Source of the DNA: Elusimicrobiota bacterium
GTDB taxonomy: Bacteria; Elusimicrobiota; Elusimicrobia; FEN-1173
Direction of reading: 5' to 3'
Length of the DNA stretch: 29,717 nucleotides
Assembly (NCBI GenBank): GCA_003158755.1
Contig: PMLF01000345.1
Location: 2,041-31,757 of the forward strand
Part shown: positions 1 to 29,717 of the stretch, one piece after another
How the letters are laid out: each line of letters begins with the position of its first letter
Position numbering within the stretch: position 1 is the first letter of the stretch
The notes under the pieces: generated by a model
The model's input: only the letters and a program-made list of their open reading frames with translations
What the model was told of the DNA's origin: nothing
Databases searched by the model: none
Position numbers and translations under genes: made by a program

Positions 1-74
1 GCCGGGGTCCAGGGTTTGAAACGGTTTTTTGAAACAAGTTTTTCAGCCTAGACCCCGACTTTCGCCGGGGTGAC
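1..74. repeat. Inverted pair of REP-like palindromes (GTCACCCCGGCGAAAGCCGGGGTCCAG type); first copy cut by the window edge
   Basis: 48-74 reads GTCACCCCGGCGAAAGTCGGGGTCTAG on the minus strand (stem with GAAA loop). 1-12 GCCGGGGTCCAG is the 3' end of an oppositely oriented copy. Confidence 0.7.
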
Positions 75-95
75 TAAATATATGGACCTTGCCTC

Positions 96-929
96 TCATG
101 GGTATAACCTCTTTTGGATTTGTTCCAATCCTTCGACGATCCTTGGGCCTGGACGGAGGATCAGGCTGGGATCTATGTCATCATATATCCGGTGATTCAG
201 GACGGCGGGGACTTGGGACCAACCGAGGCGATTCAGGACGCGGTCCTCACCGCCTGGATAGGTCAAGATCACGCAGTCCGGTCGTCCTTGGAGGACTTCC
301 TCGGCCGTGAAAAAGCTGTAGGGCCTGGGCGCGCCGGAAGCGATGTTGACGCCTCCTGCCAACCGGACCAATTCGTCGACGAAAGAACCATTCCCCGCGG
401 TCATGAGCGGCGTGTGCCAGACCTCGACGAAAACCTTGGGCCGCCGCTCCTCGGGGATGGTCCGAGTGCGGGCGGTCACTTGTTCGACCCGCCGTTTCAT
501 TTGTTCCACCAGGGCCGATGCTTCCTTTTCCCGGCCCGTGAGGCGGCCGATTTCTTCGATGGAATCGTAGAGGCCGATCAGGTCGGCCGGATCGCTCACG
601 ACGACGCGGAGCTTGAGCCGTCGAAGGGCATTCACCGCGGGAGCCTGCTCGTGTCCCGTTCCGAATACGACGTCGGGCTTTAGGAGCAGAATCTTTTCGG
701 CGTCGGGGCGGCTGAACGTACCGACTTTCGCTTTGGTCCGCGCCTGGAGCGGATGGTCGCAATAGAGGCTCACGCCGACGACCTCTTGATCCAGGCCCAG
801 GGCGAACAGGATCTCCGTCGTGGCGGGGGCAAGGGAGACGATACGTAATGCGGCCCGACAGGGGGAAAATAGAAATAGGAAAGCGGCCGCGACTAAGGAC
901 CTATACAATTTACCCACCCTACCGCTCAT
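96..929 (-). CDS. btuF: Cobalamin ABC transporter periplasmic binding protein (BtuF-like); alternative TTG start at 908
   Basis: IVSLAPATTEILFALG, VVGVSLYCDHP and EKILLLKPD motifs of BtuF/helical-backbone metal receptors; downstream of a btuB-like gene and a B12 riboswitch. Confidence 0.85.
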   Translation of the reverse strand: MSGRVGKLYRSLVAAAFLFLFSPCRAALRIVSLAPATTEILFALGLDQEVVGVSLYCDHPLQARTKAKVGTFSRPDAEKILLLKPDVVFGTGHEQAPAVNALRRLKLRVVVSDPADLIGLYDSIEEIGRLTGREKEASALVEQMKRRVEQVTARTRTIPEERRPKVFVEVWHTPLMTAGNGSFVDELVRLAGGVNIASGAPRPYSFFTAEEVLQGRPDCVILTYPGGEDRVLNRLGWSQVPAVLNHRIYDDIDPSLILRPGPRIVEGLEQIQKRLYP

Positions 930-1024
930 GTTTCCTTCGACAAGCTCAGGATGAGCGGCGTTGTCGAAGCATGAGCTTTCGCCGCGGAAAGCCGTTCACC
1001 CTTCGACAAGCTCAGGGTGAGCGG
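922..1024. repeat. Cluster of CTTCGACAAGCTCAG-core palindromes (two full hairpins plus one inverted partial copy)
   Basis: 922-958 CCGCTCAT(GTTT)CCT-TCGACAAGCTC-AGGATGAGCGG; 992-1024 CCGTTCACCCT-TCGACAAGCTC-AGGGTGAGCGG; inverted partial TTGTCGAAGCATGAGC at 961-976. A near-identical copy lies at 7179-7211. Confidence 0.85.
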
Positions 1025-1059
1025 GTTTTTCTGGTGAAGTTCTAAAAACCTTCGGATAT

Positions 1060-2925
1060 TCATCGGAAGAACCTTATGGATAGGCCGCCCCAGAAAGTGC
1101 GGCCGGGGAGGGGATATCCGTTCAATTCCACATATCTTCTGTCCGCTATGTTCTCCAACCGGAAATAGAGTTCCGCTTCGTGGATCCTTTTCGACAACCG
1201 CGCGTCCCACACCCAATAGGAAGGCAGGCGGGTTCCGGTTTCGCCGTTGCCCGCGAAACAGCGGCTGGTGAAACGCGCCGTGGTGGAAAAAGCGAAGGCG
1301 AAGGGGAGGGGGCCTTCCAGCGTCAAACGCCCCGAATGCCGGGGGGAGTAGGACAACGTCCGGAGAGTCGACTCGCCGTCCGTCGCCCCTTCGTTCAACA
1401 GATAGGTGTAGTTGATCGATTGGCGCCATGGCCCGACTTCCCGGCGAACCTCCGTTTCGACGCCTTGGCGGATGACGCGGCCGATGTTGACTTCGGTGTC
1501 GAAGGTCACCGGTTTGGTCTGGATCAAGTCCGTCACTTCCGCCCGGAACAGGTTGGCGGATAGGACGATGGGTCCGGCTGTTTTCTGCGCGCCCGCTTCA
1601 TACGTCCAGGCGCGCTCCGGTTTGAGGTTCGGGTTGCCGGAATAGGAAAAATAGTTGTCGTGATATTGACCGAAGAGATCGTCCAAAGTCGGTGCGCGGA
1701 AGGACCGCGAAACGCCGGCCGACAATTTCACGCCGGAATTCGGGGAATGGACGACGAGCAACCGGGGGCTGATCCCGCCGTTGAACCTCGAGGACCGGTC
1801 GCTGCGAAGGTTCGAGACCACGGTCCATTTGTCCGCTTCCACGGTGGATTGGGCGAAAACGTTCCAACCGGCGATCCCGTGGGAATAGCCGTTGGCGGCG
1901 TTCAAATGGTCCCGGTTGTCGACCCGGTCCCCCTGGGTTCCCCCGCCCAACGAAAACCCTTTCGGCCCGTCCCATTCCCCTTCGAGCCCTTGGGTCCATT
2001 CGTCGCGAAGCGTGTCCACCGCCGAATCGGGGTCCGTGTTCACCAGGGATTTTCCCGACGCGTAGGCCTGAAGCGACGTCCGGCCAAGGTCGCCCAGGGC
2101 GAGGGTGTGGCGGAGACGGACGAAGTCGGTTTCGGTTTCTTGGAGGTTGTGCGGCGAGGTCGCGGCCCGTTCTTTTTTTCCGTCGAACAGGGATGGGTCG
2201 AGGGCCAGGAAGCCCGGGACTCCCAAATGGGCCTCGGTGAGCCCTCCCTGAAGGTCCACTCGTCCGCCGCTCTTGAAGTCCCGGGACAGCGTGGATTGAA
2301 GCGTGGTCGCGTCGTAGGCGGAGTTGTCCCGGAATCCGTCGGTCTTGACGCGGCTCGCTCCGATGATCCCGGACGAGGGGCCCGAACCCCCGGAAAGCGC
2401 GGCGTCGGCGGAGTGTGTGGCGAACGAACCGGTCTCCGCCTTCGCTTCGAGCAAGGGGACCGAAACGACCGGGCGCTTGGTGATGACGTTGATCACACCC
2501 CCGAGCGCGTTGGCGCCGAAGACGGCGGAGCTTCCGCCCCGCACGATCTCGATCCGCTCGACGGATTCCAAAGGGATCAACGACAAATCCGGCAGGCCGA
2601 ACGCCCCGTTCAAGGGGCGCCCGTCCATCAACACCAGCACTTGATCCGTTGACGACCCCCGCACCTGGACCATTTCCAGGCCGCCCAAGGCGCCGTAAGA
2701 CCGGATCTGCGTCGAAGGGGAACCCTCGAGGGCTTCGCCGACGTTCCGCGCTCCGGATCGACGCAGTTCGTCGGAAGTGATGACGCTGGTTTGGATCGGC
2801 AAGCGGTCCGAGGTTTCGGCCTTGCGGGTGAGGGAAAGGAATACCGGCGCGCCGGATTCCTCCGAGTCGGCGCGGACGAACGGCGATGAAGCGGCGAGCA
2901 GGGCGAGCAGGATGAATCGTTTCAT
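1060..2925 (-). CDS. btuB: TonB-dependent receptor, BtuB-like (vitamin B12)
   Basis: Signal peptide; plug motifs (VITSDELRRSG, QVRGSSTDQVLVLMDGRP, IERIEIVRGGSSAVFGANALGGVINVIT); barrel motifs (SFRAPTLDDL, GNPNLKPE); C-terminal Phe; preceded by a cobalamin riboswitch. Confidence 0.85.
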   Translation of the reverse strand: MKRFILLALLAASSPFVRADSEESGAPVFLSLTRKAETSDRLPIQTSVITSDELRRSGARNVGEALEGSPSTQIRSYGALGGLEMVQVRGSSTDQVLVLMDGRPLNGAFGLPDLSLIPLESVERIEIVRGGSSAVFGANALGGVINVITKRPVVSVPLLEAKAETGSFATHSADAALSGGSGPSSGIIGASRVKTDGFRDNSAYDATTLQSTLSRDFKSGGRVDLQGGLTEAHLGVPGFLALDPSLFDGKKERAATSPHNLQETETDFVRLRHTLALGDLGRTSLQAYASGKSLVNTDPDSAVDTLRDEWTQGLEGEWDGPKGFSLGGGTQGDRVDNRDHLNAANGYSHGIAGWNVFAQSTVEADKWTVVSNLRSDRSSRFNGGISPRLLVVHSPNSGVKLSAGVSRSFRAPTLDDLFGQYHDNYFSYSGNPNLKPERAWTYEAGAQKTAGPIVLSANLFRAEVTDLIQTKPVTFDTEVNIGRVIRQGVETEVRREVGPWRQSINYTYLLNEGATDGESTLRTLSYSPRHSGRLTLEGPLPFAFAFSTTARFTSRCFAGNGETGTRLPSYWVWDARLSKRIHEAELYFRLENIADRRYVELNGYPLPGRTFWGGLSIRFFR

Positions 2926-2970
2926 TTAGGTCCTACGATCTACGATGGCCGACGGGAGAGAGGAGAGAAT

Positions 2971-3005
2971 AAAAAAACCAACGGGGCGGGAATCGACCGT
3001 TGGTT
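2971..3005 (-). terminator. Intrinsic terminator forming the riboswitch expression platform
   Basis: Minus strand AACCAACGG-tcgattcccgcc-CCGTTGGTT followed by a T run, between the aptamer and the btuB start. Confidence 0.85.
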
Positions 3006-3016
3006 CATCTTCTTTG

Positions 3017-3130
3017 CCTTCCCGCGAAGGACTTCGTTTTATATTCCCGGAACCATCGACCGGACTTAGGATCTCGAAGATCCATCACCGTTGCGGGGCA
3101 GCGCCGGATTCTCACCGGCTTCCTTGGTTC
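3017..3130 (-). ncRNA. Cobalamin riboswitch (compact form)
   Basis: Minus strand GAACCA-AGGAAGCCGGTGAGAATCCGGCGCTGCCCCGCAACGGTG...AAGTCCG...TGGTTC contains the conserved B12-element core. The downstream hairpin CCTTCGCGGGAAGG has a GCGGG complementary to the CCCGC of the L5 loop (kissing loop). Confidence 0.92.
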
Positions 3131-3152
3131 ATGGGTATGAGCTACGGGTGGG

Positions 3153-3181
3153 ACTTTAATCGATGCAGGGGGAAGTGTCAA
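3153..3181 (-). promoter_or_regulatory. Sigma70-type promoter for the riboswitch-btuB-btuF transcript
   Basis: Minus strand TTGACA (3181-3176), 17 nt, TAAAGT (3158-3153), just upstream of the aptamer. Confidence 0.75.
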
Positions 3182-3220
3182 GGCCCGGCACCGGAAAACA
3201 ATTCCGGGCGCGACCTGTTG

Positions 3221-3246
3221 GGGGCGGGTCTTAGACCCGCCCCTAC
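3221..3246 (-). repeat. GTAG-tagged REP-like palindrome, copy 1
   Basis: GGGGCGGGTC-TTA-GACCCGCCCC-TAC, which reads GTAG plus hairpin on the minus strand. Near-identical to 22692-22720. Confidence 0.8.
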
Positions 3247-3287
3247 GAGGAGACGACGAATCAACGAACCCATGATTTCTCCGGAAT

Positions 3288-3296
3288 TGTTAACAT
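3288..3296 (+). promoter_or_regulatory. Extended -10 element for prfB
   Basis: TG-T-TAACAT, 8 nt before ATG 3305; no SD upstream of that ATG. Confidence 0.5.
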
Positions 3297-3304
3297 CGGT
3301 TCCC

Positions 3305-4436
3305 ATGCAGAACTTGAAAGACCCACTCGATCAAACGAAGGCCGACCTGGATCGGCTGGGGAGGTTTCTTTGACGTGCCCGCCAAGCGGGAGAAACTGAA
3401 AGAGCTGGAAGCCCTCACCTCGCGTCCCGCGTTTTGGGACGATCCCCGCGAAGCCCAGAAAGTCATGAAAGAGACGAACGCGATCCGTTCCGACGTGGAG
3501 CTTTTCGACCGGTTGTCCTCGCGGTTGTCGGATTTGGTCGCCCTCCACGAAATGGCGCAGGAAGCCCAGGACGAAGGCGAGATCGCGAGCGTGTCTCGGG
3601 ATTTGGCGGAGCTTAAGAAACCCATCGAAGACCTCTCCACTCGAGCGAAGTTGTCCGGACCCGTGGACCGCAAGAACGCCATCGTCCTCCTGCACTCGGG
3701 CGCGGGCGGCACCGAGGCTTGCGATTGGGTGCAGATCCTTTTCCGGATGTACCAGCGCTGGGCCGAGTCCAAGGGGTTCGCTTGGGAAGTGGTGGACCTC
3801 CTCCCGGGAGAAGAGGCGGGGATCAAGCGGGTGACGTTCATGGTCAAGGGGGAGTTCGCCTACGGGTTGCTGCAATCCGAGGCGGGCGTCCACCGCCTGG
3901 TTCGGATCAGCCCTTTCGACGCGAACCAGCGGCGGCACACCAGTTTCGCCGCCTGCGACGTGTTGCCCGAACTGGACGAGGACGTGGCGATCGAAATCAA
4001 CGTGACGGATTTGAGGATCGACACGTACCGCGCCGGCGGCCACGGCGGGCAGTATGTCAACAAAACCGAATCCGCCGTTCGCATCACCCACCTTCCGACG
4101 GGAATCGTGGTCCAGAGCCAGAACGAACGGTCCCAGGGACAGAACCGGGAAATGTGCTACAAGATGTTGAAGGCCAAGCTCTACGACCGGGAGATGGAGA
4201 AGCAGCGGGCCCTGGCGGAGAAGCACTACGATTCCAAGGGCGACATCGCCTGGGGTCATCAGATCCGGTCCTACGTTTTCATGCCGTACCAGTTGGCGAA
4301 AGACATGCGGAGCGGATTTGAAAGCTCGCAGATTGAAGCGGTGATCAACGGGGATTTGGATCCGTTCCTCCACGCGTATCTGGAATGGAAGTTGTCGGGG
4401 CAGCCTCCGAGGCGTAGCGCGGCGGAGTTGGAATGA
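3305..4436 (+). CDS. prfB: Peptide chain release factor 2, made by a +1 programmed frameshift (3305-3370 joined to 3372-4436)
   Basis: RISPFD (SPF) and GGQ motifs, IAWGHQIRSYV; canonical slippery site. In-frame ATG 3272 is an alternative start. Confidence 0.97.
3358..3374 (+). promoter_or_regulatory. prfB +1 frameshift signal
   Basis: Internal SD GGGGAGG (3358-3364), TTT, CTT (3368-3370), TGA, C. Confidence 0.95.
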
Positions 4437-4463
4437 GGGGACATTGGTTTTCGCTGCGGTTCG

Positions 4464-4499
4464 CCCTCTCCCTACCCCTCCCCCGTGAACGGGGGAGGG
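4464..4499 (+). repeat. REP-like palindrome of the CCCTCTCCC-N-CCCTCCCCCG...CGGGGGAGGG type
   Basis: CCCTCTCCCTAC-CCCTCCCCCG-TGAA-CGGGGGAGGG, a 10-bp stem at 4476-4499 just after the prfB stop. Single copy in this window. Confidence 0.55.
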
Positions 4500-4581
4500 A
4501 AACAAGAGGCAGGCGGGAGAACCCCCTGGGGGAACTTCTTGGGATTAGGGTCGTTCCCTATAAATGGAAATGGAAAAGGGT

Positions 4582-4610
4582 TTGACAATGAATTTTTGGG
4601 AAGTTATGCT
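4582..4610 (+). promoter_or_regulatory. Sigma70-type promoter of clpC
   Basis: TTGACA (4582-4587), 17 nt, TATGCT (4605-4610), with an A-rich upstream tract. Confidence 0.8.
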
Positions 4611-4652
4611 TCTGGGGTAGGACCGGACCATCATCGACGGAAGGGGGATGTG

Positions 4653-7151
4653 ATGTCGAACCGTTTTACGGAACGCGCCCAGCGCGTCATCTTGATCGCT
4701 CAGGAAGAAGCCAAGAGGCTCAACCACGATTACGTGGGGACGGAACACCTGCTCCTGGGGCTCATCGCCTTGGGCGAAGGGGTGGCCGCGCAGGTCCTGG
4801 CCAACCTCGGCGTCGACCTTCGGCGCGTGCGAGCCGAGATCGAGAAGATCGTCGGAACCGGAGACAACGTGATGCTCCTGGGCGAGATCCCCTTCACGCC
4901 CCGGGCGAAAAAAGTTTTGGAGCTGGCCGTCGAAGAGGCCCAGAACATGGGCCACAACTACGTCGGCACCGAGCATTTGCTCTTGGGACTCATCCGCGAG
5001 GAAGAGGGCGTGGCCGCCCGCGTTCTCGAAAACATCGGCGTCCGCTTGGACGTGGTGCGCGAGGAAGTCATCAGCCTCCTGGGCGAAGGCCACCAAGGCG
5101 GCCCCGCCGCCCCGCCGGCTCAGCATGCCTCGTCCGGCACCGCTCCCACCAAATCGAAATCCAAGACGCCCACCTTGGACGAGTTCGGACGAGACCTGAC
5201 GTTGATGGCCCGGGAGGGGAAGTTGGACCCCGTCATCGGCCGCGAGACCGAGATCGAACGGCTCATCCAGATTTTATTGCGGCGAACCAAGAACAACCCC
5301 GTCCTGATCGGCGACCCCGGCGTCGGAAAAACCGCCATCGTGGAGGGACTGGCCCAGAAGCTGTCCTCCGACGACGCGCCGGAGCTGCTCTTGGGTAAGC
5401 GCGTCATGACCATGGACCTGGCCGCCGTCGTGGCCGGCACTAAATACCGCGGCGAGTTCGAGCAGCGCTTGAAAAACATCATGGATGAGATCCGCCGCGC
5501 CAAGAACACCATCATCCTTTTCATCGACGAACTGCACACCGTCATCGGCGCGGGAGCGGCGGAAGGCGCCATCGACGCCTCCAACATGCTGAAACCCTCC
5601 CTGTCCCGGGGCGAGCTCCAGTGCATCGGCGCGACGACCTTGGACGAATACCGGAAATACATCGAGCACGACGCCGCCTTGGAGCGGCGCTTCCAGCCCA
5701 TCATCGTGGACCCTCCGTCCGTCGAGGACACGGTGCGCATTCTGCACGGGCTTAAGGAGCGTTACGAGAGCCACCACAAGATCAAATATTCCGACGACGC
5801 CCTCGTCCAGGCCGCGGACCTGGCGGAACGCTACATCACCGACCGATTCCTGCCGGACAAGGCCATCGACCTGATCGACGAAGCCGGCTCCCGCGCCCGT
5901 CTGAAAGTGACCCAAAGGCCCCAGGACCTGAAAGACCGGGAACTGGAGATCGAGAAAGTCACGCAGGAAAAAGAATCCTCCATCTCCGCCCAGGAATACG
6001 AGAAGGCGGCCAAGCTCCGGGACAAAGAAAAAGAAATGAAAAAGAACCTGGAGGAGGAGCGGAAGAAATGGCGCGAGAAACGGGACGCCACCATCCCCAC
6101 CGTGACCGGCGAGGACATCGCCGGGGTCGTCTCCAAGTGGACGGGCATCCCCACCCAGAAGCTCACCGAGAAGGAGCAGGACAAGCTTCTCCATATGGAA
6201 GAAGAACTGCACCGGCGCGTGGTGGGCCAGCGGGAGGCGATCGTTTCCATTTCCCAGGCCATCCGTCGGAGCCGCACGGGCTTGAAAGACCCGAAGAAAC
6301 CCATCGGGAGCTTCATCTTCCTCGGCCCCACGGGCGTGGGGAAAACGGAACTGGGTCGGGCCCTGGCGGAGTTCCTCTTCGGCAACGAGGATTCCCTCAT
6401 CCGGATCGACATGTCCGAATACATGGAAAAGTTTTCCGTGTCCCGGCTCATCGGGGCGCCTCCGGGATACGTGGGATACGAAGAGGGCGGGCAGCTCACG
6501 GAAGCCGTCCGGCGCAAGCCGTACTCGGTGGTGCTCCTGGACGAGATCGAAAAAGCGCACCCCGACACGTTCAATATTTTATTGCAAATCATGGACGACG
6601 GCGTCTTGACCGACAACCTGGGGCATAAGGTCAACTTCAAGAACACAGTCATCATCCTGACGTCCAACGTGGGCGCGCGGCTGATCTCCAAGGGGAAATC
6701 CCTCGGGTTCCTGGTGGCCGACGACACGGTGGCCAAGGATTATCAGTCGATGAAGGAAATCGTAATGGAGGAGGTCAAGAAAGCCTTCAACCCCGAATTC
6801 CTGAATCGGCTGGACGACATCATCGTCTTCCATCCGCTGAGCCGCGACGAGAGCCGGACCATCCTCGACATCATGCTCTCCAAGGTGGAGAAGAAGATCG
6901 CCCTCCAGGGATTCAACATCCAGTTGACCAATGAGGCGAAGGACTTCCTGGTGGAAAAAGGGTTCGACCCTAATTTCGGGGCGCGGCCCCTTCAGAGGTC
7001 GATCCAGCGCCTCCTCGAGGACCCGTTGGCGGAGGACATCCTGTCCAAGAGGGTGGCGGCCGCTTCCACGGTCTACGTCGACTTTGACGCCGAAGCTAAA
7101 AAACTCGTCTTCTCCAGCGCCCCCATACAGAAACCCGTCAAGAGCGGGTGA
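4653..7151 (+). CDS. clpC: ATP-dependent Clp protease ATP-binding subunit ClpC (about 832 aa)
   Basis: [12 protein letters not shown] start with a G-rich SD; two Clp-N repeats; two AAA+ modules ([15 protein letters not shown] and [15 protein letters not shown]); UVR-type middle coil; LGF ClpP-docking loop. Confidence 0.95.
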
Positions 7152-7178
7152 ATGAGTTAAGAGCCTATTCTGAAATCC

Positions 7179-7211
7179 CCGCTCACCCTTCGACAAGCTC
7201 AGGGTGAGCGG
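7179..7211. repeat. CTTCGACAAGCTCAG-core palindrome (perfect 11-bp stem)
   Basis: CCGCTCACCCT-TCGACAAGCTC-AGGGTGAGCGG; 1 mismatch to 992-1024. Confidence 0.85.
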
Positions 7212-7258
7212 ACTTATCTAGGGCATTATTTTCGCGGGCTTTAATAATCCCACCTTTC

Positions 7259-10200
7259 ATGCGAAGGCGCCTCTGGTTACTCATCTTGGTTTTATCGTCG
7301 GCGGCCCTAGGGGTATCCTGGGTCCTTTGGGGCGTTCCACGCGCGGAAAAGTTCCTTTACCCCAAAGTCAAAAAAATCCTGACTTCCCGCTTGCATCGGC
7401 CGGTACGCTTGGACGGAGTCCGGCTGAACCCGCTCCTCCTTTCGATCACGCTTGAAAACCTCCGCGTCCCCGCCGGAACCGGGCCGGACGCGCCGGAACT
7501 CTTCGCCTGCCGCCGATGGACCCTTTTCCTGACTCCCATCCACCGTTCACGCCAGTTTCCATGGTTTTCGCTTTCCATCGGCAAATCCACTTTTGACGTC
7601 CCCGTCCTCCACCTCGACGCCCTGCCGCCGTCCGCCGGGGGGAAACTTTTCCCGGGCGGCTTTCCCATTTTTCCGGCGCACCGGTTGGAATGGTCGAACG
7701 GCTCGATCCATTTTCCCGCCTACGAAAAATTCCCCTCCTTTACCTTGTCCAAATGCGAGGGCACCGCGGTCGTCACCAACGCCGATGCTTCCGTGGACGT
7801 GAACGGCGTCACGCCGTGGGGTCCGCTCCTCTCGGCCGGACGGTTGGAAGTGGCCTCCATTTTCAACCGGTCCGAAGGACTCCAATGGAAGGTCCTTGTT
7901 TCCTTGCCGGAAGGACGCCTGGAGGAATGGCTTCCGCTCCTGCCCGCCGCCGTCCCCGGACGAGGGGAAGGGACGGTCGGCTTGACGTTGACGATGCAGG
8001 GCGGGTCCCAAAAATCGGGCGTCGACCGCTGGGGTTTGGACGCGGACTTCAAGAAGGCCTCCTGGACCTTTGACCGCCGGCCCTGGCCCTTGTCCGGACG
8101 GTTGAGGTTCGCCTCCGACGAGGTCGCGACGGACGGATTCGCGTTGGGCCCGCTGAAGATCAGCGGGAAGGCGACGAACCCCTGGAAATCTCCGAGGATG
8201 GACGCCTCGCTCGTCGTCGACGACCTCCCTCTGGACGACCTTCGGATGCGCCTGCCTTGGAAACCTCTTTCCGCCTTGCCATGGAGAGGGAAGGCGTCCC
8301 TGACGGCCTCGATCAAAGGATCCCTTGAACGGCCCGACCTGAGGGTTTCCTTTAAGGCCGAAAACGCCGGGGCGGGACCGCTGGTCCTGCCGGGATTGAA
8401 GGCGACGCTGACCACCAAAACGGACCGGTTCATCTTGGACGCCTTTCTGGCGGGAGGCCGGATCCATGCCGAAGCCAAACGGACGGCGCAAAACCCGTGG
8501 CCTTCGTCCGATTGGGAGGGGCACGCGGAGTCCTTATCCTTGGACGCCCTCGCGGCCGCCGGGAAATGGGGAAAGGTCGGAGGATCCCTTAACGGGAACT
8601 TCGCCTTGCGCCGGGAACCGGTCTCCGGCGAGCCCTTGGCCGGCGGCGTCCTGCGCCTGGAGCGCCCCGCTTGGGGAGATTACCGCCTCGACGAAACCGT
8701 CATCGCCTATTTCTCCTGGCGGAACGACGCCATCCGGTTCCACAACAAGAGCGATACCCTGGACGTCTTGGTGCGGAGGACGCTCGCCGGTTGGAACCTC
8801 GAACGACTTTCCTACACCCGCGCGGACGGAATGGCCTTGTCCGGAGAAGGAAGCATCGATGGTTCGGAGAAGAACGTCTCGTTCAAGGCTTCCTTGCGCC
8901 AAGCGTCGCTGAGAGACATCCCCGTCCTTTTGGAAAGGTTTCCCGACGTGGAAGGGCGGTGGCAAGCCGACGTTTCCGCCGAGGGGACCCTGGCCGCTCC
9001 CCGAATCTCCTTATTCTTCGAGGGAAGCGGAGCCCGCCTCCGGAGAGACGCCGAGGCCCATTCCTTCCGCGGCCGGGCGCGATGGGAGAGCGCCTCCTTT
9101 TCCCTCGACGAACTTCGGCTGGACGACGCATGGAAGGCCGCGGCGGTCCGATCCTCGGACGGCCAATGGTTGGTGAACGTCACCGCCGACGGCGCCGACG
9201 CGGCTCTTTTCCGCGAAATCTCCCGGTCCAGCGCGCCGGTTTCCGGACGGTTTAGCGCGAGCCTCTCGGCGTCCGGCGGCGGGGACGTCCCCTGGGAAGG
9301 GTCTCTCCGTTCGAAGGCGACCGATCTTCGTTGGGAGAGCCGCTCCGTTTCCTCCGCGGTCTTGCGGGCCGATTGGGGAAAGGACCGCATCCGCGTCGGC
9401 GAGTTCTCCGTCGCCTTCGCGTCCCGATCCTTCTCCTACGACGGAGAGTTCCTCCGCCGGTCGCCGTCCGAGTGGACCTTGTCCGTCGAGGGGCCGGGGA
9501 TCGAGCGCGCCGAGGGCCTCGCTCGCCTCGGCGACGGAACCCTTTCCGTCCGAGGCGTGAAACTCGGCGATGGGATGGTCTTCGACGGATATTTGGATTT
9601 GCCCCGCAAGTTCATCCGGGCCGGACTGAGGGGAGAAAAGGTGCAGGCGTCCGCCCTCGCCCGACGGACGGGAACCGATTGGCCCCGACGTCTGGGCGGG
9701 TCCTTGAGCGGCGAGGCGAAGATGGAAGGGCCTTTCTCCTCCCCCGCGTTTTCCTTGGCGTTCGACTGGTCGGACGCCCGGTGGAGGGAGGTTCCCCTTA
9801 TGCTTTCTTTCCGAGGAGGATGGGCGGGGGGGCCTTTACGCGTCGATCAGGCGCTGTTCACGACGCCCGACGGGGGACGCCTCGAATGCCGCGGCGCCGT
9901 CTCGGGCAACGAGGAGGACCCTCTTACCTTGTCCATCGAAGCCTCGGGTCTCCCGGCGACCGCGGCGGGCTTTCTTTCCGGAGGGACCTGGGGCGGAGAA
10001 GCGGTCCTGGAAGGGAGCCGTCGGAACCCGCAAGGCCGGTTTTCGATGAAAGCCGCGGGCGTGCGCTTCGACGACCGGCCCCCCGTCACCGCGCGTCTGG
10101 CGGGGTCCCTGAGGGGAGGAACGCTGATCGTCGAGGGGGCGGAAGCGTTCAACGGCGAAAGCCGCTGGACCCTGCGGCCGAAGAGCTTCCTCCGTTTCGT

Positions 10201-12463
10201 CGAAGGCGGCGTCGATTTCGACGTGACCAACGACGTCCGCAACGTCCGGGCGGGACCCGTCAGCTTTTTCGGAGGCCTGCGTTTGACCGGGTCGTGGCGC
10301 GCGTCGCCCGCCCGTCTGACGACGATCGTGGCCGCGGAGGACCTGTGGATCAACCAGCAAGTCTTCGACAAGGAACTGGCGCGGGTCACCTGGTCGAAGG
10401 ACCGCCTCGCTTTCGATGCCCCCGCCGGCGCGTCGCAACGGCTGACCGGCGCCGTCGACCTGTCGGACTGGCCCGGTCTCCGGTTTGAGGACCTGGCGTT
10501 GTGGCTCAACGGCGACCGCCTTCTCCGCTTGAACGGAAGCGCGGGCCCGTCCGGACCTTGGAATTTTTCCTTCGAGGGACATGGATTGGAATCGGGGATC
10601 CTCCTTTCCCTGGCCGACCTCGACGTGTCGGGAGACGGGGCCGTCGACGTTTTCCTCACCGGACGGGGGTCGGGCGCCGACCCGACCGTCGAGGCCGAAG
10701 TGGTGGGCGGCGCGGGCACGTTGGGCGGCGTGCCCTACGACGGGTTGGATGCGGCGGTATCCTGGTCCCGGAACCGAGTCCAGCTTCGACGGTTTAAACT
10801 ATTCCATCGAAAGGGTTACGTTCTTTCCGGCACCGGAGAAATGGCCGCCTCCGAAGAACGCGGCGCCCCCCCGCAGATGAGTTTCCTTTTGCGGCTGACC
10901 AACGGGAACCTCGCACTTCTCAAGGAACTATGGCCCGATTGCGTCTCGGCGCGGGGAGCTTTTGAAGGAGAGCTTTCGCTGACGCCCGGGAAAGAGGGCC
11001 CGGTGGTGGACGGATCGTTCTCCCTCGACAACGCCTCCGTTCGCGCCGACAAATACGTCGGGCGGGTCAAGGACCTGACCGTTCGGCTGAGGATGAAGGA
11101 TAACCGCGTGTTCATGGAGGACGTCTCCGGCCGGGAGGATAAGGGCCGCTTCGTTCTGGAGGGGAGCGTGGGGTTGGAGGGAGGCCGCGTGAAGGACTAC
11201 GACCTCCGATTTCGCACCCTGGGCCGGCGAGGAATTCCATTTTCCATGCCACAGCTTTCCGTGCCGCCGGGGCCGCTCCTCAACCAGTTCTCCTTTTTAA
11301 GGAAGACGTTTCAAGGGGAATCGTCGGGGGAACCGCGGGCGGAAATCACGATCAAAGGACCTCACGGATCCCATGTCATCGCGGGGGAAATCATCCTTGA
11401 AGATTCTCGCTTCACGTATCCTCCCCTTCCCGGCGCCTTCGGGTTGGGGAACCGAGGCACGTGGTGGTGGGAGTTTTGGCGGGAAGCCACCTGGGACGTG
11501 ACCATAAAAACCGGGAAGAACTCCTGGTATCGAAACGAGTTCGTGAACGCCCGCGTGGACGGTTGGTTGACCCTCTTGGGTCCCAAAGAAGCGTTGAAGG
11601 TGGACGGCAAGATCCGGACCGACCAGGGGATCATTTCCTACCTCGGACAACCCTTTCAAATCAAACAGGCGGTTTTCGAGGTTGTTACCGACACCAGACC
11701 CGGCGTTTCCGAGGGGACGTCCCTGGCCTACATCTCCGGCGAGGCCGAACGCAGCGCGACGACCATCGACGCGAGCGGAGTCGCCTCGATGGACGTCGTC
11801 ACCATGTCCGTGCCCCGGTCCCGTTTGGGGGAAATCCGTCCGAGATTCGCTTCCCGAAACAACCCCGGGCTCTCCTCCGAACGGGTCTTCCAAAAGCTGT
11901 TGGGATTCTCTTCCCAGGATTCCCACCAGGGGCCGACCACGGAAGAACAGGACCAATTGCTCCGGGCGGGATTGGTGCAGCTCGTGGGCTCCAGCGCCGG
12001 CCCCTTCGCCAACCGGCTTGCCCAGCTTTTCGGAATTGATATGATTGCTGCCGTATACGAGCCAACGGCTCCTCTTGGGGGGAACAGCAACACTCCCCAG
12101 GACGTCGGAGACCTCCGGCGCCTGGCGGTGGAACCGGCCGGAGCGCGGTCCACCATGAACACCTGGTCGGATCTTCTGAGGGGAACCGGCGCCTCCGCGG
12201 GGGTAAAACTCTCGGACCGGATTTTTGGCGTCTATAAGTTCAAGGTGGATCAGTCGCCCACCAATCAAGTTTTCCTCCACGATGAGGTTCAGGTCGTTGG
12301 ACGGGTCGTCGGGAATATTTACTTGAAATTCTCAACGGAACTGGATACCCGGTCGCTCTTGGGCCAGCCTCCCAACCGGCAGATCCTGCTGGAAAGGCAG
12401 TGGCGGTTCGGGCTGCCGTCTCGTAAACCGGAAAACCCAAAGAAAGAAACCCCGGCGCCTTGA
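7259..12463 (+). CDS. tamB: Large TamB/AsmA-like protein (1734 aa)
   Basis: N-terminal TM anchor and AsmA-like start; long Gly-rich repeating beta-strand body; C-terminal TamB-like segment (GWLTLLG..LKVDGKIRTDQGIISYLGQPFQI); directly upstream of bamA. Confidence 0.75.
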   Translation: MRRRLWLLILVLSSAALGVSWVLWGVPRAEKFLYPKVKKILTSRLHRPVRLDGVRLNPLLLSITLENLRVPAGTGPDAPELFACRRWTLFLTPIHRSRQFPWFSLSIGKSTFDVPVLHLDALPPSAGGKLFPGGFPIFPAHRLEWSNGSIHFPAYEKFPSFTLSKCEGTAVVTNADASVDVNGVTPWGPLLSAGRLEVASIFNRSEGLQWKVLVSLPEGRLEEWLPLLPAAVPGRGEGTVGLTLTMQGGSQKSGVDRWGLDADFKKASWTFDRRPWPLSGRLRFASDEVATDGFALGPLKISGKATNPWKSPRMDASLVVDDLPLDDLRMRLPWKPLSALPWRGKASLTASIKGSLERPDLRVSFKAENAGAGPLVLPGLKATLTTKTDRFILDAFLAGGRIHAEAKRTAQNPWPSSDWEGHAESLSLDALAAAGKWGKVGGSLNGNFALRREPVSGEPLAGGVLRLERPAWGDYRLDETVIAYFSWRNDAIRFHNKSDTLDVLVRRTLAGWNLERLSYTRADGMALSGEGSIDGSEKNVSFKASLRQASLRDIPVLLERFPDVEGRWQADVSAEGTLAAPRISLFFEGSGARLRRDAEAHSFRGRARWESASFSLDELRLDDAWKAAAVRSSDGQWLVNVTADGADAALFREISRSSAPVSGRFSASLSASGGGDVPWEGSLRSKATDLRWESRSVSSAVLRADWGKDRIRVGEFSVAFASRSFSYDGEFLRRSPSEWTLSVEGPGIERAEGLARLGDGTLSVRGVKLGDGMVFDGYLDLPRKFIRAGLRGEKVQASALARRTGTDWPRRLGGSLSGEAKMEGPFSSPAFSLAFDWSDARWREVPLMLSFRGGWAGGPLRVDQALFTTPDGGRLECRGAVSGNEEDPLTLSIEASGLPATAAGFLSGGTWGGEAVLEGSRRNPQGRFSMKAAGVRFDDRPPVTARLAGSLRGGTLIVEGAEAFNGESRWTLRPKSFLRFVEGGVDFDVTNDVRNVRAGPVSFFGGLRLTGSWRASPARLTTIVAAEDLWINQQVFDKELARVTWSKDRLAFDAPAGASQRLTGAVDLSDWPGLRFEDLALWLNGDRLLRLNGSAGPSGPWNFSFEGHGLESGILLSLADLDVSGDGAVDVFLTGRGSGADPTVEAEVVGGAGTLGGVPYDGLDAAVSWSRNRVQLRRFKLFHRKGYVLSGTGEMAASEERGAPPQMSFLLRLTNGNLALLKELWPDCVSARGAFEGELSLTPGKEGPVVDGSFSLDNASVRADKYVGRVKDLTVRLRMKDNRVFMEDVSGREDKGRFVLEGSVGLEGGRVKDYDLRFRTLGRRGIPFSMPQLSVPPGPLLNQFSFLRKTFQGESSGEPRAEITIKGPHGSHVIAGEIILEDSRFTYPPLPGAFGLGNRGTWWWEFWREATWDVTIKTGKNSWYRNEFVNARVDGWLTLLGPKEALKVDGKIRTDQGIISYLGQPFQIKQAVFEVVTDTRPGVSEGTSLAYISGEAERSATTIDASGVASMDVVTMSVPRSRLGEIRPRFASRNNPGLSSERVFQKLLGFSSQDSHQGPTTEEQDQLLRAGLVQLVGSSAGPFANRLAQLFGIDMIAAVYEPTAPLGGNSNTPQDVGDLRRLAVEPAGARSTMNTWSDLLRGTGASAGVKLSDRIFGVYKFKVDQSPTNQVFLHDEVQVVGRVVGNIYLKFSTELDTRSLLGQPPNRQILLERQWRFGLPSRKPENPKKETPAP

Positions 12464-12554
12464 TCCGACGACACTTTATTAAGGCGCCCAGCGTCCAACA
12501 AAGCCGACACGTTTGCTTGCAGTTCCATCACGCGTTAAAAGGCCCGGATATTTC

Positions 12555-14990
12555 ATGAGACGTTCTTGCGTTCCCTATCGGTTCCTCCTATTTTTTGCGG
12601 CAAGCGTTTGGCTATTCGCCGGATCCCTCCACGCCAAAACCAAGGAGCCACCGCCGACCGACGCCTTGTTCATCGGGGACGTTACGGTCCAGGGAGACCG
12701 GTTCATCAAGAAAAAGACTGCTTTGGGAAAAGTGAAAGCCCGCAAAAACGACGTCATCATTGATCCCACCTTTCGCGGCGACGTGGACCGGCTGCTGGAA
12801 TCCGGCCTCTTCGACGACGTCCAAGTTTCCTTGGAAGATATGCCGGAAGCCCTGGACGCGCAGGGGCGCCCGAAGAAACGCGTTATTTTCATTCTCCAAG
12901 AACGCCCCGTCATACGCCGCGTCGACTACAAAGGGAACAAGAAATTATCCAAGGGCAAGTTCGACGACGACGTCAGTTCCAAGGCCGGCGACCCCTACGA
13001 TAAGTTCAAGGCCGCCCAGGACATCCAAAAAATCCTCTCCAAATACCGCGACGAGGGATACTCCGACGCCTCCGTCGAAACCTATACGTCTCTCGCCCCG
13101 GAAACCAATAAATTGATCCTGACCTTCTTCATCACGGAAGGACAACGCATTTTGATTCAGAAAGTGGATTTCACGGGCAATAAAATTTACGCCACGAAAA
13201 AATTGCGCCGAATCTTCAAGAAAATCCGCCGCAACAAACCCTTCAAGGAAGACCTCCTGAAGGAAGACATGGAAGCGATGGAAAAGTATTACAAGAACCA
13301 CGGCTACCTGAAGGCTTCCGTGGGAGACCCCAAACGGGACTTTTCCGACGACCGCACCAAGGTCGCCCTGACCTTCGCCGTGGAAGAAGGGCGGCGCTAC
13401 CGGGTGGGAGATTTCACCTTTTCGGGCGCGTCCATTTATTCGGACAAGGAACTGCGCAAAGCGGTCGTCTTCCAGAAGGGTCAGCTCTATACACAGGACA
13501 AGATGGACGAGAGCCGCCAGAACCTCCAGGACCTGTACGCCGATAAGGGATACCTCCGCGCGGAGATCACCCCGACGGAAAAAGTCCTCGAACTGCCGAA
13601 CAACCAAGCGAGCGTGGACTACCATTTCACCATCGTGGAAAGCTCGGTCGTCTACGTCGACCGCATCTACATCGACGGCAACACCTACACCAAGGACAAG
13701 GTCATCCGCCGCGAGGTGCTCCTTAAAGAGGGGGACGTCTTCTCCTCCGGGAAGCTGCGGCGCTCGGTGGAAAAAATCTACAACCTCGGCTTCCTGGACG
13801 ACGTCCAGCCGGACGTCCAGCAGCCCCGCTCCCCCGTCAAGGCGGACGTGGTCTTCAGCGTCACGGAAGGCAAACCCGGCGTGCTGTCGGCCGGCGCCGG
13901 CTATTCCAGCGTCGACAAGCTGGTCGGCAACCTTTCCGTGCAGCACAACAACCTGTTCGGCCTCGGCCAAAAAGCCACCGCCTCATGGGAATTCGGCAAA
14001 CGCCGGCAGAGCTTCGACGTGGGTTGGGTGGACCCGTGGTTTATGGACAAACCCATGAGTTTCGGCGTCGACGTTTTCAACGTCGACCGCAAGCTCATCG
14101 CCCGAGCTCCCAACTACGACCCCATCACGCTGGTGGAGAACACCGGCTACTTCGTCGAAAACCAAACCGCCTATTCCTATACCCGACGGGGTTTTACCTT
14201 AAGCCTTTCACCGCGATTGACGGACCGCCTTTCCCTTTACCACGCCTACACTTTTGAGCGGCTGATCACCCACGCCATCGATCCCTTCTTCGCCAACCAC
14301 CCCGATCCGCTTTACCAAATCGTCGGTCGGGACGACATCAAATCCTCCATCACGAACGGCGTTGCTTACGATACGCGGGACTATTACCTGGACGCTTCCA
14401 AGGGTCAACGGAGCTCCGCCAACGTTGAAGTGGCCGGCGGACCCTTCCGTCTGGGGGAACACGTAAAAAATATGACCTTCTACAAACCGGATTTTGCCAG
14501 CGCCTTTTATTTCCCGACCTTCTGGAAGTTGGTGTTCTCGGTTTCGGGACGGATGAGCTTCATTGAGGAATTTGACGGCTATACCCTGCCGTCCCAATCC
14601 GCCGAACGTTTCCTGCTGGGTGGCGTGGACACCGTCCGGGGTTACCGCCTGGGCAACGTCGGAACGCAATACGCCCGTTCCATGTTGATCTTCAACGCCG
14701 AATATAAATTTCCCATCGTCCAGGAAAAAAGGAAAACCATCCTTCAAGGAGCGTTCTTCGCCGACGCCGGCGGCGCCTGGGACCGGGGGACCAGCAGCGA
14801 TCCCCTCCGTCACATGAACTGGCAGATCGGGAACGAACCGCAACAAATGAGGGCCTCCTGGGGTTTCGGAATCCGATTCAAGACTCCCGTCTTCCCCATT
14901 CGTTTGGACTACGCGTTCCCGTTGAGCAAAGCCCGGCCCGGGGGAGAGTCCTTTGAGCGCTTCAGCTTCAACATCGGGAACATCTTCTGA
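12555..14990 (+). CDS. bamA: Outer membrane protein assembly factor BamA
   Basis: Signal peptide from ATG 12555; five POTRA repeats; barrel start GVLSAGAGYS; VRGY loop-6 motif; ends FSFNIGNIF. Confidence 0.95.
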   Translation: MRRSCVPYRFLLFFAASVWLFAGSLHAKTKEPPPTDALFIGDVTVQGDRFIKKKTALGKVKARKNDVIIDPTFRGDVDRLLESGLFDDVQVSLEDMPEALDAQGRPKKRVIFILQERPVIRRVDYKGNKKLSKGKFDDDVSSKAGDPYDKFKAAQDIQKILSKYRDEGYSDASVETYTSLAPETNKLILTFFITEGQRILIQKVDFTGNKIYATKKLRRIFKKIRRNKPFKEDLLKEDMEAMEKYYKNHGYLKASVGDPKRDFSDDRTKVALTFAVEEGRRYRVGDFTFSGASIYSDKELRKAVVFQKGQLYTQDKMDESRQNLQDLYADKGYLRAEITPTEKVLELPNNQASVDYHFTIVESSVVYVDRIYIDGNTYTKDKVIRREVLLKEGDVFSSGKLRRSVEKIYNLGFLDDVQPDVQQPRSPVKADVVFSVTEGKPGVLSAGAGYSSVDKLVGNLSVQHNNLFGLGQKATASWEFGKRRQSFDVGWVDPWFMDKPMSFGVDVFNVDRKLIARAPNYDPITLVENTGYFVENQTAYSYTRRGFTLSLSPRLTDRLSLYHAYTFERLITHAIDPFFANHPDPLYQIVGRDDIKSSITNGVAYDTRDYYLDASKGQRSSANVEVAGGPFRLGEHVKNMTFYKPDFASAFYFPTFWKLVFSVSGRMSFIEEFDGYTLPSQSAERFLLGGVDTVRGYRLGNVGTQYARSMLIFNAEYKFPIVQEKRKTILQGAFFADAGGAWDRGTSSDPLRHMNWQIGNEPQQMRASWGFGIRFKTPVFPIRLDYAFPLSKARPGGESFERFSFNIGNIF

Positions 14991-15015
14991 TGGGAACCGT
15001 TTTCGTCGTAAATCA

Positions 15016-15044
15016 TTGACAACTCGCCGCGATTCCGTTAACTT
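15016..15044 (+). promoter_or_regulatory. Sigma70-type promoter of the four-gene export operon
   Basis: TTGACA (15016-15021), 17 nt, TAACTT (15039-15044); ATG follows after 9 nt. Confidence 0.7.
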
Positions 15045-15053
15045 GTCGGGTAA

Positions 15054-15677
15054 ATGGATACGGTGGAGCTACTTCTAAAGGACACCTTCTTTTGGGCGGC
15101 GGCGGGAGTTTTCCTGCTCAGCTTATCCGTCTTCCTCTGGAGCCTGACGAGATTGCGAACGAAGTCCTCCTCCACGGGAGGAATGCCGTCTCTTTCATCC
15201 CGCGATTTTCCGTCACCGATGAATCCTTCTTCCGTCCCCCGCGACAAAAAGAGCCTTTGGGATTTCCCGCCTCCCGAGCTTCCTCCCGTTTTGCCGCCGG
15301 ACATGGAAGCAACGATGAAGCTCAAAGGGGCCGCCGGAAAACCCCCGGCGCCCACTCCGCCCGACTCTCCCCTTCTTCCTCAACGAGGAGATCCGACGTT
15401 GGTGCTTAGCGTCATGGAAGACAAATTCGCTGAACTGGCGAAACGCATCGCGGCTATTGAGCACCCCAAGAAGGATCAAGCTCCTTCCTATTTGGAACCC
15501 CTACTCAAGCGCGTGCAGGACATGGAATCGGAGTTGAAAAACCTGAAGTTCGCGTTCACACAACTGTCCTCGGCTCAAAACGCCATCAACTTAAACGACC
15601 TCACCGCCAAGATCCAGGGAATGCAGCAGATGATGGAACACCTGACCGGCGGGACGGACGTGTCCAAACCCTCATGA
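15054..15677 (+). CDS. Hypothetical membrane-anchored protein (TM, Pro/Ser-rich linker, coiled coil)
   Basis: TM FFWAAAGVFLLSLSVFLWSL followed by RLRTK; Pro-rich middle; heptad-like C-terminus; ATGA overlap with the next gene. Confidence 0.7.
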   Translation: MDTVELLLKDTFFWAAAGVFLLSLSVFLWSLTRLRTKSSSTGGMPSLSSRDFPSPMNPSSVPRDKKSLWDFPPPELPPVLPPDMEATMKLKGAAGKPPAPTPPDSPLLPQRGDPTLVLSVMEDKFAELAKRIAAIEHPKKDQAPSYLEPLLKRVQDMESELKNLKFAFTQLSSAQNAINLNDLTAKIQGMQQMMEHLTGGTDVSKPS

Positions 15678-16189
15678 CCATGGCCCTCGACAAACGATCC
15701 GCCTTAACGATATGCCTTGGAAGCTTCTTCCTCATGCTGGGATCGGGTATCCTTCTATGGTCCCGATGGGACAAGCTGTCCCACGGGGCTCCGGCGGTGA
15801 AGAAAGTTTCTTTGCCTGAAACCTTCGATCCGGCCTTCGGCGTCGGTACGGGGTGGCCCGCCGCTGCGTCGCCCGCCGCCCCCGCGACGCCGGGCAGGCC
15901 TCCGGTCCGATCCCCGGCCCCCAGCCCTGATCCCGGCGCAACGCGCAACATACGATTCACCTTCCGCGATTCACGACCGGCCAAAGTGGAACTCGTCGGG
16001 AATTTCAATAATTGGACGCCGGAAGCCATGACAAAAGGGGACAACTTCGTCTGGGACGTTTCCGTTCCCCTGAAACCGGGCGAATACACCTACAATTTTC
16101 TGGTGGACGGCAAACCGTCGAGGGATCCCAACAACCCCCGCACGGCCCCCGAGGGGAGGTCCCTCCTGGTGGTAAAAAATTTACCATGA
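15674..16189 (+). CDS. Membrane-anchored CBM48/AMPK-beta-like glycogen-binding domain protein
   Basis: N-terminal TM; Pro/Ala linker; C-terminal AKVELVGNFNNW...WDVSVPLKPGEYTYNFLVDGK...DPNNP, typical of AMPK1_CBM/CBM48. Confidence 0.85.
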   Translation: MTMALDKRSALTICLGSFFLMLGSGILLWSRWDKLSHGAPAVKKVSLPETFDPAFGVGTGWPAAASPAAPATPGRPPVRSPAPSPDPGATRNIRFTFRDSRPAKVELVGNFNNWTPEAMTKGDNFVWDVSVPLKPGEYTYNFLVDGKPSRDPNNPRTAPEGRSLLVVKNLP

Positions 16190-17454
16190 GGCGTTTTCTA
16201 CTCCTTTTCCTCGCCGTTTCCCTCCCGTTTTCATCCTTCCCCGTCGCCGCGAAGTCTCCGACCAAATCAAAACCCTCCGCCCTTCAGCGGGATTTGGCCT
16301 ACTACCGCCACCTGGCCAAAGCGAGGAAGATGAGTCCGAACGACCGCCTTTACATTTTGTACCGCATGAAGGGGAAATACGCCGAAACGAAGTCGGACCT
16401 GGCGCCGCTCCTCGGAGAAATTGATCGATGGGAAACCGCGAAGCGCACGGGGAAAGACCCGGGAGCGCCGAAAAAATCGCACCCGTCCAAGGTCGCCGCA
16501 AAACATCCGAGTGCGTCTCCGGTCCAAGCTTCGACGACGACACCCGCCAAAGCGGCGGAACCCGCGGTCCCCTCCGCGTCCATGACCGAGGTTTCCGCCT
16601 CCACCGTGACGGTCCAGCCGGTAAACATGGACGCTCTCCTTCAGCCCGGCGATTTTTTGACCATCAAGGTTTTCCCGACCAAGGACCTGAACCGGGAAAC
16701 CGTCGTTCAACCCGACGGCACGATCGTGTTCCCGCTCCTCGGGACCCTCCCGGTCCAAGGGATCACCCAAACCTCCCTGGAAAAAACCCTCGTTAAAAAA
16801 CTCAGGCGCTACGTCACGGCGCCGCAAGTCCGCGTCACGGTTCGTCGTTCTTCGGACAACATCGTTCTGGTCACGGGACGGGTGGTGAATCCCGGGGCCG
16901 TGGCTTATCGAACGGGAATGAAAACGCTTTCCGCGGTCTCCTCCGCCGGAGGTTTCCAAGAAGACGCCGATCGGTCCGGCGTCTTGGTCCGCCGATACCG
17001 GGGGAAGGACCAAACCACCTTCACCGTCGATCTCCGGGCGGTCCAAATGTATTGCGACTCGACGAAGGATTCCCTTCTTCAGCCGGGCGACGTCGTGGAC
17101 GTTCCCCGGGAAGGGAACAACGTCTCGATCCATGGAATGGTGAACCATCCCGGGAACTATTCCTTCCAGAAAGGGATCACGCTTCTGGAACTGCTCTCCG
17201 ACGCCGGAGGGTTCGCCGTCGGCGCCAAGACGGAAACGGTCTTCCTTTACCGCCAAGGAGGCTCCGGGCGAAACTCGGAAACGGTCAACGTCGACCGACT
17301 GTTAAACAAACATCCCGAAAGCGACCCCGTCCTGAAAGGCGGCGACATCGTCATGGTTCCTCAGAAAACGTTTTACGCCGGGACGGCGGCCATGACCCCT
17401 TGGATGTACCTCGCCACCCTGGTGATCGCCGTCGTCGTGGCGACGAAAAACTGA
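16186..17454 (+). CDS. Wza/OPX-like polysaccharide export protein with an N-terminal extension
   Basis: LQPGDFLTIKVF, PDGTIVFPLLG (Poly_export domain); SLBB repeats (AVSSAGGF, LLSDAGGF, LQPGDVVDVP, LKGGDIVMVP); hydrophobic C-terminal helix; ATGA overlap sets the start at 16186. Confidence 0.88.
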   Translation: MRRFLLLFLAVSLPFSSFPVAAKSPTKSKPSALQRDLAYYRHLAKARKMSPNDRLYILYRMKGKYAETKSDLAPLLGEIDRWETAKRTGKDPGAPKKSHPSKVAAKHPSASPVQASTTTPAKAAEPAVPSASMTEVSASTVTVQPVNMDALLQPGDFLTIKVFPTKDLNRETVVQPDGTIVFPLLGTLPVQGITQTSLEKTLVKKLRRYVTAPQVRVTVRRSSDNIVLVTGRVVNPGAVAYRTGMKTLSAVSSAGGFQEDADRSGVLVRRYRGKDQTTFTVDLRAVQMYCDSTKDSLLQPGDVVDVPREGNNVSIHGMVNHPGNYSFQKGITLLELLSDAGGFAVGAKTETVFLYRQGGSGRNSETVNVDRLLNKHPESDPVLKGGDIVMVPQKTFYAGTAAMTPWMYLATLVIAVVVATKN

Positions 17455-17455
17455 C

Positions 17456-18862
17456 TTGGACCCCGAGTCCCTTCCTGTTTCCCGCCGACGGTTCCTCCAC
17501 CGGCGGGCGTTTTTTGTCGGAGCGGGATTGTTGGCCCCGGCGGCCGCCTGGATCGTTACTCTTCTCCAAACACCCGTCTACCGAGCCTCGGCGGTCCTGA
17601 GGATCGATCCCAACGACCCGCTGAAAAGCGTCGGGGCCCTTCTGGACACCGAAGTGAAAAGGGCCGGTAGCCCGGACGTTGCCCGTCGGGCGGCGGCGCT
17701 CCTCGGCTGGGTGGCGCCCGCGATGCCGGAAGAAACCGTCCGAAACTTAGCGAACGCCATCCAATCGCAATCCGTCGTCGAGCGCGTGGGAGAATCCAAC
17801 CGCCTCCGGATTTCGGTATTGGACGCCAAGGCGGAAAGGGCCGCGGCCCTCGCCAACGCCCTGATGTACGCTTACATTCAACAAGCCATCGACAAGAACA
17901 ACTCGGTCGGGATCTTTGCCCAAAGCTCTTTCGTGGACCACCCCGCCCTGGCGCCGAAGCGGCCGCTGCGCCCCGATTTGTTCTTTAACCTTTCTCTGGG
18001 GGCGGGAGGTCTGTTCCTGGGGCTGGTATCGGCCTTCCTGACCGGAGAACCGGACGCTCCGCCGGTCACCGCCGAAGACAAGGAACAATTCTTCGGACTT
18101 CCCGTCCTATCCGTCATTCCCCGACTGTCCATCGCAAGCGTTCGATCCTTTTCCCTTTTCCGGCGAGGGCCGGGGATCGAAGAGAGTCGCCGACGAACGA
18201 TCCTCTTCCATCCGTCACCGTCCTCTTTCGCCGATTCCTACGAACCCCTTCGCGCGAACCTCTCCATCACCGCGCGACCCGGAGGCCGTCCGGCGCCGGC
18301 GGTGGCGTTCACCTCCGCCGCTTCCGGAGAGGGGAAAACGCTCACGGCAGTCAACGTCGCCCTGGCCGCGGCCCAATCGGGACTCCGCGTCCTTTTCATC
18401 GACGCCGATTTTCGCCGCCCCTTCGCCCACAAGCTCCTCGGGATGCCCCGGGAACCGGGACTTGTGGACGCCGTTCTGGGGAATAAAAATTGGTTGGTTT
18501 TCGTGCGGGGGATGCCCGACTTCCTTTTCGGGGAGTTGAAGGTGGCTCCCTGGCTCCAGTCCTCCGGCATCGAGAACTTTCACCTGCTCGCCAGCGGCCG
18601 GCCTCCCTTAAAACCCGAAGACGTCCTTCGGGAGCCTTCCTTCGATCGACTCCTGAAGGAGGCTCGCTCCCGGTTTGATTTGGTCGTCATCGACGGCGCG
18701 CCCGTGGGCCCTTTCGCCGACGCCTTGATCGTCGGCCAAAAAGCCGACGGGGTTGTCCTGGTGCGCCGATCCGGCGTCACGGACCGGGATGAGTTGAAGC
18801 GCGCCGCGCAACAACTCCTCGACGCGAAGTCCAGGGTTTTGGGGGTAGTGATAAACGGCTAG
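17456..18862 (+). CDS. Compact Wzc-like polysaccharide co-polymerase/BY-kinase fusion lacking the C-terminal Tyr cluster
   Basis: TTG start 1 nt after the wza stop; two TMs with TPVYRASA and PKRPLRP Wzz-like motifs; Walker A SAASGEGKT, A' FIDADFRRP, B VVIDGAP; ends VLGVVING. Confidence 0.85.
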   Translation: MDPESLPVSRRRFLHRRAFFVGAGLLAPAAAWIVTLLQTPVYRASAVLRIDPNDPLKSVGALLDTEVKRAGSPDVARRAAALLGWVAPAMPEETVRNLANAIQSQSVVERVGESNRLRISVLDAKAERAAALANALMYAYIQQAIDKNNSVGIFAQSSFVDHPALAPKRPLRPDLFFNLSLGAGGLFLGLVSAFLTGEPDAPPVTAEDKEQFFGLPVLSVIPRLSIASVRSFSLFRRGPGIEESRRRTILFHPSPSSFADSYEPLRANLSITARPGGRPAPAVAFTSAASGEGKTLTAVNVALAAAQSGLRVLFIDADFRRPFAHKLLGMPREPGLVDAVLGNKNWLVFVRGMPDFLFGELKVAPWLQSSGIENFHLLASGRPPLKPEDVLREPSFDRLLKEARSRFDLVVIDGAPVGPFADALIVGQKADGVVLVRRSGVTDRDELKRAAQQLLDAKSRVLGVVING

Positions 18863-18873
18863 GCGATATATTT

Positions 18874-21120
18874 TTACGAAGCGGACCCCGCAACCGAATC
18901 CGACAGATAGTTCACGGGAACGGGATGAGGCTTCGCGGCCGCATCAGGGGACAATAGTTCATAAACCAAAACGCGGTTGACGGGACGCCCGCCGTACATT
19001 TCATCCCGGTGAAACAGCTCCTCGACATAACGGCTCCAGTACTGCCGCAGAACGGCCGCCCCCGCCTCATCGAATTTCAACATCCCATACCCTTTCAATC
19101 GTTCGGACTCCCCGAGGTTCAGGACCATATTGGTAATCCCTTCCCGACGGAGCCGGTCGGCCAGGGCATCCCCGTCCCGCGATTCGCGGGCCCAGGCGAT
19201 CAGAGGCGACTCGTTGAATACGGAGGAGGCAATGTGATCGCGTCGAAGGTAAAACCCCCGGGATTCACCCAGGATAAGGACTCGCGCCCCGGGCGAGAGC
19301 TCTTTGTTGATTTCATCATAGGCCGAGAAAGACGGCGAAGGATAGGTGGTGTGGAATCGGCCGAGGTATTCTTCCTTGGTCTCCAAACCTATGACGGGCC
19401 GCCAGCCTTCCATTTGATCCGTCAACAGAAAGGATTGCGAGACGTCTCCCAAGCACATGACCAGCACCGACAATCGGAAGAAGCTCTTCAAGACCGACGG
19501 CCATGGGACTTTTAATATCCCATAGGCCGCCGCAATCGCGAAAAAGGGAAGGGAAGGCATCAGGTACCTGGCAAGCGTCGTCGTGCACGCCCAAGACAAG
19601 GCAAAAAGAACCGACGCGCCCGCGGCCACCCGCAAGGGGACGGGGTACTTCTTGAAAAACACCAAAAGCGGAAGGAACACCAAATAGACCGGAGTGAACA
19701 CGGCGGCGTTGGCCTTTAATCCCATGGTAACGTCCCACGGCAGGAGAAGGAAACCCGCCAAACCCTTCACGTCGTATTGGGAGGCTTCCGTGAAAAGACC
19801 GTGAAGCCGGACGGGATCGTCAGCCCGCGTTCCTGGAAATAGTCCCGAAAGAAACGGGAACACGGGATTCCCCTTGAAAAGGACGTTTTTGATCAGCCAG
19901 GGAGAAAGGACGACGGTCCCCGCCGCGACCAAGGTCCCTCCAGCCAAGAAAACCTGCCGCCACGTCAGGGTTTTTCGCGCGCCCGCGTACACAAGCATGG
20001 CCATCAAAGACACGGGGACGAATACGGCGGTGTACTTGCTTCCCATCGCAAACCCGCAAAAAACACCGGAAAGGACGATCCACGACCAGGGAAATCCCCT
20101 TTCGGGGCCGACGGCGTCCTTCCACCAAAAGGCGAAGGAATAGAAAGCCAGCATGGAAAATAAAGTGATCCCTAGGTCCGTGCCGCACGCCGATGAAATA
20201 TATAAGACGTGGAAAAGAGAATAAAATATCATCGCGGCCCAACGTCCAACGCGGGGGGTCAACGCTCGCCGGCAAAAAGAAAAAATCGAGGCGCAACAGA
20301 GAAGACCCAGCCCGTAACATTGCAGTTTGGACACCATCTCGTCTTTAACGAGGAGCCCCGCCGTGTAGAAATAGGTGACCGTCATGGGCATGTGGGCATA
20401 GACGTTCCAAGGGGCTTCCACCAGGCGATGGGCCATGACGTTCAACCAGGGGACGCCCAGGTGGTAGGCGAGACTGTCGAAAAAGACGAGCGGCGTGAAG
20501 GCCCCCAACAAACCGTGGAGCGCCTGCAAAAGAAAAAGGGCGAAAGCGAACTTATCGAGGAGCGGCCATCGGAGGAATGGATTCGAAGGCTTCGAATACG
20601 GCGGAGCCGACCGCCAATCCATCACGATCCTTCCGGCTTGCCAAAGGCCCAGACCGATGATCAGGGGACGAACGACCCACGCGTAAAGACCGCCGACGGC
20701 GGCGAGCAGAAACATCAGGTAGGACAGGAGGCCGCAACCGAGGGCGGTTTCCAAAACGAATCGTTCTCTCCGGTTTCCGTCGGGAAACGTCGCGGACATC
20801 AAGGCGAACCGCCCCAGAGACCCGGCCGACAGGAAAAGGACTCCCGCCCATAGGAAGGTCGTCAGACGGTCCCACAAGAGAACCGCGGTCAATGAAGGCA
20901 ACGCGCCCAGGACACCGCCCAGAACCCGTGAAATGGCCTCCACGGGAAATGGGAAAACTCCATAATAGTTGAAGAGAACGAAACCGCTCCAGAGTATCGC
21001 GGCCGTCGCCGCCAGAGGCCAAGGCAATCGATAGGTGGGGAGGTCTTCCGGCTGTTTTTCGCTTGGCTGATTCGTCCCGCCGGCGCGGGAACGCGGACCG
21101 CGCTTATTACGGGACGCCAT
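18874..21120 (-). CDS. Polytopic membrane protein, GT-C (ArnT/PMT, GT39/GT83-like) glycosyltransferase, about 748 aa
   Basis: Many TM helices; loop motif FDSLAYHLGVP; GFAMGSKYTA; WLIKN..KGNPVFPF; soluble C-terminal domain. ATG at 21120 overlaps the upstream TAA (TAATG). Confidence 0.65.
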   Translation of the reverse strand: MASRNKRGPRSRAGGTNQPSEKQPEDLPTYRLPWPLAATAAILWSGFVLFNYYGVFPFPVEAISRVLGGVLGALPSLTAVLLWDRLTTFLWAGVLFLSAGSLGRFALMSATFPDGNRRERFVLETALGCGLLSYLMFLLAAVGGLYAWVVRPLIIGLGLWQAGRIVMDWRSAPPYSKPSNPFLRWPLLDKFAFALFLLQALHGLLGAFTPLVFFDSLAYHLGVPWLNVMAHRLVEAPWNVYAHMPMTVTYFYTAGLLVKDEMVSKLQCYGLGLLCCASIFSFCRRALTPRVGRWAAMIFYSLFHVLYISSACGTDLGITLFSMLAFYSFAFWWKDAVGPERGFPWSWIVLSGVFCGFAMGSKYTAVFVPVSLMAMLVYAGARKTLTWRQVFLAGGTLVAAGTVVLSPWLIKNVLFKGNPVFPFLSGLFPGTRADDPVRLHGLFTEASQYDVKGLAGFLLLPWDVTMGLKANAAVFTPVYLVFLPLLVFFKKYPVPLRVAAGASVLFALSWACTTTLARYLMPSLPFFAIAAAYGILKVPWPSVLKSFFRLSVLVMCLGDVSQSFLLTDQMEGWRPVIGLETKEEYLGRFHTTYPSPSFSAYDEINKELSPGARVLILGESRGFYLRRDHIASSVFNESPLIAWARESRDGDALADRLRREGITNMVLNLGESERLKGYGMLKFDEAGAAVLRQYWSRYVEELFHRDEMYGGRPVNRVLVYELLSPDAAAKPHPVPVNYLSDSVAGSAS

Positions 21121-22379
21121 TAGGCGGGATCGAAAACAGCTCCGGCGAAAGACACGATGCCGCCGGCAGGGTCGGGTTTCTGATCGTAACCGAGGAGCAT
21201 GCCGCTCAACGGGCCACCGGCGACAGCGCGGGTCCAGCGAAGGGCGGTGTAGAGGGCCGAGAGGCCGCAGACTTTCCGCCACGCGTTCTCGCCGACGCCC
21301 GCCAGGAAAAAACCATCCGCATCTCCCGCCAAGGCCTTGTCCAGGCTCTCCCGGTCGAGCGTCTCCACCTTCTTTTTCAACGCGTCGTCTACGTCCATCT
21401 CATCTCCGAAACGACGTCCCACGTGGGCCAGATCGACGCCGGCCAAGATCATGACGCGGCGTCCTTTTCGGCGCTCCTCCGCCAAAAGGTCCCCGATATC
21501 CGAAAGAGCTTTCTCGACGGTGGGCACGACGGAGGGCGGACGGTCCTCGCAGTAAGGCTCGAAGGAAGAACAAAGGATCGGCACCCAGGGGGGGGTCTTG
21601 TCCCGCCACAAATATTTGAGCCACAGGGCCTGGAACTCCAAGGAATGTTCCTTGGCGTGGACCCACTCCTCCTCGCGCGTATCGTACCAAAGGCGGGCGG
21701 CAATCCGATCGTGGAGATCCGCGTCCACCATCATGGGCCCGAAGGGGGTTTCGTAGGCTTTGCGGGTGGTCACCCAAGGCGAGCGGGGAGAATGGTGGGC
21801 GACGCCCAAGGCCACCACCACGTCCGGCGGGCGGCGCCGGGCCAGTTCGCCGTAGGCCGCCGCATAGATTTGGCCGCCCCGGGCGAAATCGATGTGAGGA
21901 GCCGCCAAGCCCAGAGGCGCTTCGCGGTCGCCGGGAAGAGGGGGACCTCCCGCTGCGCCGAAGAACCGTCCAAGGAGAGCGCCCATGCCCAAAGCGTCCG
22001 GCGGAAGTCCGCGGGATTCGGCGTGAAAAGGGCGGAGAGGCGATTCGCCGAAAACCTTCAATTGACGGCGTCTCTCCTCCCGGGAGGAGGGAGTATCCAA
22101 CAATCCGTGAAGGTCCAGGTCGTCGGCCAACGATTGGACGTCGGACTCCTTGGCGTCCATCCCTTCGGTCGAGAGGACCAAAGCCACTTCGGCTGCCGTT
22201 CGTTTTCCGTCGAAAATGGAGGCGACGAGGGCGGCGGCCATGGGGACCGCCGCCGCAGCCTTCTCGTCGAGACCCAGGGCGTCCGACATAACCACCAATT
22301 TTTCTCCGTCCCGCTCCACGGGCTGAAGCTCGAGGTCCCGACGAAGGGGGGGAATCGGGGTGCCGGTAAGGAGAGCCAT
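21120..22379 (-). CDS. MEMO1 family (AmmeMemoRadiSam protein B-like) with an extra N-terminal domain
   Basis: APHID, LGVAHH, YETPFG, EHSLEFQ, GVDLAHVG and KVCG match MEMO1 metal-site motifs; about 100 extra N-terminal residues; start placed at ATG 22379. Confidence 0.85.
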   Translation of the reverse strand: MALLTGTPIPPLRRDLELQPVERDGEKLVVMSDALGLDEKAAAAVPMAAALVASIFDGKRTAAEVALVLSTEGMDAKESDVQSLADDLDLHGLLDTPSSREERRRQLKVFGESPLRPFHAESRGLPPDALGMGALLGRFFGAAGGPPLPGDREAPLGLAAPHIDFARGGQIYAAAYGELARRRPPDVVVALGVAHHSPRSPWVTTRKAYETPFGPMMVDADLHDRIAARLWYDTREEEWVHAKEHSLEFQALWLKYLWRDKTPPWVPILCSSFEPYCEDRPPSVVPTVEKALSDIGDLLAEERRKGRRVMILAGVDLAHVGRRFGDEMDVDDALKKKVETLDRESLDKALAGDADGFFLAGVGENAWRKVCGLSALYTALRWTRAVAGGPLSGMLLGYDQKPDPAGGIVSFAGAVFDPA

Positions 22380-22386
22380 AAGACGG

Positions 22387-22439
22387 ATTATGCCTGGCGA
22401 CTCGAGGGGTTGCAAGTCCCCTCGGATATGGAATAGGAT
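22387..22439. promoter_or_regulatory. Putative bidirectional promoter sharing a palindromic -35 (TTGCAA 22410-22415)
   Basis: Minus strand: TTGCAA, 17 nt, CATAAT (22392-22387), 7 nt, ATG 22379. Plus strand: TTGCAA, 18 nt, TAGGAT (22434-22439), 8 nt, ATG 22448. Confidence 0.55.
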
Positions 22440-22447
22440 CATCTCCG

Positions 22448-22687
22448 ATGAACCACGAATCCGAACCCGACGTCTATGCCGCCCAAAGGGAAGAACTGAT
22501 GGTCCTCCTGCGCCGGATGAAACAATCCGGCGAACCGCTGGTGGTGCACGGCGAAAACCGATTGAGTTCCGACGACGCGGCCGTGATTTTGCGGAAGCTC
22601 AAGCGGGACTTTGCCTTTTCCCGTCGGGAACGCCTAGCCCTGATCGATGCCGGCTTCGATTTAGAACATCTTTTTCCCGCTGGTTAA
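22448..22687 (+). CDS. Small hypothetical helical protein (79 aa)
   Basis: Fills the gap between divergent genes, has natural composition and a correctly placed promoter. No family recognised. Confidence 0.55.
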   Translation: MNHESEPDVYAAQREELMVLLRRMKQSGEPLVVHGENRLSSDDAAVILRKLKRDFAFSRRERLALIDAGFDLEHLFPAG

Positions 22688-22691
22688 CGTC

Positions 22692-22720
22692 GCAGGGGCG
22701 GGTCCTAGACCCGCCCCTAC
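22692..22720 (-). repeat. GTAG-tagged REP-like palindrome, copy 2
   Basis: GC-AGGGGCGGGTC-CTA-GACCCGCCCCT-AC (11-bp stem); matches 3221-3246. Confidence 0.8.
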
Positions 22721-22727
22721 AAATACG

Positions 22728-23927
22728 ATGAGTTATTTGATTTTGTTGGAGACAAATAAAGTGCCTCCCCGTAAATCCGAAATAGAGTCCTCTTTGGCGT
22801 CTTACCATGGCCGCCGCCACTGCGTCCTGGCCAACCGCGGGACCACCGCCTTAACGGCGGCCCTCCACTCTTTGGACCGTCCGGGCGAGGGCGTCGTATT
22901 CCCCGCCACACTTTGTTCCATCCCCGTATTCTCCGCCGCCTTCGCCGGGATGAAACCTCTTTTCGCCGATGTGGATTTAGAAACCGGGAACTTCGATCTC
23001 GTAAGCCTCGAGAACGTCCTTTCCCTCCATCGTCCCGCGGCGGTCGTTCCCGTGCACATGTTCGGCCTGCCCGAGGACATGGACGCCGTCGGATCCCTGG
23101 CGGACCGTTTCGGAGCGTCGGTCATCGAAGACGGCGCCCTTTCCATGGGAGCTTCCCGCAACGGCCGCCGCGTCGGCGGCGGGGGGCGGATGTCGTGCCT
23201 GAGCTTCGTGCGGAAGATGATTCCCCTGGAGATGGGCGGCGCGGTACTCACCGACGACCCCGCCTTGGCGGAAAAAGCCCGCGCTTTCGTTGACGGCCTA
23301 ACGCCCATGCCGCCGGGCCGCGACGCGGAAACGGCGGCGGCCATGAAAGCCTTCCATTCTTTGACGGGCTATGCCGCCTCCGGCGGATGGAAACGAAGGG
23401 AACTGCTGGCCCCTTTCCAGGGAGAGTTTCTCCGGCTGCTTCTCACCTCCACGACGGAGGAGGATTGGGCCGATTCCATCGTTCTGAGGGAACTCGCAAA
23501 CCTGGACGACGCGGTGAAAGCCCGCCGCGCGCGCGCGGAGGTATACGAGGGATCCCTCGTCCATCCGAGGATCGTCCCCATGAAACACGACGGGAGCTGT
23601 TTCTTCGCTTATCCCGTGCGGCTGTTGGGCATCTCCGCCGAGGGGTTCCTCTCCTTTGCGTCGACCCGAGGGTTCTCTTTCAAACGGATCGCCTACCCGG
23701 ACGTGTCCCCGATCTTTCTCGAAAATCCCGGCTCCTTTCCACACGCCGCCCTGCTCGAAAAAGAGCTTATTGGTTTTCCCGTCGACGACGACCAACCCGT
23801 CTCCTCCTTTTGGGAGTACGCCGCCGACTTCGTGAAGCTCTTGGAAGAATATCTGGCCGCGGCGCCCATGCTACATCCGTACGATTGGCGAGGAAAATTG
23901 GAAGGCCGAATAGGGTCGCAGCCTTGA
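22728..23927 (+). CDS. Divergent DegT/DnrJ/EryC1/StrS-family PLP-dependent aminotransferase-like protein
   Basis: NRGTTAL, ADVDLETGNFD, VVPVHMFG, VIEDGA and SFVRK..GGAVLTDD motifs. Confidence 0.8.
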   Translation: MSYLILLETNKVPPRKSEIESSLASYHGRRHCVLANRGTTALTAALHSLDRPGEGVVFPATLCSIPVFSAAFAGMKPLFADVDLETGNFDLVSLENVLSLHRPAAVVPVHMFGLPEDMDAVGSLADRFGASVIEDGALSMGASRNGRRVGGGGRMSCLSFVRKMIPLEMGGAVLTDDPALAEKARAFVDGLTPMPPGRDAETAAAMKAFHSLTGYAASGGWKRRELLAPFQGEFLRLLLTSTTEEDWADSIVLRELANLDDAVKARRARAEVYEGSLVHPRIVPMKHDGSCFFAYPVRLLGISAEGFLSFASTRGFSFKRIAYPDVSPIFLENPGSFPHAALLEKELIGFPVDDDQPVSSFWEYAADFVKLLEEYLAAAPMLHPYDWRGKLEGRIGSQP

Positions 23928-23969
23928 TTTTCCTTTTTCCTTTTGCCTTTTCACTTTTTACTTTTCATT
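23928..23969. repeat. Six-unit degenerate heptamer tandem repeat
   Basis: TTTTCCT TTTTCCT TTTGCCT TTTCACT TTTTACT TTTCATT, directly after the stop codon. Confidence 0.8.
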
Positions 23970-23978
23970 CATCCCCCC

Positions 23979-24006
23979 TTGTCATTCACGAAACTTCCTT
24001 TATACT
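23979..24006 (+). promoter_or_regulatory. Sigma70-type promoter
   Basis: TTGTCA (23979-23984), 16 nt, TATACT (24001-24006), 9 nt, ATG 24016. Confidence 0.6.
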
Positions 24007-24015
24007 TACACGCAA

Positions 24016-24768
24016 ATGAAGCTGTTCACTTCACCAAAAATGATCTTCTCCTTCGCCCTTCTCCTCATTTTGATAGGGGCGTGGGTTTATTTATCCAACG
24101 GTCCAAAACGCCAAGCTCCCGCTCCCGTCGGAACCGGCCAAGGGCGCGGCGGCGGCGAAAACGGGGGAGGACCGGCCGGCGGTACCGCGAGCGCGGGACC
24201 ACAAGAGGGCGGTGCGGGAAAATCGGGAAGCGCCGCGTCGACCGAAGGGAAATCCGGAGGAACTCCGTCCGCCGCGAATAAAAATAAGGGGGAGGAAAAA
24301 CCCGCCGCCGGTCAGCCACCGGCGGGACCAGCCCAAAGGGCTCCCGAGGGACCCAAGGGATTCCTCGCCCGATTGATGGATCGCATCCAGGCTTTTTTCG
24401 GAGGGGCCGCGAAAAAATCAGGGTTCTTCCAACGATTGCGTTCCTTGCTCGGCATCGGAGGTCCCTCCGCCGCGTCCGGCGGGGCGAGCGGACCTGGCGG
24501 AGGGGGCCAACCCGGCGAGGAAGGAAAGAAACCCGACCAACCCGGAAAACAGAAACCGGGGGCCCCCCCATCTCCTCAGAACGACGTGGCCCGACAGATC
24601 AAGGAAAATTTGGAACAAACGTTGGAACAACAAAAGATGATGCGCGACATGCAGGAGATCCAACGGCAGAACCTCGAGAACATGAAGATGATGCTTCAAA
24701 CGCAACAACAGTTGAGACAAACGACGGACAACGCGCGGATGACGAGGGAAACGGCGAAAAAACGGTAA
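24016..24768 (+). CDS. Hypothetical membrane-anchored low-complexity protein (Gly/Ala/Pro/Lys-rich, Gln/Met-rich C-terminal coil)
   Basis: N-terminal hydrophobic helix; disordered linker; two amphipathic helices; QQKMMRDMQEIQRQNLENMKMMLQTQQQ tail. Confidence 0.7.
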   Translation: MKLFTSPKMIFSFALLLILIGAWVYLSNGPKRQAPAPVGTGQGRGGGENGGGPAGGTASAGPQEGGAGKSGSAASTEGKSGGTPSAANKNKGEEKPAAGQPPAGPAQRAPEGPKGFLARLMDRIQAFFGGAAKKSGFFQRLRSLLGIGGPSAASGGASGPGGGGQPGEEGKKPDQPGKQKPGAPPSPQNDVARQIKENLEQTLEQQKMMRDMQEIQRQNLENMKMMLQTQQQLRQTTDNARMTRETAKKR

Positions 24769-24858
24769 GACGTTCCGTTCGCCCATCAATATTCCTTCAA
24801 TAGAAACGGCACCCCTCGCTTTGCCCCGAATATATTTTACCGAACAAGGAGTTTCGTC

Positions 24859-26706
24859 ATGCCGCATCCCCGCCTCTCCATCGTCAAGGACGACGGATTT
24901 TTTTCCGAAGACGGACAGAGCTTCATCATCTCGCGACCCGACACCCCGCGTCCCCTGGTGAACGTCATTTCCATGGGGAACTACGGAGTGTCCGTGGCCC
25001 AGACGGGCGCCGGTTCCTCGTGGGCACGACGCCCCTCCGAACCCGTCACCCAAGGATACTCCCGATCCACCCGCGACGCGGGAGGCCGAGCGTTGTACCT
25101 TCGCGACGAACGATCCGCCCGGTCGTGGTCGGTAGGCTGGCAACCCCTGCGGGTCCGGCCGGAATCCTACGAATGCATCCACGGCGTCGGCTATACGTTG
25201 ATCAATTCAAAAACGAACGGCATTCACGCCCAATGGCTGATGTTCGTCCCTTTCGAAGAACCAATGGAAGTGTGGCGCGTGCGGATTAAAAACCAGTCTA
25301 AGAAACCTCGAACCCTGAGCCTCTGGACGGGCATCGACTGGGCCGCCGAACCGGCGTCCGCCGCGGACGAGGCCCTCTTCGTCCGAGACGGAGGGAATAT
25401 CCTCCTGGCCAAGGCCTCCCCCACCGTATCCGGCGGAAGGGGAGAAGGCGTTTTTTTCCACGCCTGCCACCTTCCCACGCGAGCCCACGCCCTGGACCGC
25501 CGGGCCTTGTGGGGAGCCTACGGGTCCTCCGAGCAGCCCGAAGCCCTCATGAAGGGCCGTTACTTGGCCGGCCACGGCGATCCGGAGGCATTCGCCAGCC
25601 TCTGCGTGCCCATCACTTTGAAACCCGGCGAGGAACGGAGCGTCCTTTTCACCATCGGACGCGCCGAGACCCGCAACGAAGGGATCCTCAAAGCTAAGAA
25701 GTTCCAGGATTTCGCGCAGGTGGACCACGCATGGAACCGCAGCCAACTGGTCTGGGACAAGTATCTTTCCTCTTTCACCGTCGATTCCCCCGACAAAGGG
25801 TTCAACCTCCTCACGAACACGTGGTTAAAATACTTGGCGTTGTCGCAAGGCGTGTGGGGAGGGCGGGGTCCGAGGGATACCCGGATTTTCCTTCCCCTGG
25901 AGCCATCCCGAGTTCGGCGTGAAATTTTGAACCGCGCCGGACGGGCCACCCCCGACCACACCCATTTCAATGACGTGCCTTGGCCCGTGCTGTTGCTGGC
26001 TTACCTGCGCGAGACGGGCGACGGTCTTTTACTGGCGGAAAAAATCGCTTCGAAGACAACCGTCTACGAAGCCGCCTTGAAATCGGCCCGCGAGATCGCG
26101 GCTGTCCCGGACGAGGAGGAGGTTGGGAGCTCCCGGTTTTTTTCCGACTGGACGGAAATGACGGCGTGGGCCGTGGAAGAGGATTTCCTCCCGGCCCGGG
26201 AAAAGGAAACCGCCCGAAAACTCCGGGCCGAGGCCGAGAAGCGGCCGGCGGCGTCCGGGAAAAACAATGGATCCGCCGACTCCGTTCGGGCGTTGGAAAA
26301 CGCTTGCCGCCGTGGCCTCGCCCAAGAGGCGTGTGACATCTACCGCCGCCTGGCTCCCCCGCCCGTCCGAGGCGTTCCGCCGTTCCTCTTCGCCCCGGAG
26401 ACGTCGGATTCCGGAGCGTTTTCCCCGGCCGCGCTCTTCCGCGCCTGCACCGAGGGAATCCTCGGTCTCCAGCCGGAATGGGGCGGCCTCCGCGTGCGCC
26501 CTTGCCTACCTCCGGGTTGGCGATCGGCGGAGGTCCGGCGGGAATTCCGCGGGACTCTCTTTTCCTTTCGTTTCCGCCGGAAGGCCTCCAAACCGGCGGG
26601 GTTCCAGGAAATCCTCTTGAACGGGAAAATTATTAAGGGAGACGTTTTACCGGAAATACTCGACCGCAAAGCCGACGTGGTCGTCACCGTGGGTCGAGCC
26701 CGATGA
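24859..26706 (+). CDS. GH94 (cellobiose/chitobiose phosphorylase)-like protein with a shortened, degenerate catalytic domain
   Basis: AAGGAG SD; GH94-type N-terminus (PDTPRPLVNVISMGNYG, GRALYLRDE, YECIHGVGYT); linker VDSPDKGFNLLTNTWLKY; C-terminal EGILGL..RPCLPPGW. Only 615 aa. Confidence 0.75.
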   Translation: MPHPRLSIVKDDGFFSEDGQSFIISRPDTPRPLVNVISMGNYGVSVAQTGAGSSWARRPSEPVTQGYSRSTRDAGGRALYLRDERSARSWSVGWQPLRVRPESYECIHGVGYTLINSKTNGIHAQWLMFVPFEEPMEVWRVRIKNQSKKPRTLSLWTGIDWAAEPASAADEALFVRDGGNILLAKASPTVSGGRGEGVFFHACHLPTRAHALDRRALWGAYGSSEQPEALMKGRYLAGHGDPEAFASLCVPITLKPGEERSVLFTIGRAETRNEGILKAKKFQDFAQVDHAWNRSQLVWDKYLSSFTVDSPDKGFNLLTNTWLKYLALSQGVWGGRGPRDTRIFLPLEPSRVRREILNRAGRATPDHTHFNDVPWPVLLLAYLRETGDGLLLAEKIASKTTVYEAALKSAREIAAVPDEEEVGSSRFFSDWTEMTAWAVEEDFLPAREKETARKLRAEAEKRPAASGKNNGSADSVRALENACRRGLAQEACDIYRRLAPPPVRGVPPFLFAPETSDSGAFSPAALFRACTEGILGLQPEWGGLRVRPCLPPGWRSAEVRREFRGTLFSFRFRRKASKPAGFQEILLNGKIIKGDVLPEILDRKADVVVTVGRAR

Positions 26707-27881
26707 AGTTTTCCGACCTTCCAAAACCCTCGGAGGAACCAAGGCCCGCGGGAACCGCCGCGCCGCTTTCGGAAAAAAGCTCCCTTCCTCCGACGGCCTC
26801 GGATCCTTTCAAGGAACTTGAGGAAAAAGAATCCGCTTCAAAACCCGTTAAATCGCTTTCCGCCGCTCCTCCTCCGGCGGAGGAAACGGCGGAAGAATTC
26901 GACCGGAAGGTCCGCGAGGAGTCCCTCCAAGCCACGGAAGTGTATTCCGAGGCGGTTTCGGCGGCGCGCCAGATTTACCGGGCGCTTGAAAAACCTCTGG
27001 AGGTGGAGGGACTCGAAATCCCCCACGAAGCGCTCCGCAAGCTCATGGCCGTGGTGCGCTCGGACAACCAGGAGATTTTGATCCTGGCGGACCGGTCCGC
27101 CCCCGACAATTATTTGTACGGCCACGTGGTCAACGTGGCCGTCTTCAGCCTGCGCCTCGGCCTGAGCGTGGGCCTGACCGAAGAGGAAATGTTGACCGTG
27201 GCCGCGGGAGCCTTCCTTCACGACATCGGCATGATCCCTTATCTTCCGATGGTCCTCCGGCCCACGCGGCTGTCGGAGGACGAATTAAAGCAAGTCCAGC
27301 GACACTCGGAGGAAGGCGCGCAGCTCCTCACCAAGTTCCCGTCCCTCCAAGGGCGCGACTTGGAGGTCGTCTCCTCCATCGTCGTCCAAGTGCATGAACG
27401 CATGGAGGGAATGGGGTATCCCCAGGCCCTGGGACAAGACGCCATCCACCGCTTGGCCAAGCTCGTCGGAGTCTGCGACATGTACGAGTCCCTGACCCAC
27501 ATGCGCGCCTGGCGGTCGCGGCTTTTGCCCCACCACGTCCTGAGGGTTATGATCGAGGAACACGAGCGCACCTTCGAGCCGGGGCTCGTGAAGTCCCTGG
27601 TCGAGGCGTTATCCCTTTATCCGCCCGGATCCTTCGTCCGGCTTTCATCGGGCGACATCGGGCGCGTGGTGGCCGTCAACCACGGTCTCCCGACCCGTCC
27701 GATCGTGAAAGTGTTGGTGGACGCCCAGGGCCAGCGCGTGGCGGCTCCCAAGGTCGTCAACCTGGCGACCCACCCCATCCTGTACGTTTCGGACGCCGTC
27801 GATGAGACCAAGCTGCCCACGTCGGACCAGCGCCTTCTGCTGGAACTTCGCGCGCAACGATGGTGGGTGCGCGGTTTCTGA
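26703..27881 (+). CDS. HD-GYP domain protein (atypical metal site) with a C-terminal extension
   Basis: YLYGHVVNV, LHDIGM, HSEEG, QVHERMEGMGYP and CDMYESL motifs, YPPGSFVRLSSG extension; ATGA overlap with the GH94-like gene. Confidence 0.88.
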   Translation: MKFSDLPKPSEEPRPAGTAAPLSEKSSLPPTASDPFKELEEKESASKPVKSLSAAPPPAEETAEEFDRKVREESLQATEVYSEAVSAARQIYRALEKPLEVEGLEIPHEALRKLMAVVRSDNQEILILADRSAPDNYLYGHVVNVAVFSLRLGLSVGLTEEEMLTVAAGAFLHDIGMIPYLPMVLRPTRLSEDELKQVQRHSEEGAQLLTKFPSLQGRDLEVVSSIVVQVHERMEGMGYPQALGQDAIHRLAKLVGVCDMYESLTHMRAWRSRLLPHHVLRVMIEEHERTFEPGLVKSLVEALSLYPPGSFVRLSSGDIGRVVAVNHGLPTRPIVKVLVDAQGQRVAAPKVVNLATHPILYVSDAVDETKLPTSDQRLLLELRAQRWWVRGF

Positions 27882-27887
27882 TATAAT
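27879..27887 (+). promoter_or_regulatory. Consensus extended -10 promoter for nspC
   Basis: TG-A-TATAAT overlapping the HD-GYP stop codon; ATG at 27922. Confidence 0.65.
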
Positions 27888-27921
27888 TCCCCCGGAAAAA
27901 TTCAACGCCGGGGAAAACCGC

Positions 27922-29073
27922 ATGCCGTCCGCCGAGGATTCCATTCATGAGATCGCCCTGAAAAACCGGGGCTCCCTGCCGACGCCCTATTACCTCGTCG
28001 ATGAAAATCGCCTTCTCCTAAACTTAGAGAAAATTAAAAAAGTCCGGGAAACGTCCGGGGCGAAATCCGTTTTAGCGCTCAAATGCTTTTCGACTTGGAG
28101 CGTTTTCGACCTGATGCGGGAGTACATGGACGGGACCACCAGCAGTTCCCTCTACGAAGCGCGGCTGGGACGGGAAAAGTTCGGCAAGGAAGTCCACGCC
28201 TACAGCGTCGGTTATTCCGACGGGGACGTCGACGCCTTGCGCGGGATCGCCACCAAGGTGATCTTCAATTCGGTGTCCCAACTCAAACGGTTCCATCCGA
28301 AAGTCAAAGGACTTCCGTTGGGGCTGCGCATCAACCCGGGCGTGAGCTTTTCCGATTTCGAATTGGCGGACCCGGCCCGGCCCCACTCGCGCCTGGGCGC
28401 GGCGGACTTCGACGAAGCGATGGAAGCGTCCTCCCTGATCAACGGCGTCATGTTCCACTGCCAATGCGAAAACGACGATTTCGCCCGTTTCTCCTCCCTC
28501 CTGGACCATATCTCTGAAAAATACGGATCTCTGTTGGAAAAAATGGATTGGGTGAGCCTGGGAGGAGGGATTTACTTCACGAAAGAGAACTACCCGCTGG
28601 ACGCCTTCTGCGGCAAGCTCTCGGACTTCGCCCGGCGGTTCGACGTCCAGGTGTACCTGGAACCGGGGGAAACCGCCGTCACCCGCTCCGGATTCCTGGT
28701 CACCGAAATAGTGGACATCGTCCGCAACGGGGCGGACATCGCCGTCGTCGACGCGGGGGTGGAGCCCCACCTGCTGGATTCTCTGATCTATCGAACGAAC
28801 GCGAAGATGGACCTCCCCGGAGGAGGCGCCCACACCTACATGGTGGCCGGTCGCACCTGCCTGGCGGGGGACGTGTTCGGGACCTACGCGTTCCCCGGAA
28901 AACTCAGCGTCGGGGATCTCGTCGTATTCGCCGATGCGGCGGGTTACACCATGGTCAAAAAGAATTGGTTCAACGGCATCCAGATGCCGTCCATCGTCGT
29001 GCGGCGTCTGGATGGGAAGATGGACGTCGTCCGTCGGTTCACCTACGAAGACTACCTGGAAAATTTGTCTTGA
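27922..29073 (+). CDS. nspC: Carboxynorspermidine decarboxylase
   Basis: PTPYYLVDE, VLALKCF (PLP Lys), TTSSSLYEARLG, SLGGGIYFT, YLEPGE and TCLAGDVFG motifs; adjacent to the partner dehydrogenase. Confidence 0.92.
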   Translation: MPSAEDSIHEIALKNRGSLPTPYYLVDENRLLLNLEKIKKVRETSGAKSVLALKCFSTWSVFDLMREYMDGTTSSSLYEARLGREKFGKEVHAYSVGYSDGDVDALRGIATKVIFNSVSQLKRFHPKVKGLPLGLRINPGVSFSDFELADPARPHSRLGAADFDEAMEASSLINGVMFHCQCENDDFARFSSLLDHISEKYGSLLEKMDWVSLGGGIYFTKENYPLDAFCGKLSDFARRFDVQVYLEPGETAVTRSGFLVTEIVDIVRNGADIAVVDAGVEPHLLDSLIYRTNAKMDLPGGGAHTYMVAGRTCLAGDVFGTYAFPGKLSVGDLVVFADAAGYTMVKKNWFNGIQMPSIVVRRLDGKMDVVRRFTYEDYLENLS

Positions 29074-29089
29074 AGAGAGGGGGAAAACC

Positions 29090-29717
29090 GTGAAAAAAAA
29101 CGTTCTCATCGTCGGGGCGGGCGGAGTGGCCAACGTGGCGGCCCATAAGTGCGCCCAAAACAACCACGTCTTGGGCGACATTTGCATCGCGTCGAGAAAG
29201 CAGGAGAAGTGCGAAAAAATCATCGATAGCATCCGGCGGAAGAACAACGCCAAGGACCCGTCGAAAAAAATCCATTCACGGCAGATCGACGCTTTGGACG
29301 TCCCCGCGTTGTCCAAGCTCATTGAAGAGACCAAGTCCGGGATCGTCATCAACTTGGGGGCGGCGTTCATCAACATGTCGGTGCTGGAGGCGTGCCTCAA
29401 CACCGGCGCCGCGTATTTGGACACCGCCATCCACGAGGACCCGGCGAAGGTGTGCGAGGACCCTCCCTGGTATGCCAACTACGAGTGGAAGCGACTGGAC
29501 CGCTGCAAGGAAAAAGGCGTGACGGCCATCCTGGGCGTCGGGTTCGACCCCGGCGTCGTGAACGCTTTCTGCGCCGCGGCGGTGAAGCACCACTTCGACA
29601 AGATCGACACCATCGACATCATGGACGTCAACGCCGGCAATCACGGCAAGTTCTTCGCGACGAACTTCGACCCGGAAATTAATTTTCGGGAATTCACGAA
29701 GGTATGGACCTACATCG
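29090..29717 (+). CDS. Carboxynorspermidine/carboxyspermidine dehydrogenase (saccharopine dehydrogenase family), partial; runs off the window end and is missing from the ORF track
   Basis: GAGGGGG SD and GTG at 29090: MKKNVLIVGAGGVANVAAHKCAQN...YLDTAIHED...LGVGFDPGVVN...ATNFDPEINFREF. Confidence 0.9.
   Translation, partial: MKKNVLIVGAGGVANVAAHKCAQNNHVLGDICIASRKQEKCEKIIDSIRRKNNAKDPSKKIHSRQIDALDVPALSKLIEETKSGIVINLGAAFINMSVLEACLNTGAAYLDTAIHEDPAKVCEDPPWYANYEWKRLDRCKEKGVTAILGVGFDPGVVNAFCAAAVKHHFDKIDTIDIMDVNAGNHGKFFATNFDPEINFREFTKVWTYI

Follow-up and report, generated by a model that had tools for sequence, protein, structure and literature searches.

A four-gene block of an Elusimicrobiota bacterium that probably joins an uncharacterised pair of small membrane proteins to the export half of a Wzy-type locus

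The window analysed here is a stretch of 29,717 nucleotides from an Elusimicrobiota bacterium (contig PMLF01000345.1). It contains four co-directional genes, g1 to g4 (Table 1), which are joined by ATGA at positions 15674-15677 (g1/g2) and 16186-16189 (g2/g3) and by a gap of 1 nt (g3/g4), exactly as described in the original prediction. Domain searches for Wzy, Wzx, GT, PGT and phosphatases found none within positions 15054-18862, which agrees with the earlier statement that wzy, wzx, GT and wzb genes are missing from the block. The gene order, including the PCP/PMT_2 junction, was the same in an independent ENA assembly, and the reading frames of g3 and g4 were intact and identical across four independently assembled contigs. 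The claim that the block has one promoter was not borne out, as a consensus scan of positions 14800-19100 yielded no σ70-like site. The sequence TTGACA at positions 15016-15021 is a perfect -35 element, and the candidate -10 element, TAACTT, has 3 of 6 matches and ends 9 nt before the ATG. Since the gap of 63 nt between the upstream Omp85 gene and g1 contains no terminator-like site, g1-g4 may be transcribed by read-through from the tamB-like and omp85 genes.

Table 1. Features of the four-gene block, in positions of the window
Feature	Positions	Strand	Basis
Promoter-like hexamers, as originally proposed (TTGACA, 17 nt, TAACTT)	15016..15044	+	Consensus scan: 0 sites accepted
g1, 207 aa, bitopic membrane protein	15054..15677	+	ORF
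g2, 171 aa, bitopic membrane protein, CBM48/AMPK-beta-GBD-like	15674..16189	+	ORF, Pfam, predicted structure
g3, 422 aa, OPX (Wza-like)	16186..17454	+	ORF, Pfam, NCBIfam, alignment to Wza 2J58
N-terminal helical module of the g3 OPX, residues ~25-100	16258..16485	+	Comparison of OPX proteins
g4, 468 aa, TTG start, reduced PCP/BY-kinase-like	17456..18862	+	ORF, Pfam, NCBIfam

The g1 protein starts with an acidic N-terminus, followed by a TM helix (residues ~13-31), a Pro-rich disordered linker and three C-terminal helices (114-136, 144-170 and 174-199); its AF2 model has a pLDDT of 67. Pfam and NCBIfam profile searches assigned it to no family, and D10 and E136 are invariant among its orthologs. 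Over 18 orthologs, the mean K+R count was 0.67 on the N side versus 3.3 on the C side. An N-out/C-in orientation with cytoplasmic helices fits the positive-inside rule, and this is consistent with the earlier description of g1 as a cytoplasmic coil.

The g2 protein combines a short basic N-terminus, a TM helix (~10-28) and a Pro/Ala/Ser-rich linker with a C-terminal CBM48/AMPK-beta-GBD-like beta-sandwich (~88-168). It scored above the Pfam cut-offs for AMPK1_CBM (35.3 bits, cut-off 26.8) and CBM_48 (23.2 bits, cut-off 22.4), and its predicted structure, with a pLDDT of 84 overall and above 90 in the sandwich domain, superimposes on the AMPK beta CBM with a TM by target of 0.84 and an rmsd of ~1.9 at 31-33% identity. 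Glycogen binding by AMPK beta1 needs three residues, W100, K126 and W133; the K126Q substitution abolishes binding, and W133L disrupts it in part (PMC6274970). In g2, W114 is the equivalent of W100, and N141 and P148 replace K126 and W133, respectively. The W100 equivalent, which lies in an FNNW motif, is invariant across the g2 family, and the other two positions are variable there. All three residues are kept in cytoplasmic GGDEF-CBM48 fusions, including the source genome's own, and in ParA-CBM48 fusions. Because the g2 family lacks the full set of W/K(R)/W positions and two small insertions of these cytoplasmic fusions, g2 represents a subfamily apart from them. The presumed capture of an alpha-glucan by the CBM48 is thus weakened, the W100 equivalent alone remaining. 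The further view that this domain is periplasmic is plausible, and the periplasm is the most likely location of the sandwich, but the charge bias is ambiguous (1.95 against 2.3). The N-terminus, with two basic residues in 5-8 positions before the hydrophobic helix, and the linker, which is poor in K/R and rich in Pro/Ala/Ser/Thr, suggest a signal anchor followed by a linker that is exported.

The g3 product is an OPX protein with an SPI-type signal peptide without lipobox Cys, an N-terminal extension, a Poly_export domain (146-219), two SLBB domains and a hydrophobic C-terminal helix, and it aligns with residues 100-338 of Wza (2J58), into the C-terminal membrane helix. Among OPX proteins, its N-terminal helical module was found only in the g2-adjacent ones of G001, G002, G004, G007, G009, G015 and G036 (families f1, f2 and f6), and one secretin of the source genome (G000:C138) has two copies of the module in its N-terminal region. 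The g4 protein was recognised by the Pfam models CbiA/AAA_31 and by the NCBIfam model TIGR01007 for the BY-kinase domain (119.8 bits versus a cut-off of 108). Two TM helices enclose a periplasmic loop of only ~140 aa; the Walker A, A' and B motifs are intact, and the C-terminal Tyr cluster is missing. Its orthologs of 626-648 aa are longer by ~165 coiled-coil residues and have a tail rich in Y. Compared with them, the PCP of the source genome has lost its Tyr tail as well as ~165 aa of the coiled coil in the periplasm.

The order g1-g2-OPX-PCP was found in 9 other genomes or contigs (G004, G007, G009, G015, Ca. Obscuribacterium magneticum, the metagenome contigs L060, L061 and L072, and the P0012-carrying contig), and g1-g2-OPX without PCP in G001, G036 and L062. 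Co-occurrence of g1 and g2 with the OPX/PCP pair is therefore seen in relatives as well and is more than chance. Several of these blocks continue with synthesis genes: g1-g2-OPX-PCP is followed by Wzy_C-GT4-CDP-OH_P_transf-methyltransferase in L061, by x-GT4-MT-CDP-OH_P_transf in Ca. Obscuribacterium (L034) and by GT4 in the contigs with P0011 and P0012, and GT2 and GT4 genes lie behind the PCP gene in G015. In the source genome (G000), an 85% complete MAG in 354 contigs, so that location elsewhere is judged by contigs, the originally suggested search for distant wzy and wzx genes found 8 Wzy_C, 3 Wzx-type and 3 PGT loci; there are 2 further OPX genes. A GT4 and a 174-aa protein encoded on contig C128 of this genome are 64% and 63% identical to the products of two genes behind g2 in L074/L075, and the same GT4 is 56% identical to the post-PCP GT4 of L060. 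Contig C128 ends 121 nt upstream of this GT4 gene, at a short repeat. From these gene orders, we conclude that the lack of synthesis genes next to the block is a rearrangement specific to the source genome.

These observations bear on the original prediction that the four genes form a self-contained, stripped-down conduit that operates without dedicated Wzy-type genes, with a CBM48 in the periplasm to capture or guide an alpha-glucan and a coil in the cytoplasm to position the complex. Such a conduit would be in line with the tight coupling of the four genes, the lack of any synthesis gene inside or beside them in the source genome, the CBM48/AMPK-beta fold of g2 and the presence of a GlgA-type glycogen synthase in this genome. 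However, as far as gene order can tell, the idea is largely refuted by the relatives, where the PCP gene leads straight into Wzy_C, GT4, CDP-OH_P_transf and methyltransferase genes as the ordinary partner of a Wzy cluster. The GT4 ortholog on C128, the lack in g2 of two glycogen-binding residues that the cytoplasmic CBM48 fusions keep, and the occurrence of g1-g2 in genomes where no OPX was found also speak against it, and we regard it as highly improbable.

The g1-g2 pair extends well beyond the OPX/PCP loci. A small TM-CBM gene like g2 was present in 41 of 41 genomes (G000 and all 40 relatives searched), and g1 lies directly upstream of it in 24 of the 40 relatives. In 21 of these 41 genomes, the search for Poly_export found no match, and among the 21 are G005 (99% complete, 3 contigs), G006 (100%), G012 (98%, 4 contigs) and G037 (98%, 1 contig). 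Downstream, g1-g2 is followed by TPR-ExbB-ExbD-ExbD-TonB, a TonB-dependent receptor, LPG_synthase_TM or directly GT4. We conclude that g1-g2 is a pair of small membrane proteins with a wide distribution in Elusimicrobia that has so far gone undescribed. The view that it is an OPX/PCP accessory as such is not supported, since it also occurs in genomes without a detected Poly_export and ahead of other gene sets.

Because g1-g2 persists without OPX in many genomes, its adjacency to OPX could be historical only. The pair would then have an envelope function of its own and no role in export, and the OPX/PCP genes would be a decaying or reduced remnant of a broken-up EPS locus. This would account for the finding that g1-g2 is far commoner than OPX and has varying downstream partners. 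Also, the OPX gene of G001 sits, like an insertion, between g2 and a TPR-ExbBD cluster that in other genera lies directly behind g2. Moreover, the OPX/PCP module of the clade looks unstable from its gene sequences, because the OPX gene is frameshifted in L072 and degenerate with an internal stop in G001, Walker A of the PCP is lost in L060, and L074/L075 have no OPX-PCP between g2 and GT4; the truncated, Tyr-less PCP of the source genome adds to this picture. On the other hand, both frames are intact here and identical in the four contigs, and the three Walker motifs of g4 and the overlapping stop and start codons have been retained. All four genes have diverged from L072 to a similar degree (identities of 62% for g1, 54-58% for g2, 53% for the OPX core and 55% for the cytoplasmic part of the PCP). 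In addition, the OPX N-terminal module follows adjacency to g2 over three families, and in a fourth (f7) g1-g2 is directly preceded by the gene for a stand-alone BY-kinase-like protein whose Walker A is dead. The branching of the OPX tree did not resolve whether g2-OPX adjacency had one or several origins. Altogether, we consider a merely historical neighbourhood rather unlikely, though by no means negligible.

The gene neighbourhoods bring up yet another possibility, namely that the g2 sandwich and the g1 helices tether or sense storage glucan at the cytoplasmic side of the membrane and feed into functions of the envelope that c-di-GMP controls, the ATPase domain of the PCP among them. Immediately upstream of g1, an HD-GYP gene is present in G001, G019, G029 and G036; in L062 it lies three genes upstream, and a PilZ gene lies two genes upstream of g1 in genus g9. 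GGDEF-CBM48 fusions are encoded by the same genomes as g1-g2, and fusions of CBM48 with AAA_31 (ParA/BcsQ-like), the P-loop family of the PCP, are found in other phyla. The ambiguous charge bias of g2 would allow such a topology. Nevertheless, g2 differs from the cytoplasmic CBM48 subfamily in residues and insertions, its N-terminus and K/R-poor linker resemble a signal anchor with an exported linker, and its gene neighbours mostly encode periplasmic or outer-membrane proteins (OPX, the TonB system, a TonB-dependent receptor and an OmpA/Pal-like lipoprotein). A cytoplasmic glycogen/c-di-GMP module is thus improbable.

The explanation that we favour, with moderate confidence, is that the operon consists of two joined units, the uncharacterised g1-g2 pair and the export half of a Wzy-type locus, which would be linked through a membrane hook. 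In the first unit, two small bitopic inner-membrane proteins would act together, g1 reaching into the cytoplasm with its Pro-rich linker and three-helix domain, and g2 holding a divergent CBM48-type sandwich, most likely periplasmic, at the end of a long flexible linker. The second unit would comprise a class-1-like OPX outer-membrane channel and an inner-membrane co-polymerase/ATPase, the PCP, from an exopolysaccharide locus of the Wzx/Wzy type. This unit and its synthesis genes were presumably placed directly behind g1-g2 in the lineage of the source genome; later, and in the source genome only, the synthesis genes were parted from it, and the PCP lost its tyrosine tail and the greater part of its periplasmic arm. 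The gene structures, the folds, the patterns of conservation, the rearrangement and the reduction of the PCP follow directly from the data. We infer that g1 and g2 form a membrane complex, in which the sandwich may serve as a tethered periplasmic hook for the N-terminal module of the OPX subfamily or for an envelope glycan other than glycogen, and may help to keep the outer-membrane channel above the inner-membrane machinery. Synthesis of the polymer would fall to Wzy, Wzx, PGT and GT genes at other sites of the genome. Co-folding of g1 with g2 gave a median of 0.45 over three runs versus 0.00 for the best control, which the tool grades as weak support; the runs agreed in at least 100% of contacts, with a partner pLDDT of at least 90, and the output gave no interface. 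It should be kept in mind that 58 of 80 solved complexes passed the co-fold mark, as did 2 of 110 mismatched pairs, and that only 7 of the 80 solved complexes but both passing mismatches did so with values of 0.60 or less. The restriction of the OPX module and the dead BY-kinase-like neighbour in f7 support a functional link of g1-g2 with OPX/PCP, to which the co-fold adds weak support.

Among known systems, Wza-Wzc of E. coli (group 1 capsule and colanic acid; a class-1 OPX with a PCP-2a BY-kinase) resembles g3-g4 in the Poly_export and two SLBB domains aligned to 2J58 100-338, in the alignment of g4 with the Wzc/Etk kinase domains, Walker A, A' and B included, and in the Wzy_C and GT genes of the orthologous loci. 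In contrast to Wza, g3 has no lipobox, gave no Pfam Wza_C match and carries a ~145-aa N-terminal extension with the secretin-shared helical module; in g4, neither the Tyr cluster nor the Wzz/GNVR coiled-coil portion of the periplasmic domain is present, and the source locus has neither a nearby Wzb phosphatase gene nor an adjacent synthesis gene. The outer loop of g4 (~140 aa) is of the size seen in CapA of the Gram-positive PCP-2b systems (S. aureus CapA/CapB, a short-outer-loop adaptor with a separate kinase), and among solved structures g4 is matched best by CapA1-CapB chimeras, over the juxtamembrane activator segment and the kinase. Unlike CapA/CapB, however, g4 unites adaptor and ATPase in one chain, belongs to a diderm, has an OPX partner and lacks the Tyr cluster used by CapB. 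With XrtA/PEP-CTERM EPS loci there seems to be a resemblance only, as both the best NCBIfam model for g3 (export protein TIGR03027, 147 bits, cut-off 180) and one of the best for g4 (tyrosine autokinase TIGR03018, 97.6 bits, cut-off 230.65) score under the curated cut-offs. The AMPK beta CBM/CBM48 shares with g2 the fold, the sequence identity and Pfam matches given above and the invariant W100 equivalent, whereas conserved K126 and W133 equivalents are absent from g2, and the membrane anchor and long linker are features of g2. Lastly, GspC and PilP, inner-membrane proteins that dock to secretins, and SPOR-type proteins such as FtsN have a layout in which a short N-terminus in the cytoplasm is followed by a single TM helix, a linker rich in Pro and a small binding domain in the periplasm. 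Although g2, with its CBM48 domain, matches neither the HR domains of GspC and PilP nor SPOR in sequence or fold and would be an analogue rather than a member of these families, its architecture resembles theirs, and the g2-adjacent OPX has its N-terminal module in common with a secretin.

The four genes g1 to g4 are located on contig C60 of the source genome G000 (2.65 Mb, 354 contigs, 85% complete) and are as tightly coupled as predicted, the junctions read from the sequence being ATGA, ATGA and a 1-nt gap. Domain searches also bore out that the block contains no Wzy, Wzx, PGT, GT or phosphatase gene. The original prediction placed the four genes under one promoter, which was not supported by a sigma-70 promoter scan, as no promoter-like site was found; the TTGACA at position 15016 is a perfect match, but the accompanying -10 candidate matches at only 3 of 6 positions. 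The 63 nt between the Omp85 gene and g1 lack a terminator-like site, and a terminator scan detected no such site on the + strand after the Omp85 gene or after g4. An independent ENA assembly has the identical gene order, including the junction between g4 and the PMT_2 gene. Rfam searches over the window gave no match in or near the operon, and a repeat search of the window gave short chance-like matches only. The block is a real operon, in which a reduced version of an ordinary export pair (g3, a Wza-like outer-membrane polysaccharide export protein or OPX, and g4, a Wzc-like co-polymerase or PCP) stands behind an uncharacterised, widely conserved membrane pair (g1 and g2).

Two sets of neighbours were rejected as conserved partners. 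The adjacency of the TamB-like and Omp85 genes to g1 is not kept in the relatives. PMT_2 genes are found near g1-g2 in family f7 and adjoining the PCP gene in the window, but the window PMT_2 glycosyltransferase has no detectable kinship to the f7 copies, nor to the gene after the PCP gene in locus L072. The PMT_2 gene of the window is followed by Memo and DegT genes. At the far end of the window, an AdoCbl (B12) riboswitch, a TonB-dependent receptor gene and a periplasmic binding protein gene probably constitute a B12 uptake operon.

Coordinates of the genes and other features discussed in the text. L0xx, loci; G and C numbers, genomes and their contigs.
Feature	Location	Strand	Description
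Periplasmic binding protein gene	window 96-929	-	same putative operon as receptor gene
TonB-dependent receptor gene	window 1060-2925	-	
AdoCbl (B12) riboswitch	window 3050-3130	-	57.9 bits; upstream of receptor gene
TamB-like gene	window 7259-12463	+	1734 aa; upstream of g1
Omp85 gene	window 12513-14990	+	825-aa Omp85/POTRA protein; directly upstream of g1
g1	window 15054-15677	+	207 aa ORF
g2	window 15674-16189	+	171 aa ORF
g3	window 16186-17454	+	422 aa ORF; OPX
N-terminal helical module of g3	window 16258-16485		residues 25-100
g4	window 17456-18862	+	468 aa ORF; TTG start; PCP
PMT_2 gene	window 18874-21282	convergent with g4	downstream flank
f7 BY-kinase-like gene	L031:7121-7939	+	stand-alone
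f7 BY-kinase-like gene	L084:6973-7800	-	stand-alone
AAA_22 ATPase and 471-aa protein genes	G000:C304 (L063:234-2452)		before DegT
Secretin gene	G000:C138:10119-12650 (L068)		843 aa
Repeat at end of C128	G000:C128:4285-4318		~30 nt
DUF4032-GGDEF-CBM48 fusion	G000:C267, L097:4723-5859	-	cytoplasmic
DUF4032-GGDEF-CBM48 fusion	L098:4918-6036	-	G012 counterpart
AAA_31-CBM48 fusion	L054:7903-9240		
AAA_31-CBM48 fusion	L050:4961-6037		
AAA_31-CBM48 fusion	L053:8065-9213		
Second CBM48-bearing protein of G000	G000:C125 (L069:1647-3914)	-	755-aa ORF as called

As anticipated, the order g1-g2-OPX-PCP recurs in relatives, whose records are titled Elusimicrobia or Elusimicrobiota (G004, G007, G009, G015, Ca. 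Obscuribacterium magneticum, the loci L060, L061 and L072, and the contig of protein P0012), but there the block stands before synthesis genes and is not self-contained. It continues with Wzy_C, GT4, CDP-OH_P_transf and methyltransferase genes in L061, with GT4, methyltransferase and CDP-OH_P_transf genes in Ca. Obscuribacterium, with GT2 and GT4 in G015, and with GT4 on the contigs of P0011 and P0012. Clusters of the same type (OPX-PCP-Wzy or OPX-PCP-GT4) are also present apart from g1-g2 in G024 and G030. In the window, no Wzy, Wzx, initiating PGT or GT gene adjoins the OPX/PCP pair, and in G000 such genes are on other contigs. Elsewhere in this genome there are 8 Wzy_C genes, 3 Wzx-type genes, two more OPX loci with PGT genes of their own, and an orphan contig, C210, that carries Wzy, Wzx and GT4 genes.

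A GT4 gene of G000 and the next gene, of 174 aa, are found beside mutL on the 4.3-kb contig C128. The same arrangement follows the PCP gene on the P0011 contig (GT4-168aa-mutL), and the two C128 products are 64% (GT4) and 63% (174 aa) identical to those of the two genes right after g2 in L074/L075. A short repeat marks the break in C128, 121 nt upstream of GT4, and no overlap was found between this end and C60 after the PCP gene; the repeat is common to contigs C193, C251 and C339, and a mobile or repeated element may end there, at the point of rearrangement. Because the blocks of the relatives run into synthesis genes and the GT4 ortholog of G000 sits on C128, the missing synthesis genes at the window are the result of a local rearrangement and not a design feature. 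The case for a new export system fails: the window pair represents the exporting half of a locus of the Wzy type. The self-contained alpha-glucan conduit of the original prediction, which took up the lack of synthesis genes within the block and the CBM48 domain of g2, is one to which we give very little credence.

The genes g1 and g2 are a unit of their own, kept across several Elusimicrobia families. A g2-like small gene encoding a TM helix and a CBM was present in all 41 genomes searched, and in 24 of the 40 relatives, from families f1, f2, f4, f6 and f7, g1 is the gene immediately upstream; in other families no g1 was detected with the g1 profile, the sensitivity of which may be limiting. 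For 21 of the 41 genomes, several of them near-complete, the search for Poly_export gave no match. Downstream of g2 there are genes for a 1000-aa TPR protein and then ExbB-ExbD-ExbD-TonB in several f1 genera, a TonB-dependent receptor in f4, LPG_synthase_TM in f6, and directly GT4 in L074/L075. In G001, g2 and the TPR-ExbBD cluster are separated by a degenerate OPX gene and a 481-aa gene, and in the Elusimicrobiaceae the g2-like gene is preceded by a gene for an OmpA-family lipoprotein. g1-g2 is a two-gene membrane module without known family at the head of envelope operons across several families, which makes it a candidate for a core component of the envelope in a little-known phylum.

Another TPR-ExbB-ExbD-TonB cluster was observed on contig C304 of G000, where it follows a DegT gene preceded by genes for an AAA_22 ATPase (268 aa), with an N-terminus that by eye only was judged ExeA/GspA-like, and a 471-aa protein without Pfam family. 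Members of the latter family follow GT4 in L062; the G001 481-aa gene after OPX is also without Pfam family.

The g1 protein matched no Pfam or NCBIfam family. In its predicted model (pLDDT 67), an acidic N-terminus is followed by one TM helix, a disordered Pro-rich linker and three C-terminal helices. Among 18 orthologs, the mean number of K and R residues flanking the TM helix was 3.3 on the C side and 0.67 on the N side, and because of this bias an N-out/C-in topology is likely. The only look-alikes in the ESM Atlas were 'hypothetical protein' clusters of Elusimicrobiota, at a score of 0.81 that is under the level that counts. The public gene call for g1 covers its last 87 codons only, and a spurious 88-aa gene has been called on the opposite strand; the g1 orthologs align across the full 207 aa, TM helix included.

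For g2, the predicted CBM48/AMPK-beta fold and family profile were borne out. Both AMPK1_CBM and CBM_48 of Pfam match above their cut-offs, and in the predicted model two basic residues precede a TM helix, from which a Pro/Ala/Ser-rich linker leads to a beta-sandwich (domain pLDDT >90) that matches the AMPK beta CBM structures 1Z0M/1Z0N with a Foldseek probability of 1.00 and a TM by target of 0.84, superposing at an rmsd of ~1.9 A with 31-33% identity. The charge bias at the TM flanks is ambiguous for topology. Source records label g2 homologs only as 'hypothetical' or 'glycogen-binding domain-containing protein'. Glycogen binding by AMPK beta1 is abolished by W100G and by K126Q and partly disrupted by W133L (PMC6274970). 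In a profile alignment with 1Z0N, W100 corresponds to W114 of g2, which is invariant in the g2 family, while the positions of K126 and W133 are taken by N141 and P148, both variable across the family, so that only the W100 equivalent is kept.

The comparison with other CBM48 proteins bears on the possibility that g2 belongs to a cytoplasmic glycogen or c-di-GMP module. HD-GYP or PilZ genes are often found upstream of g1-g2, and G000 encodes a cytoplasmic DUF4032-GGDEF-AMPK1_CBM/CBM48 fusion without TM segment, which has a counterpart in G012 (372-378 aa) and is a candidate glycogen-sensing diguanylate cyclase; CBM matches in 374-460-aa frames of most f1 and f2 genomes suggest that it is widespread in these families. 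AAA_31/BcsQ-like ParA-type ATPases with a C-terminal CBM48 and an intact glycogen site were found in Planctomycetota and uncultured bacteria, and this architecture recurs in an ESM Atlas cluster of 89 members, most of them from Omnitrophota. Both kinds of fusion retain the W, K/R and W positions and two small insertions. Since two of the three site residues and both insertions kept in cytoplasmic CBM48 fusions are missing from g2, the g2 family is a divergent CBM48 subfamily for which canonical glycogen binding is unlikely, and we regard a cytoplasmic glycogen or c-di-GMP module as quite improbable. For the same reason, we rejected the AAA_31-CBM48 fusions as Rosetta-stone support for binding of g2 to the PCP ATPase. 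A second CBM48-bearing protein of G000, on contig C125, ends in a Glucodextran_C (SLH-like) module and has a lipoprotein-type signal motif; as this weak LPAM_1 match is at residues 113-129, the true start may be further in.

The g3 protein contains Poly_export (PF02563; 73.4 bits, cut-off 28) followed by two SLBB domains (SLBB_2 86.3 bits and SLBB 77.5 bits, two stretches each). Class-1 OPX proteins have been defined by a C-terminal Wza_C helix that spans the outer membrane, for which homology detected with HHpred has to cover 10 or more of the 34 residues 326-359 in Wza (2J58), and a lipoprotein signal (SPII) is typical of them but not obligatory, being present in ~78% (PMC9603273). The phmmer alignment of g3 with 2J58 covers residues 100-338 of Wza and so enters this segment by 13 residues, a count to be read against a criterion set on HHpred. 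Pfam Wza_C gave no match in g3, the C-terminus of which is a hydrophobic helix. No lipobox was found, there being no Cys in the first 30 residues, and the signal peptide ends at an Ala-Ala-Lys type site.

Within its first ~145 residues, g3 has a helical module of ~55 aa, which shares 35% identity with two repeats near the N-terminus of a G000 secretin. The module is present in the g2-adjacent OPX of G001, G002, G004, G007, G009, G015 and G036 (f1, f2 and f6) and was otherwise seen only in this secretin and in two weak matches; the non-adjacent OPX genes of the genomes searched gave no match to it. Given the kinship of the module-bearing genomes, these represent at most two or three independent cases.

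The g4 protein has a BY-kinase-type P-loop domain (TIGR01007, 119.8 bits, cut-off 108.05) with Walker A (GEGKT), the Walker A' segment and the hydrophobic-D Walker B motif kept, and its best solved-structure matches are CapA1/CapB chimeras, Etk and Wzc. No Wzz or GNVR domain was matched with Pfam, and ~165 residues of periplasmic coiled coil, the Wzz/GNVR part, are lacking compared to seven aligned orthologs. Moreover, g4 stops right after the kinase core without a C-terminal Tyr cluster, whereas the orthologs have Y-rich tails. Because its closest relatives in a large protein collection (51-56% identity) are proteins of 626-628 aa with Wzz/GNVR, the short form is recent.

Altogether, these observations show the operon to be a composite of the g1-g2 unit and the export half of a Wzy-type locus, along with the folds, the rearrangement and the PCP reduction, and we consider the composite account as a whole, its mechanism included, reasonably probable. 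Whether the two halves are functionally linked, or are historical neighbours of which the export pair is decaying, has to be judged from several observations. Three of them favour a link, the first being that the N-terminal module of OPX tracks adjacency to g2. Second, in f7 (G030 and G037), a stand-alone BY-kinase-like protein of 272-275 aa is encoded directly upstream of g1-g2; its Walker A lysine is lost and it has no Tyr tail, and it appears to be a conserved pseudo-kinase. Third, co-folding of g1 with g2 gave a score of 0.45 (median of three runs; best control 0.00), with contact agreement of at least 100% and partner pLDDT of at least 90. Of 80 solved complexes, 58 reached the mark, as did 2 of 110 mismatched pairs, but at scores of 0.60 or less only 7 of those 80 complexes and both mismatches did so, and the predicted pairing receives weak support. 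Against a link, g1-g2 is present without OPX in many genomes, and the OPX/PCP pair is unstable in the clade, being frameshifted in L072, degenerate in G001, deprived of Walker A in L060 and absent from L074/L075. The OPX tree (15 sequences, IQ-TREE) also lacks resolution: with 2 of 12 inner branches supported and long branches meeting, it permits no statement on a single clade of g2-adjacent OPX. On the other hand, the g3 and g4 frames are intact and identical in four assemblies, and all four genes are similarly diverged from L072 (53-62% identity), which argues for continued function. Historical neighbourship with a decaying export pair is a doubtful explanation, albeit one to be taken seriously.

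By the inferred mechanism, g1 and g2 would form an inner-membrane complex, and the tethered g2 sandwich would touch the N-terminal module of OPX or a non-glycogen envelope glycan, thereby helping to link the channel in the outer membrane with the inner membrane. Such coupling could matter more in G000, because its PCP has lost the periplasmic arm, and the polymer would be supplied by the Wzy, Wzx, PGT and GT genes elsewhere in the genome. In its most specific form, g1-g2 would be an undescribed Elusimicrobia inner-membrane adaptor pair, in which the CBM48-derived sandwich, formerly a glycogen binder, is now a tethered periplasmic docking domain that recognises the helical module of the OPX subfamily and the secretin and replaces the lost PCP arm in G000; on the cytoplasmic side, the g1 helices would engage the BY-kinase-like ATPase. 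As a single claim, this docking model is unlikely.

The N-terminal module that an OPX subfamily shares with a secretin hints that two different outer-membrane channels may dock by a common principle. Likewise, PCPs without periplasmic coil, without Tyr tail, with a dead Walker A or standing alone are a natural series of reduced forms that could reveal the dispensable parts of Wzc-type proteins. What is new is the uncharacterised g1-g2 accessory pair ahead of a reduced OPX/PCP pair. Its g2 sandwich has the fold of the AMPK beta CBM but lacks equivalents of K126 and W133 of AMPK beta1. With Wza-like class-1 OPX proteins, g3 has Poly_export and SLBB in common but not the SPII lipoprotein signal, and with PCP-2a/BY-kinases of the Wzc type, g4 shares the P-loop kinase domain but neither the periplasmic coil nor the Tyr cluster. 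As the export half of a Wzy-type locus, the g3-g4 pair is of a familiar sort, and split EPS clusters like this one have already been described in Myxococcus (PMC9603273).

Follow-up and report, generated by a model that had tools for sequence, protein, structure and literature searches.

A BY-kinase-like PCP-2a protein with intact Walker motifs, no tyrosine tail and a shortened periplasmic domain in an Elusimicrobiota envelope locus

In the current model of Wzx/Wzy export, the dephosphorylated Wzc octamer interconverts with phosphorylated monomers, and the Wzc arm docks onto Wza. To our knowledge, PCP-2 systems that operate independently of phosphorylation (EcpK, HfsB and GumC) have been recognised only recently. 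BY-kinases are defined, in PMC4007543, by Walker A, A′ and B motifs plus a C-terminal Tyr cluster, and we used this definition together with the TIGR01007 (eps_fam) profile. For polymer production, E. coli Wzc requires autophosphorylation of its tail as well as the motif-3 helical arm in the periplasm (PMC8285477; PMC12881504). The oligomerisation (O-) motif acts in BY-kinase ring assembly and trans-phosphorylation (PMC9800525). Tail-less BYK-like proteins have already been described (PMC12004946, PMC9800525), so that the phenomenon reported here is not new in kind: the BY pseudokinases EcpK and HfsB and fused pseudokinase PCP-2 proteins work without phosphorylation (PMC12004946), GumC has no Y-cluster (PMC9800525), and exchange of the Y-cluster of B. 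subtilis YwqD for Phe enhances its ATPase activity (PMC9800525, Table 2).

Within the window, by which we denote the entire 29,717-nucleotide stretch of DNA analysed, an open reading frame at 17456–18862 (+) starts with TTG, stops with TAG and encodes 468 residues. Its start codon lies 2 bases past the TGA that ends the OPX gene upstream. Gene callers place the start 25 codons further in, yielding a product of 443 residues; we prefer the longer N-terminus, which includes TM1, because the homologue alignment supports the 468-residue form. A profile search returned TIGR01007 with 119.8 bits (cut-off 108.05) over residues 262–467, and the sequence matches in the PDB are CapAB, Etk, Wzc, BceF and VpsO, with E between 1e-13 and 1e-21. 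In the AlphaFold2 model (pLDDT 89) the kinase fold is complete. Foldseek ranks E. coli Wzc first among the matches to this model (7nhr, E 8e-27), and structure comparison with CapAB chimeras gave TM-scores of 0.87–0.91 at an rmsd of 2.3–3.5 Å. The profile, PDB and Foldseek matches mark the product of the whole gene as a derived PCP-2a / BY-kinase-like protein.

Two TMs flank a periplasmic domain that is joined to a fused cytoplasmic BYK domain, the layout of a PCP-2a. TM1 (residues about 18–37; 17507–17566, +), preceded by the cytoplasmic SRRRFLHRR, was assigned from hydropathy, an AlphaFold2 helix at 17–37 and the homologue alignment; TM2 (residues about 175–196; 17978–18043, +) was assigned from hydropathy and an AlphaFold2 helix at 175–196. 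The hydropathy peaks at 18–37 and 175–196 leave about 137 periplasmic residues between them (38–174; 17567–17977, +), confirming the figure of about 135 given by the first-pass annotation of this DNA. In the AlphaFold2 model these residues form a compact α/β base with one 26-residue helix, at a pLDDT of mostly 95–98. Pfam searches found neither Wzz nor GNVR in the window protein at E < 0.01; the orthologues have PF02706 and PF13807. As determined by alignment, the helical periplasmic arm is absent, with about 160 residues fewer than in the orthologues, and the additional coiled-coil residues of the latter sit at the junction K147–F154 (KNNSVGIF; 17894–17917, +). A variant of about 91% identity (X5), known from two 151-nt contigs of which neither reaches the stop, passes this junction without a gap and at equal length, reading NNADGIL. 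The PCP proline/glycine signature before and inside TM2 is retained (P167, P170, P173, G185 and G189, in invariant or near-invariant columns). Past TM2, the juxtamembrane segment (18044–18085, +), which in the family reads E-x-LDTSI-x-T-x-E-x-VE, has become GEPDAPPVTAEDKE in the alignment. Four family-invariant positions are changed there (G197, P202, A206 and K209), and from residue 208 on the segment can be aligned to the C-terminal activator fragment of CapA that is part of the CapAB chimera.

The nucleotide-binding site is preserved. The patterns tested were GxxxxGK[ST] for Walker A, four hydrophobic residues plus DxDxR for A′, and four hydrophobic residues plus DxxP for B, and the window protein satisfies all three. 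Walker A lies in SAASGEGKT (G291–T295; 18326–18340, +), where G293 and K294 are invariant in 59 sequences. Walker A′ lies in LFIDADFRRP (I315–P322; 18398–18421, +), with D316, D318 and R320 as the pattern residues and D318 invariant in the 59 sequences, and Walker B in VVIDGAP (V410–P416; 18683–18703, +), which fits the pattern as LVVIDGAP and has D413 and P416 invariant in the same set. Of the columns invariant across these sequences, all (8/8) are kept; loss of the catalytic Walker residues, the trait of BY pseudokinases, is found in the sister protein P0124 and not in the window protein. By contrast with the expected ExxRxxR of helix α2, the O-motif is degenerate: HMMER aligns EKFRGIR of CapB with DSYEPLR, that is D260-x2-E263-x2-R266 (18233–18253, +). 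The last Arg alone is retained, and D260 stands in place of a family-invariant Glu. The close tailed orthologues have ExxHxxR. Given its DxxExxR and its missing tail, the window protein would be expected to form a ring only through a new interface.

The C-terminus reads ...RVLGVVING, with zero residues past the last β-strand of the AlphaFold2 model (461–467), and the TAG stop (18860–18862, +) follows right behind this strand, where homologues run on into a linker and the Tyr cluster. In solved BY-kinases the match ends 19–24 residues short of the C-termini, and the Tyr cluster sits in those residues. The whole window protein contains four tyrosines (42, 138, 140 and 262), none of them C-terminal. 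Thus it combines a BYK-like fold with the absence of a Tyr-rich tail and falls outside the BY-kinase definition on this point; having no C-terminal Tyr cluster, it cannot autophosphorylate one. The first-pass annotation had described intact Walker motifs and a missing Tyr tail, and both hold, with GEGKT, IDADFRR and VIDGAP present and TAG directly after VVING. The stop and the short periplasmic domain are both reproducible. Three other assemblies (L013, L014 and L015) are 99.8–100% identical across the locus, and a Logan contig from run X3, which has its own sample and study, covers 18649–19000 with zero differences. Recurrence of the identical sequence in no fewer than three further assemblies, as well as in peat contigs from other samples, rules out assembly error as the source of the stop.

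In frame past the stop, AIYFYEADPATESDR is followed by TAG (18863–18910, +) and overlaps the 3′ end of a convergent gene. Its 15 codons contain Y-F-Y; among stop-free 15-mers from all six frames of the window, 0.3% contain Y-x-Y and 1.6% at least two Tyr. The stretch has no linker; it lies in an AT-rich spacer of 11 nt and extends over the final 12 codons of the convergent gene. Either it is a vestige of the Tyr tail, as these frequencies weakly suggest, or it arose by chance from the AT-rich spacer; our main proposal does not depend on it. As an account of the C-terminus, a vestigial tail or TAG read-through was set aside: the statistics are suggestive, but the AT composition of the spacer, the shared sequence with the convergent gene and the lack of a tail in the sister all weaken it.

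The gene belongs to a conserved four-gene envelope module, in which genes for a coiled-coil and a CBM48 protein precede those of the OPX and the PCP. Two small genes (15054–16189, +) specify sp207, with a membrane anchor and a coiled coil, and a 171-residue CBM48/AMPK1_CBM protein; the Wza-like OPX partner (16186–17454, +) comprises Poly_export and two SLBB domains. The sp207-CBM48 order is kept in G004, G007, G009, G015, L041 and L044, and the adjacency of OPX and PCP, the pairing typical of PCP-2a, is likewise kept in relatives. Synteny breaks 11 nt past the PCP stop, at the convergent gene for a PMT_2 / LIC_10190-like membrane protein (18874–21282, −). In relatives, the PCP gene is followed by Wzy_C and a MurJ-like flippase (G007), by a GT4 (L044) or by an unrelated convergent membrane protein (L041). 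A rearrangement that severed the tail was considered; the downstream genes differ between relatives, and the break, though real, cannot be linked to tail loss. With the Wzy-like gene of G007 as query, no orthologue was matched in the genome, which is 85% complete and holds eight other Wzy_C-family matches. A second Wzc, complete and tailed, is encoded on contig C190. BamA and TamB lie near the locus, which is diderm-type, and a single PHP-domain match falls in a 720-residue open frame on contig C62. There is no phosphatase gene in the window, an absence previously taken to fit an ATPase-only or trans-acting kinase. This proved uninformative, as the relatives with a tailed Wzc likewise carry their LMW-PTP genes on separate contigs and the genome, like those of relatives, has two LMWPc matches, one a probable PTP or YwlE-like protein and one an ArsC.

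All close orthologues (37–56% identity, in the sp207-CBM48-OPX-PCP module) exceed the window protein by about 160 residues in the periplasmic domain and carry a tail of the YGYYY type. Among them, P0002–P0007, G004, G007, G009 and G015, from Elusimicrobiota-like genomes and peat metagenomes, share the module and the TM and kinase layout with the window protein at 44–56% identity, but they are 626–650 residues long, contain Wzz and GNVR domains and end in a tail of the ...YGYYYSYDY... type. A Tyr-rich tail is present in 118 of 119 homologues and, counted as at least two Tyr, in 143 of 148 wider representatives (50% clustering). As every close orthologue has the tail and the long arm, the window form is a lineage-specific derivative. 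In agreement, the tree places it inside the tailed orthologues of 626–650 residues, with support of 99/97, 100/99 and 100/100. The orthologues are 59–71% identical among themselves, compared with 44–47% to the window protein. A scan of metagenome contigs for relatives of 70–95% identity returned just one distant locus (28%), no other species of the genus was found among the 40 relatives searched, and no RNA run was among the runs listed as holding the gene.

Even though the close orthologues are all tailed, the first-pass annotation's suspicion that such a pattern would signal a strain-specific nonsense mutation is only partly borne out, because a tail-less sister exists. P0124, a metagenome protein of 575 residues, is encoded by a complete gene with an intact ORF on two contigs and in the same module. 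The tree joins it to the window protein with support of 99/96 and, when it is analysed alone, places it at the same node. Like the window protein, to which it is 41% identical, it is tail-less and fast-evolving and has lost the LDTSI juxtamembrane motif. Unlike it, P0124 is a true pseudokinase: its Walker A, A′ and B motifs are degenerate and its score falls below the TIGR01007 cut-off. Its helical arm is largely retained, so that in Walker motifs and arm alike the window protein shows the reverse. Since both lack the tail, its loss probably predates their split. The sister grouping unites two long, compositionally odd branches. Long-branch attraction was considered as its cause; each protein alone reaches the same node, although a single loss event is not thereby proved. 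P0099, another metagenome protein (726 residues), is also tail-less: its Walker motifs are intact and its sequence ends right after ...VLNH. It is encoded by a complete gene in a Bac_transf-OPX-PCP-Wzx locus, with a tail in no frame. It differs in its long periplasmic domain with Wzz and GNVR and is 32% identical to the window protein, and its tail loss is independent.

In the sequence comparisons, the window protein evolves about four times faster than its sisters: its terminal branch measures 1.02 compared with 0.14–0.43, and it has 123 unique changes versus 33 in its sister (Tajima test, p 6e-13), spread evenly over all domains. Of 59 family-invariant sites, 13 (22%) are changed, compared with 0–7 in controls and with 0–10% in far more divergent tailed homologues; among the changed sites are the glutamate of the O-motif and four positions in the juxtamembrane segment. 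Divergence nevertheless rises stepwise as site conservation falls (22, 23, 40, 58 and 75%). In an unconstrained simulation with 19–45% amino-acid change, 6% to 0.3% of sequences remained stop-free, indels not being counted. Selection is apparently still acting on the protein. The idea that the divergence stems from a long branch of the whole genome was rejected for ClpB, whose identity to relatives (81–86%) compares with 78–83% among relatives, and is partly true for the envelope proteins BamA (57–60% versus 67–75%) and OPX (39–45% versus 49–61%). As BamA and OPX are unusually diverged and ClpB is not, part of the acceleration is envelope-wide rather than gene-specific.

We propose that the window protein is a derived orthologue of the canonical Wzc-type PCP-2a tyrosine autokinase that arose by stepwise loss and is probably a phosphorylation-independent, still nucleotide-binding PCP-2a, intermediate between a canonical Wzc and the BY pseudokinases already known; taking these parts jointly, we see the chances that the proposal is right as evenly balanced. 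The ancestor common to the window protein and P0124 would have lost the C-terminal Tyr cluster. The P0124 lineage would then have lost the Walker motifs to become a full BY pseudokinase, and the window lineage would have kept the complete P-loop and lost the arm of about 160 residues, most of the O-motif and the juxtamembrane motif. The window protein would no longer cycle through Tyr autophosphorylation and disassembly of the octamer; its predicted role is to scaffold the polysaccharide machinery beside the OPX as a membrane-anchored protein that, like MinD/ParA, binds nucleotide or hydrolyses ATP. The analysis demonstrates the architecture, motif status, phylogenetic position, rate acceleration and sequence reproducibility; continued function, ATP hydrolysis and what is scaffolded are inferences. 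The first-pass annotation had left a choice between an ATPase-only protein and a trans-acting kinase. The former, predicted to be a function in ATP hydrolysis alone or as a nucleotide switch, accounts for the protein most economically; the latter lacks direct support and is at odds with the degenerate O-motif.

As tail and arm are both essential in E. coli Wzc (PMC8285477, PMC12881504), a protein without either should fail at the canonical Wzc function, and the gene could be a decaying relic that lost its downstream synthesis genes by rearrangement and its arm and tail under weak or no selection, with the tailed Wzc of contig C190 doing the work. The long terminal branch, the evenly spread unique changes and the 22% of invariant sites altered fit relaxed selection towards decay, as do the synteny break 11 nt past the stop, beyond which the Wzy_C, flippase and GT4 genes of relatives are not adjacent, the second Wzc and the lack of an RNA run among those listed with the gene. 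However, 468 codons are open and tightly coupled to the OPX gene, an outcome that neutral drift reached in just 0.3–6% of simulated sequences even before indels. All catalytic residues are retained and divergence is graded by site conservation; the arm was removed cleanly at the domain borders, leaving a base that is confidently folded in the model. The short form is common to the relative of about 91% identity and the tail-less state to the sister of 41% identity with its intact ORF, and the acceleration is partly envelope-wide. Decay is a real though somewhat unlikely possibility.

A tyrosine kinase acting in trans on other proteins, for example on the tyrosine-bearing tail of the Wzc from contig C190 or on sugar-nucleotide enzymes, appears quite improbable. 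It would make use of the intact Walker A, A′ and B motifs, including the second A′ Asp, D318, a proposed recognition residue for the substrate tyrosine, of the tailed paralogue in the genome and of the relaxed substrate specificity of BY-kinases (PMC4007543). Yet trans-phosphorylation needs ring assembly through ExxRxxR, where the window protein has DxxExxR; further invariant positions are changed in helices that, judged by helix order without superposition, may match the complementary interface, and the juxtamembrane activator segment is altered. The loss of the whole active site in P0124 argues that the role retained in the clade is not tyrosine catalysis, and the module encodes no candidate substrate. 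An artefact (an error of assembly or sequencing) or a very recent lesion (a nonsense mutation newly arisen in one strain, with possible low-level TAG read-through) would account for a TAG that is unique among the stops of the 17 genes in the window, for the rare Y-F-Y in the post-stop codons and for the tails of all close orthologues. Such an origin is very improbable and already largely refuted: the identical assemblies and the contig from another sample that covers the stop speak against error, and the linker-less, AT-rich and overlapping nature of the post-stop stretch, the probably old loss shared with P0124 and the changes in the O-motif and interface residues, a process taking time, speak against a fresh mutation.

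The phosphorylation-independent PCP-2a that we favour is of interest because one orthologous module holds a series of canonical tailed Wzc, which most relatives have, a tail-less form with intact Walker motifs and a tail-less form with dead ones. A bolder version, which we consider unlikely, is a Wzc uncoupled from both the outer-membrane channel arm and the Tyr cycle that uses ATP binding and hydrolysis by the P-loop as an assembly switch in a diderm with an OPX. If that were true, successive steps from kinase to pseudokinase would be captured together with the Walker-dead sister, and OPX-dependent export could be organised without the Wzc-Wza bridge. An active protein would be a natural construct separating the ATPase of the BY-kinase domain from the autokinase, and a test of an OPX with an arm-less PCP; a decaying one would represent ordinary gene erosion in an uncultivated peat bacterium.

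Among known systems, E. coli Wzc (PCP-2a; PDB 7NHR and 3LA6, and Wza-Wzc 9R6x) is alike in the order of TM1, periplasmic domain, TM2 and P-loop kinase, in its Walker A, A′ and B motifs and in its OPX neighbour. It has a Tyr cluster and a Wza-contacting motif-3 arm, whereas the window protein has neither and carries DxxExxR as its O-motif. EcpK/EpsV of M. xanthus, HfsB/HfsA of C. crescentus, fused forms such as SMc01795, and GumC resemble the window protein in the BYK-like fold without a Tyr tail, in PCP and OPX partners, in Wzx/Wzy-type pathways and in proposed scaffolding (PMC12004946, PMC9800525). In contrast to the window protein, EcpK and HfsB have no Walker motifs, stand alone and work with PCP partners that have long periplasmic domains. 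No close sequence kinship to the BY pseudokinases was detectable, and the window protein arose from canonical Wzc independently of those known. The monoderm PCP-2b pairs CapA/CapB of S. aureus and CpsC/CpsD of S. pneumoniae share the short, arm-less extracytoplasmic domain and have a very similar kinase domain; they consist of two polypeptides with Tyr clusters and no OPX, whereas the window protein is a single polypeptide encoded in a diderm-type locus.

The PCP-2a gene at 17456-18862 (+ strand) encodes a Wzc-like protein of 468 residues; it starts with TTG, 2 bases past the TGA stop of the upstream OPX gene, and ends with TAG. Automatic gene callers set the start 25 codons downstream (443 residues), but we prefer the longer N-terminus, because the later start truncates TM1 and the alignment of homologues favours the long form. 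Hydropathy and an AlphaFold2 model built on a 59-sequence alignment (mean pLDDT 89, pTM 0.70) locate membrane helices at residues ~18-37 and ~175-196, with a periplasmic part of ~137 residues between them. In the model the periplasmic part folds as a compact α/β base, and the kinase domain is whole through its last strand, 461-467. The best structural match by Foldseek is E. coli Wzc (E 8e-27), and the kinase domain reaches target-normalised TM-scores of 0.87-0.91 against CapAB chimeras. The Walker A (GEGKT), A′ (IDADFRR) and B (VIDGAP) motifs are present, and the protein scores 119.8 bits with NCBIfam TIGR01007 (polysaccharide biosynthesis tyrosine autokinase; cut-off 108), while Pfam returns the generic P-loop families CbiA and AAA_31 only, with no match to Wzz or GNVR. 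The chain terminates in ...VLGVVING, directly followed by TAG; alignments with solved BY-kinases end at the corresponding strand and leave unmatched their last 19-24 residues, which contain the Tyr cluster. Each element observed in the first-pass annotation, namely intact Walker motifs, no C-terminal Tyr and a short domain between the membrane helices, was thus correct. Before TM1, the cytoplasmic residues 9-15 (17480-17500) read S-R-R-R-F-L-H and resemble a twin-arginine motif (S/T-R-R-x-F-L); homologues carry Y-x-R-I/M-L-x-R-R at this site, and the resemblance is probably fortuitous, the stretch being a variant of the ordinary PCP N-terminus.

An assembly error behind the missing tail can be excluded. 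Three further assemblies (two JGI samples, one ENA) carry the locus at 99.8-100% identity, and it occurs in Logan contigs of several peat and permafrost runs; a contig from the peat run X3, with its own sample and study, covers 18649-19000, and hence the stop, with zero differences. Another peat run, X5, holds a variant of ~91% identity that is gapless over the short-domain junction (NNADGIL compared with NNSVGIF in the window); its contigs cover the junction and none covers the stop. The short periplasmic domain is therefore common to at least one somewhat diverged lineage.

The nearest homologues (37-56% identity, 626-638 residues) all possess ~160 extra periplasmic residues, which build a helical coiled-coil arm bearing Wzz and GNVR domains, and a C-terminal tail of the ...NDLRASEMQPQYGYYYSYDY... 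type. In a first search, 118 of the 119 other sequences scored carried a tail of 17 residues or more with at least two Tyr; in a 50%-clustered library, 143 of 148 representatives had at least two Tyr within 40 residues past the last strand. A maximum-likelihood tree nests the window protein among tailed orthologues (support 99/97, 100/99 and 100/100), its terminal branch measuring 1.02 compared with 0.14-0.43 for its neighbours. Exhaustive search of the representatives identified a tail-less sister from a metagenome, P0124 (L044:2167-3894; 575 residues), a complete gene ending in ...GVVLCPPS and found in the same module in two contigs, with a GT4 glycosyltransferase gene downstream. P0124 retains most of the helical arm and, like the window protein, has lost the conserved juxtamembrane motif; its Walker A (SVRKD), A′ (VEGDLRR) and B (VVLNCPP) motifs are degenerate and its TIGR01007 score of 78.6 bits is under the cut-off. 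As a fused protein, it is a candidate BY pseudokinase of recent descent from a canonical Wzc. The two proteins group at 99/96 with a shared stem of 0.27, and each, analysed without the other, falls at the same node. In the simplest history the tail would have been lost once, in their common ancestor, with different further losses following in the two lineages; two independent losses are possible, given the length and odd composition of both branches. Another metagenomic PCP-2a, P0099 (L042:1509-3689), is unrelated to the window protein, yet it too ends directly, at ...VLNH. It is complete, its periplasmic domain is long and its Walker motifs are intact; it was found in two samples and lies in a normal Bac_transf-OPX-PCP-Wzx locus, where no frame encodes a Tyr tail. 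Tail-less forms of this sort thus recur, at a level of a few per cent.

The TAG stop is the only one among the 17 window genes (13 TGA and 3 TAA in the others). The 15 in-frame codons past it, AIYFYEADPATESDR, include Y-F-Y and precede a second TAG, the whole feature covering 18860-18910. They could be a vestigial Tyr tail, as only 0.3% of the stop-free 15-mers in the window contain Y-x-Y. The stretch, however, is composed of an AT-rich 11-nt spacer and the last 12 codons of a convergent PMT_2-like gene, and the tail-less sister P0124 points to an old loss. We regard the TAG and its Y-F-Y continuation as a minor, unexplained feature.

The gene closes a four-gene module (15054-18862, + strand) whose products are, in order, a coiled-coil protein with a membrane anchor, a small protein carrying a glycan-binding CBM48/AMPK1_CBM domain, OPX and PCP. 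Orthologues in four related genomes of the same family or order lie within the identical module, and its order is kept in every related genome or contig examined (L024, L025, L026, L027, L041 and L044). Near-identical proteins carry source names that point to Elusimicrobiota. On the 3′ side, the related genome G007 has Wzy_C, a MurJ-like flippase and methyltransferases, and L044 has a GT4 glycosyltransferase; L041 and the window each have a convergent, unrelated membrane protein there. Directly 5′ of the module, at 7259-14990, the window encodes a TamB-like protein of 1734 residues and BamA; among those related genomes that were checked, none has a TamB or BamA match adjoining the module, and their BamA is on other contigs.

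In a Tajima relative-rate test the window protein shows 123 unique changes compared with 33 in P0002, a close tailed orthologue (p 6e-13), and this approximately fourfold excess is uniform over N-terminus, periplasmic base, linker and kinase domain. Twelve tailed homologues share 59 invariant columns, and the window protein is altered at 13 of these (0-7 in leave-one-out controls), including the glutamate of the oligomerisation motif ExxRxxR, which reads DxxExxR, four positions in the conserved juxtamembrane segment past TM2, Asn in the PxNP loop and residues of the last helices. Binned by conservation, 22, 23, 40, 58 and 75% of sites differ from the family consensus, a gradient which indicates that selection is still visible, even though changes in the most conserved class exceed those in every tailed homologue, far more divergent ones included, by a factor of 2-10. 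ClpB (4485-7151) is not unusually diverged (81-86% identity to relatives vs 78-83% among them), whereas BamA (12513-14990; 57-60 vs 67-75%) and OPX (16186-17454; 39-45 vs 49-61%) are. In part, therefore, the acceleration is envelope-wide, in a lineage whose entire envelope seems to evolve fast, and the PCP is its most extreme case.

The first-pass annotation had taken a missing phosphatase gene to fit an ATPase-only or trans-acting kinase. Indeed no phosphatase gene is present within the window; LMWPc is matched twice in the genome. The first match is an LMW-PTP-type gene (L020:323-829, contig C27; CTGNICRS and DP loop) between a Sua5/YrdC-like gene and glyA. This is also the neighbourhood of ywlE, the arginine phosphatase gene of B. 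subtilis, and the product need not be a Wzc tyrosine phosphatase at all. The other is an ArsC adjoining an arsenite carrier. In relatives whose Wzc has the normal tail, the two or three LMWPc genes likewise sit on separate contigs, so the lack of a linked phosphatase is uninformative on the tail and the argument carries no weight. The genome encodes a second Wzc, canonical and complete (710 residues; L017:392-2524, minus strand of contig C190). Its Walker motifs are intact, its periplasmic domain has a long coiled coil, and it ends in a short Tyr tail, ...SYLYRYMAEIPA (SYLYRY...).

Several features suggest that the window protein is still used. Its 468-codon frame is open; in simulation free of constraint 6, 2.5 and 0.3% of sequences remained stop-free at 19, 26 and 45% amino-acid change, with indels uncounted. 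The universally invariant catalytic residues and the PCP signature at TM2 are all retained, the arm is cleanly excised from a base that AlphaFold2 folds confidently, and the start follows the OPX stop by 2 bases. These features speak against a decaying relic, the main rival, which we consider unlikely. The first-pass annotation had proposed an ATPase-only or trans-acting kinase. Next after the relic, a trans-acting kinase appears improbable, weakened by the degenerate oligomerisation motif and by the complete loss of the active site in P0124. The proposal is supported in part: the reading we favour, with about an even chance, is a phosphorylation-independent PCP-2a that would still bind nucleotide and stand between true kinase and pseudokinase.

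To our knowledge, monoderm systems have no helical arm. Tail autophosphorylation is indispensable to E. coli Wzc, and deletion of its motif-3 helices abolishes polymer production with octamers and kinase activity intact (PMC8285477); the arm touches Wza D1, and mutations at the interface prevent production (PMC12881504). Compared with E. coli Wzc, the window protein lacks both this tail and this arm, and it can support neither the canonical phosphorylation cycle nor a Wzc-type bridge to OPX. The BYK-like proteins EcpK and HfsB, fused variants (PMC12004946) and GumC (PMC9800525) lack Tyr tails and/or catalytic residues, are phosphorylation-independent and apparently act as scaffolds, and exchange of the Y-cluster for Phe in B. 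subtilis YwqD enhances ATPase activity (PMC9800525, Table 2). Like EcpK, HfsB and GumC the window protein has no Tyr tail, but its P-loop is intact. Rather than a new kind of system, it is a variant in the known continuum from BY-kinases to phosphorylation-independent BY pseudokinases of the PCP-2 type, of interest for combining an intact P-loop with the loss of tail and arm, and for the natural three-step series to which it belongs inside one orthologous module.

Follow-up and report, generated by a model that had tools for sequence, protein, structure and literature searches.

The GH94 phosphorylases of known structure, among them the cellobiose phosphorylases (CBP) of C. thermocellum (CtCBP; 3QDE/8HO7) and C. 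gilvus (CgCBP; 2CQS) and ChBP of V. proteolyticus (1V7V), are built from a beta-supersandwich, a linker, a helical barrel and a jelly roll, in this order. In CgCBP, D490 is the catalytic residue, R351, H666, T731 and G732 are phosphate ligands, and R367, D368, W488, Y653, E659, N660 and F664 are sugar ligands (PMC5501786). The conservation of subsite -1 residues in GH94 enzymes has been described (PMC5309861). Replacement of the whole catalytic loop of CtCBP by that of cellodextrin phosphorylase abolished activity (PMC10572201).

Here, we describe P0001, an Elusimicrobia protein which shows the same order of domains as these enzymes. Unlike the GH94 cellobiose and chitobiose phosphorylases, it is shorter by ~200 residues and has 10 instead of 12 barrel helices; identity to them is 18-20% over the structural alignment. 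The gene lies in a window of 29,717 nucleotides, i.e. the whole stretch of DNA that was analysed (Elusimicrobiota bacterium, GCA_003158755.1, contig PMLF01000345.1). Its features are listed in Table 1. We propose, with a probability of about 0.7, that P0001 is a GH94-derived pseudoenzyme kept by selection for a non-catalytic structural or partner-binding role, most likely as a subunit in fixed ratio with the HD-GYP-like protein of the following gene.

Table 1. Features of the P0001 locus; positions are those of the window, residues those of P0001.
Feature	Residues	Position	Strand	Basis or remark
Upstream 250-aa protein		24016..24768	+	N-terminal TM helix, G/P/A-rich low-complexity region, Q/M-rich C-terminal coil
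Shine-Dalgarno AAGGAG		24846..24851	+	7 nt 5' of ATG; read directly
Intact ORF of P0001, proposed GH94-derived pseudoenzyme	615 aa	24859..26706	+	Translation, Pfam, homologues
N-terminal GH94 beta-supersandwich	12-270	24892..25668	+	PF06165, model strands, alignment
Helical linker	272-304	25672..25770	+	Model helices 272-281 and 285-304, corresponding to 290-321 of the intact orthologue model
Pruned (alpha/alpha) barrel	313-534	25795..26460	+	10/12 helices of the intact orthologue; AF2 models on alignment
Site of the lost R..GG..GFRD loop (GGRGPRD)	334-340	25858..25878	+	Alignment
Site of the lost catalytic loop	416-423	26104..26127	+	8 residues in place of the 31, DWND among them, of the intact orthologue
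SDWTE	429-433	26143..26157	+	Within barrel helix 6; LRDWAD is the homologous sequence in intact proteins
Largest deletion site	461-475	26239..26283	+	Stands for ~96 residues: WDGxW hairpins, helices 8 and 9, ENGGxYxH
FSPAA	521-525	26419..26433	+	Replaces TGSAA, the phosphate-binding turn with which the last barrel helix begins
C-terminal beta-sandwich (jelly roll)	537-611	26467..26691	+	Model strands; alignment to solved GH94 C-termini
ATGA start/stop overlap with the HD_5 gene		26703..26706	+	4 nt; ATGA or GTGA also in 6/6 other short-clade loci examined
HD_5 (HD-GYP-like) gene		26703..27881	+	Pfam HD_5 E 9e-20, synteny, alignment; conserved downstream partner

Descent of P0001 from GH94 is evident from both ends of the protein, where a first-pass annotation of the sequence had recognised a GH94-like beta-sandwich and C-terminal tail. 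Pfam places PF06165, the GH94 supersandwich, on residues 30-267 (E 3.7e-49, full model 1-251), and residues 525-608 match solved GH94 enzymes at their C-termini (E 1e-10). The catalytic domain PF17167 is recognised at residues 299-333 only, by about the first 35 positions of its profile (2-36 of 420), and scores 16 bits, which is below the cut-off of 27. When the genome is searched with PF17167 in six frames, the gene is not picked up, and NCBIfam returns no family match for the protein. In alignments with solved GH94 enzymes, only residues 12-334 and 525-608 are covered; between these blocks lie ~190 residues in P0001 versus ~365 in the enzymes. The barrel is short by ~200 residues compared to GH94 enzymes, and about a quarter of the total length is gone. 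In the supersandwich, two loops are ~10 aa shorter in the alignment than those of intact orthologues, one of them the REFHRTFIET loop.

The best PDB matches of the AF2 model of P0001 (pLDDT 81, pTM 0.83) are all GH94 phosphorylases, with TM scores of 0.76-0.81 by query and 0.60 by target. Residues 299-535 compare to GH94 catalytic domains with a TM score of 0.77-0.79 over ~230 residues, and this remnant of the barrel is modelled as well ordered. The intact orthologue P0012 is modelled with 12 barrel helices (pLDDT 88, pTM 0.90). P0001 has lost helices 8 and 9 (residues 585-614 of P0012), which make up one alpha/alpha hairpin. The model, whose superposition on cellobiose phosphorylase had been suggested as a check, contains neither a complete barrel nor the catalytic Asp. 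The earlier description of the protein as collapsed is inexact: since ten of the twelve helices remain in the GH94 arrangement and superpose on GH94 barrels, the barrel is pruned, not collapsed.

The missing part is not encoded elsewhere as a separate piece. The genome was searched with PF17167 and with the 261 residues of the intact orthologue's barrel that P0001 lacks; no complementing ORF was revealed, and matches were confined to large NdvB-like frames on other contigs (C336, C271, C27). A split enzyme is therefore ruled out. Open frames of 2860 and 1560 aa on C336 (L001, L002) and C271 combine a GH94 supersandwich with intact catalytic domains, resembling cyclic beta-1,2-glucan synthase (NdvB/Cgs), so that the source genome still has GH94-type catalytic domains elsewhere. 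On C27 (6513-7956) a GH94 catalytic domain extends over two reading frames of 568 and 390 aa (profile positions 1-221 and 247-416), which may reflect a frameshifted gene or a sequencing error.

Losses in the active site were read from the alignment with intact orthologues, with positions taken from the CgCBP residue list. The DWND loop with the general-acid Asp (D490 equivalent) is deleted in all eight short-clade sequences (P0001 and its seven closest homologues, see below), as the first-pass annotation had noted for P0001. SDWTE, which had been considered an ambiguous remnant of this loop, is ruled out as a displaced catalytic loop, as it aligns with an L(R)DW(A)E helix that is present alongside DWND in full-length proteins. 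AFSPAA (520-525) occupies the position of YTGSAA in intact proteins, with TG changed to SP; here the earlier reading was right. At the R..GG..GFRD loop, G335 stands in the column of the invariant phosphate-binding Arg (R351 equivalent) and R336 is one residue out of register. G-P-R339-D340 falls under L-Q-D of FRDQLQD in a single-gap alignment whose gap placement is ambiguous. With the same ambiguity, the RD pair (R367 and D368 equivalents) is deleted. The Asp formerly seen as part of a GxRD kept without QD more probably corresponds, under this alignment, to the Asp of QD than to the one of RD. The HxWWHP loop is absent from the short clade according to the alignment, and the EPY..GR..W loop is partly gone. 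Also absent from P0001 is a loop of the N-domain whose counterpart in the alignment is the R166 region of cellobiose phosphorylase.

Altogether, P0001 is without equivalents of D490, W488, R367, D368, E659, N660, F664, H666, T731 and G732. Three of the four phosphate ligands are lost (H666, T731 and G732 equivalents, that of H666 within the largest deleted block), and the Arg equivalent to R351 is displaced by one residue. Every equivalent of a subsite -1 sugar ligand is gone, those of W488 and E659 by deletion. As catalytic, phosphate and sugar ligands are lost together with the hairpin, P0001 would not be expected to carry out glycoside phosphorolysis in the GH94 way, and we infer from the sequence that it lacks phosphorolytic activity.

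The same losses bear on a role in sugar binding, which the first-pass annotation had offered next to a scaffold role. Because every subsite -1 residue equivalent is deleted, binding of sugar at the canonical site appears unlikely. More generally, P0001 could be a carbohydrate-binding or sensor protein which lost catalysis and kept its ligand, in the manner of chitinase-like lectins. Inactive glycosidase homologues that bind ligands are indeed known, e.g. CHI3L1 (PMC12248466) and the GH28 pseudoenzymes (PMC8213348), and the supersandwich and jelly-roll domains of P0001 are intact. Chi-lectins, however, keep their binding cleft, whereas P0001 is without the cleft-forming loops and the subsite -1 ligands. 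Moreover, the protein is predicted to be cytoplasmic, without a signal peptide, and no sugar importer gene adjoins its own. We consider a ligand-binding role improbable.

The short form is genuine. The intact 615-aa frame, its Shine-Dalgarno sequence and its coupling to the next gene, all noted earlier, were confirmed. Sequence of the window is present in at least 20 metagenome runs from peat, permafrost and bog. Independent peat metagenome contigs are identical to the P0001 locus over two deletion sites and the gene junction, which excludes an assembly artefact as the cause of the short form. RNA libraries contain only two short identical contigs (25107-25420 and 25687-25860), for which DNA carry-over is possible, so that they are weak evidence of transcription.

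A search of 5.8 billion proteins revealed seven homologues of P0001 with full-length cover, 584-626 aa long and 56-63% identical. They have the deletions, the gene order and the 4-nt overlap with the HD-GYP-like gene in common with P0001. The next matches are ~800-aa proteins with ~40% identity, several of them named as Elusimicrobia. In an exhaustive profile search of 1.84 billion representatives the short clade comprised one 50%-identity cluster and one fragment; it is therefore rare. Invariant positions of the clade include 83 in common with intact enzymes and 26 that are clade-specific, R336, D340, R342, E355 and R359 being invariant; only 5 lie within the 124 residues 401-524.

These homologues allow selection to be assessed. 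Nei-Gojobori dN/dS is 0.21-0.30 over the 15 pairs of six short-clade sequences, most pairs being near synonymous saturation; the least saturated pair (dS 0.28) gives 0.22. By region, dN/dS is 0.22 for the supersandwich (residues 1-298), 0.21 for residues 299-400, 0.45 for the fast-evolving residues 401-524 and 0.20 for the C-terminal domain (residues 525-615). Intact GH94 orthologues have lower values (0.04-0.19). With the caveat that most pairs are near saturation, the short gene is constrained, if somewhat relaxed compared to intact orthologues, and purifying selection has acted after the loss of the essential residues.

A functionless gene in slow decay, with a frame that is open by chance or by recent origin, would account for dN/dS values above those of intact orthologues, for the fast-evolving residues 401-524 and for the absence of the gene from one genome of the same family (G001). 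Against this, all eight short sequences, diverged to dS > 1, keep a frame of 584-626 aa as well as the deletions and the coupling to the start of the next gene, and the six sequences with DNA are free of stops and frameshifts. We regard decay as highly improbable. The earlier view that P0001 is no decaying pseudogene is well founded, and the allele is not a unique decay product.

The origin of the gene can be traced within its order. Among the 16 species representatives (G000-G015), the short form is found in the source genome only. An orthologue is present in 14 of the 15 others, one in each, with an open frame of at least ~770 aa where the gene is complete. Nine of the twelve orthologues extracted have every GH94 motif. 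In sister genera, the chromosomal slot of P0001 is filled by a motif-intact GH94 of 803-814 aa, e.g. P0012 (814 aa, GCA_016722575.1). The order GH94 - HD_5 - ABC - ABC-2 occurs in seven of nine genomes with a motif-intact gene, in most cases with miaA and hflX next; four of the seven have GH35 directly upstream of GH94. Short-clade loci keep GH94 - HD_5, three of them also ABC (-ABC-2). As the neighbourhood is common to both, the short gene is the positional orthologue of the intact enzyme. P0001 and the motif-intact orthologues are ~50% identical in the first 370-400 residues and 39-50% identical in the C-terminal 95-150. In contrast to P0001, these orthologues have all GH94 motifs, GH35 upstream and a gap instead of an overlap before HD_5.

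Other members of the family are degenerate at different stages. The 811-aa form P0100 (G013) has every motif substituted and no deletion. In P0010 (G003, 784 aa), the G014 form (759 aa) and P0101 (756 aa) active-site loops are deleted. P0102 (547 aa, L016 6001-7644) has more helices deleted and is also without barrel helices 6 and 7; it is flanked by a CBS-domain gene and an ABC/ABC-2 pair, with no HD_5 gene there. In a maximum likelihood tree of 590 shared columns, the P0001 short clade is nested within the Elusimicrobia GH94 clade. The degenerate forms make up one clade, nested in the order 811, 784, 759, 756 and then 547 aa, with support of 93/89 (SH-aLRT 87 without the two longest rows), branches being long and attraction possible. 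A single clade of degenerate forms and short clade is thus moderately supported by these sequences. The RpoB tree does not resolve the base of the family; the RpoB nearest to that of the source genome is that of G003, which carries the 784-aa degenerate copy.

Within G000-G015, a GH35 (GlmA-like) gene was found in 8 of 11 genomes with intact GH94, but neither in the four genomes with degenerate GH94 nor in the one genome without a copy; the genomes are related and these counts are descriptive only. The pathway formerly served by the gene, a GH35 + GH94 pair for a cytoplasmic beta-linked disaccharide, appears to have been lost. G007 has an intact GH94 preceded by a GH35 gene (C1:764109-766519; L038 11095-13520) that is split between two frames, the match being interrupted by a TGA; this genome has a second GH35 copy at another place.

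Could P0001 still be an enzyme, i.e. a minimised phosphorylase, hydrolase or transglycosylase whose active site was rebuilt from short-clade residues? Purifying selection could equally be due to such a new function, and the well-ordered barrel remnant would fit it, as would the 26 invariant residues specific to the clade, among which R336, R342, E355 and R359 lie on the first barrel helices. Yet none of the canonical catalytic, phosphate and subsite -1 residues is left, and almost all loops of the catalytic face have gone with them. Conservation is poor in the C-terminal half of the remnant barrel, and the GH35 partner of the catabolic pair was not found in the genome. A rebuilt enzyme seems to us quite improbable.

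The preferred reading of P0001, a pseudoenzyme in a structural or partner-binding role, draws on its neighbour. All seven short-clade loci have the 4-nt overlap of the short gene with the HD_5 gene, whereas genomes with intact GH94 have a gap of roughly 10-170 nt between the two. The HD_5 protein is itself degenerate family-wide. HHE is changed to VHE, SHE or CHE everywhere (window and L032-L042 orthologues), the HD dyad is ND, NE or SE in G006, G007, G008 and G009, and GYP is kept. Its C-terminus LELRAQRWWV(R/K)G(F/L) is invariant in most members, and its dN/dS is 0.12-0.23. There is no adjacent HD_5 gene in four other degenerate lineages (G013, G014, P0101, P0102). HD_5 orthologues also occur unlinked to GH94, including in a genome without any GH94, so that a strict co-dependence of the two is not supported. 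A partner or scaffold role of P0001 is suggested by the gene coupling, which makes the scaffold proposed in the first-pass annotation plausible.

The protein encoded upstream (Table 1) belongs to no Pfam family; it is found directly upstream of most short-clade loci with 40-54% identity. Downstream, the listed start of an Orn/DAP-decarboxylase-like ORF (27802-29073) overlaps the HD_5 gene by 80 nt. Homologues begin to align at residue 36, which puts the probable true start at ~27907. This ORF and the next, saccharopine-dehydrogenase-like gene resemble a pair of the carboxy(nor)spermidine pathway.

We suggest the following course of events. P0001 descends from a GH94 disaccharide phosphorylase, and both position and phylogeny make it the orthologue of the motif-intact 803-814-aa gene that sister genera within its Elusimicrobia family carry. 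It has lost the DWND loop, three phosphate ligands, the subsite -1 ligands, one alpha/alpha hairpin and the R166-region loop. The supersandwich, the linker, a ten-helix barrel stump and the C-terminal jelly roll remain, and would be retained by selection for a non-catalytic, structural or partner-binding role; in the most likely version, P0001 would be a subunit made in a fixed ratio with the HD-GYP-like protein, whose gene it overlaps by 4 nt. A further-reaching proposal is that GH94 was inactivated once in one Elusimicrobia family and then miniaturised stepwise under selection (811 to 784-756 to 615/547 aa), and that it forms, with the translationally coupled and equally degenerate HD-GYP-like protein, a new signalling or scaffolding module of two pseudoenzymes. 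This we put forward tentatively, as rather unlikely in its entirety.

GH94 proteins are annotated automatically as cellobiose phosphorylase, and JGI gives this name to two short-clade members. Metabolic reconstructions of peat Elusimicrobia would wrongly credit such members with phosphorolytic use of disaccharides. Our literature search found no GH94 pseudoenzyme, nor a pseudo-glycosidase with a fold that was cut down stepwise. P0001 suggests that the supersandwich and jelly-roll modules of GH94 have a function independent of the active site. With orthologues that are intact, substituted, loop-pruned or helix-pruned, this one family offers a natural experiment in the dismantling of an (alpha/alpha)6 enzyme of which a part remains useful.

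The known systems close to P0001 also include the other degenerate members of its clade (P0100 in G013, P0010 in G003, the G014 form, P0101 and P0102), which are likewise without DWND and other motifs. They differ from it in their stage, from substitutions only over deleted loops to the more extensively deleted barrel of P0102, and mostly have no adjacent HD_5. Outside GH94, P0001 resembles the chitinase-like lectins (CHI3L1) and the pseudo-polygalacturonases of GH28 in beetles, which also descend from glycosidases, have lost catalytic residues and are kept by selection (PMC12248466, PMC8213348). These pseudoenzymes, however, keep a fold of full size and usually the binding cleft, whereas in P0001 the cleft is excised and the fold is reduced.

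Follow-up and report, generated by a model that had tools for sequence, protein, structure and literature searches.

The closest described systems are the GH94 phosphorylases and a small number of characterized HD-GYP proteins. In C. gilvus CBP, a GH94 phosphorylase, the catalytic general acid is Asp490 within the DWND motif, and Trp488 is listed with it; the phosphate site consists of Arg351, His666, Thr731 and Gly732, and the sugar site of Arg367, Asp368, Tyr653, Glu659, Asn660 and Phe664 (PMC5501786). In PmGH, the c-di-GMP phosphodiesterase of Persephonella marina (4MCW), the metal ligands are Glu185, His189, His221, Asp222, His250, His276, His277 and Asp305. Its activity is abolished by H276A and by K225A, and the same study described a Y/F subgroup of HD-GYP domains (PMC4159591). 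DvhD of Desulfovibrio vulgaris (9RBZ) is a non-catalytic HD-GYP receptor that binds c-di-GMP (PMC13090378). In the literature that we searched, no paper pairs HD-GYP with GH94 or cellobiose phosphorylase, nor is a GH94 pseudoenzyme described. Here we describe a GH94-like gene and an HD-GYP gene that form a conserved two-gene unit of one peat-dwelling Elusimicrobiota family; this genuine pairing has apparently not been described before.

The window, i.e., the whole stretch of DNA that was analysed, comprises 29,717 nt of an Elusimicrobiota bacterium (GCA_003158755.1, contig PMLF01000345.1, positions 2,041-31,757 of the forward strand). Two open reading frames proposed in the first-pass annotation were confirmed on the plus strand: 24859-26706, encoding P0001 (615 aa), and 26703-27881, encoding P0002 (392 aa). 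A strong Shine-Dalgarno-like AAGGAG (24846..24851, +), read from the sequence, lies 7 nt 5' of the GH94-like ATG. The two frames share the ATGA stop/start overlap that had been reported at 26703..26706 (+), an arrangement typical of translational coupling. A lone ATGA overlap is frequent in compact genomes and has little meaning by itself. The identical junction is kept in lineages L001, L002, L005 and L047 (five diverged lineages with DNA in all), with dS >1 for most pairs among the lineages that keep it, and a 4-nt overlap can also be read from the gene calls for two other contigs; overlap and adjacency were found in 7 of the 7 short-form lineages examined. Retention of the same junction across diverged lineages is more than chance. 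In this respect the first-pass annotation is supported: the genes are tightly coupled and conserved together in relatives.

P0001 (24859..26706, +) was characterized using Pfam, its orthologs, an AF2 model, Foldseek and dN/dS. Residues 30-267 match the full PF06165 profile of the GH94 N-terminal supersandwich (E 3.7e-49), whereas the 420-position catalytic profile PF17167 matches only at its positions 2-36, a 35-residue trace below the cut-off. The AF2 model is confident (pLDDT 89.2, pTM 0.91), and its best Foldseek matches are cellobiose and chitobiose phosphorylases, with TM 0.79-0.81 when normalised by the query and ~0.62 when normalised by the target. Three domains can be delineated. The N-terminal beta-supersandwich (residues ~13-290; 24895..25728, +), delineated by AF2 strands E21-E269, identity and dN/dS, is the best conserved part, with a mean identity among short forms of 69%. 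It is followed by a remnant of the (alpha/alpha)6 barrel with ~9 helices (residues ~305-535; 25771..26463, +), recognized from shared deletions, AF2 and dN/dS, and by a C-terminal beta-sandwich (residues ~536-615; 26464..26703, +; 61% identity among short forms), for which phmmer finds the corresponding domains of GH94 structures. The orthologous short forms have 584-626 aa and are 56-62% identical. Overall dN/dS is ~0.22, and every domain is under purifying selection (omega 0.15-0.29 at dS 0.28), with 0.16 for the N-terminal domain, 0.29 for the barrel remnant and 0.15 for the C-terminal domain. A recent pseudogene was ruled out, given eight lineages without frameshifts or stops and an omega of 0.22. 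In a single peat metatranscriptome, one 314-nt contig matches 25107-25420 with full identity, but since it could stem from carried-over DNA, it counts as weak evidence.

What P0001 lacks is a complete (alpha/alpha)6 catalytic barrel. Relative to P0013, a full-length relative, seven shared barrel deletions (356-368, 395-408, 478-500, 559-645, 649-652, 693-698 and 706-718) remove ~160 residues, and with four smaller ones the loss is ~190-200. Deletions and motif loss are common to 8 of 8 short forms; among them, deletion 478-500 removes the DWND segment, with the equivalents of Asp490 and Trp488, from all eight. P0001 has also lost the ENGG...FH segment and, from the TGSA motif, the TG. R339-D340, equivalent to Arg367/Asp368, and possibly an Arg351 equivalent are the only remnants of the phosphate and sugar sites, so that ~9 of the 12 catalytic, phosphate-binding and sugar-binding residues of the C. 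gilvus enzyme are deleted or replaced. Judged by these residues, P0001 is a true pseudoenzyme, as the first-pass annotation had suspected, and we predict that it does not phosphorolyse beta-linked disaccharides. Its ancestor was a full-length GH94 glycoside phosphorylase that lost catalysis first and then ~200 barrel residues; what remains is an N-terminal supersandwich, a helical domain of half the size and a C-terminal beta-sandwich, which fold stably and are under purifying selection. Intact, point-decayed and deleted stages of GH94 are all present among living relatives.

P0002 (26703..27881, +) is a non-canonical HD-GYP protein, identified by Pfam (HD_5, E 9e-20, and HD), an AF2 model (pLDDT 88.1, pTM 0.84), Foldseek (best matches DvhD, PmGH, Bd1817 and PA4781) and orthologs. 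A disordered N-terminus and a long helix precede the HD-GYP domain (residues ~108-303; 27024..27611, +), which was placed by alignment to 4mcw and column counts. A small C-terminal domain of five beta strands and a helix follows (27615..27878, +; AF2 strands E311-E366, helix H376-384), with an invariant RAQRWWV tail; other HD-GYP families carry the same appendage. We assessed residue conservation among 38 Elusimicrobiota orthologs and 150 representatives of the subfamily. P0002 keeps H141, H173-D174, H201, H231, D259, G236/G238-Y239-P240, R268 and R271, including 6 of the 8 metal ligands of PmGH. The HD dyad and GYP are kept in 37/38 and 32-35/38 orthologs, respectively, and H141, H173, D174, H201, H231 and D259 are each found in 85-95% of the 150 representatives. 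R268 and R271, which correspond to the substrate contacts Arg314 and Lys317 of PmGH, are invariant in the orthologs (38/38) and present in 146/150 and 141/150 representatives. Missing are the Glu ligand, the HDxGK lysine and the first His of HHE, since Y137, M177 and V230 stand for PmGH E185, K225 and H276. The equivalent of Lys225 is Met, Leu or Ile in 139/150 representatives. P0002 thus keeps a probably two-metal site, along with GYP and the nucleotide-contacting arginines, but lacks three residues that are important in PmGH.

The first-pass annotation had taken P0002, too, for a pseudoenzyme. Our data do not bear this out: P0002 is non-canonical, but it belongs to a large conserved subfamily in which most metal ligands are retained, with a Tyr replacing the Glu ligand, HDxG-Met, a THxRxxR motif and the C-terminal beta domain as its hallmarks. 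A locally degenerate copy was ruled out, as the substitutions are common to the whole subfamily. An adaptation of the HD-GYP N-terminus to GH94 was also ruled out; the MKFSD motif and linker occur in families that lack GH94 as well, and are therefore ancestral.

Orthologs of P0002 occur in 88 of 401 genomes of the phylum. Among the loci checked, GH94 lies upstream of this HD-GYP gene in the window's own family only, where there are at least eight linked cases with full-length GH94 (directly upstream in L007, L008, L010, L011, G350, G124, G062 and G104) in addition to seven short-form lineages. No GH94 was found upstream of HD-GYP at 20 of 20 loci from other families, and the HD-GYP ortholog also occurs without GH94 in G372, within the window's family, and in G230. 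Two genomes of the family, G307 and G386, carry both genes unlinked. The suggested check of neighbourhood conservation therefore has a divided outcome: the pair is kept within the family, but it is unlinked in these two genomes and absent from the loci of other families. Catalytically decayed GH94 orthologs persist away from HD-GYP in G386 and G262, so the function of the remnant need not involve HD-GYP. The GH94 and HD-GYP trees agree in grouping the short clade with G386 and L010. None of the best 150 representatives is a GH94-HD-GYP fusion; the ten longest matches of that search carry an extra HD, AAA_22, REC or DUF3391 domain, or no further Pfam domain.

The flanking genes are partly conserved. 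Upstream lies a membrane-anchored protein of 250 aa (24016..24768, +) that has a region rich in Gly, Ala and Pro and, C-terminally, a Gln-rich coiled coil; it has no match in Pfam or NCBIfam. It is a conserved neighbour: in L001, L002 and L047 an ortholog precedes the short GH94, and in L015 one lies directly upstream of HD-GYP at a locus from which GH94 is absent. Downstream, the promoter motif previously assigned to the next unit proved to be a lone TATAAT hexamer directly after the stop codon (27882..27887, +), at which a two-hexamer scan calls no promoter; no terminator-like site was found between the genes. The next gene is nspC, encoding carboxynorspermidine decarboxylase (27922..29073, +; NCBIfam TIGR01047, E 3e-122). 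Given the distance of 40 nt and the shared strand, its co-transcription with the pair is quite possible. The downstream neighbour differs by lineage: nspC is also found in L001, and an ABC transporter takes its place in five other short-form lineages (L002/L003, L005, and the P0009 and P0007 contigs). In other families, HD-GYP is followed by an HprK-related/ScmC-like gene and nothing related to sugars, and we therefore dropped the downstream neighbour as a functional clue. In the window's genome we found neither the HprK-related/ScmC-like gene nor the usual ABC-2 permease, but this MAG is 85% complete, so that their absence is not shown.

Our preferred explanation, which we advance tentatively and at somewhat below an even chance, is that a non-catalytic GH94 remnant and an HD-GYP protein that binds c-di-GMP are synthesized in a fixed proportion. 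Ribosomes that end the remnant would restart at ATGA on the HD-GYP frame, so that both proteins would be produced in a fixed ratio. The remnant may act as a non-catalytic scaffold or regulatory partner of HD-GYP, itself a putative binder of c-di-GMP or a related nucleotide, or a slow hydrolase, in signalling related to the envelope or polysaccharides. The c-di-GMP machinery that this explanation requires is present in the window's own genome, where at least 10 matches to GGDEF and 4 to HD_5 were counted. Against it, operon adjacency could be inherited history, and the N-terminal motif and linker of HD-GYP are ancestral. Such history is central to a possible but more doubtful reading, in which the gene order comes from the ancestor of the family, the remnant has its own non-catalytic role, e.g., a structural or glycan-binding one through its beta domains, and HD-GYP works alone, as elsewhere in the phylum. 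The HD-GYP orthologs without GH94 (in G372, G230 and the 20 loci from other families), the unlinked genes of G307 and G386, the decayed GH94 genes of G386 and G262 and the lack of fusions among the best 150 representatives all count against the preferred explanation and fit independent functions; the exact overlap in every short form examined, despite dS >1 for most pairs, does not, nor does the fact that the pair stays joined while its downstream neighbours swap between nspC and an ABC transporter. A separate matter is whether HD-GYP is a fully active two-metal phosphodiesterase, possibly for pGpG or another nucleotide, leaving its GH94 partner as the only pseudoenzyme. We consider the chances of this nearly balanced. 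The six ligands are widely kept in the subfamily, P0002 belongs to the Y/F subgroup of PMC4159591, and position 230 varies freely in the subfamily, which suggests that the His is dispensable there. However, PmGH is dead with either H276A or K225A (PMC4159591), the subfamily has mostly replaced the lysine, and some orthologs have lost GYP or ligands while they still have the C-terminal tail.

The remaining proposals are less probable. According to one, a sugar-sensing pseudo-phosphorylase relays carbohydrate status to HD-GYP and thereby controls the CBM48-Wza-Wzc export operon, a link already raised in the first-pass annotation. Control of exopolysaccharide by c-di-GMP is established, the window locus also carries a PMT_2 glycosyltransferase and a DegT aminotransferase, and in G386/L015, the sister lineage of the short clade, what comes after HD-GYP, within 140 nt, are orthologs of window 15054-15677, of the CBM48 protein and of Wza. 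Nevertheless, we regard the relay as unlikely. The equivalents of Trp488, Asp490, Glu659, Asn660, His666 and Thr731 are deleted or replaced, with Arg367/Asp368 and perhaps Arg351 left, and sugar-sensing thus finds no support. The CBM48 ortholog is present in 15 of 15 family genomes independently of their GH94/HD-GYP state, and in 7 of 9 genomes it lies 42-360 kb off or on other contigs; control of this operon thus stays speculative and weak. Because the operon marker is in all 15 genomes, the suggested phylogenetic profiling shows no phyletic correlation and is uninformative. Also improbable is the boldest version of partnership, in which a heteromeric c-di-GMP effector would have the gutted GH94 as its obligate, catalytically inert subunit, docking through its beta domains and half barrel on HD-GYP or its RAQRWWV domain, gating nucleotide binding and jointly controlling CBM48-Wza-Wzc export. 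An obligate complex is not indicated, because G307 and G386 carry both genes unlinked and HD-GYP occurs phylum-wide without GH94. Least of all do we expect the short ORF to be a mere upstream frame that drives HD-GYP translation, or an enzyme with a new activity; this is very improbable, even though ATGA coupling is conserved, as a spacer would not give omega 0.15-0.29 in each domain or a confident fold, and half of the barrel and every known catalytic residue have been removed.

The pair is of interest in several respects. Half of the catalytic barrel was excised, yet P0001 folds and is kept by selection, and the series of intact, point-decayed and deleted forms is a natural experiment on roles of the GH94 scaffold beyond catalysis. 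P0002 is an entry point to a large HD-GYP subfamily that is uncharacterised. If the proteins interact, they would link, in a new way, the fold of a carbohydrate enzyme to signalling by cyclic dinucleotides, and would do so in a little-studied phylum of peat and permafrost; if, in addition, the obligate-subunit reading were true, it would be a signalling module built on a retired phosphorylase. If they do not interact, the locus is an ordinary inherited operon with one interesting relic.

Compared with known systems, P0001 has the same domain order as the GH94 phosphorylases of C. thermocellum (3QDE/8HO7), V. proteolyticus (1V7V) and C. gilvus (2CQS), i.e., N-terminal supersandwich, helical linker, helical core and C-terminal beta-sandwich, and it matches these structures by phmmer with E 1e-48 to 1e-27. 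Unlike them, it is missing ~200 barrel residues, the DWND acid, ENGG, the His/Thr-Gly phosphate site and most sugar contacts. The full-length Elusimicrobiota GH94 proteins (P0013 etc., 786-848 aa) belong to the P0001 orthogroup at ~40-45% identity and are encoded at the same site directly upstream of HD-GYP; most have all catalytic motifs, and their genes are separated from HD-GYP by a gap of 11-58 nt, with no fixed ATGA. P0002 resembles PmGH in its fold, HD dyad, GYP and equivalents of His189, His250, His277, Asp305, Arg314 and Lys317; it differs in having Tyr for Glu185, Met for Lys225 and Val for His276, in lacking GAF, and in its extra C-terminal beta domain with the RAQRWWV tail. DvhD, its best structural match by Foldseek, is a precedent for a c-di-GMP binder that does not hydrolyse, and together with Bd1817 (3TM8), an inactive HD-GYP protein, it illustrates that domains missing parts of the metal site can serve as receptors. 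However, DvhD, a membrane PAS receptor, does not bind metal and no longer has the HD dyad, whereas P0002 is soluble and retains HD together with six ligands. Chitinase-like lectins and other pseudoenzymes that descend from glycoside hydrolases show that a glycosidase fold can outlive catalysis. These usually lose one or two catalytic residues and keep the binding groove; in P0001, by contrast, the pocket itself has been excised.

The GH94-like gene P0001 (24859-26706, 615 aa) and the HD-GYP gene P0002 (26703-27881, 392 aa) lie on the plus strand, and AAGGAG is located 7 nt 5' of the P0001 ATG. The first-pass annotation viewed them as a coupled module of their own, followed by a separate promoter. 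The ATGA overlap at 26703-26706 is real. The promoter comes down to a lone TATAAT (27882-27887), and a two-hexamer scan called none. A scan for terminator-like sites between P0002 and nspC also found none, and nspC (27922-29073; TIGR01047, E 3e-122) starts 40 nt past P0002 on the same strand, so the end of the unit at P0002 is unproven.

The window begins with genes for a periplasmic binding protein, a TonB receptor, a release factor and a Clp ATPase, then TamB and BamA, then a 207-aa protein, a CBM48 protein, Wza and a Wzc-like ATPase. These are followed by a PMT_2 glycosyltransferase and a Memo-like protein (both minus strand), a DegT aminotransferase, a 250-aa membrane-anchored Gly-rich coiled-coil protein and the pair. 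After the pair come nspC and a saccharopine-dehydrogenase-family gene (together 27922-29717), as also in the related locus L001; from its place after nspC, the latter gene probably encodes carboxynorspermidine dehydrogenase. Cross-talk between polyamines and c-di-GMP is known in Vibrio. The Gly-rich protein (24016-24768) has no family match; besides its membrane anchor and Gln-rich coiled coil, it has a short GFLxRL motif and a long stretch rich in Gly, Ala and Pro, and it accompanies the HD-GYP gene in L001, L002, L047 and L015.

The window's genome is a MAG (85% complete, 2.65 Mb), and all related contigs bearing titles are Elusimicrobia/Elusimicrobiota MAGs. The sequence is found again in metagenomes from peat, bog and permafrost. 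In a peat metatranscriptome (run X20), a 314-nt contig matches 25107-25420, inside the GH94-like gene, at every position, which points only weakly to transcription, since DNA could have been carried over. Elsewhere in the genome, a 2,860-aa open frame with two GH94 supersandwich domains (G000:C336:1537-3966) resembles cyclic beta-1,2-glucan synthase, and C271 and C27 carry further GH94-domain matches.

P0001 retains a complete GH94 supersandwich (Pfam, E 4e-49) and matches 35 of 420 positions of the catalytic profile. Its short-form homologs make up seven clusters (584-626 aa, 56-62% identity); long homologs are Elusimicrobiota proteins of 786-848 aa, with about 40-45% identity over just 64-76% of the query. 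In alignments, all 8 short forms share identical internal deletions. Numbered by the intact ortholog P0013, these remove 356-368 (YYQxGGAYGFRDQ), 395-408, 478-500 (including DWND), the 87 residues 559-645, the ENGG region, 693-698, and 706-718 immediately ahead of TGSA. In C. gilvus cellobiose phosphorylase, Asp490 serves as the catalytic acid, phosphate is bound by Arg351, His666, Thr731 and Gly732, and sugar by Arg367, Asp368, Trp488, Tyr653, Glu659, Asn660 and Phe664 (PMC5501786). By a motif-level alignment, P0001 retains nothing of this set but Arg367/Asp368 (R339-D340) and perhaps Arg351. Both proteins had been proposed to be pseudoenzymes; with DWND and ENGG deleted and most binding residues deleted or replaced in 8/8 short forms, the GH94-like half appears from its sequence to be a true and striking one.

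The AlphaFold2 model of P0001 is confident and compact (pLDDT 89.2, pTM 0.91), with the caveat that the input alignment is dominated by full-length homologs; it comprises a supersandwich, a helical part of about nine helices and, at the C-terminus, a beta-sandwich. In structure it is closest to cellobiose and chitobiose phosphorylases (TM 0.79-0.81 by query, about 0.62 by target). P0001 is under maintaining selection: in the unsaturated pair L001/L047 (dS 0.28), dN/dS is 0.22 overall, 0.16 in the N domain, 0.29 in the barrel remnant and 0.15 in the C domain. On these values it is neither a decaying gene nor a mere spacer.

Most full-length members of the orthogroup have intact catalytic motifs. 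The motifs are decayed in full-length P0011 (L010:1959-4340), P0018 and the G386 and G262 proteins (L050:2440-4878 and L051:6592-8880), and partly in P0023; in P0010, DGND replaces DWND. Catalytic decay is recurrent in this orthogroup: within the same family, DWND, ENGG and TGSA are mutated or lost to varying degrees in full-length proteins whose ORFs are still intact. In the GH94 tree, G386, P0011 and G262 cluster with the short clade (98/94; short clade itself 100/100), so catalysis was probably lost before the deletions occurred, with the caveat of long-branch attraction among fast-evolving rows. At L008, the partners are decaying together: the HD-GYP protein P0118 (8263-9396) lacks GYP (GGGEA) and two ligand-region residues, beside the DGND-bearing P0010 (5694-8240).

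The two genes are genuinely and tightly paired, and no description of this pairing turned up in the papers searched. The orthologous HD-GYP gene follows the short-form GH94 gene with a 4-nt overlap in 7/7 lineages examined, the junction being ATGA in all five with DNA. The genes 3' of the pair vary by lineage: nspC in some, and in five others an ABC-2 transporter (ABC_tran and ABC2_membrane). Full-length GH94 genes also directly precede orthologous HD-GYP genes (L007 of G170, L008/L009, L010, L011, G350, G124, G062 and G104). Both genes are present but unlinked in G307 and G386, where a REC-GAF regulator or MoxR/DUF58 comes after GH94; G372 and G230 have the HD-GYP gene without GH94, and G262 a decayed GH94 without HD-GYP. 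GH94 was found 5' of HD-GYP at 0 of 20 loci in other families of the phylum, and no fusion occurs among the best 150 of 1,182 subfamily representatives. All GH94-linked genes form one clade of the HD-GYP tree (100/99), which fits a single acquisition with later losses; the HD-GYP N-terminal motif is older than the association.

The sugar-sensing role first suggested loses its basis with the pocket, and the phyletic pattern does not indicate an obligate complex. The most likely mechanism, which we put forward tentatively, is that the non-catalytic remnant would be produced at a fixed ratio with a c-di-GMP-binding HD-GYP protein and would act on it. The main rival is that the adjacency was simply inherited and the two functions are independent, which we consider only slightly less probable; the unlinked genomes favour it and the 7/7 overlaps speak against it.

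Control of the CBM48-Wza-Wzc export operon had also been suggested. Phylogenetic profiling is uninformative here because 15/15 family genomes carry a CBM48 ortholog, in most cases far from HD-GYP. In G386, the order at L015 is Gly-rich membrane protein, HD-GYP, ortholog of 15054-15677, CBM48, Wza. There (L015:1015-7185, G386:C372), the ortholog of the window's 207-aa protein is directly 3' of HD-GYP, and past Wza a 481-aa protein without a Pfam match takes the place of the Wzc-like ATPase. The HD-GYP tree makes G386 the sister of the short clade, and the GH94 tree clusters the two together. It is therefore plausible, as a lead, that the envelope and polysaccharide locus was ancestrally contiguous.

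Across the phylum, HD-GYP is usually followed by an HprK-related/ScmC-like gene, often then by radical SAM/SPASM, methyltransferase and ABC transporter genes. The encoded protein (about 270 aa, atlas score 0.97) weakly matches HprK_rel_A/B and ScmC of NCBIfam. It adjoins HD-GYP at L012:5521-8736, L013:2004-2897, L014:5520-6359 and L028-L046; at L012, the next genes encode a radical SAM/SPASM protein, a methyltransferase and an ABC ATPase. This cassette beside a c-di-GMP-type protein looks like peptide maturation.

P0002 matches HD_5/HD. In its model (pLDDT 88.1, pTM 0.84), a disordered N-terminus (residues 1-60) leads into a long helix (63-95) and the HD-GYP domain (108-303), after which comes a five-strand beta domain ending in a helix. 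This beta domain is found on further HD-GYP families. The tail LRAQRWWV(R/K)G (residues 376-392, 27828-27878) is invariant in the family, exceeds the catalytic region in conservation, and can be recognised by its RWW throughout the wider subfamily. Orthologs occur in 88 of 401 genomes of the phylum (E <= 1e-40). The window's own genome supplies the partners required for c-di-GMP signalling, with at least 10 GGDEF and 4 HD_5 matches.

Compared with PmGH (4MCW), P0002 keeps the equivalents of His189, His221, Asp222, His250, His277 and Asp305, as well as Asp183, the GYP motif and the Arg314/Lys317 positions (R268, R271), whereas Glu185 is Tyr, Lys225 is Met and His276 is Val. PmGH activity is abolished by H276A and by K225A, and a Y/F subgroup without Glu185 is a natural branch of the family (PMC4159591). 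The substitutions are common to 38 Elusimicrobiota orthologs. Among the best 150 of 1,182 representatives (E <= 1e-30), 139 have Met, Leu or Ile at the Lys225 position, residues at the His276 position vary freely (His in 44, else Glu, Val, Ile or Thr), and the remaining ligands stand at 85-95%. Such subfamily-wide sharing rules out local decay and, with six ligand equivalents kept, leaves the HD-GYP half of the pseudoenzyme claim undemonstrated; P0002 is instead an uncharacterised, non-canonical HD-GYP variant. Its best structural match is DvhD, which binds c-di-GMP without metals or turnover (PMC13090378). In view of the kept ligands, the subfamily-wide substitutions and this precedent, we regard enzymatic activity and its absence as about equally probable for P0002, in which the HD dyad is present, unlike in DvhD.
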